In this document: in pieces, positions 1-64,000 of the stretch
How positions within the stretch are numbered: the stretch's first letter is position 1
Layout of the letters: every line of letters starts with the position of its first letter
From: a virus
Strand: one strand, 5' to 3'
Length of the DNA stretch: 64,000 nt
IMG/VR virus record: IMGVR_UViG_3300042863_002274
The notes under the pieces: generated by a model
The model's database searches: none
What the model was told of the DNA's origin: nothing
What the model saw: only the letters and a program-made list of their open reading frames with translations
Program-made: the position numbers and the translations under genes

Positions 1-15
1 GAGAAGGCATACCTG

Positions 16-3000
16 TTGCCTGTCGTGCCAAAGTTTGCCTTCATGGTCAAGCAGGCCCTAGACCCAATATTTGACTATCACGGCGTTGAGTCTTTTGTAG
101 ACGTGGATGGAATTGTAATGACGTCTGGCATCAGTTATGACTTAATTGATGCGGTAGATACGGCTGTTGATAACCTAAAAAAAAAGTCTATAAATCAAAA
201 TGACATCGAATGGAAAGCTGCTAGTTACCGACTTGGTCGTGCTATTGGTGGTCGTTTAACAAATAAACCAAATATTGGTGGAGGCCGTTCGGCCGGTCGA
301 TTCTTTACGTCAATTGGAGCAGAAGATTTTGACCCATTTAGTGCGCGTGATGCCAACCTAAACGGAATAGTCGGTGAAGGCTTATTCCTTCGTGGTGTTG
401 CTCTAGCCACTCCAGACCCAACACCGGATGGCCCTGGTTCAATACGCAACCCAAAACCATCCCGCGCTCAAGTACGCAAGCCTGAATCAGAGATTCTTGA
501 CCGAGCTGGAGACGGCAAAGTCAAGCCTGTCGGCTCAAAACTAAGTAGCGGAAAACTGTTTGACGTTCCACGCATAGACGACCCTGATGTAGATTCTGCG
601 ACAAAATACGGCTCCGCTGAGTCACAAAGAGACGAGCTTCAAGGCGTACTTGATGGTGCTTCAGACAAAGACCAAATAAAGAGACTAAAGCAAGCTATTG
701 CTGAACTCGATAAATACATGAAGAGTGTTGAAAAAACGGTCGAAGGGGACATGGAACGCGAAAAGCGTCCAACAAAACCCAAGGCACCACAGGTTCTCAA
801 CAGAGAAAACACTCAGCTTGCCAGAGGAATAAAGCCTCAGCGTATACCAATCGCTAGTCAATCGATGACAAGCGTAGAACGTTTCTCTTCTGGGAAACTT
901 CCCGACAAAGCTCAGCTTCCAGAAGGCTCCTCGCAGCTTAAAGAATTCTACGAAGCGATGGCAGAAGACGTAGTGAAGTTGCTCACGGAGTTAATGAACG
1001 ACCCAAATAAAGATAAAAACTGGAAACTTCCATGGCGTCGCCCTGAGCTTTATGCAAGAAACCCTACGCGCGGTCGCGTGTATCAAGGCATGAACCAGAT
1101 GACTCTTGGCTTGGTTGCAAAATCTCGCGGGTACGAACTTCCTCGATGGGCCGGAGAAGGTCAATGGAAAAAGCTTGGTGGAAAACTTAAGCCGGGTGGA
1201 CGAAAGATGGGCGTTTCTATTCTTGTTCCACGAGAAGGACGCACTTTCACAGACATAAACGGCAAGGAAGTCGTCGAGGGGCGCTACTACGAGGTACAAA
1301 CTGTTTATAACGTAGCCGAAGTAGCTGGCCTCCCAAAGAAATTTTATGAACCTATCGATGCGGACATAAATCAAGAAACAAGACTTGAAGATTTAGAAAA
1401 CGTTATTAAGGAAATTGGTCCTGATTTCGTAGAATCATTTGGTGAGGATGCTTTTTATCGCCCATCAACAGACAAGATTCACATGCCTGCTTTTGAACAG
1501 TTTGTTGATGCTACGGCTTTTTATGGGACAGCAATGCACGAAACCGTTCATTGGACCTCTCACCCAACACGCCTAAACAGAACTTTAGGTAAAGAATTTG
1601 GCGATGAACAATACGCATTTGAAGAACTAATCGCTGAGATAGGTTCAGCGTTCGCGTTGGGCGCAATGGGTATTGAGCCAACAATTAGAGACAATCACCT
1701 TGTTTATGTAGCAGGATGGTTGAAGAAACTGACAGCAGACCCACTTGCCTTGCATAGGGCAATACTTTCAGCCCAACAAGCAAACGACTTCTTGCTAGAC
1801 CGTTCCTCGACAATGCGAAGACTTGCTGGCATCCCGGACGATGAAAGAAAAGGCAAAGACAATGCGTGGCTCGAAGTGCCAATGCTTGCTGGATACGAAG
1901 ACTCTCCAAGAATCAAGCCGACAACAGGCGTAAGCGGCACAATGGAAGACATGCTGGACGTGGAGTTCCCGCAGGACTTCGCACCAGAGGCTAGAAGAAC
2001 GTCTACTGCGGAACGAGAGATGAGTTCTCTTTCACGAAACCTACCAACAAAGACCAAAGATGGAATCGTCATTACTCCGTCTGGAAGACTTTCTAGCGGT
2101 AGAGGCCCAATCAAGGGCAAAAACCCTAATGCGCCAGAAATAAAGCCCATAGATGAGACAGTAGCGCTCAGGCTTGCATTTGGTTTGTCAAACGAGCCAA
2201 CCGAAGAGCAGCGAGACATCATGGCGGTTGCCATGAATCTCATTAGAAACAAAGACCCGCGCATATTGTCTATTCTTGCAGGTGCTGGAACTGGTAAAAC
2301 CACAACGCTAAAGAGCATCGCATGGGGTCTGCAGAGAGAATTCGACCTATGGCCAGAAGGCGACCTTCGGAGACCAGAACAACTCAGATACCTTTCAGAT
2401 AGGTACGGCGTTGATTTCTCTGGCATGTCCGCGGAACAGGTTAAGGAATCTGTAGAAAAACTAGCTGAAGAAAAATCAATAAACAATCTTTACTATGCGG
2501 TATTTAACAAGAAAAATCAATTCGAAGCAGAATTGGAGTTTCCAAGAAATACCGGAGTATCAACAACCGACAAGATTTGGTACTGGTCACTAAAACTAGG
2601 ACAAGGCGACAAAAAATACGGAACAGGAATGCGCAGAAAAATGCAATTCGCATTGATTTCGCCTACTGACAGAAAAGTAAATAATCCCGGAGCCAAGAAT
2701 CCTAAATTCATCAGCGAAGCTCTAACTCCTGACGAACCAGAAAGACTATTGCCACAGCAGGTACGGGAGCTCTTTGATGGAACAACCGAGTCTTTTGATG
2801 GAATTGAACCAGGATACAGAAGTCTTGGTTGGACAAGATTAGATACTGGAAGTGATTGGAAAGAATTTTTAGATTTTGCAGACGAGAAGCGCTGGAAGGG
2901 TCAAGAAACTAGACCAACTTCTGTTCCCATCTTGGACGATAAGGGAAAACCAGTAAGAGACGCTAAGGGAAAAATTCAAACAACAATGGAAGATTCGTCT

Positions 3001-6000
3001 GGATTTATTCTTCCAGATGCGGGCTCAACATTTGTCAGTCGAGACCAATTCGGTGACCTTTTTAAAAATGCCCTTACTAGATGGAGTCTTTCAAAAGAAG
3101 AAAAAGCGTCAGCATGGATGTTTACGCAGCCCGCAATACTAACGCAAGAGCTAGATACGCCGCGCGGTTCTGGTAAGGACATCAGCCCTGTTGACACCAT
3201 TTTAGATGAAAAAGATATTCCGGCTCAATGGGTAGAAGCTTTGCAGGAAGCAATAGACAAATTTTCCGATGGGGATAGCAGTATGCTTCCACCAAGAGAT
3301 TCTGTCGCAAAACTGTGGATGCTTACGGAGCCAGACCTTCGCTCAGACCCGGGCTTGATAACGCATACCGAGTCTCAAGAGCGCAAAAAAACTATTCCAG
3401 ATAGCTACGCGGTTGGAGACACGTATGAGCTTGAAGGCGAAACATGGATAGTCAAAACAAGAAAAAAGAGTAAAGGCAAAAACGTTCAAGTTACTCTAAC
3501 CAAGAGAATGGCGACAGAAGAAAAACCACTCAGTGCATTTTTTGTTGACGAGGCGCAAGACTCAAATGAAATTCTTGAAACAGTGCTCGACAACAATAGA
3601 GCCAATCTTCCGATAGTTGTTGTTGGAGATGATAGACAAGCCGTTTATGCGTTTCGTAACGCGAAAAACATCCTTGAATCCCTAAACGCTGACTATGAAT
3701 TAACAATTACCGAATCTTTTAGATACGGAGAAGTAATTGGGCATTTAACGAACCTTGCCTTGGGTATGCAAAACCTTTACCTTGACAAACAGGGCGTCCC
3801 TCAGTTGCCATGGAAACACGTTAAAGGCAAAGCTCAGGTTGTAGTAAACAGACTGTTCGACCCATTGCTTCCTAAAAAAGATAGAAAAGGTCTGGAGCCG
3901 GTTGACGAAATCGACGATATGACTCGTGAGTTCCTTCTTAAGGACTTGGAAGAAAAGTTTTCAACTCCAGAAAAGCGTTTGAATTTCTCTGTACATACGG
4001 TTGGAAAGAAAGCTGGAGAAAAATTAACACGCAAAGAGCAAGATGATAAATTAAGAGAACTAAGAGACTCCATTCTTGAGCCAAAAGCGGGGAAGATAGT
4101 CGACAGGGTTGAGGAAGCAAATAAAGAAGTTCCAAATCTCCCAACCATGATTCTCTGCAGAACCAACGCAGAAATCATTAACGAAACTCTCAAGTTCATT
4201 AAACTTGTCGTCGATAGTCCAAATGCGAAAAAAGATGATAACGGGTTGCCAATTCTGCCAGAAGTAGTCATTCCTTTAAGCAAGCACGAAGAACTTCTAA
4301 AGTTTACGAGACATCTTGAGTACATCTTTATGCCTCAAGCAGAAAAAAGCAAGCGCGGTCTCCCCGAAGTATCGGGATGGATTGGACCCATCTTCGACCA
4401 GGGAGGACTGAAGAGAGTAATAAATCAGGCTTCAGGACAGCAGGCCAGAAGTGCATACAAACTAATAATGCAGGCCCCTCCTGGCGGCGGCGTGCCTCTT
4501 GGGATATCAGGAATGTTAACCCTTCTTCAGGGCAGACAGAAAATAGAAATAGATGCGAAAACCGGTAAAGAAAAAATTACTGTTATTCCTGCGTCAATTC
4601 TTCCAGAAAGAAAAAGCGTAACGCTTGAGAATTTCAGAATAGAACCAGAAGAAATTGACTCAATATCTAAATTTTCTAAAGCCGCATCCGCCCCTCAAGC
4701 TAAAGAATCTCAACTACAAAGAATTGTAATAATTCCTCCACCCAGCACCTCAACCGATGGTCGAGGTGCTGTATATGCTCAACTTGAAATTATAGGCGGA
4801 GACGAAAAGAAACCCGGAAAACCATCCGGACGCATTATCGTTACCGGTGACGGTGTGGATACCGGTAGACCACAAACACTCCCCGACGGCTCCGAAGCAA
4901 GAAACATACCTCCCAACCAAAGAGTAGGTAACGGTCGCTATAGAAGAGACCTCGAAAAGGTCATCTTGAATCTTGGTTTATCCGACAAGGTAAAGATAAT
5001 GCAAGACGCAGAGAGGGGCGGCCCGCGAGCCGGAGGAAAGCGCAGAGCGTTTGACGGATTTGTAATTGAGGGCGAAAACCTTGAAGAATCAACCAAAATA
5101 TTAAACGACATTGGCCAAGCAATGAGAGATTCGGCTCAAGGCCCTGGTGGAGACGTTGAGATTACGACCATTCAGCTTTCAAAAGGCCGAGAGTCAGATT
5201 TTGTTGCAGTAGCAGAAGACTTGGGAGACCCTAGCGATTCATTGGCTGCAAATATTCCACAAGGACAAGCAGGACTTGCCTTCATGGAGGAAACAAACCT
5301 CATCCATGTGGCGTTTTCTCGTGCGAAAAAAATGATTGACCCAGGTTGGAAGGGGTTCAAGTATTATCTCCACGACGAATCTACAAAAGACGTCAGGGCA
5401 GCAATCAAGAAAGCAGTACAGGACGGCCATATACCGCCAGAACTAGACAAGGGGGCCTTTGGAGACGAAGGCGGTATTCCTCTTCCTAAGTTCTATGCAG
5501 CATTAAACAAGATGAGTCCTGACGATATAGATGAAAATAATCTTCCAGACCGAGCAGCGCTTGATGAAAAAGAAATCGAAATTGACCCCGACCTCGTCTT
5601 TGACGTGGATAAGGATATTAACGATGTCGTTCGTGACCCAAGTGATTACGAATCAGAAGTAGACATAGATGACTTGATTGATGCGGACGAAATGGGAGAC
5701 GATTCTGATGGTCAGATGCGCCTCTCTAGCGGAACCTCAAACTTCCCTGGTCCTGGCCGCCGTCTGTCTAGAAGAATGGGCGTAAGAAGCAGTAGTCGCG
5801 TCACCCCTGGTGCCATAAGTGCTCAAGACCTTGCTGGAATAAGACTCTTTGGAGACCCCAATTCACCCAACAACCGCCGCAAGACGGATTATGCAATGCA
5901 GACGTGGGCTGGATTCAGGGAAAGAGGTATCGAAATAAATGCCGAAGGAAGAGAACAAACAAAAAACGCCATGAAAAAAGTCGGCGAAGCCATGAAGGCT

Positions 6001-7305
6001 CGTCAGAACAGGGTTCGGGTTGGGCGAGTTGGAGACAACTTGCGCAATGATAATCCTTCGGCGGAAACATGGATGCTCTCAGTAGACGCTCTCGCAGAGC
6101 AACTTCGCATTCCAGAAGATTTTAATGGCCAGGGCGAATCCCTTCGTTCTCGTTCTGCGACACGACAAGAGATAGCAAGTCTTTTGGGTTTGAGCGAAAT
6201 GGACAAGCAGAAGATTCAAAATTCCGATGCTGGAGTAAACCACGACGCAGTTCGTCTTTTGGTTGCTGAACTTGGAAATCAACCAGAGCTGGCAGGCTGG
6301 CGCTATTTTGCTCCGGTTTCAAGAGACGAAATCAGAAAGATAATTCCATCCCCAACAGGAGACACGGAAAGTATCACCCCCCAAGTGGACATGGCAATGG
6401 AGAATGCCGGTAGGGCAAACATGCGTGACCGTTTCATTATCGAAACGTTCGGCAAAGACGCCTTCCCTCATTGGTTCGACCAAGATGAAGAAGAAGCCAT
6501 TAGTCCAGCCGAGTACTCTCAATTGGGTGAGGTCGACGAGAGGGCGAAGTTCCGTGCAACAGGACGATTTGCCCCCGATGACCCATTTGAGGGCGACTCT
6601 GAAGCCGAAATTGACCTTTATGGACAAAGCTTTGACGAACTTGAGAATCCTCCATCCTTGTCTGCCGATGATGAAATAATCAAACTTGATAAAACAGATA
6701 AAAAAGACTTTGAGATTGAGCCTTTGCTTAAATATCTAGGAATAGATAAGAAAGAGTGGAGAACCAGACTTAGTGAAATTCTTTCTGAAAAGTTTGGAAC
6801 CGATAGTACTGGAGTCAACCCTGAGTGGGAAAAGCAGGGAATCCCAACCGCAACTATTGCTCACATGATTCGTAAAGGAGTCCTGCCAAATGCGGCAGAC
6901 GTCTGGAAGGACGGCAAGGCAGGGAAACTGTTTGACGAAGAGATGGAAAGACCCAAGTATGCGGTTTATGAAGCCCTTAACGAATTCATAGACAGAAGCT
7001 TCCCGAACAGCAGACTCAACAGCAAAGAAAACCGTAACAAAATAGTCGGCGCGACAGATATGGGTACCGCACTTCGCGATGCTGCTGCTGCAAAAGGTTC
7101 AGCCTGGAGTGCAAAGAAAGGCAACGAGCCAAGGTTCGCTGTTTCTGAAATGCAAACAATGGTTGACAGGTTTAACGAGATATTCGGAACGGACCATACT
7201 CTTGAAGACATTTTCAGCGCCGAGCAATTAAGAAACGCTAAAACCAGAATTGAAAACGGCGAAACGCTGTCAGGTAAAAAAAGAAAGCCAAAACAGGCTG
7301 ATTAA
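16..7305 (+). CDS. Giant polyvalent protein (5'-truncated): ArdC-like antirestriction module (ssDNA-binding N domain plus HExxH zincin), UvrD-like SF1 helicase and unknown domains, separated by [RK][LF]SSG
   Basis: Frame is open from base 1. ArdC-like motifs: WKLPW, NPTRGRVYQGMN, AFYRPSTDKIHMP, HETVH, YAFEELIAEIGSAF. SF1 motifs: AGAGTGKTT, VDEAQD, VGDDRQAVY, SFRYG, ILCRTN, TIQLSKGRE, NLIHVAFSRAK. Confidence 0.85.
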   Translation: MPVVPKFAFMVKQALDPIFDYHGVESFVDVDGIVMTSGISYDLIDAVDTAVDNLKKKSINQNDIEWKAASYRLGRAIGGRLTNKPNIGGGRSAGRFFTSIGAEDFDPFSARDANLNGIVGEGLFLRGVALATPDPTPDGPGSIRNPKPSRAQVRKPESEILDRAGDGKVKPVGSKLSSGKLFDVPRIDDPDVDSATKYGSAESQRDELQGVLDGASDKDQIKRLKQAIAELDKYMKSVEKTVEGDMEREKRPTKPKAPQVLNRENTQLARGIKPQRIPIASQSMTSVERFSSGKLPDKAQLPEGSSQLKEFYEAMAEDVVKLLTELMNDPNKDKNWKLPWRRPELYARNPTRGRVYQGMNQMTLGLVAKSRGYELPRWAGEGQWKKLGGKLKPGGRKMGVSILVPREGRTFTDINGKEVVEGRYYEVQTVYNVAEVAGLPKKFYEPIDADINQETRLEDLENVIKEIGPDFVESFGEDAFYRPSTDKIHMPAFEQFVDATAFYGTAMHETVHWTSHPTRLNRTLGKEFGDEQYAFEELIAEIGSAFALGAMGIEPTIRDNHLVYVAGWLKKLTADPLALHRAILSAQQANDFLLDRSSTMRRLAGIPDDERKGKDNAWLEVPMLAGYEDSPRIKPTTGVSGTMEDMLDVEFPQDFAPEARRTSTAEREMSSLSRNLPTKTKDGIVITPSGRLSSGRGPIKGKNPNAPEIKPIDETVALRLAFGLSNEPTEEQRDIMAVAMNLIRNKDPRILSILAGAGTGKTTTLKSIAWGLQREFDLWPEGDLRRPEQLRYLSDRYGVDFSGMSAEQVKESVEKLAEEKSINNLYYAVFNKKNQFEAELEFPRNTGVSTTDKIWYWSLKLGQGDKKYGTGMRRKMQFALISPTDRKVNNPGAKNPKFISEALTPDEPERLLPQQVRELFDGTTESFDGIEPGYRSLGWTRLDTGSDWKEFLDFADEKRWKGQETRPTSVPILDDKGKPVRDAKGKIQTTMEDSSGFILPDAGSTFVSRDQFGDLFKNALTRWSLSKEEKASAWMFTQPAILTQELDTPRGSGKDISPVDTILDEKDIPAQWVEALQEAIDKFSDGDSSMLPPRDSVAKLWMLTEPDLRSDPGLITHTESQERKKTIPDSYAVGDTYELEGETWIVKTRKKSKGKNVQVTLTKRMATEEKPLSAFFVDEAQDSNEILETVLDNNRANLPIVVVGDDRQAVYAFRNAKNILESLNADYELTITESFRYGEVIGHLTNLALGMQNLYLDKQGVPQLPWKHVKGKAQVVVNRLFDPLLPKKDRKGLEPVDEIDDMTREFLLKDLEEKFSTPEKRLNFSVHTVGKKAGEKLTRKEQDDKLRELRDSILEPKAGKIVDRVEEANKEVPNLPTMILCRTNAEIINETLKFIKLVVDSPNAKKDDNGLPILPEVVIPLSKHEELLKFTRHLEYIFMPQAEKSKRGLPEVSGWIGPIFDQGGLKRVINQASGQQARSAYKLIMQAPPGGGVPLGISGMLTLLQGRQKIEIDAKTGKEKITVIPASILPERKSVTLENFRIEPEEIDSISKFSKAASAPQAKESQLQRIVIIPPPSTSTDGRGAVYAQLEIIGGDEKKPGKPSGRIIVTGDGVDTGRPQTLPDGSEARNIPPNQRVGNGRYRRDLEKVILNLGLSDKVKIMQDAERGGPRAGGKRRAFDGFVIEGENLEESTKILNDIGQAMRDSAQGPGGDVEITTIQLSKGRESDFVAVAEDLGDPSDSLAANIPQGQAGLAFMEETNLIHVAFSRAKKMIDPGWKGFKYYLHDESTKDVRAAIKKAVQDGHIPPELDKGAFGDEGGIPLPKFYAALNKMSPDDIDENNLPDRAALDEKEIEIDPDLVFDVDKDINDVVRDPSDYESEVDIDDLIDADEMGDDSDGQMRLSSGTSNFPGPGRRLSRRMGVRSSSRVTPGAISAQDLAGIRLFGDPNSPNNRRKTDYAMQTWAGFRERGIEINAEGREQTKNAMKKVGEAMKARQNRVRVGRVGDNLRNDNPSAETWMLSVDALAEQLRIPEDFNGQGESLRSRSATRQEIASLLGLSEMDKQKIQNSDAGVNHDAVRLLVAELGNQPELAGWRYFAPVSRDEIRKIIPSPTGDTESITPQVDMAMENAGRANMRDRFIIETFGKDAFPHWFDQDEEEAISPAEYSQLGEVDERAKFRATGRFAPDDPFEGDSEAEIDLYGQSFDELENPPSLSADDEIIKLDKTDKKDFEIEPLLKYLGIDKKEWRTRLSEILSEKFGTDSTGVNPEWEKQGIPTATIAHMIRKGVLPNAADVWKDGKAGKLFDEEMERPKYAVYEALNEFIDRSFPNSRLNSKENRNKIVGATDMGTALRDAAAAKGSAWSAKKGNEPRFAVSEMQTMVDRFNEIFGTDHTLEDIFSAEQLRNAKTRIENGETLSGKKRKPKQAD

Positions 7306-7423
7306 AATTTAATTGAACTATCTACTGTTACCAATTCACGCACGTATAGCGTGATAGGTTATAATTAGAGACATTTAATGGTTAATGGTCTATCGGTCAT
7401 TCCTTTGCACTAATAGGAGTTGT

Positions 7424-9067
7424 ATGAATTACGACGAAAAAGTTACAGTAAGCATTGACGGAAACGGCGATGTGCTTAAGTGCGCCAAGGGTGCCTCTAC
7501 TTCCGAATGCGGATACGTCAAGGGTGCAGAGCTTTGCGGTAAGTGCGGCGCTATGCCGGTGGAAATGAAAATGGTTCCAGTAGTCGAACCCGCCGAAGAC
7601 GAAGACATGGAGAACACCGACGAGCCAATGACGGCTGCTCCTATGGCTAAGAAAATGAAAAAGAAAACGAATGGAGCACCTATTGCTATGGGTGACGAAT
7701 CCGACGAACCAGAAATGACCGAAGACGAAATGGCCGCTTTCATGCCAAAGAAGAAAAAGGGCATGGATGTACCCATGTTGGAAGAAGAAGACGAAGAGAA
7801 GATGATGGGCATGTATGCAATGCCTAAGAAGAAAAAAGGAATGGGCGTAGCTCTCCCCGTAATGGAAGAGGACGAAGAGGACGAAGAAATGAAGGGTATG
7901 GGAATAATGCCTGACGAAACTTACGCAGAAGACGAAGAAACGCCTTTGAAGAGAAAGAAAAAAGGCATGGGTGCATCCATGATGGATGACGAAGAAGAAG
8001 AAGAAGAAGTCTTGGACAAAGAAGACATGGCTGTAGAAGGCATGGACCCTGAAGATGAAGATGAAGATGATGAAGAAGAAGAAGAAGAAGAGGATGAAGA
8101 CGCAGAACTAGGTGTTAAGTCGTTTTCTGCTCGCGATTCTGAATGGGAAATGATTCGTCAGTCACGTATAAAGTCGCTTGGCCTCAAAGCTTCTGACGTT
8201 GGTGTTTCTGGTTATCTTTGTGCTCTTGAGCGTAAAGCTTATGGTGGTTCTTCTCCTGTTTGTGATGACTGCCCTGGCGGTTGTGTGTCCGAAAAAGGAA
8301 TGCCTGGAATTCTCCACGTTGAAGGAATGGCTGAAAAGATGTTCGACGGAGTCGTTGTAGATTCTGGATACTCGTCAGATGCAGACATGTTCGTAATTGA
8401 CGTGCAAGTTAAAGATGGTTCAATTAATGAAGTTTTCGTAGACGGAAGCAGCGCAGAAATGCTTGGATTCCACAAGCTTGACTCTTCAAGCTTTGAGCAG
8501 AAATCAGAAGTCGGTGCGTACACTCTTGTTGACTTCACGGAAGCAGCAGAAATAGCAGTTAAGTCAATTGACGGAACAGTTATCGCAGTAGAGCCTGACG
8601 TGTTCGAAGGTTTTGATGCTTACGCTGTAGAAATAGAAGGATTTGACGGCAAGTCCTACGATGTGTTCGTCGCACTAGACGGAGAAGTTCTCGGTTACGA
8701 CAAGTACGAAGCAGACGAGATTGAGGACATTGAAGCAGAGGCTGCAGAGATAGCTATCAAGCAAGCCTTTTCTGAAGAACGTCGTATGGAAATGGCCAAG
8801 GAAGGAACCGCTCTTGAAGACGGTTCATACCCAATCGCTACAGAGACTGACCTAAGAAACGCAATCCAAGCCTATGGCCGCGCAAAAGATAAAGAAGCAG
8901 CAAAGAAGCACATCATGAAGCGAGCTCAGGCGTTGAAGCTTGAAAGTCTTATTCCTGGTAACTGGTTAGCAGGTAGTGACGAAAAGAGTCAAGATGTTAG
9001 CGATGCAGAGTTCATGGCTTCCCTTGTTGAGTTTCAATTGCTTGAAGATTCAGTCGACGAAATCTAG
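7424..9067 (+). CDS. Acidic, Met-rich head-associated (scaffold-like) protein with two PepSY-like domains and a C-terminal phage head domain
   Basis: TAGGAG RBS before the ATG at 7424. Repeats of KKKKGM plus poly-E/D tracts. PepSY-like segment EAAEIAVKSIDGTVIAVE...YAVEI...YDVFVALDGEVL. C-terminal LEDGSYPI...LRNAIQAYGRA...HIMKRA motif. Confidence 0.6.
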   Translation: MNYDEKVTVSIDGNGDVLKCAKGASTSECGYVKGAELCGKCGAMPVEMKMVPVVEPAEDEDMENTDEPMTAAPMAKKMKKKTNGAPIAMGDESDEPEMTEDEMAAFMPKKKKGMDVPMLEEEDEEKMMGMYAMPKKKKGMGVALPVMEEDEEDEEMKGMGIMPDETYAEDEETPLKRKKKGMGASMMDDEEEEEEVLDKEDMAVEGMDPEDEDEDDEEEEEEEDEDAELGVKSFSARDSEWEMIRQSRIKSLGLKASDVGVSGYLCALERKAYGGSSPVCDDCPGGCVSEKGMPGILHVEGMAEKMFDGVVVDSGYSSDADMFVIDVQVKDGSINEVFVDGSSAEMLGFHKLDSSSFEQKSEVGAYTLVDFTEAAEIAVKSIDGTVIAVEPDVFEGFDAYAVEIEGFDGKSYDVFVALDGEVLGYDKYEADEIEDIEAEAAEIAIKQAFSEERRMEMAKEGTALEDGSYPIATETDLRNAIQAYGRAKDKEAAKKHIMKRAQALKLESLIPGNWLAGSDEKSQDVSDAEFMASLVEFQLLEDSVDEI

Positions 9068-9082
9068 GAAGGGAGCACCACC

Positions 9083-12000
9083 ATGGTGGATGCCCCTATA
9101 AATAGGGAAAGAATCGTAGTTTCGGCGCGGCTTATCGTGCCTTTGTCGTGCTGCGGTGGATTCAACGAAAAAGCACTTCGCTTTAGGCAGTCAATAAATT
9201 CTTCTGTATCTACTGGAAGACTAGAGCCAGAACTTGCATTAAAAGCAGTCGGTGACGTTTTTAGTTTAAGAAAAAAAACAGCCGAAGATACTGATAATAA
9301 AAAAAGAGAATTCACTGGAGACACTCGTCCCGGTGTTGCCTCAAATGAGTTCGGCTATCGCTGGGACAAATCAGCCAAGTGGGAACCAGGCTCTCGTCTT
9401 GTCATAAGCCCGTCGTATACGTCGCGCATGGGAATGGGAACCATGCCGAACGTGGGTTGGATTCCTAGAGACGAAAATCAACCAAAGTCTTTTCAGGAAA
9501 TGATTTCGAGAATTCAATCAGAACCTCAGATTCAGTTACGAAAATTTAAAGTAAATCCAAAAACTGACGACATAATCCCTGAGTCAGAAAAGATAATTGA
9601 CCCTTTTGCTATTTCTTCCGGCATGACCATGGAAGAAAGACGAAATGCTCAAAGAAAATATCAAATCGATAATCCTGAAGAAAAAAGACTTCCAGGCGCG
9701 AGTCTTGAATCACGAGTTCCGGGAGGCTCTCTTTTAAGTAGAGCAGCAGCTGTTTTTGGTATCCTGAGAGACGAGAACAACAAGTTTCGATGCCCTCCAG
9801 GAACTCCGGCAGCAAATCAGTTCACTGACGCAACTGGTTCCAACTGCTTCGGTTTTAGTGCTTCAAAGTTTTCACGTTTCGCAGCAAGGGAAGCAGCCAG
9901 ACTTACGGCAGAAGGCGAATACGAGGGGTTGAGAACAAACGCTAATGCTTTTTTTGGTTACCTATACGGCGGCAGTCAACAAGCAAGAGGCGTTGCAAGT
10001 CCAGAGTTTATTTCCCGATGCGCATACTGGGAAGACCTTTATGGAGACAAATTAAAGCCGCCTTCATGGCGCGACACCCCTGTCACAGAAAATCTTCGTC
10101 TGTTCAAAAACGGAGCAATACGTGCACAGGACGATATTGCGAGACAAAAAGCCTCAGCAGTACGTATCTATGATGCTTTAGGAATCGACCCCAGTGACCC
10201 AAATGCTCATTTCCAGGCTGTCGAAAAATTACAGAAGATGCATGTTGATAGTGACGGTGCTGCTGGATGGGACTTAAAGATTTTAAACACTTCTTCTGGT
10301 GGAGACGCATCTCGTCTAACTGATTTAGAAGTCAGAGAGTTTACTGAAGCAAGACTTAAATCAGTTTCAGGGTGGAATCGTTTATCAAACGAAGAACAAA
10401 AAAGACTTATTGATTCTGACATTAGAAGGTATCAAGAGACAGAACGAGCAATGTTCGAAACACTCTTGGACCAATTCATGCAAAATCCATCAACAGCGAG
10501 AGTGCTTGGAAGAGTTGAATATAACTTTTTATCTGATGACGAAGCTGGAACAGGAATGTACAGAGATGCCCCCTCTATTGTTCCACGATTAAAACCAGAC
10601 GGAACACCAGTTCTTGACAAAGCCGGCAACCCCGTAATGGGCAAAGTTCCCGGAGAACTACGTAGCGTTATTCATATAAACATGAAAGAAATTCTACAAA
10701 ATCAAGAAACAATGCTTCCAAACATGGGACCAGATGAAAGATTGGCAATTTCTGCGATTGGCGCACGAAGCGAAGCCGAAGGTCGTTTAGCGGTTGCAGA
10801 TTTTCTTGTCAACGTAGACCATACCGCAAGAGGAATGGCTGGACTAATTGATGGTGTCTACTCTTTCTCTAGTCACATCATGCTTCACGAGCACGCACAT
10901 AGTATTCAGCTTCAAGTATTCATGGCGAAAATTCAAGAACAGATAGACAGCAAAGGTTTCATATCTGTTCCCATAGTAGACAGAAACGGAATCGTTAAAG
11001 GGACAAGAAACGTAGACTCAATCTACAGACTGTCCGGCGATGACGTTATGGCGATAATGACCGACGTAGCGGACGACATAAACCTGGATTCCTTAAAAGA
11101 CGCCATGGAGCGCATCAAATCTGTGGCACCTCTTGCTGGAGCGTATCCAAGAGATGCATACAAAGAAGGCTCAGAGGTTTGGGCTCTTGAAGTAGCAGCA
11201 GAACTACACGCCCTTCGCGCGAGAGGCATAATATACGGAGACGACATTGACGCAGCTTTAGCCTTTATGGACGACATAGGCGATAGTAGAGCGTCGATTG
11301 ACAGAGCTCTTGGTGACGAGACCGCAGCGCTTGTTGACATGGACGACGTGTTCACTATTCGTCCAGACTCCGTCGTTCCGGACGGCATGCCGGAAGAATC
11401 CATAACAGAAGCGCTAGGGGACAGGGACGAACGCATTGCTTCTGCTCTTCGTGAGGAAATAAAACAATTCAAGACGGGATTCAAAGACCTTCCTGAAGAT
11501 GAAATGATTTCAGAAGCTGCAATTATTGAATCTCAGAGAGATGCTTCAAATAACACGTTAAAGAAACTTAATGATTTCGAGATTGACCCGTCCCTGCCTG
11601 AAGACGAGAAAGAGTCAATAAGGGGATATCTAGAGAATCTTAAGAAGCAAACGCAAATGGAATTGGACTTCCACGACACTAGATACAACGAAGCATCAAA
11701 AGCGTGGAGAAAAAAGTACGGCATCGGAGCTAGAGGAGAAAAAGACAGATTTAAAGAATCCGTTAAGGCAGTCCGTGAAAGAGAAGGACTGTTTGATGAT
11801 GTTGAAATTGAAGAACTTGCAAAAATAGCAGCTCTCGACGACCTTCGTAAGTCTGTAGAAAAAATGCCAGAGAAGAAGATAATTCGACGCCTGGCTGATG
11901 ACGAAATATACCTAAGCACTCTTGACCCATCTTCCGACGAGGCTAAAAACCTAATTGAAAAGATTGACGTCATAAAAGAGCAGTATGTACAAAACATGCG

Positions 12001-15000
12001 TGACGCAGGAGACAAGTCGACGACTGCCAAATTAAAGAAAAACCTAGACCAGAGTGTTAAGGATTTAATTTCTCCTCCAGCAAAAAAGAACGTGTCCTTA
12101 AAGAGCAAGCAAGAAGCAAAAGACCACGCAACAAAAGAACGTCGCCGGGTTCGCGGAACTGCAGAGCAGAAAAAAGCAGTCAAAGAACTCGGAGACATTG
12201 CATCTTCGGACGTAGGACAACTGCTTGACCCTGCGGCTCAGACCAGGGCCGGAAGAGCAATAAACAAAAGAAACGCCAGAATAAAGAGATTGGGACTTAC
12301 GGTTGATGAAAAATCATCTGAAGAAGGCGACGTTGTCCAGCAAGTTCAAAATTTGCTAATTCCAGTCATGGAAGTAATCGACGGAACGTCTATTGCTGAC
12401 CCGTTCGAGATAGAAACAGTTATTGATTTCGATTCAGGAGTTCTACGAGGAAAAATTGAAGGCAAAGAAATTGAAATGCCTCAATTTGTTTCCGGCAAGG
12501 TTCTGACGACGAAAACAAAAAAGCTGGACATGCCAGAAAAAGGAATTCGCGACAAAGAAACTGGGAAAACCGCTCGCCGCGTAGTTGTACAGGTTCGCGA
12601 GGGAGACAGAGGCCTCTTTCCTTCAGCAGGAGAAGACGACCAACGCTTTGTTGCTCCACCTGGACGCCTTCGCATTACGGGGATAGACCCCGACGGAACA
12701 GTAAGAGCAGAGTTGTCTTATCAAAAAGACTCTGTTGAGGTCATTGACTCCATGGCATACAGTTTGGAGACAAACAAAACTGATGCAATTTGGGCGCAGA
12801 GCCACGGTAAAAAAATCAAAGCAGTAGCAGACAAGTACGTTAACTCGCGCCGTGAATCAGGTAAGGAATCTACGGGTTCAAGAAGTGATTACGATTCCGT
12901 CTCAGAAACCTCAAGCAAAACAGTTGTAGACGAGGTTGTGGACGCTGGTGGTTCTTTCGGAGAAGGTTTTGACGAACTACCCCCTCACTTGTCGTCTGAT
13001 GACTCAAGTTCCCGCTTGTCTTCTGGAAAGAAAGACGTACTGGGCGCTCCCGCTACGCGCAAGCAAAGAACAGAATTAAGAAATAAGTCAATGTCTTCTC
13101 AGGTTAGGGAAGTTAAATCCATTCTTGGAGGAGGACAGGGGGACTCGGCTGACCCACTGTCAAGGGGTGACATCCACCCAGACGTTGCTCGTTTAATCGC
13201 CGATACTCCAGAAGAAGACCTGTTAGCAAGAGCCGAGAATACTGCATACAGAATGCATGAAGGTTTCGATAGAAGAGTACGTGTTCGCGCAACAGATGAC
13301 GACATTGAGAGACTTTCTTCCACGGGCTCCATAAGGTCCCCGTTTGCTTCTCCAGACGATGAAGCAAAAAGAACATCACGCAGAGCGCAAAGATACTCAG
13401 GAATGGGTCCAGACGAGCGCTCTTCAAGACTGTCTTCCGGCCGAACTATTGATTCTTCAGAGAATTTAGCTGAAAGAAAAAGGCAAGAAAAAGAAGTTGC
13501 AGTTAAGGCTTTTGAAATATTTGACAAAGTCCTTAACGCCGACGGAAAAAACTTAGACGACATGTCCGAAGCAGAACTCTCTGCGTCTTTCGGTGGGAAA
13601 GTAAAGAAATCTAAGAGAAAATCAGTAAGTGCTACAAACGACTCGCTTTATGAAGTGGACGACGTGCCGACAGCTATTGCGTTAATGATGTTGGGGCATC
13701 ACGTTGCTGTTAAAGACCAGGACCTAAGATTGACCGAGCAATCACAAAAAGCATTTGAAGAAGAAGTTAAAAATGCTGCAAAGAAACATATTGACGCCCA
13801 AAACCCTCACCCTAAATGGGTTCAGTATCAAGAACAGTATAAAAAAGATTCTCCAGATTTAGACTATGGAGACCCTGCAGTTGTCAAGGAAATGGAAAAG
13901 AACTACGTAGACAGCTATCAAGCAGACCTTTGCGCTTTGTATAGTCCGGCACAAAACTTGCTGTGCTCGGGGCATATCGGTATTGATAGAGAAAAAATGC
14001 CTCAGACAAACGGAAGGTCTGCAGGCTACGATACTGTCGCGGTAAGAGCGCTTAAAGCCGGAGAAGCCGCCGGAAAGTTTGAACCTGCAAAGACTATAAA
14101 AAGAAACGCTGCAGTAGACGCAGAGTTCGCAGAAGAACTTAATGCAGCAGTAATTAAAGCCAACGCTGGTCTAGTCAAAAAGGGTAAACCAGAATTAACA
14201 GACGAAGAGATTTCAAAAAAACTTTATGAGATAGTTTCAGAAAAACATTCATTAAGGAATCAATTTGGGGACAAAACACAAGAACAACACAAGGGTGATT
14301 CTTACGACAAAATGTCTGATGCTTCGAAAAATTGGCTATATGAAAACACTGACTGGAACGACACTGAAGTAAACTTGGAGACACCATTCATAGAATGGCT
14401 AAATGGAGTTATTGAGCCAGAAAACGGCGAACCTTCGGTAATCCTTAAAGAGGTAAATCCTGGTGATTATGCTCCATCACAGCAGCAGCTAGTTGCATCA
14501 AAAGTAGACGGTACCGCTAGGCAAATACAAGAAAAAGCCATAGAAGTTGCCGAGGGCATAAGAGCTGATAATCCTGGAATATCGGACGAAGACTTTAGAA
14601 CAAAATACCTAGAAGAAATGAAAAAGCAATGGTTTATGCAGCCCATCCTTACTGCAAGTGATGGGTTTATTGTTGACGGTCACCATAGGTGGGCAGGAAT
14701 AAACGTAGGAAACAGTTCACTTTCGGAAGAATTACGACTCCCTTTGAATGTTAATGAAATACAAACGGACATAATTGAAGCTTTGACCCTAGGAAAAATC
14801 TTCCAAGACGCTTGGGGTATTAAAGAAGCGCGCCTTGGAGCTGAAAACAAGTGGAAAGAGGGAGAAATAACCGACATTAGTAAAAACGAAATATCTCAAC
14901 TCATGGACGGTTTGACCAAAAACGTGGGCACCCTTGTGGACGAAAAGTACGCAGAAGGAAATTTTGTTCAGCTTGGCTCGATTGGTCTTTCAAACAATCC

Positions 15001-16252
15001 AGACTACGCAGCACGAGCCAAGGAAAGACAGACTAGTGCTCTGACAAGAAGACCCGGCCCAGCAGCAAGAGCTCGTGAACTAGAGCTTGATGCAGCCATT
15101 CGTGATGCAGGGAGACAACGTTCGCCAGATGCTCCCGCGGAAAGAGAATCTGTTGGCAGATTGGCAAAAATGCGTAAAGGAAAGAGACTTAGTAGTGGAA
15201 AGACTATCGATGCTCCCGCTTCAGGCAAGACGGTAGGAATGTCTCCTAAAAACTACGCAAGCGAATATTATTCAAGAATAGGTCTACCAAGCTCTCTTGA
15301 CCCAGACATGATGCCAGTAAGTGGATATCTCGTTCATAAATCTCACATAGATGCAAAACGTGCTCAGATTACAAAAGGCGGAATGCCTGGAAATCTCAGA
15401 CCAGATGGTGTGTTTGAAGTAGGGGACGAAGATTTAGTTGGAGACGGCCTAACGGCCTTGGGTGATATGGAAATAGTTTTGCGCCCTGGAGTGTCAAACC
15501 GGGTCGCTTACGGACGAGGCAATGCTCTCACTTCGGCTCACAGGCCCGTAATGCTTAACTCACGTAACAGGGACGACGTAGCTGACGCAATCCTTAATGC
15601 CGACGGAGTAAACGCTGAAGAAACAAAACGAGAAGCCCTTTTACACATGCTCTCTTCTTCTTTGAATAACGATTTTTCAAACGCAAACGCATCAAGAAGC
15701 TCTAGTGGAAAAATGCCATCTTCGTTCGACAAGAAACTACCCGAAGGCTCCACCAGGGAACCTTTTGAGGCTCAGATTTTGGGCGGATTTGACGTTGCTG
15801 ATATCGAACAAATAAACGTTCCGTTGAGCAAGATTGAGGCCGCCTCGGCGAAAGAAGACATTTCCGACGTTGTTGATGCCGTATCGATTGCTGACAAGTT
15901 AAGAAAAGCCGGATTTTCTCAAGAAGAAATTGAATACTTTTACTCTATGGGCGGGGGACAATCGTTAGATACAGCAAGCATGTCTATGCTGCGTAAATAC
16001 AGAGCGTCACAAAAGATGAAAGACGACTTTGCCAAGCGTGGTCTGAATAATGTCAAGTTTGCTCACCCGAATGGTTTCAATATTGAAGACGCTCGTTCTC
16101 ACTCTAAGAGCGCCAAAGCAGGCCAGTCTGTTGAGTCAACCCTCAAGGACTCTATAGCTGAGGAAATTATTGCAGCAGCGAAAGACTTGCTCAAAGAAAT
16201 GAAAAAAACAAACAAGCCAAAAGTTACATCTATATTCGGAGGAAAACTATGA
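9083..16252 (+). CDS. Giant polyvalent head-module protein: HExxH zincin, degenerate ART-like segment, ParB/Srx-like module and DUF3626-like domain, with RLSSG linkers
   Basis: HEHAH at 10886-10900 followed by ALEVAAE. PILTASDGFIVDGHHRW at about 14640-14690. PVSGYL...GDMEIVLRPGVSNRVAYGRGNAL...FEAQILGG in the C-terminal part. Confidence 0.7.
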   Translation: MVDAPINRERIVVSARLIVPLSCCGGFNEKALRFRQSINSSVSTGRLEPELALKAVGDVFSLRKKTAEDTDNKKREFTGDTRPGVASNEFGYRWDKSAKWEPGSRLVISPSYTSRMGMGTMPNVGWIPRDENQPKSFQEMISRIQSEPQIQLRKFKVNPKTDDIIPESEKIIDPFAISSGMTMEERRNAQRKYQIDNPEEKRLPGASLESRVPGGSLLSRAAAVFGILRDENNKFRCPPGTPAANQFTDATGSNCFGFSASKFSRFAAREAARLTAEGEYEGLRTNANAFFGYLYGGSQQARGVASPEFISRCAYWEDLYGDKLKPPSWRDTPVTENLRLFKNGAIRAQDDIARQKASAVRIYDALGIDPSDPNAHFQAVEKLQKMHVDSDGAAGWDLKILNTSSGGDASRLTDLEVREFTEARLKSVSGWNRLSNEEQKRLIDSDIRRYQETERAMFETLLDQFMQNPSTARVLGRVEYNFLSDDEAGTGMYRDAPSIVPRLKPDGTPVLDKAGNPVMGKVPGELRSVIHINMKEILQNQETMLPNMGPDERLAISAIGARSEAEGRLAVADFLVNVDHTARGMAGLIDGVYSFSSHIMLHEHAHSIQLQVFMAKIQEQIDSKGFISVPIVDRNGIVKGTRNVDSIYRLSGDDVMAIMTDVADDINLDSLKDAMERIKSVAPLAGAYPRDAYKEGSEVWALEVAAELHALRARGIIYGDDIDAALAFMDDIGDSRASIDRALGDETAALVDMDDVFTIRPDSVVPDGMPEESITEALGDRDERIASALREEIKQFKTGFKDLPEDEMISEAAIIESQRDASNNTLKKLNDFEIDPSLPEDEKESIRGYLENLKKQTQMELDFHDTRYNEASKAWRKKYGIGARGEKDRFKESVKAVREREGLFDDVEIEELAKIAALDDLRKSVEKMPEKKIIRRLADDEIYLSTLDPSSDEAKNLIEKIDVIKEQYVQNMRDAGDKSTTAKLKKNLDQSVKDLISPPAKKNVSLKSKQEAKDHATKERRRVRGTAEQKKAVKELGDIASSDVGQLLDPAAQTRAGRAINKRNARIKRLGLTVDEKSSEEGDVVQQVQNLLIPVMEVIDGTSIADPFEIETVIDFDSGVLRGKIEGKEIEMPQFVSGKVLTTKTKKLDMPEKGIRDKETGKTARRVVVQVREGDRGLFPSAGEDDQRFVAPPGRLRITGIDPDGTVRAELSYQKDSVEVIDSMAYSLETNKTDAIWAQSHGKKIKAVADKYVNSRRESGKESTGSRSDYDSVSETSSKTVVDEVVDAGGSFGEGFDELPPHLSSDDSSSRLSSGKKDVLGAPATRKQRTELRNKSMSSQVREVKSILGGGQGDSADPLSRGDIHPDVARLIADTPEEDLLARAENTAYRMHEGFDRRVRVRATDDDIERLSSTGSIRSPFASPDDEAKRTSRRAQRYSGMGPDERSSRLSSGRTIDSSENLAERKRQEKEVAVKAFEIFDKVLNADGKNLDDMSEAELSASFGGKVKKSKRKSVSATNDSLYEVDDVPTAIALMMLGHHVAVKDQDLRLTEQSQKAFEEEVKNAAKKHIDAQNPHPKWVQYQEQYKKDSPDLDYGDPAVVKEMEKNYVDSYQADLCALYSPAQNLLCSGHIGIDREKMPQTNGRSAGYDTVAVRALKAGEAAGKFEPAKTIKRNAAVDAEFAEELNAAVIKANAGLVKKGKPELTDEEISKKLYEIVSEKHSLRNQFGDKTQEQHKGDSYDKMSDASKNWLYENTDWNDTEVNLETPFIEWLNGVIEPENGEPSVILKEVNPGDYAPSQQQLVASKVDGTARQIQEKAIEVAEGIRADNPGISDEDFRTKYLEEMKKQWFMQPILTASDGFIVDGHHRWAGINVGNSSLSEELRLPLNVNEIQTDIIEALTLGKIFQDAWGIKEARLGAENKWKEGEITDISKNEISQLMDGLTKNVGTLVDEKYAEGNFVQLGSIGLSNNPDYAARAKERQTSALTRRPGPAARARELELDAAIRDAGRQRSPDAPAERESVGRLAKMRKGKRLSSGKTIDAPASGKTVGMSPKNYASEYYSRIGLPSSLDPDMMPVSGYLVHKSHIDAKRAQITKGGMPGNLRPDGVFEVGDEDLVGDGLTALGDMEIVLRPGVSNRVAYGRGNALTSAHRPVMLNSRNRDDVADAILNADGVNAEETKREALLHMLSSSLNNDFSNANASRSSSGKMPSSFDKKLPEGSTREPFEAQILGGFDVADIEQINVPLSKIEAASAKEDISDVVDAVSIADKLRKAGFSQEEIEYFYSMGGGQSLDTASMSMLRKYRASQKMKDDFAKRGLNNVKFAHPNGFNIEDARSHSKSAKAGQSVESTLKDSIAEEIIAAAKDLLKEMKKTNKPKVTSIFGGKL

Positions 16253-16767
16253 GAGCCGCACTTGTAGCACTTCTTGGGGATTCACGTGTTTATTATGACG
16301 TGGACGCAAAAAGAGGCCAGAAGGACGCGGCTGTCGAGAAAGCTGACGGCTCGGTTGTAAAAATGGATTTAATGCACTTGTCAAGTACGGCTAGAAATCT
16401 TACAAAACTACGAAACACTCCTTTTCAAAGGTTCGTATGGGACTCCCCTAAAGACCCCTTGTCGGGAGCATGGTACGAAACCTTTATTGAGAAAACACGT
16501 CCAATAAACGATTCACTCATGGACTCAATGCCAATGCATTCAGCGCTTGGTAAAAACAAAAAAAAGATAGACAAAACTAAAAAGTCCGTCAAGTCTTTCC
16601 AACTGGACGAAATCACTCGCCGCATGCTTTCCAACTCGTGCTGCAGCGAGGTGGTACAGTTAAACATAAACGATTACGCCTTTAAGTCGCTAGAAGAACG
16701 CGACTTTGCGTGGCTTTCAGTTAAGACTATGAGAAGTATAGAAAAGGCCATAAATGATGAACAGTGA
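16249..16767 (+). CDS. Hypothetical protein (head module)
   Basis: 172 aa ORF coupled to the upstream gene by an ATGA overlap. Confidence 0.7.
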   Translation: MRAALVALLGDSRVYYDVDAKRGQKDAAVEKADGSVVKMDLMHLSSTARNLTKLRNTPFQRFVWDSPKDPLSGAWYETFIEKTRPINDSLMDSMPMHSALGKNKKKIDKTKKSVKSFQLDEITRRMLSNSCCSEVVQLNINDYAFKSLEERDFAWLSVKTMRSIEKAINDEQ

Positions 16768-17410
16768 CGGAATCAAGGCAGACCCTCTTGGCGGTTTGTT
16801 GCCCCAAGAGCTTGTCACTGGGGACATCTTGCGTGGTAGAGGACCAAGGCGTGGAAACCTTGAGCGCCTCCTCAGATACTGGCGTCCCATCATGAAGAAG
16901 CCAGGCGGCTTTCGTAGGTGTCGGGTCATTCTGGTTAACCATCCAGAACTGTACCCACTAAACAATATCTGTGCTTGGTTGCATCACGAAACTACTGGTC
17001 TTTGGCCAAACGAAGGTTGCCATCATCCAGGTATGAAGAACTGCAGGAAGAAGCTCCGGAAACTGACCAACTGGACAGACTCTCAGTTCAATACTTCCCT
17101 TTCGGGGAAAAAGCCTAAAAATATGATTAGGACTTCTGGAGAAAAATCTGATTCACCATTTGGTTCTGATTTGTTCTTTTACGAACAACCAGATACTGAT
17201 TTTAAATCAAACGAAAATTCGGTCGTAACAGAGTCGGATATTTTCCACGCTATGAAGGTTCTGAATGAGTTTTGCGAGATGGAAAAAGATTTTGTGACCT
17301 TCTTAAGAAATGACAAAAATTGGCAAATAGAGGGTGAAGACGAATCCGGAAAGAAATCCTTTTCTCAGGTTCTGAAAACGTCTTCACTAGAGGATGAGTG
17401 CTGTGGATAA
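16754..17410 (+). CDS. Conserved phage head-region protein
   Basis: GNLERLLRYW...PGGFRRC...CAWLHHETTGLWP resembles a motif recurrent in actinophage head genes. Overlaps both neighbours. Confidence 0.65.
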   Translation: MMNSDGIKADPLGGLLPQELVTGDILRGRGPRRGNLERLLRYWRPIMKKPGGFRRCRVILVNHPELYPLNNICAWLHHETTGLWPNEGCHHPGMKNCRKKLRKLTNWTDSQFNTSLSGKKPKNMIRTSGEKSDSPFGSDLFFYEQPDTDFKSNENSVVTESDIFHAMKVLNEFCEMEKDFVTFLRNDKNWQIEGEDESGKKSFSQVLKTSSLEDECCG

Positions 17411-19421
17411 CGCAAACGACTGCTGTAGCGGGAATGAGATACTAGTAACAAGGGTTTTACTGTTTAACCCTGCTCAAAAACAAAATATTGACTATATCCG
17501 CGGGACAAAAACGTTAACTCAAGAAATTACCGATTACAAAGCTTTGTCTAGAAAATTTGGCAACACCAGAAGAATTCAGCGTAATCAGCAATCTAGTGGA
17601 ATGCAGTTTAAGGCGAACGCTTTGCGACAGTTGGGAAGTTCGGCGTTAAGCGTGGCGGTCCCAGGAGATTCTGGCCCACTGCGCTCACCAGTACGTTCTG
17701 CTATTTACAGAACAATAACCCCAGGACGCCCAGGGGGTCGTGGCGGTTCACTTCCTGGGCAAAACAGGGCTCATCGATGCCCAGAGGGATATCAATACGG
17801 TGGAAGATTTACAGACAATAGGCTTTCTACTTGTGGTGCAAAGCTCTTTGCAATCCCCTCTGCTCTCGGTGCAGCAATTGGGGCAGCCAGAGGAGCCCTT
17901 ACTTCCGGAATATCTTCAGAAACACGTGGAAGAGACCTAACAGGGTCACCTTACGACAGCTCAATTATCCTGTCTCGCGCACCTCAAATACCTAAGGTTG
18001 GAGCCTTCAACAGTCGTGCGTCTCTAAGTAGGCTAAAAGAAGAAATAAGCTCAATAGGAAAGTTCAATAAAGAATCGGGCTTAAAAGTAAGAAGAATGAT
18101 TCGTCGTGACGGCTTTGTACTTGAACCAGTTGTTCCTAACAAAGTACTAAGAGCAATCCCTGACAACAGAGACATGGAGGGAGCATATTTCGTGATGTCA
18201 GCCCTTTCTCCAAAAGACATCGGAGGAGAAGAGTTGGGCCTCCTTTCAAACACTGGAGTGACTTCTCTAATTTATGTACTCCCGGGCGGCTCGTCTGTCA
18301 CGCTAGAAAAAGCGAGAGCGCTAGAAGTTGGTGAAAGAAGAAAACTTGGAAGAACACTAAATCAAGTTATTGCAATCGACAACTCAAGAGACCCTTCAAA
18401 ACGCCTCAAAGCACTAGCTGACGCCATTGGTGACGGCATGCTCTATTCCGAAGATTTCGTAGGAGTTAAAAATCCAAACGAAATAGTCAAGGGCAGAATC
18501 AGCTGGGCATCACAGGTGTGGGGAAAGCGCATGATGACGCAACCCCAGTCTTCGTCTACGCGTGATACAGAATCTTTTGGGCCACGTAGAAAGCTGATAT
18601 CGAATGTAGATTCAGCAGTTCAGCATCTCATCAATGGTGGTTCAATGTCAGATATTGACCCAAAAATTATGTCCAAAGTTTTATCCAAGTCAGGCGTGAT
18701 TCAGAAACAGAAGCTTGCCAACAATATAGTTGCTATCGCCACCCCTACAGAGCGTTTGTTTCTTTACAATAAGCCAAACAGGTTTCAGCATATTGGAGAA
18801 AGATTTGCTGCTGACGTTCAACAGCAGCTAGGACTGGAATCACCAGACGTAATCTTTGCCGACAAACCAGGAGAAGTAAGAAAATTCTTACGACAAGAGG
18901 TTACAAGCGCAATCCCTGGTGGCGTCTTCAACCCAGAGATAAAGTTCAACGAGCTTGAGCCTTCTGACGTTGCTGCATTAATGGTGTCGGACTACCTGAC
19001 CGACCAAAGAGAACGCCCACTTACGTCTATCTACACCATAGATACTCCTGATGCAAGAAGACTTATAGCAGGGCAAAACGCAACATCTGGACTCGTTGAT
19101 TTGTCCAAGATAGAAATTACAAAACGTATGAATTTGCGTTTAAATGATTTCTACGCAACACAGCTCACTCCTTCGTATTCTGACTATTATCAGTCGCTCA
19201 AGGCGCAGCAAAGAGTTGCATTTATGAAGTTTTTGTCCGTAATGATTCAAAGAGCAAAAAAATTTAACTCATTAGAGTTTCAAAAATCTCTATCAAAATA
19301 CGGCCTTTCTGAGGGTGAAAAAATACATATAAATATTCTTGGCAAACTGTTTGATGCAAGACTAGAAAACTTAAATGCTGGAAAAGATACTCTTAAAAAA
19401 TTAATTAGTGGAGCTATATAA
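17394..19421 (+). CDS. Head-module protein with RCPxG..FTD..C motif and a degenerate HipA/PI3K-like kinase fold at the C-terminus
   Basis: GERFAADVQQQLGLESPDV and SDYLTDQRERPLTSI resemble the HipA-type E..a..lGl..P and D.l..N.DR...N motifs, with catalytic residues altered. Confidence 0.55.
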   Translation: MSAVDNANDCCSGNEILVTRVLLFNPAQKQNIDYIRGTKTLTQEITDYKALSRKFGNTRRIQRNQQSSGMQFKANALRQLGSSALSVAVPGDSGPLRSPVRSAIYRTITPGRPGGRGGSLPGQNRAHRCPEGYQYGGRFTDNRLSTCGAKLFAIPSALGAAIGAARGALTSGISSETRGRDLTGSPYDSSIILSRAPQIPKVGAFNSRASLSRLKEEISSIGKFNKESGLKVRRMIRRDGFVLEPVVPNKVLRAIPDNRDMEGAYFVMSALSPKDIGGEELGLLSNTGVTSLIYVLPGGSSVTLEKARALEVGERRKLGRTLNQVIAIDNSRDPSKRLKALADAIGDGMLYSEDFVGVKNPNEIVKGRISWASQVWGKRMMTQPQSSSTRDTESFGPRRKLISNVDSAVQHLINGGSMSDIDPKIMSKVLSKSGVIQKQKLANNIVAIATPTERLFLYNKPNRFQHIGERFAADVQQQLGLESPDVIFADKPGEVRKFLRQEVTSAIPGGVFNPEIKFNELEPSDVAALMVSDYLTDQRERPLTSIYTIDTPDARRLIAGQNATSGLVDLSKIEITKRMNLRLNDFYATQLTPSYSDYYQSLKAQQRVAFMKFLSVMIQRAKKFNSLEFQKSLSKYGLSEGEKIHINILGKLFDARLENLNAGKDTLKKLISGAI

Positions 19422-20113
19422 TGAAAATCGGTTTTATCAAGGATGTTTTTGGAGGAATGCCTCATGTTATGGCAACTTCAAACAACGAAAAAATTCAGGT
19501 AAAAGCAATTACCGAATATGGCAAATCAATTGTTTCTGATTTTAATTTTGACGCTTACAACATTAAGTCAACAGTGCCTGATGGATTTATTTTTACCGGA
19601 TTCTTCGAAAACTCAGAAATAGCAGAGGACGAGCCTGTTTCTAAAGCAATTGAGAAAAAATCGTACCGCTACATCACTACTGTAAAAAACGAGAGAAGCT
19701 CAAATCGTGACCCTATCGAAAATACGCCAATCCGGTCGTTTTCCTCCGCGGTCAATAAACTGAACGCTATTTCTTTCAAGACCAGTAACTTTAAAAACCT
19801 TAAGAAAAAATCAGAATTCAAGAGAAGAATAAAGTCAGGAAAAGTTTTTTTTGACGAAAAATCTCGCGCTGTTAAATCTCATCCTAAAGCACAGTTTGGA
19901 CAAATAGAGACAGAACTCATATATGGACAATTTGGTCAAGGGTTTATTAGAAAAACAGCCAATAGAAAAACGGCAGAAACTTCTTCAAGTCGTCGATTGA
20001 CTCGCAGAGCCAAGACTCTAGAAAGCATTACCCGAGAAGCAACGGCTGGCCAAAAGGAATCAATTTCAGCACGGGTTTCTTACACTAGAAACGAAATAAA
20101 ACATGCAAGGTAA
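19421..20113 (+). CDS. Hypothetical basic protein
   Basis: 230 aa ORF with a TAATG overlap with the upstream gene. Confidence 0.65.
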   Translation: MKIGFIKDVFGGMPHVMATSNNEKIQVKAITEYGKSIVSDFNFDAYNIKSTVPDGFIFTGFFENSEIAEDEPVSKAIEKKSYRYITTVKNERSSNRDPIENTPIRSFSSAVNKLNAISFKTSNFKNLKKKSEFKRRIKSGKVFFDEKSRAVKSHPKAQFGQIETELIYGQFGQGFIRKTANRKTAETSSSRRLTRRAKTLESITREATAGQKESISARVSYTRNEIKHAR

Positions 20114-20774
20114 ATCTCCAGCAAAAGCAAAAGCATTGGCTCTGCGTCTTGCTCAAGACATAGGGTGTTCCGGCGCACACAAGGATTCAGAAGGAAGATG
20201 GATGCCCTGTGCTTCCATGGAAGAGATGGAAAGAATCTCAAACACTGCCGAGACATCAAGGTGGAGAAGTGTCGTTCCAGGAGCTAAAGAAGCGGGAACA
20301 AAAAGAAGTATTGGGAAAAACAAGAAAAAAAGACGCTCTGACGGCTGGGAAAACCTAACGGAAGCGCCAATACGGGGAATTGGCTCACTGGAAGGTGGAG
20401 GCATCGTTTCGTCTACTTCCTTTAGTGGTAAATCTATTGAATGCTGCGAAGAAAAGGGTGTCGGCCCAGAGTTCGTAAGAGATAACGACGTAGACGTCTT
20501 TATTGACCCAGAATCAGCCAAGGCTCGTTCTCGCCAGATTGGGTGCATAGGAATCAGTAGAAGAGTGAGCAAGTCAGGACGCACGGTGTGGATGCCATGT
20601 ACAAATATGACTGATTATTCCAATAGAACTGGTTCAACATCTTTAGGCAGAAGAAACATCAGCAAGAGGCGTGAACGGGAAACCAGAAACGCTGTCAGGA
20701 CCGTCTTGCGCGAAAAACCAAAGTCAAGCGTCGCAAGGAAAACATCCCTCACGCGAGAACTCATTGGTAAGTAA
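20103..20774 (+). CDS. Protein with two DUF3721-like GC.G....WMPC repeats
   Basis: AQDIGCSGAHKDSEGRWMPC and SRQIGCIGISRRVSKSGRTVWMPC. Confidence 0.6.
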   Translation: MQGKSPAKAKALALRLAQDIGCSGAHKDSEGRWMPCASMEEMERISNTAETSRWRSVVPGAKEAGTKRSIGKNKKKRRSDGWENLTEAPIRGIGSLEGGGIVSSTSFSGKSIECCEEKGVGPEFVRDNDVDVFIDPESAKARSRQIGCIGISRRVSKSGRTVWMPCTNMTDYSNRTGSTSLGRRNISKRRERETRNAVRTVLREKPKSSVARKTSLTRELIGK

Positions 20775-20935
20775 CGTAATCTATTTACGTACTTTAATTG
20801 CAAAATATTATTAGTTACACCGAGAGGTGTCAATTATCTGTTATTTTTGTTTATACATAAGAGCTGGGTGCTTACCTAAGCCTTGGAAAAACCAACAATA
20901 AACAAACCCCACCCAACTCATAAGAGGAGAACCCA

Positions 20936-22303
20936 ATGTCGGAAGACAAGGCACGTACAGAAGAGCTTCAATCAGCTCTTCGCACAAAGATGGCAGACAA
21001 TAAGACCATCGCAGATTCATTCAAAATCGAGGACGGCACAGTAGTCGTTACTCCTGAGCAAAAGTCAGCGTTCGACAAGAACATGCGCGACATCAAGGAA
21101 ATCAAGGGCCTTCTCGGAGACCTTGAGACCATGAACCAAGTAGACAACTGGGCATCACAGCCATCAGGCGATTCTGCAGGAGCAGCTTATGCTGCCGCCG
21201 CAGCAGACCTCAATAGCTTGTCTTCACGTGAAATCAAGTCAATTGGACAAATGTTCACTGACTCACCAGAGTTCAAGGCACTTAATGGTGGCCGCAATGG
21301 AGCAAACATGGTTTCACCATGGCAAATTGCTGCATCGTTGACTTCATACACTTCTGGTTACAACGTAAAGGACGTTTACTCGGGTCTGCCAACAACAGCA
21401 GTAACCGATAGCCGTCTTGGTTCATTTGGTTCCGTACAGCGTGACCCAATGGTATTGCCACCAACACGTACAAAGCGTGTTCGTGACTTGTTCCCAGTTC
21501 GCAAGACAAACGCTGCTGTTATCGAATACTTCCGTCAGCTTGGTTTCACAACCTTGCAGGCTGGAGCAGGCGTAAACAGTGCATCATCAGTTGCAGAGCG
21601 CAACGCCGGCAATACCGCATTCGGTATCAAGCCACAGTCTTCATTCGCCTTCGTTGGTGAGCAGGCTCCAGTGCGCACACTTGCACATTGGGAAGCAGCA
21701 CACCGCAACGTTCTTGCAGACGAGCCACAGCTTCGAAGCATTATCGACAACGAATTGATGTACGGTCTCCGTCTCCTTGAGGATAACCAAATCCTTAACG
21801 GTAACGGTACTGGTGAAAACTTGTTGGGCGTTCGTAACACACCAAACATCCAGACATACAACTGGTCAAGCGGTGCAACTCTGCCAGTGAAGGACACAAA
21901 GGCTGACGCGCTTCGCCGTGCGGCAACCCTTTCCTTCCTTGCTTACTACGAGCCAAGCGGCATCGTTCTTCACCCGAACGACTGGGAAGACATCGAACTT
22001 ACTAAGGACTCACAAGGCCAGTACCTCATCGCAGTTTCGGTTGCAATGGGTGGCGAGCCACGCGTCTGGCGTATGCCAATCGTTGACACTCCTGCAATGA
22101 CTGAAGGTAAGGCACTTGTTGGAGCCTTCGGTACCGGAGCACAGTTGTACGACCGTGAAGAAGCAAGCATCCGCATCAGCGAACAGCATTCGGACTTCTT
22201 CGTCCGTAACGCAATCGTTATCCTTGCAGAGCAAAGACTTGCGCTTGCTGTCAAGCGTCCAGAAGCATTCGTTGAAGTAACCTTCGACAACGCACCAGCC
22301 TAA
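20936..22303 (+). CDS. Major capsid protein, HK97 fold
   Basis: GAGGAG RBS and strongly biased codons. Coiled-coil delta-like N-terminus ending EIK/SIG. Motifs VRTLAHW, LADEPQLRSIIDNELMYGL, QILNGNGTGENLLG, FVRNAIVILAEQRLALAVKRPEAF. Confidence 0.95.
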   Translation: MSEDKARTEELQSALRTKMADNKTIADSFKIEDGTVVVTPEQKSAFDKNMRDIKEIKGLLGDLETMNQVDNWASQPSGDSAGAAYAAAAADLNSLSSREIKSIGQMFTDSPEFKALNGGRNGANMVSPWQIAASLTSYTSGYNVKDVYSGLPTTAVTDSRLGSFGSVQRDPMVLPPTRTKRVRDLFPVRKTNAAVIEYFRQLGFTTLQAGAGVNSASSVAERNAGNTAFGIKPQSSFAFVGEQAPVRTLAHWEAAHRNVLADEPQLRSIIDNELMYGLRLLEDNQILNGNGTGENLLGVRNTPNIQTYNWSSGATLPVKDTKADALRRAATLSFLAYYEPSGIVLHPNDWEDIELTKDSQGQYLIAVSVAMGGEPRVWRMPIVDTPAMTEGKALVGAFGTGAQLYDREEASIRISEQHSDFFVRNAIVILAEQRLALAVKRPEAFVEVTFDNAPA

Positions 22304-22317
22304 TAAGCACTAAGCGG

Positions 22318-22357
22318 AACCCCGCCTGTACCTTCGAACGGTACGGGCGGGGTTTTT
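22318..22357 (+). terminator. Rho-independent terminator after the capsid gene
   Basis: Stem AACCCCGCCTGTACC / GGTACGGGCGGGGTT followed by a T tract. Confidence 0.9.
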
Positions 22358-22395
22358 GCCTTTTATAACCCAAAAACTATGAGAAGATATCTTAT

Positions 22396-23217
22396 ATGAC
22401 TAATCCATTTGATGACATCGAAAAAACGTTTGAAGAACTTCAGGGCTTATCTGACCAAATAGAGGTAGAACTAGCCCTTGAGCAAATAGCTAACCAGTCC
22501 ATGATTGAGCTGAAGCATATTGAAATGCACCCAATATTCGATGAATATTACGGTTCTTTTGTTTTCCAAGAAGTACTAGTCAAAGGTTCAAAAAAACCAG
22601 TACTTAAAGACCCAAAGGGTGGCCTGACTGCTGCCGGACGAGCTTACTTCAAAAGAAAAGAAGGAGCTAGCTTGAAGCCAGGAGTAAAGGGGGCTGCCGA
22701 TACTCCTGAAAAGATGAGAAGAAAAGGTTCTTTCTTGACTCGTTTCTTCACAAACCCATCAGGCCCTATGAAAGACGAAAAGGGCAGAGCAACTAGATTG
22801 GCTCTATCGGCTGCAGCCTGGGGCGAACCAGTACCTCAAAATATCGAAGACGCCAAAAAGCTTGCAGCAAAAGGAAGAAGAATGCTGGAAAGATACCAGA
22901 ATTCTAAATCTAAGAAATCACATTTTTCTTACGACTACTTTAATAAGTTTTCGCCAGATAGTTATAACGAATTTATTAATTCAGAAGAACTTAAAGGACT
23001 TATCCCTCCTGATGGAATGTTGTTCTTAAATGAATCCATGTCCGAAGAGCAGCAAGCGATACGCGCATCTCTTCGGAGAAGTGTCTCCGAACTAGCGCCT
23101 TCGTCCAAAACCGCATCACAGTCTTATATTTCAGAAGATTCAGAAGAACTAAAAAGAATGTCTAAGGCAGCAAAAATGATGAAACAGCGTCGTAAGGCTA
23201 AGCAAAAAAATGGCTGA
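22396..23217 (+). CDS. Conserved phage protein
   Basis: KDPKGGLTAAGRAYF...LKPGVK...RRKGSF..RF...KDEKGRATRLAL, a motif common in aquatic phages. Confidence 0.7.
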   Translation: MTNPFDDIEKTFEELQGLSDQIEVELALEQIANQSMIELKHIEMHPIFDEYYGSFVFQEVLVKGSKKPVLKDPKGGLTAAGRAYFKRKEGASLKPGVKGAADTPEKMRRKGSFLTRFFTNPSGPMKDEKGRATRLALSAAAWGEPVPQNIEDAKKLAAKGRRMLERYQNSKSKKSHFSYDYFNKFSPDSYNEFINSEELKGLIPPDGMLFLNESMSEEQQAIRASLRRSVSELAPSSKTASQSYISEDSEELKRMSKAAKMMKQRRKAKQKNG

Positions 23218-23611
23218 GCAATACTGGTACACAGCAAAAGTACTCAAGGTAATAGACGGAGACACTCTCGACGTCATGATAGACCTAGGGTTCAGTATTC
23301 ACCACAAAGCCAGAGTGAGGCTCTATGGAGTAAACACTCCAGAATCCCGTACAAAGGATTTGGCTGAAAAGGAAATGGGTCTAAAGGCAAAGAGTTTTAC
23401 TTCAGACTGGACAACACGGCACTCTATTGTCTTTTTAAAGACAATCGCCGGCAAGGATGACAAGTACGGAAGAGTCTTGGCTCAAATATATTCCGACAAG
23501 GACGTCAAGTCCGAATTAACTGCATGCCTTAATCAGGACATAGTTTCATCGGGCTACGCTCGTGAGTACTACGGCCAAGGGGATAAAACTTGGGAAGAAT
23601 TTAAAAAATGA
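23210..23611 (+). CDS. Thermonuclease (SNase-like)
   Basis: VIDGDTLDV, RVRLYGVNTPE, DKYGRVLA, GYAREY. Confidence 0.9.
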   Translation: MAEQYWYTAKVLKVIDGDTLDVMIDLGFSIHHKARVRLYGVNTPESRTKDLAEKEMGLKAKSFTSDWTTRHSIVFLKTIAGKDDKYGRVLAQIYSDKDVKSELTACLNQDIVSSGYAREYYGQGDKTWEEFKK

Positions 23612-24066
23612 ACGACAATACATGGGGTTCCTATAAAGGACCCATAAAAGGCCTTCGCATAGAAGTGAAAGCAGACGAATCCGCTAAATGCCCTACGGCA
23701 ACAAAAGACGTTTCGGTAAACCTGCTTAATCGCAAAAAGGCAATCGCTGTTGCTGACTACGGCCCGCTTAATCCAGAAGAGAAAAACGAAGAGTTCTGGT
23801 CCAAGCTTGCCGACGAGTGGGAAGTAAGCACCGAAGAGGCTAAGAAACAGAAATGCGGCAATTGCGCAGTTTTTATTGTCACCCCACAAATGAAGTCATG
23901 CATACAAGGCGGACTTGTCGGAGACGATAGAAAAGACGAATGGGAAGCAATAGACGAAGCTGGTGAACTAGGATACTGTGAAGCATTCGACTTTAAGTGC
24001 GCTTCTAAGAGAACTTGTCGCGCCTGGGTCACCGGAGGACCAATACGTGAAGAAAAAGATAAATAA
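23608..24066 (+). CDS. Conserved Cys-rich phage protein
   Basis: CPTATKD...YGPLNP...CGNCAVF...GYCEAFDFKCASKRTCRAW. Confidence 0.7.
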   Translation: MNDNTWGSYKGPIKGLRIEVKADESAKCPTATKDVSVNLLNRKKAIAVADYGPLNPEEKNEEFWSKLADEWEVSTEEAKKQKCGNCAVFIVTPQMKSCIQGGLVGDDRKDEWEAIDEAGELGYCEAFDFKCASKRTCRAWVTGGPIREEKDK

Positions 24067-24144
24067 CGTCATTAACTGGCTAGCGGCAATTGTTTCAGCC
24101 GTTGTTGTGGCAAGAACAGCTATAAAGATGAAAAAAGCAGTGAG

Positions 24145-24528
24145 TCACCCCAACCCTGAAATGTGGGAATGAATTTCGTGCTCGTCGCAAGACGTATAAC
24201 GCATTCCTGATGTCTCCACCTTGCGTGGATATCCTGGTTCACCGCATTTCTCACATACGCTGAAAGAATCCTGCTCGATAGTAAGAATCAGTGAATTGAC
24301 TTTACTATATTCTTCCATGTTTGAAAGATTGAAGTAAAAACGTAGTCCACCAAACTTTTCTTTTATTTGCACAATCGTGTAATTCGGGTCCTGCGTAAAT
24401 AAAACAGTATCGCATTTCCTTATTAATTCCGCCCAGCCATAACCACAGTCAATGGTTGCCGGTATGCCGTCAGCAAAACGGTCAAGGATGTTTTGGAAAT
24501 CCGGGTCTGAACCTATGTTGATATTCAT
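24145..24528 (-). CDS. Conserved phage protein (QxKEKFGxLRFY family with CxxCG)
   Basis: GWAELI...QIKEKFGGLRFY...CEKCGEPG. Leaderless-type TAGGAT-N6-ATG start. Confidence 0.75.
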   Translation of the reverse strand: MNINIGSDPDFQNILDRFADGIPATIDCGYGWAELIRKCDTVLFTQDPNYTIVQIKEKFGGLRFYFNLSNMEEYSKVNSLILTIEQDSFSVCEKCGEPGYPRKVETSGMRYTSCDEHEIHSHISGLG

Positions 24529-24549
24529 GGCTAAATCCTATACTCGTTG

Positions 24550-24565
24550 CGCGTCGGGCAGGGCT
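24550..24565 (-). pseudogene. 3' remnant (T-arm 3' strand plus acceptor) of a disrupted tRNA-Arg
   Basis: Minus strand reads AGC CCTGC CCGACGC G. CCGACGC is complementary to the GCGTCGG acceptor at 25149-25155. Confidence 0.7.
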
Positions 24566-24581
24566 TAGGCTTTGTAAGATT

Positions 24582-24656
24582 TGGTGCCCCATGAGAGAAT
24601 CGAACTCCCGTAAAATGCTTAGAAGGCATTGACTTTATCCACTAAGTTAATGGGGC
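24582..24656 (-). tRNA. tRNA-Arg (UCU)
   Basis: GCCCCAT acceptor, AATGC-CTTCTAA-GCATT anticodon arm, TTCGATT T-loop, encoded CCA. Confidence 0.9.
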
Positions 24657-25109
24657 CCGATATGAGTGCTTTGCCCAGTTAAATTGTTGTGCCGTTCTAA
24701 TTTTATGACAATTTGCACATACAATATCGCATTTTTTAATTTCTTCGTATGCCGCTTTGTCTCTTCCAGTATTTACCAAGTGAGACACATTGTACTCTTT
24801 TTCCCCACGATGGTCAAATTCTAAAACACGGATATCACTATTTCCGCAGTCCATACATGATTTATCTGCTAACCATTCAATGAATTCTTTTTGAATCCTT
24901 AATTTTCTATCGTACGCTTTGTCGATATAGTATTTTTTATTTTCTTCATAATGCGTCTTAAAATAAACCTTCCTACACTCCCTACAGGAGCTTTGTAACC
25001 CATCTTTTTTTCCTACATTTTTAGCAAAACAATTTTTAGGTTTTACGGTTTTGCACGATGGGCATTCTTTGGTCATATTTAAATTGTACACATTTGGGAT
25101 TCTGACCAT
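24642..25109 (-). CDS. HNH homing endonuclease
   Basis: N-terminal CPSC/CREC zinc finger, then CMDCG...LEFDH...KCDIVCANCHKIRT. Confidence 0.85.
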   Translation of the reverse strand: MVRIPNVYNLNMTKECPSCKTVKPKNCFAKNVGKKDGLQSSCRECRKVYFKTHYEENKKYYIDKAYDRKLRIQKEFIEWLADKSCMDCGNSDIRVLEFDHRGEKEYNVSHLVNTGRDKAAYEEIKKCDIVCANCHKIRTAQQFNWAKHSYRAPLT

Positions 25110-25117
25110 TGTTACTT

Positions 25118-25155
25118 TTAGAAGTCTGTTGCCTTATCCCTTGGGCCACCGACGC
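25118..25155 (-). pseudogene. 5' half of a disrupted tRNA-Arg (UCU)
   Basis: GCGTCGG TG GCCCAAGGGATAAGGC A ACAGA CT TCT AA, then breaks off where TCTGT is expected. Confidence 0.8.
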
Positions 25156-25724
25156 TAGAGGGTTGGTTTGTTCTTGCGAGAATGATACAGGTTTCTCTTT
25201 TGTTCGTTCAGTTTGTCCCGGTTCACGCGGTTGTACTCCTTCATGGACTCAATGTTTTTCCCTTTCCTTTTTAAGTCATTGATTCGTTTGCATTCCCTGC
25301 AGACCCTATATTCTTCACCAATTTGCCTGCCCTGTTTCTTTACATATACAAGAGGTTCGAACTCCTCAAAAGAATGACCCTTTTTACAGTGAGTCTGTTT
25401 TTTCGTCTGAGGGGGATTTCTTCCTTTTTTGAACATGTCCTTCATGTTTCCTGAATTTGTATCTAGAAAAAGATGTTCGGGGTTAACGCACGGCGGGTTG
25501 TCGCAATGGTGGCAGACAAGTAGGCCCTTTGGTACTTCACCTATATGAAAAAGGTAGCTTGAAACATGAGCCCCAATCGCCGGCCTGTCTTGGTAGTACT
25601 TGAACGAACCATACCCCTTACTCGTTGGTGCGCCAGTCCAAATCCAGCAATCTGGAAATTTATCGTTACCAGACTTATCGACCTTCTGAAAAAATCTTTC
25701 AATGAGAGGCATATTCTTAGCCAT
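25155..25724 (-). CDS. HNH endonuclease
   Basis: RFFQKVDKS...CWIWTG...VCHHCDNPPCVNPEHL...N, then THCKKGH. Start placed at the ATG overlapping the upstream stop. Confidence 0.88.
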   Translation of the reverse strand: MAKNMPLIERFFQKVDKSGNDKFPDCWIWTGAPTSKGYGSFKYYQDRPAIGAHVSSYLFHIGEVPKGLLVCHHCDNPPCVNPEHLFLDTNSGNMKDMFKKGRNPPQTKKQTHCKKGHSFEEFEPLVYVKKQGRQIGEEYRVCRECKRINDLKRKGKNIESMKEYNRVNRDKLNEQKRNLYHSRKNKPTL

Positions 25725-26349
25725 TTTTTTTCTTTTCGTTTCTAATTCGCATACACTCCGCGCACGTCCGATACTTTCGCCCACTTTTTTTCACGAACCA
25801 CTTCTCCCCATAAACACTAAAGTCATGACCTTTTCTACAGTGGTTTAGTTTTTTAGGCTCTATTCCCTTTTCCTCGCGTCTGCGCGCAAGTCGCTCTTTC
25901 TTCCATCTTTTGTGACAAGCCTTACAATCCCGTGTGACAAAACCGGTATGTTTGCTGATTCTGTGGATTGTGTTTTCCTCATCATAGAGATGACCGTGTT
26001 TGCAGTGCGTCTTTCTGCTCTCTTTATGATTCCCGTGCGTAACCGAATAGCGCTGATTGTGAGAACGGGTCTCAGCTTCTAAATGGTCCGGACGAACACA
26101 TGGAGGGTTGTTACATGTATGGCAAACTTCGCGCCCTTCTGGGACTCGCTTGCCATTTGCTTTTTGCCAGCTATAAACATGGGCACCAAGTTTCTTGTTT
26201 ACCCCATCTTGCTTGATTGCAAAGTGACCATATTTTTTCACAACATAGCCAGTCCATTCCCAACAGTCTGGATAATCTGGATTAGGTCCAGATTTGTCTA
26301 CCTTCTCCCAGAAACGTTCTTCTTCTGGTATTGGTTTTCTTCCTGCCAT
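25717..26349 (-). CDS. HNH endonuclease (paralog of the adjacent gene)
   Basis: RFWEKVDKS...CWEWTG...VCHTCNNPPCVRPDHL...N, plus two HC(K/R)xGH zinc modules. Confidence 0.88.
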   Translation of the reverse strand: MAGRKPIPEEERFWEKVDKSGPNPDYPDCWEWTGYVVKKYGHFAIKQDGVNKKLGAHVYSWQKANGKRVPEGREVCHTCNNPPCVRPDHLEAETRSHNQRYSVTHGNHKESRKTHCKHGHLYDEENTIHRISKHTGFVTRDCKACHKRWKKERLARRREEKGIEPKKLNHCRKGHDFSVYGEKWFVKKSGRKYRTCAECMRIRNEKKKNG

Positions 26350-26353
26350 GTGT

Positions 26354-28279
26354 CTACTTTACTGGGCAGGCTCCTGTTGCGCAATCTTCCATGTCAATTT
26401 CTCCGTCAAACTTTGACTGAACAAGTGGAATAGTGAAATCAATCTTTGCGACAGTCTTTTCATATTCTTCTTTTGTAATTTCCTCGTATGGAGGAAGAAC
26501 GAAGTTATGGTCTGTGTGAAGAAGGAATGAAACAGACTTAACGCTGTCGTTGTAATTCTTTGAAAGCCATTGCTTGATTTCTTCAAGTTCTTCTTTTCTG
26601 TAATACACAGTTACCGAGACGGCATTGTCTGCCCATTCTGTCTGAAGCTTCTTGACCCACTCCAATTGCTGAACTGCTGTCATTTCGCTGACCAAAATTG
26701 ACCCCTGCGGTGATTCACAAGGGAACTCAACAACATAACGGGTGTGGTCTTCTCGTCCATCGATGCCAATATCCCAGACGACCTTGTAACCCCTCTTGCG
26801 ACAGGCTTCTACGAGCGGGTCGTTCGAGCCAAAACGGACCCTACGGGTGTAATAGGCTGCAAAGGCCGGATGTATGCCCGGAGTGACTCCAGGGAGCAGA
26901 GAGAGCGTCCCAGAGGGCTGTACGGTGGTAAGACGGATGGACTTCGGAAAGCCTTTTTCTGCTGAGTACTCGGCGTCAAGGTCACGAAGGTAGTCGTATG
27001 TCGTGGAGAGCCAAGAAACCTGCTGTTCGGAGGCTTGAAGCACTCCTGTGACGCTTTGTCCAATTCTGGCGTTCTTGCGAACAATCTTGGTTGTCTTTTC
27101 AAACGGGTAAGAAAGTCGTGTTATCTGCTTTTGTGTCATATAAAGAAGACGAGAGATAGACATCAACTGTTTTACGGACTCTACGTTCGGCAGGAAGATT
27201 GTGGACAAGTTGCACGACTCTCCATCTGCTAGGCCAATTTCAGCGCATGGATTAAAGCCTTCAATTGAGTTGTCAACGTTCTTTTCGCCAAGTCGACCAA
27301 CGGCTCTTGCAAGCTTTCTGTTAAGGAATCCGTATGGTTCGCCAGAACCGTCGTAACCCTTCCAAATCTCAGCAGGAATCTCGTCCCAACCATCGGCATA
27401 GATAGAGTTGTTGCTGTTTGCTCGCCATGCAGGAATGTTTCCACTTCCCCAGTTCTTGGCACGCTGGAAAAGAACGTCGTCAGGGTCACCTGCGGCTATT
27501 TGCGCCGACCGACGCGACGAGCCGGAAACAACAACGCGACCAATAATGTTACAAATATCCAAAACATCGATAGACCGAAGCTTCTTTCCTACTCTGTTTT
27601 CCAGAACCTTGCAGATATCCTCCACGCCCTCAATAAGAGCGCCAGGACCCGATGCGGTTCCGCCCATCTTGCTCAACTTTGCTCCGTACTCTCGTACAAG
27701 AATTGTTGAATAAGTAAAAGACTTACCAGTATCAAAGTATGACTTCAATACGGCATGTAGTAGACGGCTCCAGCCCTCTCGTGAGTCTGGAACAATAATA
27801 TTTGCATCGTTTGTTCTTTCGTGCGAGATAACAACGCCAGATTTGACCTTTGGAAGGTCGTGAATCTTTGAACGCTCTACTGAAAAACCAACTCCGCCGC
27901 CAAGCATCAAGTAATTGAAAAGAAACTCAAAGTCATCTATCTTTTCAATGTTTGTGAAGTAGCAGTTGTTCAAGGATGCTCCGCCAAAAGATTCAACCAT
28001 TGGGGTTCCAAGCTGCCAAAGCGCCCTACCGCTTACTGAGCACCTCAAGTGATACATGTGGTCAAAAAGTTCTTCGGCTTCTTCTCTAGTGTAAGGAACG
28101 CCGATAGCAACTGCTCCATTGACAACTCGCTGAATTGTTTCAGCCCATGTTTCTATGTTTCCATTCTCTTTCAAGCGACCATAGGTGCGCAAAAAAACGA
28201 TTTCTCCCATTCCGTTAAAGCCCCAAGGGACTTGCTTGTTCGCGTATGAAGCAATAAATTCATCGTCAATGAGGTTCAT
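26354..28279 (-). CDS. nrdJ: Class II adenosylcobalamin-dependent ribonucleotide reductase
   Basis: SLNNC, GGGVG, RRSAQI, NPCAEI...CNL, TTVQPSGT, C-terminal CATGACPVK. Confidence 0.93.
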   Translation of the reverse strand: MNLIDDEFIASYANKQVPWGFNGMGEIVFLRTYGRLKENGNIETWAETIQRVVNGAVAIGVPYTREEAEELFDHMYHLRCSVSGRALWQLGTPMVESFGGASLNNCYFTNIEKIDDFEFLFNYLMLGGGVGFSVERSKIHDLPKVKSGVVISHERTNDANIIVPDSREGWSRLLHAVLKSYFDTGKSFTYSTILVREYGAKLSKMGGTASGPGALIEGVEDICKVLENRVGKKLRSIDVLDICNIIGRVVVSGSSRRSAQIAAGDPDDVLFQRAKNWGSGNIPAWRANSNNSIYADGWDEIPAEIWKGYDGSGEPYGFLNRKLARAVGRLGEKNVDNSIEGFNPCAEIGLADGESCNLSTIFLPNVESVKQLMSISRLLYMTQKQITRLSYPFEKTTKIVRKNARIGQSVTGVLQASEQQVSWLSTTYDYLRDLDAEYSAEKGFPKSIRLTTVQPSGTLSLLPGVTPGIHPAFAAYYTRRVRFGSNDPLVEACRKRGYKVVWDIGIDGREDHTRYVVEFPCESPQGSILVSEMTAVQQLEWVKKLQTEWADNAVSVTVYYRKEELEEIKQWLSKNYNDSVKSVSFLLHTDHNFVLPPYEEITKEEYEKTVAKIDFTIPLVQSKFDGEIDMEDCATGACPVK

Positions 28280-28368
28280 AATTTCCTGTCAGGTAGGTCA
28301 CTTAATAACTGTGAGTAAATGAGTGTAGCGCAAAAACGAATAAAGAAAAAGTCGAGAGACGATGAAAT

Positions 28369-28698
28369 TTATTTTATGAAACCGTATTCTTTTGCGGTGG
28401 TCAAAGGAATGTTTTTTCCCTTTTTAAAGACAAGAATCTTCGTAATTATGCCGGGTGCAATTTCACGTTCTTCAAAATAATCTTCTTCAATATAAAAAGT
28501 TAACGAGTTGTCTAACGAAGATGAAGTGTTGTATCCCCATATTGTCTCCGGAGCGGGAGTATCTCCTACGCAGTCCCCAGTAGGGTGACCACAGACCGGA
28601 CATGGTTGTCTGTCTGCCCTGTGGATATCTATTCCGGAGGAGTCGTTTCTAAAGAGCGATGATTCGCCAAATCCAGCGCTGTTATAAAATTCAGACAT
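28369..28698 (-). CDS. Hypothetical protein with CPVCGH
   Basis: 109 aa ORF with TAAACT-N6-ATG start. Confidence 0.65.
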   Translation of the reverse strand: MSEFYNSAGFGESSLFRNDSSGIDIHRADRQPCPVCGHPTGDCVGDTPAPETIWGYNTSSSLDNSLTFYIEEDYFEEREIAPGIITKILVFKKGKNIPLTTAKEYGFIK

Positions 28699-28711
28699 AA
28701 TATAAGTTTAC

Positions 28712-29350
28712 TTAAATTAATCTCTGCATTATAAAACCTAGGTCGGAAATCTTAGATGTTGCTGTGGTTAGATTGTCTCCAATGACGGAATCGTCTGGGT
28801 CCATCTGCAAAACCCTGCGGAGCATGGTCGGGTACTTGGTCTGGCGAGTGTATTCGTCGGCTTTTTCTGGATAAACCAACACCTCTTTCCAGCTCACTTT
28901 TCTGCCTACTTCAATCTTGTACGGCGCTGCAACCATTGAAACGGGAGAAACGTGGTCAGTATCTTCATCAATGGACGTGTGGCTAACGGTTATGCATTCG
29001 TAAACCGGGAGACTTTGGTCAGCAAAAGCGGTGGCAAGGTCCATGTTCTTGGTCTTATAAGAGTCCAGGGAGCAATATCCTTCTGAAACCATAGTTATCG
29101 CAGTTGACCACATGTCCGTCCTGAGGACTTTGCATAACTCTTTACATCTATTAAATCTAGTTTCAGGGTCAAGCTTGCCAGTTTCCCCATTCATTTGGCA
29201 AATCGCTATGAGGGTGTTATCTAGCCATGCTAAAAAATGAATCGAGAGCTCTTCTCCTAGTCCATGTTCACTGACTGCTTCATCCTTGGCCATTTGGGCC
29301 GAGGTCAATGCCAGTGCCATTTTACTAAAATCATTTACATATTGCTCCAC
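28712..29350 (-). CDS. Hypothetical protein
   Basis: 212 aa ORF with TAAGAT-N6-GTG start. Confidence 0.65.
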   Translation of the reverse strand: MEQYVNDFSKMALALTSAQMAKDEAVSEHGLGEELSIHFLAWLDNTLIAICQMNGETGKLDPETRFNRCKELCKVLRTDMWSTAITMVSEGYCSLDSYKTKNMDLATAFADQSLPVYECITVSHTSIDEDTDHVSPVSMVAAPYKIEVGRKVSWKEVLVYPEKADEYTRQTKYPTMLRRVLQMDPDDSVIGDNLTTATSKISDLGFIMQRLI

Positions 29351-29442
29351 GAAAAAATCTTAGTCAATGACCCCCGGAATCCGGGTAAACAAATAAAGTT
29401 GTTTTACCCTGTACGACATACCCGTACGCTATTGTTTTAGCC

Positions 29443-29769
29443 ATGAGCGATAGCAAGAAAAAAACATCATCAAAAAAAGCACCAGTCAAGAAGGCTGTAG
29501 CCAAGAAAAAGGCTCCGGCCAAGAAGGCTCCCGCTAAGAAAGCTGCGGCTCCAAAGAAGAAGAGCGTTAAGCCTGCCGTTGAAGCAGCAGCAATTCATGA
29601 AGCATTGCACGAATTGGAAACGATTAAAATTAATTTTGTTGATGGAACATCTGAATTCAAAGATTTCATTTCATCCACTACAAACGAGATTAAAGACCTT
29701 GTGAAAAAGGAAGCCCCTGCTCGCGTTGGCACCCTGAAGAGAATCTTCTCAAAACTGTTTAAGCGTTAG
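29443..29769 (+). CDS. Histone H1-like (PAKKA repeat) DNA-binding protein
   Basis: KKAPVKKAVAKKKAPAKKAPAKKAAAPKKK. Confidence 0.7.
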   Translation: MSDSKKKTSSKKAPVKKAVAKKKAPAKKAPAKKAAAPKKKSVKPAVEAAAIHEALHELETIKINFVDGTSEFKDFISSTTNEIKDLVKKEAPARVGTLKRIFSKLFKR

Positions 29770-29796
29770 TCTTTCCGAGAGGAAAGCTTCGCCCAA

Positions 29797-30207
29797 ATGA
29801 CAACAGAACGACGAAAAGCCCCACGTAGGGCCATTGTTTCTATTGAAAAAATAGGAGCATGGGGACAACTAACGTATCAGCACAAGCTTTCTTGTGGTCA
29901 TATTGATGTTAGAAAACGCAAAGCTTCATCGAGTGATATTGCGTGCATGTGGTGCTTGCGCGCTAAAGAAAAACAAGTAGAGCTCAAGTCTTTTACCGCA
30001 CCTTCTCCTTCAAACGTTTTTTACGATGACGATTTAGCAGAACAAGAAACTCGGATAGAAAAAACCAGAGCAGCGATTGCTTCTAGAATAGGTGTTCCAA
30101 TGGAAGCAGTAGATGTTGCTTCAGAAGATATCAATGGTCAACTTGTGATTCGCAGCGCAGTCGTGTATCTTTCATCACGCGATGTAATCCGTATCGCAGG
30201 AGAATAA
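29797..30207 (+). CDS. Hypothetical protein (LSCGH...CxxC)
   Basis: 136 aa ORF. Confidence 0.6.
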   Translation: MTTERRKAPRRAIVSIEKIGAWGQLTYQHKLSCGHIDVRKRKASSSDIACMWCLRAKEKQVELKSFTAPSPSNVFYDDDLAEQETRIEKTRAAIASRIGVPMEAVDVASEDINGQLVIRSAVVYLSSRDVIRIAGE

Positions 30208-30237
30208 TTTCGCTTCACGGCAAGACAGGGTTTACTA

Positions 30238-30561
30238 GTGAACAATATTGAACGTATAGACAGTATTCCCGAAGGTGGTAGTTGCACCGGAAAAGACCTC
30301 AATATGTGGTTTCCCATGGCGGACAAATCTCAGCCAGGAAAATTCTCAGACAATTATCGCAAAGCAAAAAAAGATGCTGTGCTCGCGAAGAGCATTTGCA
30401 AAGATTGTTCCGTTCGTTTAGAGTGTTTGTCTTACGGCTTGTATCACGAATCTTTTGGTATATGGGGTGGAGCGTCAGAACGTGAGAGGCATCAAATGAG
30501 AAGAAAACTAAACATCATTATGATTCCTAAAGTCCCCGTCAACCTACTCCTGCCTCGGTGA
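30238..30561 (+). CDS. whiB: WhiB-family Fe-S transcription factor
   Basis: Four Cys (C...AKSICKDCSVRLECL) and FGIWGG...ER. Confidence 0.9.
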   Translation: MNNIERIDSIPEGGSCTGKDLNMWFPMADKSQPGKFSDNYRKAKKDAVLAKSICKDCSVRLECLSYGLYHESFGIWGGASERERHQMRRKLNIIMIPKVPVNLLLPR

Positions 30562-30569
30562 CCATCTAG

Positions 30570-32411
30570 ATGACAAATCCTTCTTTAGAAACTGAAAATT
30601 TTCTAGCCTTATTGGACGGTGTTCGCAAGGCTGGCTCTGGATGGATTGCACGCTGCCCATGCAGAAACGATGACGCCAACCCGTCTCTCTCTGTTGGACA
30701 AGGAATGGACGGCAGAGTTCTCGTTACCTGTCATCGAGGAATGTCCTGCAACGTAGAAGAGATATGCACTGCCGTTGGTTTAAGTGTTGCTGATTTGATG
30801 CCACGAAAAGACGATTCTGACTATCTACAGAACAAAGATTATCGTCCAGTTTCTCCACCAAAAAGCTCAGAACAGCAGAAAAAGCCAGTGGTCGCAAAAT
30901 CTACACCCTCAACAAAACAAACATTAGTAGCAACCTATGACTACACGGACGAAAACGGAAAGCTGATATTTCAAAAGCTTCGATACGTAGACGAGAATGG
31001 TAAGAAAACATTTAGTCAGCGAAAGCCAGACTCCAGGGGTGGCTGGGAGTACAGTCTCGGCGACATTCCTAAGGTTCTCTATAATCTTCCCGCAGTTGTA
31101 AACTCAAAGCAGTTCGATGCTCCTGTATGGGTTGTGGAGGGCGAAAAAGATGTAGACACGTTGACTGACGCTGGTTATATTGCTACAACCATGCCTGGTG
31201 GTGCTGGGAAATGGCTTGATATTCATACCGAACCACTTGCTGGTTTAGTTGTAGAAATAATCGCCGACAAAGACGAGGTTGGATTAAAACACGCTTTAGA
31301 TGTTTGTAAAAAACTTAAGGCAGTGGGATGCGACGCTCAAGTGTGGGTATGTCCAGAACACAAGGACATAACAGACCATCTTCAGGCTGGTAGAGCCATT
31401 GACGAGCTGATTCCGTATATTCCGGAAGAAGAGGAACCGCAACAAACTTCTGCAGATGGATTTAATGAAGTAGTCGTTTCTGAATCAAAGATTACAGACG
31501 AACTTTCTCCTGAAGATTTGGCTCTAACCAAAATTCAAGAAATCTTAGACAGAAGCGACCTGAATAATAAACAAAAAATAGCAAAGAGTGGCCTTATTCT
31601 CGCAACGGCTACCGTGTCTTTCACATTAGACACTGGTCGTCTTGTTCACTGGAACGATTTCATCAACGAGTCCGATGGTGACACTTACGATTGGGCTATA
31701 CCTGGCCTTATTGAAAAAGGAGAAAGAGTTATTGTTGTTGCTGCCGAAGGTGTCGGTAAAACAATGTTGGCTAGACAGGTTGCGCTTCTTTCAGCGGCTG
31801 GAATACATCCGTTTTCGTTTCAGCCCATGAAACCAATCACAACACTTACTGTTGACCTTGAAAACCCAGACAGAATCATTAGAAGAACTGGTCGCTCCAT
31901 AGCGCTTCAAGCCATGTCGCAGGGTCGCGTGTCTCGCCTGAACGCCGAATTGTTAACTCGTCCGTCTGGTATGGATTTACTCAAGGCGAGCGATAGGGCG
32001 ATTCTTGAAGAAGCGCTTGATACGGTCAAGCCTGAGCTTTTGGTTATAGGTCCTCTTTATAAAGCGTTTCTAGACCCAGGTGGCAGAACTTCTGAGTCAA
32101 TAGCGTTAGAAGTTGCAAAATACTTGGACACGATTAGAACCATCTATAAATGCGCTCTCTGGATTGAGCATCACGCTCCACTTGGGACAAGCATGACAAG
32201 TAGAGACCTGCGTCCGTTTGGTTCAGCGGTCTGGTCTAGGTGGCCAGAGTTCGGTATTTCTCTCCAGCCAGACCCAACGGCATTAGGAGGCTACGTTTAT
32301 GATGTACGCCATTTCAGAGGTGCTCGTGACGAGCGCCAATGGCCTACTAAAATAAAGAGAGGCGTCAGATTTCCATTTGAGGTCGTCGAGTGGTCTAAGG
32401 CTGTTAAATGA
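30570..32411 (+). CDS. Primase-helicase (zinc finger, TOPRIM, RepA/AAA-type helicase)
   Basis: CPC...SLS...CHRG; VVEGEKD; IIADKDEVG; DITDHL; AAEGVGKT; DLEN; HH; RPFGS. Confidence 0.88.
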   Translation: MTNPSLETENFLALLDGVRKAGSGWIARCPCRNDDANPSLSVGQGMDGRVLVTCHRGMSCNVEEICTAVGLSVADLMPRKDDSDYLQNKDYRPVSPPKSSEQQKKPVVAKSTPSTKQTLVATYDYTDENGKLIFQKLRYVDENGKKTFSQRKPDSRGGWEYSLGDIPKVLYNLPAVVNSKQFDAPVWVVEGEKDVDTLTDAGYIATTMPGGAGKWLDIHTEPLAGLVVEIIADKDEVGLKHALDVCKKLKAVGCDAQVWVCPEHKDITDHLQAGRAIDELIPYIPEEEEPQQTSADGFNEVVVSESKITDELSPEDLALTKIQEILDRSDLNNKQKIAKSGLILATATVSFTLDTGRLVHWNDFINESDGDTYDWAIPGLIEKGERVIVVAAEGVGKTMLARQVALLSAAGIHPFSFQPMKPITTLTVDLENPDRIIRRTGRSIALQAMSQGRVSRLNAELLTRPSGMDLLKASDRAILEEALDTVKPELLVIGPLYKAFLDPGGRTSESIALEVAKYLDTIRTIYKCALWIEHHAPLGTSMTSRDLRPFGSAVWSRWPEFGISLQPDPTALGGYVYDVRHFRGARDERQWPTKIKRGVRFPFEVVEWSKAVK

Positions 32412-33076
32412 GTGACGAAAAATCAAAACCAATTACTACTAAAGAGTTTCTGAACGAGAGAGACATGCGCATTTTCAAAATGCGTCAAGCAGGAACTTCC
32501 GTAAATGAAATAGCCAGAAGATTTGGCGTTTCCTCAGCCTCGGTGTCTAGGTCTATTCAGCGCCAACTTGAAAAGATGAACAAGGAAGCCATCCTTGCCT
32601 ACCCTGAGGTACTGAGAATGGAGCTGGAGCGTTTAGACAACCTACAGCAAGCAATATGGCCCATGACGCAACACAGACGCATAGTCGGTGACGATGGAAC
32701 AGAAATGCAGATAGAGCCGGACCTGAAGGCGATACAGCAAGTTCTTTCCATAATGGACAGAAGAACGAAATTGCTTGGCATGGAGCAGACAAACGTGAAC
32801 GTAAACGTTGACGGAACACTGAACCAGACAGTTCGCGCAACTATTGCTGGACAACCAGGCGTAACTATGCCTGCAGTTGGTTTCGACGCCGAATCAGAAG
32901 CAAGAAAACTGTTGGAATTGATGGCAATTTCTGGAGTGTTGCCAGAGGAGACTGTTTATGCAATTCTTAGAAAAAACCAAGAAGATGAAGGTTTAATTAT
33001 CGACGCTGAAGTAGTATCTGACTCAACGGATGAGCCAAACTACAGGGACCCAAGCGATGATGATATCGAACAATGA
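32408..33076 (+). CDS. HTH protein, terminase small subunit-like
   Basis: MRQAGTSVNEIARRFGVS HTH, ELERLD.LQ..IWP and AIQQVLSIMDRRTKLLG. Confidence 0.6.
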   Translation: MSDEKSKPITTKEFLNERDMRIFKMRQAGTSVNEIARRFGVSSASVSRSIQRQLEKMNKEAILAYPEVLRMELERLDNLQQAIWPMTQHRRIVGDDGTEMQIEPDLKAIQQVLSIMDRRTKLLGMEQTNVNVNVDGTLNQTVRATIAGQPGVTMPAVGFDAESEARKLLELMAISGVLPEETVYAILRKNQEDEGLIIDAEVVSDSTDEPNYRDPSDDDIEQ

Positions 33077-33383
33077 AAATGAAGAACTTGACAATATTCG
33101 CGTAGCTATGGACAAGGTTGCAGAAACCTTGACACCCACCATCTCGCCTTTAATTGACGCTTCAGACGGTCCAGCAGACAAACAGGTCCTTATTCGTACC
33201 AACGACTACGAAAGAGGCAGATGGAAAGAAGCTGCCAATATAGAGCAGGTAACCCTTTCTGCGTGGATTAGAAACATTCTTAATTCCGAAGCCAAGAGAC
33301 TGCTTGAATGCGACCACCCAATGGAAATGATGCGTTTCTATCCTTGGGCCAAGATATGCACCAAATGCGGCAACCGCCTTTAG
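33057..33383 (+). CDS. Ribbon-helix-helix-like protein with C-terminal CxxC
   Basis: VLIR...WKEAA...LSAWIR..LN and CTKCG. Confidence 0.55.
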   Translation: MMISNNENEELDNIRVAMDKVAETLTPTISPLIDASDGPADKQVLIRTNDYERGRWKEAANIEQVTLSAWIRNILNSEAKRLLECDHPMEMMRFYPWAKICTKCGNRL

Positions 33384-33418
33384 TTTACGCATATCTTCTA
33401 ATGGTATTATTTAACTAA

Positions 33419-36400
33419 ATGTCTTCCGATAATGAATTCCCCATCCCTTTCGAGGAGTCCAGACGCGGTCTGGCGGCTAACCAAGAGGAAAAAGCGGCCG
33501 TAGGGCGACTTGGTCAGTATTTAGCTTCTCGCGGAGTTAATAGACCGACAATCGGCGAAGGGCGCAAAAAAAGAAGAAGCGGCAATATCGAGCTTCCCAC
33601 TGGCGGCAAGCCAGGCCAAAGAAACCCTACCGGTTCGAGAAGAGACGTTGACGGCGATGGCTGGGCAGACGAGGGAACCACCAAGCCAGTATGGGTCGGC
33701 ACCGAGAGTCAAGCAGGTAAGCCAAATACTGTTGCTCGTCTTTCTAGTGGCATGGTGCAACTTTCACCAACAGAGCGGCACGACTATGGCGCTCTTGTGG
33801 CGTCAAAAAAAGTTCAAGCGAAAGACGTCAAAGGCAAAGGCGGAGAATACAGAATAGTCATAACGACATCGGGAACCGTAGCCGCATTTCTTGATTCAGA
33901 CATTGAGAAAGAAAGAAACAACCTTCTCGACAGATTTAACGAGCTAGGCAAAAATCCTTTTACAAACAAAGAAGCCCCCCTTGCATTGAAGGACATTGAT
34001 GACCGGGATGTACTAAGAGGACTGCTCGATGACCAGCGAAAAATTAAACCATCAGCAGGAATGCAGGTCTACCTATCCGGCAAAGGCATTGAAGTTTTCG
34101 GAATAGAAACAAGAGAAAAACACCGCCGTCGTGGATTAGCAACAGAGATGTTTAACTTTCATCGTGAAGTATTTCCCGACCAAGACCTCCAACATAGCGA
34201 CGCGTTGACTGATGACGGTAGGGCTTTTGCCGACGCGACTCCCACTGTCTCCGTATCGGCAAAACTTTCCTCTGGCAAAGGACGTAATACAAAGCTAAAC
34301 GTTACGCGCTATGGAAAAGACGACGAATACGCGCAGGTATCGTCTTTTGAAATTGACGGCAAAGTGTTTGAGATTTCTCGTGGTGGAGACTCTCCCGGCA
34401 GAGACATGTACAACGGTTACATCTCTGCGTTCGACGAGGATAAAAACGTTGCATACATCGACTACAATATGGATACAGAAAACAAGAAAGCCGTTGTGGC
34501 AATGGTTTTCACCGATGAAGAATATCGTCGTCAAGGAATAGCCGAAGCCCTTCTTGATTCTTTTGTGACAGAAAATCCCGACTACGAGATAAGCCCTGGT
34601 GGCACCACCGACGAAGGTGGAGACTGGTGGCGTTCGGTTACTGGTGGGGATGGACCAATAAAAGCAGAAAAAGCTACACAAACGCAAGAAGGTCTCTTTT
34701 CACCACGCAAAGGAGAGCAGGGAGACTCCGGCTCAAGGCTTTCTTCTGGAAAAAAATATCAGGAGATAGTTGATTCCCAGCCATCGTTAAGCGAAGATAA
34801 AAAACAATCGATAGCTAATTTTCTTGATGATATTGTGTCAGAAGAATTTCAAAAAGAAGATATTTATGTGCTTGATACCGGTCCGACGCCACCAAGGCCT
34901 CCCGGAATGCCAGAACCAAAGCCGAGACAAATACTTAAAGACGATGAAAAAAGAACTCTAGAAAAAGAACGAGTTCGCAACTTGTTAGCCGAAGTATTTA
35001 AAGGCGAGATGACCCTAGACAAAGACGTCATCATCACCGCTGACGACGGGACACAATTAAACATAGGAAAAAAAGTCCTAGTAGAAATAATGCCGCAATC
35101 TTCCTATGCGCCAGCGATAAAGGTAAAAAAGGCTTCTGAAAAAGACCTTGCGGAACAGGATGAATTAGGACTGTATGAAGAAAATATAAAAGAGGGTGAC
35201 TTAGTAACAGAACTGCAACTTGAATTCAGGATTAAGCCACTTCCTGAGTACAGCGACGCACTCTTGGCTATATTTAATGATGAAGATGGAAAAAGATACA
35301 TTTCCAGAGAAGACGGTACACCGGCTCTTGCGACGGGATACAGAACATTCATTCAGGTGTCTGGAGATGACAAAGACGTTCGAATTGTCTCTCACGATTC
35401 TTTTTACATCAACAATCGTGCCCAAGGTCAAGGAATTGGGTCTGTTTTTAATGCTAGAAATGAAAAATTATACAACGAACTTGATGTTCGTTCCATAATT
35501 ACTTGGGGTAATTCCGGCAGTGGTTCAACCGGTGCTGTTCATTGGCCAAAAAATGGTTTCTCTTGGGCAGGAGAGAAAGATAAGCAGGATTTTATAAAAT
35601 TAATTGATGAGGCAATCGTCAATACTCCAGAAATGTTTTCTGAAGAAGATAGAAAAAAGATATCTTCCCTGTACAGAAAAAATAACGATACTGGATTGTT
35701 TGAGACGGAAGCCACGGCAGAAGAGTTTGTAGATTTTCCTAAAGCAGACGAAGTTTTTTCTAATGCAAATGCTCAATTCTTCTACTCAAGACCACTAAGA
35801 GAGCTGGCTGGGGCTTCTTCTGGAAGTAGCGGTTCAGCAAGGCTTTCCAGTGGTAGAGCTCCTCGATACCCGCGCGAACCAACGCTGGGTGCTTTCCTTG
35901 AAGGAGCGCAAGAAAGATTTGAAGGCGTTGATTCCTGGGAGGAGTTCAAGGAGCGCTATGCCGAAACCGAAATGGTATTTCTTGACTACGAAACAACCGG
36001 ATTAGATTTCGACGAATTCGGTAAAGCAACCACAAACGGTAACCCAACGCAAATTGGTCTTGTAAGAATGAAGAACGGCAAAGAAATAGGCCGTTTAAAT
36101 CTTTTCATGAACCCCGAACAGCCTCTTGGTGAATGGTCTTTAGCAAACCTTAAAGATGCAGATGGTAATCCAATAACCAACGAATGGCTTGCTACGCAAA
36201 TGCCAATGGCGGAAGCCCATAGACAAGTTGCTGAGTTTATTGGACCAGACGCAATCATTGGTGTACAGAATGCAACGTTTGATAAGAGAGTGCTTGAAGA
36301 TGCGTTAGAAAGAGACGGCATAGATTGGCGTCCTTCTGGCTATCTTGACACAAGAGACATAAGTGCAATGACCTTGCCTGTATGGAGCGAAGAGAGCCCA

Positions 36401-39400
36401 GAAGGTCCCTATATAACCGATAGAGACGGAAATAAAAAACCATCCAGCAGTCTTGCTGCAATAACCGAATATTTGGATGTTGAATTAGGTGAGGGTCACC
36501 ACAACGCCGATGCCGACGCTTTCGCAACCAGTCAGGTTATGCAGAAGATAATCGATAGAGCCATTGAGAACGGATGGTCCACTGACGTCTTGGATAAAGA
36601 AAAAAGAGACGCAAAACTAAAAGCAGACAACGATAAATTTAACGCAGATATTGAAAAGTTTGAATCAGACAAAGAGTCTTTTGTTTCAGCCCAGAAAGAA
36701 GAGGAAAGCACAAGGCTTTCTTCTGGAGCTAGAGCCAAAAGAAGCATTCCGCCGATATCTGAAATTAGGAAAGAAGTAGGGAGATTCTATAGAGAATCAG
36801 AAATGTCAGATGCAGATGTTGTTCGTACGTATCTTCAAATTAGAAACCGTGATGCAGAGGAATTATACGAATCAAGACATACTAGCGGCAGGGAAATATC
36901 CGACGAAATAGGTGAGCATTTCTCAAGGTTTCGAGACTTCATAGATAATGAGAGAATCTCAATAGACGGAATGAGCGATAGTGAAATTCTAGAAATCTTA
37001 AAAAAAGGAAAATATCGTTCAACAATAGATTCGTACGACAACGCAATAGACAATATTGGACCTGTTCCCTCAAAGAATTCAAATCGTCTTTCTTCCGGCA
37101 GACAGCGCGAATTAATACCAATGAATGCTCCGTCAAAGGAGCGAAAAGGAACTGGTGCTACTGGCTACAGAACTCAAGACTCTTCAGGAAATTTGATTAG
37201 TAGGTATTCCTCAACGTGGCTTTCCGGTTTGAGTTCTGATGAAATTTCTAAGGTTGTTGTTCCTGTCAATGCTGATGAGCATTTCGAGATGTGGGCTGAC
37301 GATATTGCTGGACCAAACTGGCGAGCCAGTAAAAAACAGCAAAAATTCATCAAGAACTACTATGAGGAGCTACAAAAAGACTCAACTAATATTCCTGTTG
37401 ATTATTCTCCAGAATCAATAGCTGCTACCCAGAAATTAGTAAAAGACCTGCTGGATTCTTCCCCTTCTGTTATGTGGGTAATGCAAAACTTCGGAGCACC
37501 ATTGATTGTTCCGTTCACTCGCGAAGGAATGGACGCTTACGAAAACAGTCCAGACATGAAAGAACGACTAGAGCTTCTTGCCAAGCAACGCGGAACAGAA
37601 AAAATCCCATTTGTTAGCGGACTTGCAAATCGTTCCTTGGGGTCTATAGGTATTTCTCCACGAGCCCTGATAGATAGAGAATCGTTACTTAATGACGACA
37701 AGGGTGTTTACCCAATAAGTTTAGACCCAGACCGGGTTCCGGCACCACGAGATGCTCACATAGATAGGTCCCTAGAAGGAACACTCGTTCACGAGTTTGG
37801 ACACTGGATACATCACAGAGCGCTTTGGGATACGGAAACAAACGGCGCTTCAGGAAAAATGCGCTCATATTATGGAACTGGAAAGCTTTCTGACCCAAGA
37901 TACGTAGCTTCGCTTGATGTTGCAGAAGAATACGGTGACTACGAAACTGACGACAAGAGAATAGAAATCTATTCGCAGTTCATCGACCTGACTGGAAGAA
38001 GCCCTGAAGAAATGTTCAGAGCCCACCCCGATGAGCCTCTCCTATCCACCTCTTACGGAAACATAAACAAAAGAGAGGCCATGGCAGAAGCCTTTGTTGC
38101 AATAATGCATCCAAACAAGGAAATGCCAGAAAAGACCCTGAGCAAGAAACTCAGAAAAGACATTTATACGCTAATTGGCGTTGACGAAAAAAACCTTCCA
38201 TGGAGCGATTCTAAAGCTGGCTCGGAAAATCGCCTTTCATCGGGTGCCAAAAAAGACAAACGCAAAACAATTTTCTCAAGATTCAGAAAAGAAGAAACTG
38301 AAGAAGCAACCGTTGAGGAAAAAAGGAAACCTCCAGTAGTGGAGAGACCTGAAGGCCTGGTTTCGTTCGCTACCGAACCGTCAGAAGAATTGCTTAAAGC
38401 CTTACCAATACCTGATGAAGACACCTTAAAGAACGAGTTACTAAAAGACGTACAGTCTATAGCGTTGGAATTCGACAAAGGAGCCTATGGAAGTATTGAC
38501 TCGATAGGGATGGGTTCAAGAGCTTCTATTATTGCCAAGAAAGCAATTACCGCAAACCTGTCTCGCTCGGTAGATTTTGATGTTGAAGATTTTATTAAAG
38601 TTTTTTCTGCAGGCAACGACCGTTTCGGTTTTCACAGTACGGAAACTTTTAAAGCAGTACAAAAAATGTACGAAACTGTAAAAAACCTACCAGCAGATGC
38701 TGCGAGCACGGAAAGAAGAACGGCTGCTAGGGGTGCTTTTGATACAAAAAGCGGACGTATTATTTCGGCAAAAATACATGACGACATTCTTGGTAGAGCA
38801 CGATATTACGACGAAATATTAGACAGGCTAGAAAAAGAAAACTTTGACGAACTTTTTGGCTCCTCTTTTGATGAATTAATGGCTACAGACGGTAGCGAAA
38901 AATCACTTTTTACCCCTTATTTAATGACGAAACTTGGAACTGACGATATTAGAAGAGAGTTTCTAGAAGAGATAGAGCCACGGCGTGGACTTTTAAACCG
39001 CCTTATCGAAGCAGTTGAACTACAAGAAAGTAAAGCTTTCGGGCTTGCCAGAATAGGGGAAATAAATCCCAACACGGGAGAACGCGATTATGAAGTAATT
39101 TCATTACTGGGTCGTGGAGTAAACATGGGCGTCATGGATGCAATGTCGTCTCTTGATATTAGTGATGAAGATTATGGTCAAAAATTTGCAGATATTATGT
39201 CTGAGTTTAAAGGTTGGCTAACGGCAGAAAAACTCATGAAAATACGCGACTCGGGTTTGCTTAAAATAGATAGTTCAAACATTGATTCGCCAGAAATTAA
39301 AAAAGCACTAAAAGAGCATCTAGTAGCAAACGTACGTTCTAGAGCTGGAAATTTTGAATCAAAGCGGGAAAGCTACACAAACAAAACGGGAGTTGTGTTC

Positions 39401-46806: not shown

Positions 46807-47055
46807 ATGAGTAACACAAAATTCACCAACACCACTTATCGCGAATGGGAAACTGGCAAATACAAACTAGGCCCCATCCCAGAGTCGTCAGAAAAACAAA
46901 TTGAATTACTGGAGCATGCCATTTATGAAATGTTTGAATGGCTCATGGAGGAACTCGACTACGACAATCCAGGCAGTGTTTCCGACCGCCTATCTGACCA
47001 AGTGAACAAGATTGCCCATAGGGCATACGAAAGAGGATGCGAGCTTAAAGGGTAA
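46807..47055 (+). CDS. Hypothetical protein
   Basis: 82 aa ORF. Confidence 0.55.
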   Translation: MSNTKFTNTTYREWETGKYKLGPIPESSEKQIELLEHAIYEMFEWLMEELDYDNPGSVSDRLSDQVNKIAHRAYERGCELKG

Positions 47056-47061
47056 TAAATC

Positions 47062-47138
47062 GGGCCCTTAGCTCAGTTGGTTAGAGCGCCGGACTCATAA
47101 TCCGTCAGTCCTGGGTTCAAGTCCCAGAGGGCCCACCA
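47062..47138 (+). tRNA. tRNA with CAU anticodon, Ile2-like (possibly Met)
   Basis: GGGCCCTTAGCTCAGTTGGTTAGAGC...CTCATAA...GGTTCAAGTCC...GGGCCCACCA. The body resembles bacterial tRNA-Ile2. Confidence 0.9.
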
Positions 47139-47344
47139 AACAGAAAGTAAAAACATGAAATCCGAAAAACCGATTAACGTCACCATAGCTAACGTCGTGT
47201 CTTGGTATGAAGAATCTGAATCCTGCATACTTCATAATCATGCTCAGCGAATTCCAGTCACCAGGATTGAAGACAAAGATATTGTTCAATCCATAATTGA
47301 CAGTGTTTATTCTTAAAAATTATTAATAGGAGAAAAGTGAAGAC

Positions 47345-47539
47345 ATGGACGAACAGTACACAAAAGAAGACTTATTTGACGATATGGAACATCTTCGAAA
47401 AGCAAACTTGATTGAAATAAAAGGCATGAACGAAGACGGAGAATGGCTGTGGGGACCAACTGCCGAAAGTCTAAATATGTCAGAAGAACATATAATGAAA
47501 ATAATCGATGGTTGGATTGAAGAAGAAGATGACAAATAG
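47345..47539 (+). CDS. Hypothetical acidic protein
   Basis: 64 aa ORF with AGGAG upstream. Confidence 0.55.
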   Translation: MDEQYTKEDLFDDMEHLRKANLIEIKGMNEDGEWLWGPTAESLNMSEEHIMKIIDGWIEEEDDK

Positions 47540-47731
47540 TCCAGTTTACGCATACTCCTTTCCTCCAGATAATCCGTCTTTCTGCTATCTACTGTGCTCA
47601 ACTGCAGAGGTGGACGCATGGGAGGTTGTTGGCACACTTGACCGACAAATAGCACAACTTGTTGTTACCTCACTAAATCATGCGACCAACGAGCGAACAA
47701 GAAATACCAATCAGACACAGGAACTGAGCTA

Positions 47732-48790
47732 ATGAAGGGTTTAATTTTATCTGGCGGCTCTGGAACGAGACTTAGGCCAATAACACACACGAGCGCAAAA
47801 CAGTTAGTCCCCATTGCCAATAAGCCGATACTTTTTTACGGCATAGAAGACATGGTTAATGCTGGAATAACCGACATTGCAATCATTGTTGGCTCTACGG
47901 CGAACGAAGTAATTGAGGCCGTTGGGGACGGTTCGGCTTTTGGTGCAAAAATAACTTACATAACTCAGGGCGCTCCGCTTGGCTTGGCTCATTGCGTATA
48001 CATCGCTTCAGATTTTCTAGGTGAAGATAATTTCGTCATGTATCTAGGAGATAACATGATTGAGTCCAGTCTTACCTCTTTTGTACTTGACGGTATGGCC
48101 GGTTTCGACGCAAAACTTCTTCTGAAAGAAGTCGAAGACGCTAGCCAGTTCGGAGTTGCTGAAATAGGTGATGACGGCCGAATAAAAACATTGGTAGAAA
48201 AACCAGCCAACCCAAAATCCAATTTGGCGCTAGTTGGTGTTTACATGTTTTCAAAAGAAATACATCAAAGCATCAAAAGAATAAAAGCTTCACCGCGAGG
48301 CGAACTTGAAATAACGGACGCGATACAAAACTTAATAGATTCTGGCAGCAGAGTGGCTTACGAGATACTCGATGGCTGGTGGATTGATACTGGCAAAAAA
48401 GACCCTCTTCTTGAGTGCAATAGGCTCGTTCTTGACGCTATCGAACGAGACATATACGACAACCCTCTTAACTCTTTTACGGCAGACGGAAAAGTAAAAA
48501 TAGGAAAGTCTCAGATATACAATTCCAGAATTATTGGGCCGGTATCTATAGCGGATAATGTAATAATTTCCGATTCGTATATCGGACCATACACATCCAT
48601 AGGCCCTGACTGCGTTGTGAGAAATTCAGAAATTCAAAACTCCGTTCTTCTTAAAGGAAGCACAGTCACAGATATTGCAAGAATGAGCGACTCTCTAGTA
48701 GGACGTTCGGCTATTGTAAAACAATCAGAACAAAAACCGTCAGCACTGAAACTGATGATAAGTGACTACAGCGTAGTAGAGGTAGAGTAA
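47732..48790 (+). CDS. rmlA: Glucose-1-phosphate thymidylyltransferase (long form)
   Basis: GGSGTRLRPITHTSAKQLVPIANKP, YLGDN, EKP, RGELEITDA, WIDTG. Confidence 0.95.
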   Translation: MKGLILSGGSGTRLRPITHTSAKQLVPIANKPILFYGIEDMVNAGITDIAIIVGSTANEVIEAVGDGSAFGAKITYITQGAPLGLAHCVYIASDFLGEDNFVMYLGDNMIESSLTSFVLDGMAGFDAKLLLKEVEDASQFGVAEIGDDGRIKTLVEKPANPKSNLALVGVYMFSKEIHQSIKRIKASPRGELEITDAIQNLIDSGSRVAYEILDGWWIDTGKKDPLLECNRLVLDAIERDIYDNPLNSFTADGKVKIGKSQIYNSRIIGPVSIADNVIISDSYIGPYTSIGPDCVVRNSEIQNSVLLKGSTVTDIARMSDSLVGRSAIVKQSEQKPSALKLMISDYSVVEVE

Positions 48791-49356
48791 TGCCAAAATT
48801 TGAAGAGTGTACGGAAATAAAAGACGTATTAATAGTTCATCCCGACAAGCACGGAGACGAGCGTGGGTACTTCGTAGAGACATACAGGAGAAACTGGTTC
48901 CCTCTGGGTCGAGAAATGGTTCAAGGCAACAGGGGAGACAGAAAAGCTGGCTGCCTAGTAGGTCTTCATTATCATTTACATCAAGCAGATTATTGGTACG
49001 TACCCTTTGGTGCGTGTTTGGTTATTCTTCACGACATTAGAGAAGGTTCCCCCACTTACGGCAATACCTACACGACACGGCTTGGAATGGTGGACGAGAA
49101 CACCCACGACCACCGCGGCCTATTCATTCCGCCCGGCGTGGCACATGGGTTTTACTCAGTAACAGACATGACTATCACCTATATGGTTGATAACTACTAC
49201 AACAAAAACGACGAGTTGGGAATACTCTGGAACGACCCAGGCATACATATCGCCGATGCTATTGAAAATCCCACCGTTTCCGATAGGGATAAAAACAATC
49301 CGCTGATATTAGACATCCCGGCCGGGCTAAAACCAATTTACGACTCAAGGACATAA
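48790..49356 (+). CDS. rmlC: dTDP-4-dehydrorhamnose 3,5-epimerase
   Basis: DERGYFVETY, GLHYH, IPPGVAHGF, WNDP, SDRD. Confidence 0.93.
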   Translation: MPKFEECTEIKDVLIVHPDKHGDERGYFVETYRRNWFPLGREMVQGNRGDRKAGCLVGLHYHLHQADYWYVPFGACLVILHDIREGSPTYGNTYTTRLGMVDENTHDHRGLFIPPGVAHGFYSVTDMTITYMVDNYYNKNDELGILWNDPGIHIADAIENPTVSDRDKNNPLILDIPAGLKPIYDSRT

Positions 49357-49357
49357 C

Positions 49358-50317
49358 GTGAAGCACTTTGTAACCGGTGGAGCTGGGTTTATAGGCTCCA
49401 ACTATGTTCGCTACGTACTAAACAATACAGACGACGAAGTAACAGTTTACGACATGCTGACTTACGCAGGATTATTGACGACGATGAGCGACTTCATAGA
49501 TTCTCCACGTGTCCACTTTGCGTACGGAGACGTTTGCGACAAAGAATCTCTCCTTGCAGCCATGAAGGGGGCTGACTACGTAGTCCATTTTGCTGCAGAG
49601 ACCCATGTTGATAGGTCAATACTTCTTTCCGATGATTTCGTACGTACCAACTGCACTGGAACCGATTCCGTAATGAACATAGCGCAACATATAGGCGTAA
49701 AAAAGGTTGTACACATCGGAACTGACGAGGTTTACGGCTCCGTTGAGACTGGTTCGTCTTTAGAGACCGACCCACTAGAACCACGTTCCCCTTACTCGGC
49801 ATCCAAGGCGGGCTCAGACCTAATAGCGCTGTCTCACTTCCACACACACGGCCTACCGGTCTCGGTTACTAGGTGTACGAACAATTTCGGGCCATATCAG
49901 TTTCCAGAAAAAGCAATACCGCTATTTGTCACAAACATATTTCAAAACAAAAAAATACCTCTATATGGAGACGGTCTCAACGAAAGAGACTGGATTGACG
50001 TTCTTGACCACTGCGCTGCTGTACACAAAGTTCTTACACATGGTGAAAGTGGACAAATTTATAACATAGGCGCTGGCAACGGTACGTCAAATATAGACCT
50101 CGTAGGAATGATTCTTCGATACTTTGAGCAAGACCCCGCCGAGTGGATTGAGCGCGTTCAGGACAGAAAAGGACACGACAGACGTTATTCAGTAGACGTA
50201 AGTAAAATTACAAATCTTGGCTGGAAGCCTCTCCACAATATCGAAGACTCTCTTAGCTACACGATTGACTGGTATCGGTCTAATCGTTGGTGGTGGGAAC
50301 CCCTCAAGGATGCATAA
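49358..50317 (+). CDS. rmlB: dTDP-glucose 4,6-dehydratase
   Basis: TGGAGFIGS, HFAAETHVDRS, TDEVYG, YSASK, NNFGPYQFPEK, GHDRRY. Confidence 0.95.
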   Translation: MKHFVTGGAGFIGSNYVRYVLNNTDDEVTVYDMLTYAGLLTTMSDFIDSPRVHFAYGDVCDKESLLAAMKGADYVVHFAAETHVDRSILLSDDFVRTNCTGTDSVMNIAQHIGVKKVVHIGTDEVYGSVETGSSLETDPLEPRSPYSASKAGSDLIALSHFHTHGLPVSVTRCTNNFGPYQFPEKAIPLFVTNIFQNKKIPLYGDGLNERDWIDVLDHCAAVHKVLTHGESGQIYNIGAGNGTSNIDLVGMILRYFEQDPAEWIERVQDRKGHDRRYSVDVSKITNLGWKPLHNIEDSLSYTIDWYRSNRWWWEPLKDA

Positions 50318-51155
50318 GGTTCTCGTAACTGGAGCTGGCGGACAGCTTGGCTTAGAAATAGTAGAACGCAGCATTGAGCACGGATACGAAACTGTCGCGC
50401 TTGACAAACGAGGACTCAACGTCAGCAATCAACAAGACGTAATTGATTCGATAAGAAAACACCAGCCAACACACATCATTCACTGTGCAGCATGGACAGC
50501 CGTGGATGAGTGCGAGAAGCATCAAGTCAAGGCGGAGTCAATAAACGCTGACGGCACTAGGTTCATAGTGCAAGCTGCTGCACAAGTAGGCGCACACGTA
50601 ACGTATATCTCAACGGACTATGTTTTTGACGGAAATAAAAAATCGCCTTACGAAGAAAACGATTCGCCTTCCCCTATCTCCACATACGGCTTAACAAAGC
50701 TTCAAGGAGAAACATGCATGAGGCCTACAGACTCGGTCATACGTGTGTCTTGGGTAAACGGCAAGAACGGTTCAAACATGGTCAAGACCATTCTTCGAAT
50801 AGCGGAAGGCTCTTCGGAATTATCTTTTGTCGACGACCAGATTGGTCACCCTACATTTGCAGACGATGCTTCATTACGCATACTTGAAATGTCGATTTCT
50901 AATTCTCCCGGTATTTGGCACGTGACGAATCAAGGACAAACGTCTTGGTGCGATTTCGCAAAGAATGTACTAGATTTCGCCGGCATCAGCACCCCCGTGA
51001 AACCCGTAAAAACTGAAGACATCCGCAGCCAAAGGCCAGCTCATCGACCACTCAACTCTGTTCTAAGAAATAAAAGAATGGAAGATGAAAAAATAACATT
51101 GCTCGACCATCATCTTGTTCCGATGGAGCGACTTGTTAGGAAACTTTTGTCTTAA
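50310..51155 (+). CDS. rmlD: dTDP-4-dehydrorhamnose reductase
   Basis: TGAGGQLG, AAWTAVD, STDYVFDG, YGLTK, DQIGHPT. Start is the ATG at 50310, overlapping the end of rmlB. Confidence 0.94.
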   Translation: MHKVLVTGAGGQLGLEIVERSIEHGYETVALDKRGLNVSNQQDVIDSIRKHQPTHIIHCAAWTAVDECEKHQVKAESINADGTRFIVQAAAQVGAHVTYISTDYVFDGNKKSPYEENDSPSPISTYGLTKLQGETCMRPTDSVIRVSWVNGKNGSNMVKTILRIAEGSSELSFVDDQIGHPTFADDASLRILEMSISNSPGIWHVTNQGQTSWCDFAKNVLDFAGISTPVKPVKTEDIRSQRPAHRPLNSVLRNKRMEDEKITLLDHHLVPMERLVRKLLS

Positions 51156-52267
51156 CTACCGGAAGTTGCTTTCCAGTGACCTATCCCGCCGTTATCAAAC
51201 AGATAACGAGCAACTTTTAGATTGCACTTAGAGTCAAGCAGTGCATCAATGTTTTTGACACCACATACGTTCTTTGTAACTGTCCGCCATGAAGAGTTGA
51301 TTTGTAATAAACCGTAATCTCGCGTGCCATTTGAGTTCTTCTTCGAAATTACTTTTTCTTGGCAGCGGCTTTCACGCCACATTATTTGCGAGAACTTCTT
51401 TACCGGAACAAGCCCTTGCGCTTTCAGTTTACTTTCCCACTGAGGGCAACTTTTGACTACCGATACACCCACAGAAGATTTACTAACTCCAGCAGTAGTT
51501 ACCTGCTTGGGAGATTTCTTTACCTTGGGAACACCCGAAGTTGAAAGTTTCTTTTTCTTTAAGTAATGAACGTGAGCTTGTCTGGTCTTTGGACCATACA
51601 CACTGTCGACCTTGAGATTAAGAAACATCTGCAAGTCATGAACGGCTTTACTACTTTCGTTAAATTTAAAAGAGAACAAAAGAACATCTTTAAAATTCTC
51701 GTAGTAGAAGAACTTTGGCTTACTCATCCTGTACTTACCCGTGGATTGAGATTTGTAACAACCCCATCCTCCGAGACCTACTGGCTTTTGGTCCCATAAA
51801 TACACGGCAGGAATTCCCTGACGACGAGCCCAATCTGGGTCACGATGAACGACCTGCTTATAACCTTCGACAGAAATGCGGTTAGCCACGATTATCTGCT
51901 CTTCGCGAGTCGCCTTGTCTGGAGAAGAAGCGAACTGTTCGCCACCGTAACGCTCCCAAGTGCCCATCGACCCCTTCGGGAAACGACTGCTGGTCATTAT
52001 TCCTAAGCCGCCAGCCCAACGGCCACCATTGGACCAATCGTTCGCAGTTTCACACTGCGCCAACTTTATCCAAAAAGAATCTGGGGCAAAAGCGTGCTCT
52101 CTCGCTACAGCAGAAGCTCTAATAGATTCTGGTGTAGCTACCGACTGAATCGTCACATGTTGTTCTACCGGTACCTCCTCTTCTGGAGAGGAGGAGGCGC
52201 GAGCTTCAAAAGCTGGCCCCAAAAGTAAAGCAGACAATGCAAAAATAATCAGTCGGTGTGGTTTCAC
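51152..52267 (-). CDS. Secreted muralytic enzyme: Rpf domain, peptidoglycan-binding-like segment and SLT/lysozyme-like domain
   Basis: Signal peptide; WIKLAQCET...GGLGI...TWERYGG...ATREEQI (Rpf); LQMFL..VDSVYGPKT; IMWRESRC...NGTRDYGLLQIN (SLT). Confidence 0.85.
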   Translation of the reverse strand: MKPHRLIIFALSALLLGPAFEARASSSPEEEVPVEQHVTIQSVATPESIRASAVAREHAFAPDSFWIKLAQCETANDWSNGGRWAGGLGIMTSSRFPKGSMGTWERYGGEQFASSPDKATREEQIIVANRISVEGYKQVVHRDPDWARRQGIPAVYLWDQKPVGLGGWGCYKSQSTGKYRMSKPKFFYYENFKDVLLFSFKFNESSKAVHDLQMFLNLKVDSVYGPKTRQAHVHYLKKKKLSTSGVPKVKKSPKQVTTAGVSKSSVGVSVVKSCPQWESKLKAQGLVPVKKFSQIMWRESRCQEKVISKKNSNGTRDYGLLQINSSWRTVTKNVCGVKNIDALLDSKCNLKVARYLFDNGGIGHWKATSGS

Positions 52268-52684
52268 GATTTGTGCTCCTGTGTTAGGTGGATACAGCAG
52301 GCCCTGTTAGTAGTGGGCTCATTATCGGTAGTAGTTAATTCTACCATCTACACACCCTACCCCCGGAACGCCCCCGACGCAAGCCACCCCGCGGGTAACT
52401 CCATTGAATAGAAAAGTAAGGAACCAACGCGATTTTTTTTCTGAGACCCTCTTTTTGGATAAATTTATCCTAATGCGGTCCAGGACCTCAAAATTTGTGG
52501 GGGTGCCCTATATTTGGGCTGGGGGAAAATCCGTGCGCCCCTTTTCTAGCATCACGGCCTTCCACGTACTAGACGCGGCTTCAGGGGCTCAGGATTGCTT
52601 ACAGGAGGCTTTCAGAGGCCCTGAGCGTTACCTGTAAGGGCAAAGACAAGCAAAAGCACCACAATGCAAAGAACAACAAAGTAG

Positions 52685-52885
52685 TCACTCAAAAAAATAA
52701 CCATCCTTGTAACAAGAATAGTGCCAGTGACGGCCTCTTGTGTCTTTGGACATATGCCTAGAGGGGCCAAAACGACCACAGCCTGTGCACTTTTCCTCGG
52801 AGAAAAACTGCCCCAAAAAGACCGAAAATGCACCCAACCCCAACAAAAAAATAAAAAAAGCAAGAAACAAATCAGATAATTCCAT
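52685..52885 (-). CDS. Small membrane protein with CxxC
   Basis: Hydrophobic N-terminus and CTGCG. Confidence 0.5.
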   Translation of the reverse strand: MELSDLFLAFFIFLLGLGAFSVFLGQFFSEEKCTGCGRFGPSRHMSKDTRGRHWHYSCYKDGYFFE

Positions 52886-52890
52886 AATAT

Positions 52891-53157
52891 CTAGCTTTCC
52901 TCAATGCTTTTCAGCACCCGAGCATTCATCTCTTCCCATAAACCCTGGACATGCACATGGGTCAGAGGGGAGACTTCGCTCTTGTGGAAAGGGTCCATTT
53001 CCGTGGCACGAATCTCAGAGGCAATACTTGGCCGGAATTCCCACAAACAGTTAAAATACGTCTGCCCATAACGAATCGTCGAATCCTCCGCAGAAAGCTG
53101 CTTGTGCTCTCGTGCGACAAAAAGAAGGAACTCGTCATAGTTGTAGATGGTGCTCAT
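52891..53157 (-). CDS. Conserved phage protein (RxGQxYFN...DPF)
   Basis: RYGQTYFNCL...DPFH, with TAGCCT-N6-ATG start. Confidence 0.7.
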   Translation of the reverse strand: MSTIYNYDEFLLFVAREHKQLSAEDSTIRYGQTYFNCLWEFRPSIASEIRATEMDPFHKSEVSPLTHVHVQGLWEEMNARVLKSIEES

Positions 53158-53342
53158 GGGACAAGGCTACACAGACAGGCTGCCACACGCAAGCAGATTG
53201 GATAAATTTAAGTAAAAAAAGATGAAGCATAAATTTTGATTTATAGCTGGCCCCCGGTATTCGGGCCTCGGTCGAAAGCTCGCGGGGCTATACCCCCACC
53301 CCCCCCTTTACTATGTACCACCCCTCGTGTACTGTCCTTCAC

Positions 53343-53576
53343 ATGAACACCATCACCCCATCACTAATAGACCATCTACTCACCTCACACATCACTGACC
53401 TAGCATCAGAGGGGACAGTCACCTACATCAATGCCATAGGTAACATCGTGGAGGTGTGGATGTCAGTAACTACATCAGGTGAGACGCATCGCATCATTAG
53501 GCGTATCCCCTGTACATCACCTCAACAGGCATCTAGTATCGCACGCCTATCTAAGGCTGTATGGTACAAGGCATGA
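53343..53576 (+). CDS. Hypothetical early protein
   Basis: TACTGT-N7-ATG start. Confidence 0.55.
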   Translation: MNTITPSLIDHLLTSHITDLASEGTVTYINAIGNIVEVWMSVTTSGETHRIIRRIPCTSPQQASSIARLSKAVWYKA

Positions 53577-53746
53577 ACACATACCGAATCACCGTCACAG
53601 TAGGTCAGCGCAGTGACCTTGACATACCATCATCAGTAGATGAGGCACTATCTCTAGTGCGTAACCTTCTCAGTCAAGGAGACATGCTCGAAGTGTTATC
53701 AGTAGAGCCCCAAGACAAACAGACCAAAGAAATCAAGTGGGGATAG
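53573..53746 (+). CDS. Hypothetical protein
   Basis: ATGA overlap with the upstream gene. Confidence 0.5.
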   Translation: MNTYRITVTVGQRSDLDIPSSVDEALSLVRNLLSQGDMLEVLSVEPQDKQTKEIKWG

Positions 53747-53782
53747 CTACCCCTCTCGTTAGTGGAGTGATACTCTGCGCAG

Positions 53783-54148
53783 ATGCCCGGCATCTACATA
53801 CCGTCACATAGTGTCCATCAGGCTATTCGTGTGTCACGCATCGTCGATGACTACCTAACAGACGATGAGAACCTCGAACAGATGCTCGTTGCCTCTTTGT
53901 TCATGTCAAAAGTATTTCAGGCATTGCGTGAAGCGAAGGTGAACACGCAGAGTGCCACGGGTAGTGAGGCAAACCTCTACTCCCTCATGGTAGAGGCAGA
54001 GACAGAGGCAGGTTGCTATCACTCACCTGCCAGTATGGACATGCTCAACAGGTGGCATAGGTACAAGGTCGAGAGAGAACAGACACGACGCAGACGATAC
54101 TGCTATGCCATCTTCTACCGAATGACATCAGGCAACATTATTTCTTGA
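53783..54148 (+). CDS. Hypothetical protein
   Basis: TACTCT-N6-ATG start. Confidence 0.6.
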   Translation: MPGIYIPSHSVHQAIRVSRIVDDYLTDDENLEQMLVASLFMSKVFQALREAKVNTQSATGSEANLYSLMVEAETEAGCYHSPASMDMLNRWHRYKVEREQTRRRRYCYAIFYRMTSGNIIS

Positions 54149-54221
54149 CCTTCTTGATGATTGCCTAAGAGGCCACGGGTACCCTACGGGAGTCTGTACT
54201 CATGGTGGTACCATGCTCTAC

Positions 54222-54674
54222 ATGAACCAACCCAACACACCTACCCGATACGCAACCTGCTCAGCATGTGCTCAACAGGTCATCTGTACTCAACAAGACA
54301 GTTATCCCGATGATGGTTGGGTCTTACCCTTCGACACCTTTGGTTACTATGGTGGCTTTTGTGACAACCTCGATGTGCTCTCAGGCAGAGTTCGTTCTCG
54401 TGAATGGATTATGTGTCATGACTGCGTTGCCAAGTTTCTCACCACGTTCCCTTTGCTCGCTCAGACAGTTGGTCAGAACTGTCATCCGAACAGTGACGTC
54501 ATCCCTTGCTGTACGCACGCTTGGCAGAGCACTGAACTCTTTGGACAGAACGTTCATGGCGTTCACTCTCGTACAGCATGGCCTGATGGAGCGTGGCACG
54601 ATGACCCTCCACACAACCCCTATGATAGGGCTTCGATAATCATCGAAGAACCAAAGGAAGAAGAACAGTCATGA
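54222..54674 (+). CDS. Cys-rich hypothetical protein
   Basis: TACCAT-N7-ATG start; CSAC, GYYGGFCD, CHDC. Confidence 0.65.
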   Translation: MNQPNTPTRYATCSACAQQVICTQQDSYPDDGWVLPFDTFGYYGGFCDNLDVLSGRVRSREWIMCHDCVAKFLTTFPLLAQTVGQNCHPNSDVIPCCTHAWQSTELFGQNVHGVHSRTAWPDGAWHDDPPHNPYDRASIIIEEPKEEEQS

Positions 54675-54931
54675 CACTCAATCTCGATAGAACAGTAGCC
54701 GACTGGCTTGTATGTGGATGCGGTAACGAACCGGACATTGATGGTTTCTACGCATGTCTGCCATCAGGAGAGATGGTAGAACCCGTTGCTAACGGTTCTT
54801 GGGATGGTCATTCATACCTCTGCTATCGCTGTGGTTGCATCTACGACATCGCGACACTTGACCAAACCGGAGAAGCCACTACCGAAGTAATGCGTGCCAA
54901 CTACTTACGTGGCGATACTGACACAGAGTAG
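54671..54931 (+). CDS. Zinc-ribbon hypothetical protein
   Basis: CGCGN...GFYAC...CYRCG, with ATGA overlap. Confidence 0.65.
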   Translation: MTLNLDRTVADWLVCGCGNEPDIDGFYACLPSGEMVEPVANGSWDGHSYLCYRCGCIYDIATLDQTGEATTEVMRANYLRGDTDTE

Positions 54932-55000
54932 ATAACCGTCACAAACCCGGGGCTCTCACCACCATCACTGCTCTCAATGTGGGGGAGTAAGAGATAATCC

Positions 55001-55029
55001 TTGATAGTTTGTCCTGTGAGTGGTACAGT
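55001..55029 (+). promoter_or_regulatory. SigA-type early promoter
   Basis: TTGATA-17-TACAGT with TGG extension, preceded by GAGATAA. Confidence 0.7.
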
Positions 55030-55062
55030 TCGTAAGTCACCACCAACCGAAAGGGAATCACC

Positions 55063-55386
55063 ATGACAAGCATCATCAACCACCTAGACCGAGTAGAAGC
55101 ACAGGCAACCAACTGGCTTACAGAAAATTATCCGACACTGATTTACAAACTTCTTGCAGGAACGCCATGGGTGTTCACCGCGCTTGGTCTGTATCTCGCA
55201 TCGCTCTCACATCGGAGCCATACCGCCTACGACCTTTTCGCTGGTTTGTTCTTGACCGTCACGGGTACTGTGACGGGAACATTGCTTAGTGTTTGGGCAT
55301 ACGGAGAAATCAAAGGCATGCGCCACAATGCACGACGGACGCACCCTTCGTATCCATACAGTGCGCGTAACTCACAGAGCAAGTAA
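55063..55386 (+). CDS. Membrane protein with two TM segments
   Basis: GAAAGGG RBS and two hydrophobic segments. Confidence 0.65.
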   Translation: MTSIINHLDRVEAQATNWLTENYPTLIYKLLAGTPWVFTALGLYLASLSHRSHTAYDLFAGLFLTVTGTVTGTLLSVWAYGEIKGMRHNARRTHPSYPYSARNSQSK

Positions 55387-55468
55387 ACAAATTCGGTACA
55401 CGACGTAAGCGTCGTGTCGGCACTTACCTATGAGAGTAGATAAGTATCGGCACGGCGCTTTTGCGTTC

Positions 55469-56671
55469 CTATCGGTCTACCTTGATAATGCGTGGGCGCT
55501 CTGTTACTTCGTCTGTGATGTTTCCACCGCGACGATGAGCCTGTATCCATTTTGCACGATGGGTCTTGCGTGATGGGTACCACTGATTACGCCAGTGACC
55601 ACGGACTAAATGAGCAAGCGTTATCTTTGCTCCCGTTCCATCTGTCTCGTCATACAGAGCGCGACGCAATGAAAGTGTGGTGACACTTTTTGCATCACCC
55701 TTACGACCACCACGCGTAGCGCGTCTCCCGAAAGCACGGGGTAGCGCGGTTGTTTCCACATCAACATATTCATCCATCAAGCGAAACAGAGCAACAAGAA
55801 AACGACGCACCTCTCTGCTTCGTTCCCATGACGATTCGTTCAATTCGTTCTCTGAAAAGTTATCTACTCCACTTGCTTTGCGTTCTATTTCCATTCCATC
55901 TTCACCATAGAAAAACGCGTACATGTCCATTAGTCGTAACGGAGCAATGTGTAGTTGTGGAACTTCTACCGTTAGTCCATTGACAGTAGTTGATACGAGA
56001 GTTCCAAAAACACGAACCTGAATAGCGTTGTCTTTTTCTGAGTTCTTAGAAACATTTTTAGCGAAATCATATTCATTACTGTCCTTGCCGAACCGTCTCT
56101 CTATTTCTAAAAGTGCTTCGGGTGTTACGGCGTCCACGTCAGCCCACGCAAACGCTTGCACTTCCCAATTCTCTGTGCCTAAATAATTGCCGTCTTCATT
56201 GGGTTCATTATCGTTGCGTGTTCCGCTTATTATTGCGCCGTACTTTTTCGCAAGCGCAAATACTTCATCAAAATCTTCAACTTTTATGAGTGACTGTACG
56301 GTTTTGTGCAGTGGGGTTTCCATCACAATAAATCCACACGGGGTAAAAATGTCGGTCTCAAATAAAACTTCATCAGGCATTGTTGCTTCTGCTGTCTTGA
56401 CCAACTCACGCAGGTCATCAGTAAGAAACACGGTGTCACCGAGCGCGATGATTGTGTCGTCTAGTGCGCGATGTACCTCATGATGGACTGCGCCTCTTTC
56501 TGCTTCCCTCTTCAATGTTTCACGGGTCACAATAGATGTATCGCTATCTGCCCACATGGCGCGAAAGTATCCGAGGTGCAAGAGCCTGTCCATCGTTGGG
56601 TGGCTCTCTCGGTATTGCAGATAATCGGTATGCAGGCTATGGGCTAGTGATGCTGTAGGTACTTGTCTCAT
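55469..56671 (-). CDS. Conserved phage protein with C-terminal HxVRGHWR motif
   Basis: HLVRGHWRNQWYPS...WIQAHRRG. Leaderless ATG just after the TACATT -10 box. Confidence 0.75.
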   Translation of the reverse strand: MRQVPTASLAHSLHTDYLQYRESHPTMDRLLHLGYFRAMWADSDTSIVTRETLKREAERGAVHHEVHRALDDTIIALGDTVFLTDDLRELVKTAEATMPDEVLFETDIFTPCGFIVMETPLHKTVQSLIKVEDFDEVFALAKKYGAIISGTRNDNEPNEDGNYLGTENWEVQAFAWADVDAVTPEALLEIERRFGKDSNEYDFAKNVSKNSEKDNAIQVRVFGTLVSTTVNGLTVEVPQLHIAPLRLMDMYAFFYGEDGMEIERKASGVDNFSENELNESSWERSREVRRFLVALFRLMDEYVDVETTALPRAFGRRATRGGRKGDAKSVTTLSLRRALYDETDGTGAKITLAHLVRGHWRNQWYPSRKTHRAKWIQAHRRGGNITDEVTERPRIIKVDR

Positions 56672-56677
56672 GCACAC

Positions 56678-56720
56678 AATGTACCATCGCTGGTTCAGAC
56701 TTGCAAAAGTTATCTACTCT
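56678..56720 (-). promoter_or_regulatory. Early promoter with upstream operator
   Basis: AGAGTAGATAAC-TT-TTGCAA-17 nt (GTCTG...TGG)-TACATT. Confidence 0.75.
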
Positions 56721-56797
56721 GTGTACGCGCGTCAAATAATTCCGATTTATCTCTCATCATCCCCATCATGTTCCTGACGTCAGCAGGTTTGAGTGAT

Positions 56798-56848
56798 AGC
56801 CCCGGCTTTTGTCGACTAACGCCCTTGCTTCGCTGCGGTTGTTCTCGC
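56798..56848. repeat. Copy 1 of a three-copy intergenic element of about 50 nt
   Basis: AGCCCCGGCT..GACTAACGCCCT..GGTTGTTC.CGC, also at 62819-62867 and inverted at 62059-62108. Confidence 0.8.
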
Positions 56849-56910
56849 CCTGACGGACGGCACTCGGGGTCGGGGGGTGGACTCCGAGTGCCGTCTTTTT
56901 TGGGGTGGGG

Positions 56911-57309
56911 TCAGTAGGTGAACTCCCCGTCCCATCCATGCATGAACTGCGCCACGGCGTCTGAGTCAAGCGTGCAGTCTTGGTCTAGGAACGCTACCCA
57001 GTCCTCACGGGTTGCTTCCGTCCATTCCTCAGGGACGAGAGCCATGACCATGTTCACTGCGATGTGCATCAGGGCGAAGGTCGTCTCTCGTGAGATGACG
57101 CTCGTCCATTCGTTCTCCTCGTCGGATTCCCATGGGAAGCCACAGCCACCCTCGGTTGCGTCCTTGTAGTCCTGTGCGTCCCATGTGTCACGGGCTTGGT
57201 CTTGCATCGCCTGACGGCTTGCGCTTACATCGGACGCCATCAGGCGCTCCATGTGTAGGTGTGCGTTGATGCTCTCGGAAACTAGCAGAAGTGCTTGCTC
57301 TAGGTTCAT
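56911..57309 (-). CDS. Hypothetical acidic protein
   Basis: GAAAGGGG RBS and upstream promoter. Confidence 0.7.
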   Translation of the reverse strand: MNLEQALLLVSESINAHLHMERLMASDVSASRQAMQDQARDTWDAQDYKDATEGGCGFPWESDEENEWTSVISRETTFALMHIAVNMVMALVPEEWTEATREDWVAFLDQDCTLDSDAVAQFMHGWDGEFTY

Positions 57310-57338
57310 TGGGTTCCCCTTTCAGTTGGAATACCCAA

Positions 57339-57382
57339 ATCGTACCAGCAGGGGTACAGACTTGCGAAAAGTTATCTACTCT
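57339..57382 (-). promoter_or_regulatory. Early promoter with upstream operator
   Basis: AGAGTAGATAAC-TTT-TCGCAA-17 nt (GTCTGTAC..TGG)-TACGAT. Confidence 0.75.
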
Positions 57383-57540
57383 GTTAGTGCGCCACTTCGC
57401 TCAAACCAGCGAGTTATCTCTCACACCCCCGTGTGTGCGTGCGCTCCCCAAAAGGGGAGAGCCCCGATAATAACTGTTGCACTAGAAGTGGGCATCTTTC
57501 AGATAGATTTATCTATAAGAAAACAGAGACGGAGACGGCT

Positions 57541-58569
57541 ATGGCTCATCAGATAGAAATCAACAAAGACGGTACAGCACGCATGGCGTATGCGGACCGA
57601 CAGATTCCATGGCACAAGCTTGGGCAGCCCATGAGAGGGCTACAAACGGCAGAAGCAATGCTTGCTGCAGCACAGGCAGATTTCGACGTAGTAACCACAC
57701 GGGTAGCCGTATGTGACGACGACGGGGAGCCAATTCGTCAACCGGACGGAACCACAATTCTTGTACCAGACAGCAGAGCAACAGTACGGGTGAACACAGA
57801 CGGGTCGTTTAACGGCCTAGCAACAGTGGGTACTCGCTATGTGGTGCAGCAGAATCGGGAATGTCTCAATTACGCCCTCGACATAGTTGGTGCTTCGGAT
57901 GGGGATGCAGTTGTTGATACATGCGGAGTCCTGAGAGACGGATGTGAATTCTTTGCATCTATTGACATGGGTGCGCTAATAATCGACCCAGCAGGAATCA
58001 ATGACTCGATTGAACGTTATCTACTCGTACACAACGGGCATGACGGCAAAACAGCGATTACCTTTGCGAACACGAGTATTCGTGCCGTATGTAAAAACAC
58101 AGTGATTGCCGGTGTTTCGTCAGCGAAGCGAGTCTTTACTGCGCGTCACACACGCAATGCAGATAGAGCAATGGAGCAAGCGAACGAAGTTCTCAATATC
58201 TCAACCGAATGGGCTCGCGAGTTCACGCTTACAGCAGAAAAGTTGCTGTCAATAAATGTTCCTGCTTCTTCTCAAATACTTGACAAGACACTGAACCAAG
58301 TATTCCCGATAAGCAAAGACGCAACAGCACGTCAAGAAACAAACCACAAAGAAGTAACATCATTGGTACGCGCAATTTACGCAAACGACAACAACGCAAA
58401 GAACTACGGGTACAACGGCTGGTCTCTCGTCAACGCAATCGGTGAGTATCTCGACCACTATCGCGAAGCAACACCTACCGAGCGAGCACTCGCTTCTATG
58501 AGTAACAACTCGTGGGTGACACGAGCAAAAGTAAAGGCTCAGGATTATCTATTGTCAGGGGTATCCTAA
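57541..58569 (+). CDS. DUF932-family phage/plasmid protein
   Basis: MAH start after GGAG; PWHKLG, VGTRYVVQQN, NGHDG, IRAVCKNT, RHT, WSLVNAIGEYLDH. Confidence 0.85.
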   Translation: MAHQIEINKDGTARMAYADRQIPWHKLGQPMRGLQTAEAMLAAAQADFDVVTTRVAVCDDDGEPIRQPDGTTILVPDSRATVRVNTDGSFNGLATVGTRYVVQQNRECLNYALDIVGASDGDAVVDTCGVLRDGCEFFASIDMGALIIDPAGINDSIERYLLVHNGHDGKTAITFANTSIRAVCKNTVIAGVSSAKRVFTARHTRNADRAMEQANEVLNISTEWAREFTLTAEKLLSINVPASSQILDKTLNQVFPISKDATARQETNHKEVTSLVRAIYANDNNAKNYGYNGWSLVNAIGEYLDHYREATPTERALASMSNNSWVTRAKVKAQDYLLSGVS

Positions 58570-58613
58570 TCTCGGCTGTATCATTTAGATAGAGAAAGCC
58601 GAAGGGAACAATC

Positions 58614-59060
58614 GTGAATGAAAATGACGATAACGATGAAGTCTTTGACTTTGATGACGAAGAAGGCCCATCGAGTGCAGAACTTGCCGTATGGCTCTCT
58701 GAGTTCATGTCTCAATCACAGAAAGCTCAGCGCTTGTACCGTAGCCATTACTGCAACATTGTTGTAAACCGCCTCTGGGAAGAGTTTGGTGCAGAAGGAA
58801 TGTGCGAACTCATGATGTCGATAGATAAAAAAGCCGGATGGATTTCTGACATTTTAATCGAGGACACAGAGCTTCATGATGCGTTGTTCAATGCATACGG
58901 AGTGTTCGATGACGATGCAATCATCAAGGCGCGCATGAGTAGCGGGCTTACTGAGATGAATAGAAAGATTTGGCGCTTACGCCGCAAGTACGCAAAGCTT
59001 ATTGCGCAAGAAATCATTGCCGGTGTCGATTCTTCCGAATCCCGAACAGCAGAAGATTAA
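58614..59060 (+). CDS. Hypothetical protein
   Basis: GAAGGG RBS and GTG start. Confidence 0.65.
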   Translation: MNENDDNDEVFDFDDEEGPSSAELAVWLSEFMSQSQKAQRLYRSHYCNIVVNRLWEEFGAEGMCELMMSIDKKAGWISDILIEDTELHDALFNAYGVFDDDAIIKARMSSGLTEMNRKIWRLRRKYAKLIAQEIIAGVDSSESRTAED

Positions 59061-60973
59061 GAAAGCTTATCTAGCAAGCTAAGAATCATCTGAGTAGAAA
59101 AATCAGAGTTATCTACTTCCCCACCGTCAACGGCAGCATTGACCACTGAACGTTTCTTTTGGATAATCTCGTAAATGTCTTCGTCTATGGTTCCAGCAGC
59201 GAGCATGTATGTTGCCGTTACGCTGCCTTTCTGTCCAATTCTGTGCAATCTACTGTAAGTCTGGTCCACGTCAGCGGGTGTCCACGGGAGTTCCACGAAT
59301 AAACACTCCTCTGCTGCTGTGAGTGTGTGTCCCGTCTTTGCGGCCTGAATTGATAAAACGATTACGGGTGCGCTTTCGACATCTTCTGTCTGAAATCTGC
59401 GCTTACTCTCTTCGACTTCCTCAACAGACATTCCGCCTTGTATGCGAAGGTTGCCATACTTGCGAGCAAGCTCATCGACAATATCTCGATGGTGAGCAGC
59501 AACAACAACCTTCTTGCCGTTATCTATGCGGGCGTTTATCCACTCTTCTACGACTTCCATTTTTGCTTTAGCAGCGAGCTTGCGGAGTACAGACAGTCGA
59601 ACCAGGTGTTCGTTCGCCTCTGCTTTAATCATTGCGTGTATGGCAGCGCCGTACGATGGCTTTCCTTGTTCGAGAGCGAGTTGACGTGCTCGTTCTGCGA
59701 TGTACAACAAGATGTCTGTTTCGGCTTTTTTGTATTCTTTCATTGCAGCAGAGCTTCCCTCTACCAGCAGTTTGCTGTGCATTACGGGAGGGAGCTCTGA
59801 CAGCACCTGGTCTTTCGTCCTTCTTATGTAGCACGTTCCTCGGAGGCGTTCGTTCAGTTCGTCGAGATGCGAGTGACCGGTGATGTTCCATTGCCCGAAG
59901 TTGTCCTGATAGGCAGCACAGTAGCGGCGATAAAAACCCCATAGGCCGCCAAAGTCTTTAAGTCTTCCCAGTATTTCCAATTGAGAAGCGTATTCGTTTG
60001 GACGATTGGTTACCGGCGTGCCAGTGAGACACAATACGAGACCCTCTTTGTGAGCAGACTTGGCCATCTTTACTGCTGCCTTCGTTCTCTGTGCTGTTGG
60101 CGTCTTTGCGTAGTGACTTTCGTCGAAGATGTAAGAACGATGCCCAGTTAGGCGCTTTTCCCAGTGAGCAATATTGCTGTAACCAACAACAACTACGTCA
60201 TACGAGCCGCGTTCGGGGAAGTCCTTGCGATTAGTTACTGGCACAACCTTTCGATTAGGCAGCCACCGGTTCCATTCTGTTACCCAGTTGAGGACCAAGC
60301 TTGGTGGACAAACAACTACGGCCGGATACGAGTCCGTAACATATTCGAGGGTCGCTATCGACTGGAGAGTCTTACCCAACCCCATGTCGTCTGCGATAAA
60401 CGTACGTCGAGCGCGTGCTGCATACACAACTCCGGCACGCTGATAGGGAAGAAGCTCTCCCTGTAGGCCTACGATGTCAACTTCTGCTTCGGTTGCCCGT
60501 GAGGCCTCAACGAACTCGTTCATTCGCGCCGTTACCTGGTCTGACAGTGCTGCCACAGCAGGGTCTACTACTACATCAAACTTTTCTGCCCACTCAATCG
60601 TGTTAAGAACGGATGATACGGGTGCCTGCCAACAATGTTTATCTGCATTCCACGAAACTGCGGGTATCTGCTTTACAGCTTTGACAACAACGCGCTCATA
60701 CGGAACACGGATAGAAATCATTTCGTCTTCGAGCGAGACTTTTGCTGCTCCTGTTTTGATTTTAGGGGCGTTAAACGTGAGGACGTCGATAGTTACATTG
60801 AAGTCATGCTTTATGGCGAAATCTCGAGCCGCCTCCAGGGACGTAACAGGAACCTTCCAGAGCTTTGTCTGTTTATCCCAACGCGAGCCTTTTATTAGCT
60901 TTAATTCCGACACCTGTTGTGCGTCATATGGAAAATCCAGCACAATCTCGCTTTTATCTAAGTACAACCTCAT
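59057..60973 (-). CDS. SNF2-family helicase with two N-terminal HARP-like repeats
   Basis: ADDMGLGKT, DESH, LTGTP..N, QTYSRLHRIGQ. N-terminal PY...LK.I...(R/S)W...K.W..P twice. TATGAT-N6-ATG start. Confidence 0.88.
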   Translation of the reverse strand: MRLYLDKSEIVLDFPYDAQQVSELKLIKGSRWDKQTKLWKVPVTSLEAARDFAIKHDFNVTIDVLTFNAPKIKTGAAKVSLEDEMISIRVPYERVVVKAVKQIPAVSWNADKHCWQAPVSSVLNTIEWAEKFDVVVDPAVAALSDQVTARMNEFVEASRATEAEVDIVGLQGELLPYQRAGVVYAARARRTFIADDMGLGKTLQSIATLEYVTDSYPAVVVCPPSLVLNWVTEWNRWLPNRKVVPVTNRKDFPERGSYDVVVVGYSNIAHWEKRLTGHRSYIFDESHYAKTPTAQRTKAAVKMAKSAHKEGLVLCLTGTPVTNRPNEYASQLEILGRLKDFGGLWGFYRRYCAAYQDNFGQWNITGHSHLDELNERLRGTCYIRRTKDQVLSELPPVMHSKLLVEGSSAAMKEYKKAETDILLYIAERARQLALEQGKPSYGAAIHAMIKAEANEHLVRLSVLRKLAAKAKMEVVEEWINARIDNGKKVVVAAHHRDIVDELARKYGNLRIQGGMSVEEVEESKRRFQTEDVESAPVIVLSIQAAKTGHTLTAAEECLFVELPWTPADVDQTYSRLHRIGQKGSVTATYMLAAGTIDEDIYEIIQKKRSVVNAAVDGGEVDNSDFSTQMILSLLDKLS

Positions 60974-61141
60974 GGGTTCATCATAGTAGAAACCAACAGG
61001 GCTCACGCTGGGGATGTACCGAAAGGAGAGAGGTTGCGAGAGCCCTGTTAATTCCTATGCCGACATCTTAGTCAGCTTTCTACGTGAATGGCAAAACTAT
61101 TGAGATTTTAGTTAGGCCTCGCGCTAGGATGCCTTATCTAC

Positions 61142-61362
61142 TCTACGAAAGGTCCATCAACATGACCGGCTTACCTCCTCTTTTTGTCTGCTACGTCTGC
61201 GGCCTATCGCTGCGTCCTGGGGACAACACCGTCGAGCGCAAGGCTATTGTTTGGCTCAAATCGGGCGGCAAGGCCATCAATCGGGTAGTCGAAGAGCTCC
61301 ACGAGTACAAACACATACATTGCAACGACCGGCCGCACGCCCTGGATGTTCCTCTTTTTTAA
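61142..61362 (+). CDS. Small zinc-finger protein (start uncertain)
   Basis: CYVCG...HIHC. Confidence 0.5.
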
Positions 61363-61419
61363 AACTCTGACTTATCTCTCGCTACCCCATCTAATTTAGA
61401 AATTGTGAGAAAATAGAGC

Positions 61420-61557
61420 ATGACAGAAAACAACGAAGAACCAGAAGCTCAACTTCCAGCAGAAGCTCAAAAACCAGAACCTCAAGCTATTCCAATCGCT
61501 GACGTTCCAAAATTCAGCCGCTTGCATCGCAAACCACCAAGAGCATGCTGCCCCTAA
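61420..61557 (+). CDS. 45 aa peptide not in the ORF track (MTENNEEPEAQ...RACCP)
   Basis: ATG at 61420 to TAA at 61557, followed by a hairpin. Confidence 0.5.
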   Translation: MTENNEEPEAQLPAEAQKPEPQAIPIADVPKFSRLHRKPPRACCP

Positions 61558-61677
61558 GCGGGGCTTTCCCCTTCGGGGAAAGTTGAGGCTGGGGGAGTGA
61601 GAGATAACTCGGATTGCAGCGCTTTTGCAATGTTGGTGGCCAAACTATTGAGAGTAGATAACTCATTAATCAAAAAG

Positions 61678-61716
61678 AACGCCCCACAAGAGAGTAGATA
61701 ACTCTTGTGGGGCGTT
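61678..61716. terminator. Hairpin between convergent genes with the operator in its loop
   Basis: AACGCCCCACAAGAG-AGTAGATAA-CTCTTGTGGGGCGTT. Confidence 0.7.
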
Positions 61717-61764
61717 TCTCTTGGGGGGTTCTCTCGGCAGGAAGGAAACCGAGAGAATCAGGAT

Positions 61765-61965
61765 TTACAGTAACTCAAACTGTGAAATGTCGCGTACTTC
61801 GTAAGTACCCTCATCAAGTTGCTGGCCGTTACGACGGAAGAAGAATACTCCGCGGACCGCATCGTACCCAGTGCACTCTCCGTCACAGTACCCCTGTGTC
61901 CAGCGTATTGAGTACAAACGTACCTTCTTGCCGATAATGTTTTTGGCCGTGATTTTGACCTTCAT
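61765..61965 (-). CDS. Hypothetical protein
   Basis: AAAGGGG RBS before MKVKITAK, with upstream promoter. Confidence 0.6.
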   Translation of the reverse strand: MKVKITAKNIIGKKVRLYSIRWTQGYCDGECTGYDAVRGVFFFRRNGQQLDEGTYEVRDISQFELL

Positions 61966-61993
61966 CGATATCCCCTTTCCTTGAGATGTCAAT

Positions 61994-62036
61994 AATGTAC
62001 CACGCGAAGTACAGACTTACCAAACTTATCTACTCT
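61994..62036 (-). promoter_or_regulatory. Early promoter with upstream operator
   Basis: AGAGTAGATAAG-TT-TGGTAA-17 nt (GTCTGTAC..TGG)-TACATT. Confidence 0.72.
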
Positions 62037-62058
62037 TCCCACCACCCCCATCTTCTGT

Positions 62059-62108
62059 GCGAGAACAACCGATGCGGAGCGAGGGCGTTAGTCGGCGTAG
62101 CCGGGGCT
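62059..62108. repeat. Copy 2 (inverted) of the three-copy element
   Basis: GCGAGAACAACC...AGGGCGTTAGTC...GCCGGGGCT. Confidence 0.8.
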
Positions 62109-62154
62109 CTTTGTGGAGTTATCTACTCTCTCTAATAAAAGATTTATGAGCGTC

Positions 62155-62373
62155 TTACTCCTGTGGCTTGCGCCAGTCAGTGAGTTCGCCTTGGAAGTCA
62201 AGAATCGCTTCCATCGTTCCGCACTCTGAACAGATTTCGGTCTTGTTGTCAAGACGCGAGATAGCACCTGGGTATGCGCCTGGTGTGTCGTTGTTGGGAA
62301 TGAATCCTTCACAGCGCGGGCACAGTACGAACTTGCTGTGCGTCTGTGTGTATGTGTTGTTCTGTATGTTCAT
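62155..62373 (-). CDS. Conserved zinc-binding phage protein
   Basis: CPRC...YPGAISRLDNKTEICSECG..EA. Confidence 0.75.
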   Translation of the reverse strand: MNIQNNTYTQTHSKFVLCPRCEGFIPNNDTPGAYPGAISRLDNKTEICSECGTMEAILDFQGELTDWRKPQE

Positions 62374-62388
62374 GGGTTATCTACTCTC

Positions 62389-62715
62389 TTAGTCCCAGGA
62401 GATGAAAGCGTTGCTGTCAGGGTGTGTGTAAAAATGTTCGCGGCTTTCTGTTTCCAGTTTCGCTAGCGCAATGTCGTGTGGAGCAGAACGGAACGCCCAG
62501 TAGCAAGCGTTCGCTTTCATCGCGATGTCCTGGCACTTGTTGGAAATGTCGCGAACTGCGTTCTCGAAGTCGAGATAATTGTCAGCGTTTTCCTCAAGAG
62601 TGAAGCAGCAATCGCATGGCGTTGGCGTACTGAGAGCCGCTGCCATTTTCTTCACCTGGTCTGTCATTGCTTCTAGTTGCTCTTTGAGCATCTCTAGTTT
62701 GTCGGTCGTTTCCAT
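62389..62715 (-). CDS. Hypothetical protein
   Basis: GAAAGGGG RBS and upstream promoter. Confidence 0.65.
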   Translation of the reverse strand: METTDKLEMLKEQLEAMTDQVKKMAAALSTPTPCDCCFTLEENADNYLDFENAVRDISNKCQDIAMKANACYWAFRSAPHDIALAKLETESREHFYTHPDSNAFISWD

Positions 62716-62744
62716 TACGAACCCCTTTCAGTTGGTCTGCCTTC

Positions 62745-62785
62745 ATCGTACCATCCAGGGGACAGACTTTCCAACTTATCTCTCA
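62745..62785 (-). promoter_or_regulatory. Early promoter with upstream operator variant
   Basis: TGAGAGATAAG-T-TGGAAA-17 nt (GTCTGT..TGG)-TACGAT. Confidence 0.7.
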
Positions 62786-62818
62786 TCATCCCCGCGCGTA
62801 GTTGCTGGTTTAAGTGAT

Positions 62819-62867
62819 AGCCCCGGCTTCGCTGACTAACGCCCTCACTGCGTGAGGTTGTTCACGC
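62819..62867. repeat. Copy 3 of the three-copy element
   Basis: AGCCCCGGCTTCGCTGACTAACGCCCT...GGTTGTTCACGC. Confidence 0.8.
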
Positions 62868-62898
62868 AATGAGGGTGAGAGTCGGGGGTGAAAGTTAT

Positions 62899-63051
62899 CT
62901 ACTCTGAAACAGTTTCACAATCATGGCCATAAAACCATTCGTTCGCTTCGTCCTCGTTCAGTAGGTCAAATAATCGCAAACATTCTAGGCAAATAACATT
63001 CTCGTGACTTGTCAGCATTTCTTTGATAAGACTCGTAGTTGTTTCTTTCAC
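62899..63051 (-). CDS. Small protein with CxxC...GHDC
   Basis: GTGA overlap; CLECLRLFDL...WFYGHDCE. Confidence 0.55.
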   Translation of the reverse strand: MKETTTSLIKEMLTSHENVICLECLRLFDLLNEDEANEWFYGHDCETVSE

Positions 63052-63287
63052 TTGATGCCCGCCAATTTCTTGAGTTCTTTCTTTATGTCTCGTGCTACTG
63101 GGCCACGCCATGTCGTAGCGTTGCTCAAAAAATACACCACGATATATTTCGCATTGTCCATGCCGTAAGTATCGTCAATACTTCCTAACGTGCTCATGGC
63201 GTCTAGGTACGGAACGGCCCCAAAATACGGATTAGTCCAATCGGCCCGAATATCCTTTGCAATGTCTGATAGTAATCTAGTTTCCAT
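63048..63287 (-). CDS. Conserved actinophage-type small protein
   Basis: LSDIAKDIRADW..PYFGAVPYLDAM...YFLSNATTWRG. Confidence 0.75.
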   Translation of the reverse strand: METRLLSDIAKDIRADWTNPYFGAVPYLDAMSTLGSIDDTYGMDNAKYIVVYFLSNATTWRGPVARDIKKELKKLAGIK

Positions 63288-63525
63288 TGCAAACCCATTC
63301 TTCCGCGAGCAAAGTCTCCATGTCGTCCATAATCGCTCCCCATACTTCGGGCATCGTGTAGTCCTCACCATCAGTATCACCACCTTTACCAGTGTTGCCA
63401 CTCTCGGTGATTAGACCCTCTGGTAAATCCACTGAATACCAAACGCCATTAAATCTACGAACCGTTATGGTTAGCCTATTGGCCCTAGCAAAAGCTTCAC
63501 ACTTTGCCTTGGTTGATGTCCTCAT
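63277..63525 (-). CDS. Hypothetical protein
   Basis: GAAAGGGG RBS before MRTSTK. Confidence 0.6.
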   Translation of the reverse strand: MRTSTKAKCEAFARANRLTITVRRFNGVWYSVDLPEGLITESGNTGKGGDTDGEDYTMPEVWGAIMDDMETLLAEEWVCNGN

Positions 63526-63552
63526 TATGTCCCCTTTCACTGGTACGACACA

Positions 63553-63596
63553 AATGTACCACGCACAGTACAGACTTTCCAAAAGTTATCTACTCT
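63553..63596 (-). promoter_or_regulatory. Early promoter with upstream operator
   Basis: AGAGTAGATAAC-TTT-TGGAAA-17 nt (GTCTGTAC..TGG)-TACATT. Confidence 0.75.
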
Positions 63597-63681
63597 CAAG
63601 TTATCTCTCACTCCCCCGTGCAATGTCCGCTACTTGGCCTGGAAGTGTTGGGAGCCCCGATAAAAAGGCGAATTTACTTAT

Positions 63682-63963
63682 CTACTCTATTAATCCTTGT
63701 AGGCGCGCGAGATGTAGCGCGTTGAGGGAACAGAACGCACCGGTAGCAATAACAATTGTTGCCAGGAAATCTGAATTAGTAATCAACCCCATGTATCCGG
63801 CAAACAAGCTCATCAATAAATGAAACATTGCGCTCTGTCTAAGTAGCGCTGCGAGAGTATCTAATCCTTCGAGTAATGATTGCGCCATTGGCTCGGCGAG
63901 TGCGCGTCCTCTACCAATTGCCTGTGCTCTTCGCTCTCGTACATGCGAATTACGTGTATGCAT
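63682..63963 (-). CDS. Membrane protein
   Basis: GAGGGAG RBS and two hydrophobic segments. Confidence 0.6.
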   Translation of the reverse strand: MHTRNSHVRERRAQAIGRGRALAEPMAQSLLEGLDTLAALLRQSAMFHLLMSLFAGYMGLITNSDFLATIVIATGAFCSLNALHLARLQGLIE

Positions 63964-64000
63964 GGGTCTCCCTCTTCGAATTCTTCTTCTTCTTCTTCGG

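Follow-up and report, generated by a model that had tools for sequence, protein, structure and literature searches.

How does a virus come to carry a tRNA-Arg(UCU) gene broken in two, with a nuclease gene and a second, intact tRNA-Arg(UCU) gene lodged between the halves, and is the insert an intron, a recombination accident or a mobile element? The stretch of DNA analysed here (the window, 64,000 nt) is part of a 92,297-bp virus contig. Profile searches identified among its genes those for a major capsid protein, a class II ribonucleotide reductase and WhiB, from which we infer that the phage host is probably an actinobacterium. Three very large ORFs are also present, at 16-7305 (2429 aa), 9083-16252 (2389 aa) and 33419-42448 (3009 aa). 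The window contains two tRNA genes, Arg(UCU) at 24656-24582 and Met at 47062-47138. Around the former, the minus strand reads, in order, an HNH_3 gene, the 5′ half of a tRNA-Arg, a 41-nt leader, the nuclease ORF, the intact tRNA-Arg(UCU) lying over the ORF stop, a 19-nt trailer, the 3′ remnant of the split tRNA and a gene for a 127-aa protein. The four-part order given in a preliminary description of this DNA was confirmed in all its parts. The features considered below are:

25155..26349, minus strand: two HNH_3 (PF13392) genes identified with Pfam, upstream context outside the cassette
25118..25155, minus strand: resident tRNA-Arg(UCU), 5′ half (nt 1-38), with the same bases as the intact genes of L001-L007
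25099..25124, no strand assigned: inverted repeat of the anticodon-loop heptamer (score 12/14), putative operator over the -35 region
25083..25088, minus strand: -10 box TACAAT, 6 nt before the ATG, of a predicted leaderless promoter
24563..25117, minus strand: inserted cassette, 555 bp, delimited by blastn breakpoints at 24562 and 25118 in each of six comparisons with intact-allele loci
24642..25076, minus strand: gene of a 144-aa HNH-type (ββα-Me) nuclease, called from PHROG 2255, invariant columns, dN/dS and a structure model
24582..24656, minus strand: cargo tRNA-Arg(UCU), intact, with encoded CCA (ARAGORN; Rfam, 64.3 bits)
24547..24562, minus strand: resident tRNA, 3′ remnant (positions 61-76), without mismatches to the 3′ end of the intact genes of L001, L003 and L007

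The 5′ half of the resident tRNA-Arg(UCU) ends with the bases of the anticodon loop, as described previously, and its first base is shared with the stop codon of the upstream HNH_3 gene. The 3′ remnant comprises the 3′ strand of the T stem, the 3′ strand of the acceptor stem and the discriminator. Its presence had been noted correctly, but the match to the intact genes begins only at tRNA position 61, and the T-loop-like letters assigned to it before that point are unmatched. Between the two halves, the 555-bp cassette stands in place of 22 nt (tRNA positions 39-60), a loss previously placed at about nt 39-57. It consists of the leader, the nuclease ORF, the cargo tRNA and the trailer, with ORF and tRNA taking up 495 of the 555 nt. 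The idea that the 19-nt trailer is a decayed copy of tRNA nt 37-60 was unsupported (shuffle p = 0.24).

An exact search of IMG/VR with the 5′ half retrieved seven viral contigs (L001-L007), all of which carry a complete tRNA-Arg(UCU) flanked, as in the window, by the HNH_3 gene upstream and the 127-aa gene downstream; in the three closest, the flanks are 93–94% identical to those of the window. Relatives with the uninterrupted gene, for which the preliminary description had suggested searching, therefore exist, and they give the direction of the event: a cassette split a resident tRNA-Arg(UCU), as had been proposed. The inserted allele is also found in a second sample, an independent ENA assembly (L026) with a nuclease 97% identical to that of the window, which rules out an assembly error. 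Cognate alleles lacking the nuclease gene were likewise found in close relatives of the further loci L011, L017 and L020 and in pairs of cultured phages.

Bacterial tRNA introns occur next to the anticodon, where this insertion lies, and the acceptor strands of the two resident halves still pair. Both features would suit a tRNA intron (group I, group II or enzyme-spliced), or trans-spliced halves, from which the old tRNA is restored. This reading is hardly tenable, since nt 39-60 are gone and no splice can rebuild the tRNA; the deletion already refutes it. Moreover, the 495 nt devoted to ORF and tRNA leave no space for a ribozyme, and no Rfam intron family matches the cassette even at E 5, which together with the 22 missing nucleotides excludes splicing. 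Splicing is also unnecessary, as had been argued earlier, because a whole cargo tRNA is present, conserved and fully pairing. The nuclease ORF, for its part, is a stand-alone frame of 144 codons that lies in no intron or intein and has a -10 box of its own.

The start codon of this ORF is likely the one at 25076, 6 nt after the -10 box, rather than that at 25109. The protein matches PHROG 2255 (HNH) with E 6e-31 and the PHROG EndoVII profiles with E 1e-9. A Pfam search gave no match, HNH included, a PDB sequence search was also empty, and no GIY-YIG domain was found with Pfam or PHROGs. Thus, the earlier designation of an HNH gene agrees with PHROG 2255 and with the conserved motif, on which we base the class assignment, but not with Pfam. 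We collected 1228 homologs. The conserved residues (144-aa numbering) are eight Cys, D88-H89 and H124, while an invariant Lys115 occupies the position of the HNH Asn. The predicted fold (model pLDDT 89) consists of an N-terminal Cys4 zinc finger, a 38-residue helix and a catalytic Cys4 domain. The nuclease shares with Hpy99I, T4 endonuclease VII and PacI a pair of Cys4 zinc sites and the D-H...H motif of a metal finger, and these enzymes are the weak neighbours returned by fold searches (best Foldseek E 0.27, for Hpy99I; VIA Z 5.2, rmsd 2.5, 41 residues aligned); no structural match reaches significance, so their function is not transferable to the nuclease. The dN/dS ratio of about 0.1 (0.009/0.091 against L026 and 0.138/1.32 against L011) indicates that the nuclease gene is under purifying selection. 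Its GC content is 35%, as against 46% for the genome.

The cargo tRNA-Arg(UCU) is about 57% identical to the old resident gene. The nuclease stop codon falls in its D arm, producing a 15-nt overlap; an intact, divergent tRNA overlapping the stop had been recognised before, and the ARAGORN and Rfam calls concur. In six copies of the cargo tRNA, 9 of 21 pairs display two-sided compensatory changes, and 100% of the 126 pair cells are paired. The exact cargo sequence has no match in IMG/VR. Integrative elements that reside in tRNA genes encode an integrase and bring a replacement 3′ fragment, by which the same gene is restored. The cassette is like them in that a tRNA gene is targeted, a 3′ remnant is displaced and tRNA function is kept; unlike them, it has no integrase, leaves the old gene broken and supplies a whole different gene. 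An integrase-mediated tRNA island was rejected, given that the insert holds the nuclease ORF and the tRNA only and that the target is not restored.

The closest homologs of the nuclease are 58–76% identical to it. In a quick tree, used solely for this purpose, six proteins form an Arg(UCU) clade (SH-aLRT 95), and the cargo tRNA is of one type throughout the clade. The cassettes at L011, L017, L020 and L187 come after the 5′ half of a resident Arg(UCU) gene, in each case one unlike the window's and in an unrelated gene neighbourhood; the intact counterparts are L298 for L011, and L301/L303/L307/L310 and L305/L312 for L017/L020. The resident tRNA of L011 has lost only nt 39-45. Comparison of these alleles shows that cassettes of the same clade split at least three different resident tRNA-Arg(UCU) genes, the window's included, and that promoter region, nuclease and tRNA-Arg(UCU) move as one unit, landing directly 3′ of the anticodon loop. 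The nuclease and the replacement tRNA had been taken for a mobile element, and their joint travel into several different resident genes bears this out. Beyond the cargo tRNA in L017 and L020, the resident tRNA recurs at full length in altered form (L017:3500-3570 and L020:2383-2450), with D and anticodon stems that still pair and an anticodon loop of 5 nt; this copy is possibly a processing signal or a decoy.

Association with tRNA genes is a feature of the wider family. A tRNA lies within 150 nt in 133 of 161 non-redundant homologs, and the stop codon is often inside the downstream tRNA, at fixed offsets of -9, -20 and -14. An orphan 5′ half matching the downstream anticodon accompanies 11 of 81 homologs and covers five anticodons (Arg(UCU) 5, Arg(ACG) 3, and Gly, Lys and Met 1 each); nine looser orphan-half matches with other anticodons are mostly attributable to chance under that permissive pattern. 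Left junctions cluster at tRNA positions 38-46, and right junctions range from 46 to 61. Family members split or replace Gly(UCC), Lys(UUU), Arg(ACG) and Met(CAU) genes, also in cultured Streptomyces phages (Wofford compared with Karimac), and include the annotated HNH genes of PegLeg, Bonray, crAss001 and the Streptomyces BE/BK phages.

The region preceding the nuclease gene carries a possible signature of specificity. The left arm of the inverted repeat (25124-25118) is the old anticodon loop itself and is separated by a 12-nt spacer from the right arm (25105-25099), which matches at 5 of 7 positions. A consensus promoter scan at the nuclease start found no full sigma-70 promoter and no consensus -35. 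The loop of the downstream tRNA was then sought in inverted form within 90 nt of the start codon in the 81 homologs that have such a tRNA. A matching repeat occurs in 24 of them, with 0.9 expected on loop permutation (maximum 4 in 300), and in none of 243 control windows inside ORFs; the other 57 homologs have no repeat at the threshold used. Since the positive homologs span nine anticodons, kinship alone cannot account for the match. The spacer is 12–13 nt long in 20 of the 24, and a TAnnnT box is found 5–7 nt before the ATG in 15. Mostly, the repeat overlies the -35 region and precedes the -10 box; in the cyanophage members it comes after a T4-type late promoter. It is kept where the 5′ half is gone (L025, L053, L058, L176, Tribute and Jada); from this persistence, and from its position upstream of a leaderless -10 box, it should act as DNA. 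The matched repeat points to an anticodon-specific DNA recognition and is the best indirect pointer to loop reading by the nuclease.

The target-like sequence thus overlaps the nuclease's own promoter. This recalls I-TevI, which is autorepressed through a copy of its target sequence overlapping its own promoter (PMC2988022), and by analogy we infer that the inverted repeat is an operator for autorepression. The likeness is confined to the copy of the presumed target over the promoter: I-TevI, a monomeric GIY-YIG enzyme encoded in an intron, has a single long, asymmetric operator, whereas the cassette has a short inverted heptamer which changes with the anticodon.

We judge it likely that the element is a compact "cut-and-replace" homing cassette, whose cutting and homing would proceed as follows. 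The nuclease would read tRNA-Arg(UCU) genes as double-stranded DNA, recognising the sequence of the anticodon loop and cutting just 3′ of it; in a mixed infection, the empty allele would be cut and then repaired from the cassette-bearing genome. New resident genes would be invaded through the left arm of the operator, which, being the anticodon loop, offers 7–10 bp of microhomology to the broken end, and we propose that this joining places the ends of the 5′ halves at the loop. As in I-TevI, the nuclease would be autorepressed through the inverted repeat at its promoter, processing of the overlapping tRNA would clip the stop codon from the nuclease mRNA, and the cargo gene would escape cleavage by virtue of different stem bases beside the loop. 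Other family members would have changed their anticodon target along with the operator.

Pairs of cultured phages illustrate what such a process may leave behind. Relative to Karimac, Wofford and Riptide have their second tRNA-Met split after position 41 with both halves kept, the insert consisting of the nuclease and a new tRNA-Met, followed further on by the 3′ remnant; in Wofford an extra gene lies inside the split. In Tribute, compared with EGole, the cargo replaces the 5′ two-thirds of tRNA-Gly and is joined to the resident T arm. JimJam, compared with SaltySpitoon, has the nuclease upstream of a tRNA-Pro that differs mainly in the anticodon stem, and Jada, compared with Gilson, has lost the second Met and carries a different tRNA-Met. 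These pairs suggest that a single process can end in splitting, in partial conversion or in full replacement, and that what it changes is the anticodon arm. Alternatively, they could be products of passive mosaicism: the module would be real and autoregulated, but the nuclease would cut elsewhere or loosely (at any tRNA, like SegB), operator-arm microhomology would lead to illegitimate recombination that splits genes, and the spare tRNA would make such accidents harmless. Operator arm and left junction fall at exactly the same place, the right junctions vary and Wofford has its extra gene, all of which fits this alternative, as do two cases that sit badly with target-specific resistance. One nuclease-bearing isolate of the cyanophage S-CAM3 has a tRNA-Pro identical to that of an isolate without the nuclease, its protein having His for the conserved Asp and no C-terminal tail; and in PumpkinSpice the repeat reads Arg(UCU) while the neighbouring tRNAs are Pro. 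We nevertheless consider passive mosaicism unlikely. The operator copies one specific anticodon loop, which changes in step with the adjacent tRNA in nine anticodons; the nuclease is therefore probably a reader of this loop, which it would also encounter in the resident gene. Moreover, the conversions focused on the anticodon arm in JimJam and Tribute require selection against the old arm.

Two observations belong to these phages. The presence of the nuclease gene differs among S-CAM3 isolates (L284 and L315 compared with L291), and of the two carriers one has a tRNA-Pro that is a chimera, its T stem mispaired, while the other has an unchanged tRNA. The PumpkinSpice nuclease lies between two Pro tRNAs, with an unannotated tRNA-like sequence before it, and its Arg(UCU)-type repeat (L295:470-530) could be a CUA anticodon read one base over.

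For the cut-and-replace reading, the fate of the cargo gene matters. Sequence comparison suggests that the cargo tRNA probably resists cleavage through the differing stem bases beside the loop. JimJam, Tribute and the operator arms that copy the victim's flank point in this direction; the S-CAM3 isolate and L031, where victim and cargo have the same loop-flanking pair, point away from it. The right arm of the operator extends as a G-purine copy of positions 30-31 in all six Arg(UCU) cassettes, and this extension agrees with the victims (GA) and never with the cargo's GC or CT, which fits cargo resistance. In a hand count of 14 victim–cargo pairs, about 12 have different bases at position 39, where random same-anticodon tRNAs differ in 40–75% of cases; a universal resistance rule at pair 31-39 was not significant against such base rates.

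The tight linkage of a same-anticodon tRNA and the anticodon-stem swap in JimJam would also suit an anticodon ribonuclease with an immune tRNA. The protein would then cut the tRNA-Arg(UCU) RNA of the host or of a rival phage, the cargo tRNA would be the antidote, and the resident gene, being sensitive, would be dispensable; there is a precedent in the HNH-containing Septu system, which can cleave tRNA (PMC13096335). Several points make this explanation improbable. The inverted repeat that copies the loop is a DNA feature placed before the -10 box and would be absent from the leaderless mRNA, and repeated landing in the matching DNA gene needs no added assumption if the nuclease cuts DNA. The best, though weak, fold neighbours are DNA endonucleases. 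In addition, a cargo-like G39 was found in two of three actinobacterial genomes checked (a tiny sample) within a comparison of host tRNA-Arg genes that covered five genomes.

The preliminary description had drawn a parallel with T4 SegB, which stands as an analogy but not in its particulars. SegB (T4/T6) is a free-standing GIY-YIG homing endonuclease of the tRNA cluster that recognises a T-arm motif common to all tRNAs, cuts T4's own genes too, and is encoded between tRNA genes with no promoter nearby (PMC2330249; PMC13096335). Like segB, the cassette carries a free-standing nuclease gene in a phage tRNA region, missing from close relatives and abutting a tRNA-Arg gene whose processing may clip the nuclease mRNA, as was proposed for segB (PMC2330249); SegB cuts tRNA genes and spreads with neighbouring tRNAs, and the cassette may be likened to it in this respect. 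Unlike SegB, the nuclease is HNH-type, apparently specific for one anticodon and located inside its target gene, and it comes with a same-anticodon replacement and its own promoter with an operator-like repeat. Free-standing homing endonucleases cleave hundreds to thousands of bp from the insertion site of their gene (PMC2988022), so that a cassette sitting inside its presumed target would depart from the T4 seg/mob pattern. [quoted passage not shown] These share the location with the cassette; the accessible parts of those sources deal with association or cluster spread, and in them no splitting, replacement or anticodon specificity is described. Within our literature search, outside which most subscription papers lie, no description of split-and-replace cassettes or anticodon-copy operators was found.

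Phage tRNA genes and the variability of their anticodon arms are usually explained by codon usage or by escape from host tRNA nucleases. The cassette offers a third, selfish cause, and cultured Streptomyces phages differ by such cassettes. It also illustrates how a homing element can invade a conserved gene without an intron or intein, by bringing a substitute gene. Extended to the family, the argument has about an even chance of being right: widespread nucleases of about 140 aa would each read a single anticodon loop (at least nine loops in all) and spread as a cut-and-replace gene drive, with a palindromic operator advertising the specificity and a resistant isoacceptor on board. They would then be a main force in phage tRNA turnover, duplication and anticodon-arm variation, independently of host anticodon nucleases. 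If the operator predicts specificity, the family offers many natural variants in which protein sequence is tied to a DNA target of 7 bp; and if these proteins are indeed anticodon readers, they constitute a ready-made panel of tiny nucleases with readable specificities.

Some minor observations concern the same protein family. The repeat is found in 0 of 14 members of a chromosomal clade of Solirubrobacterales. This clade (with L117, L123, L193 and other Solirubrobacterales/Thermoleophilia), together with L213, L225 and L231 of Vulcanimicrobiota, belongs to the same nuclease family; the genes of these chromosomal clades lie either between tRNA-Pro(GGG) and tRNA-Gly(UCC) or in front of tRNA-Pro(UGG), have no anticodon repeat and are possibly domesticated. 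At L069 (1880-2060), two tRNAs with the amber anticodon CUA lie downstream of a homolog. L297, L299 and L300 have the same tRNA-Arg body as L298 and L011 with a wholly different anticodon arm and no nuclease, which makes them a possible escape allele. In an Acidimicrobiaceae genome (G001, contig C5), L317 and L319, at 18427 and 22926, have identical anticodon-to-T-arm stretches of tRNA-Arg(UCU) 4.5 kb apart, perhaps marking a small island.

In the window itself, the tandem HNH_3 pair (25155-26349) comes after the ribonucleotide reductase gene, and its cassette-proximal member is also found in the intact-allele relatives. The HNH_3 region measures about 800 nt in the window compared with about 155 nt in the closest relatives, and the 428 nt adjoining the cassette show 83% identity, as against 93–94% in the flanks. 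This difference could reflect either a second, separate nuclease gain or a conversion tract.
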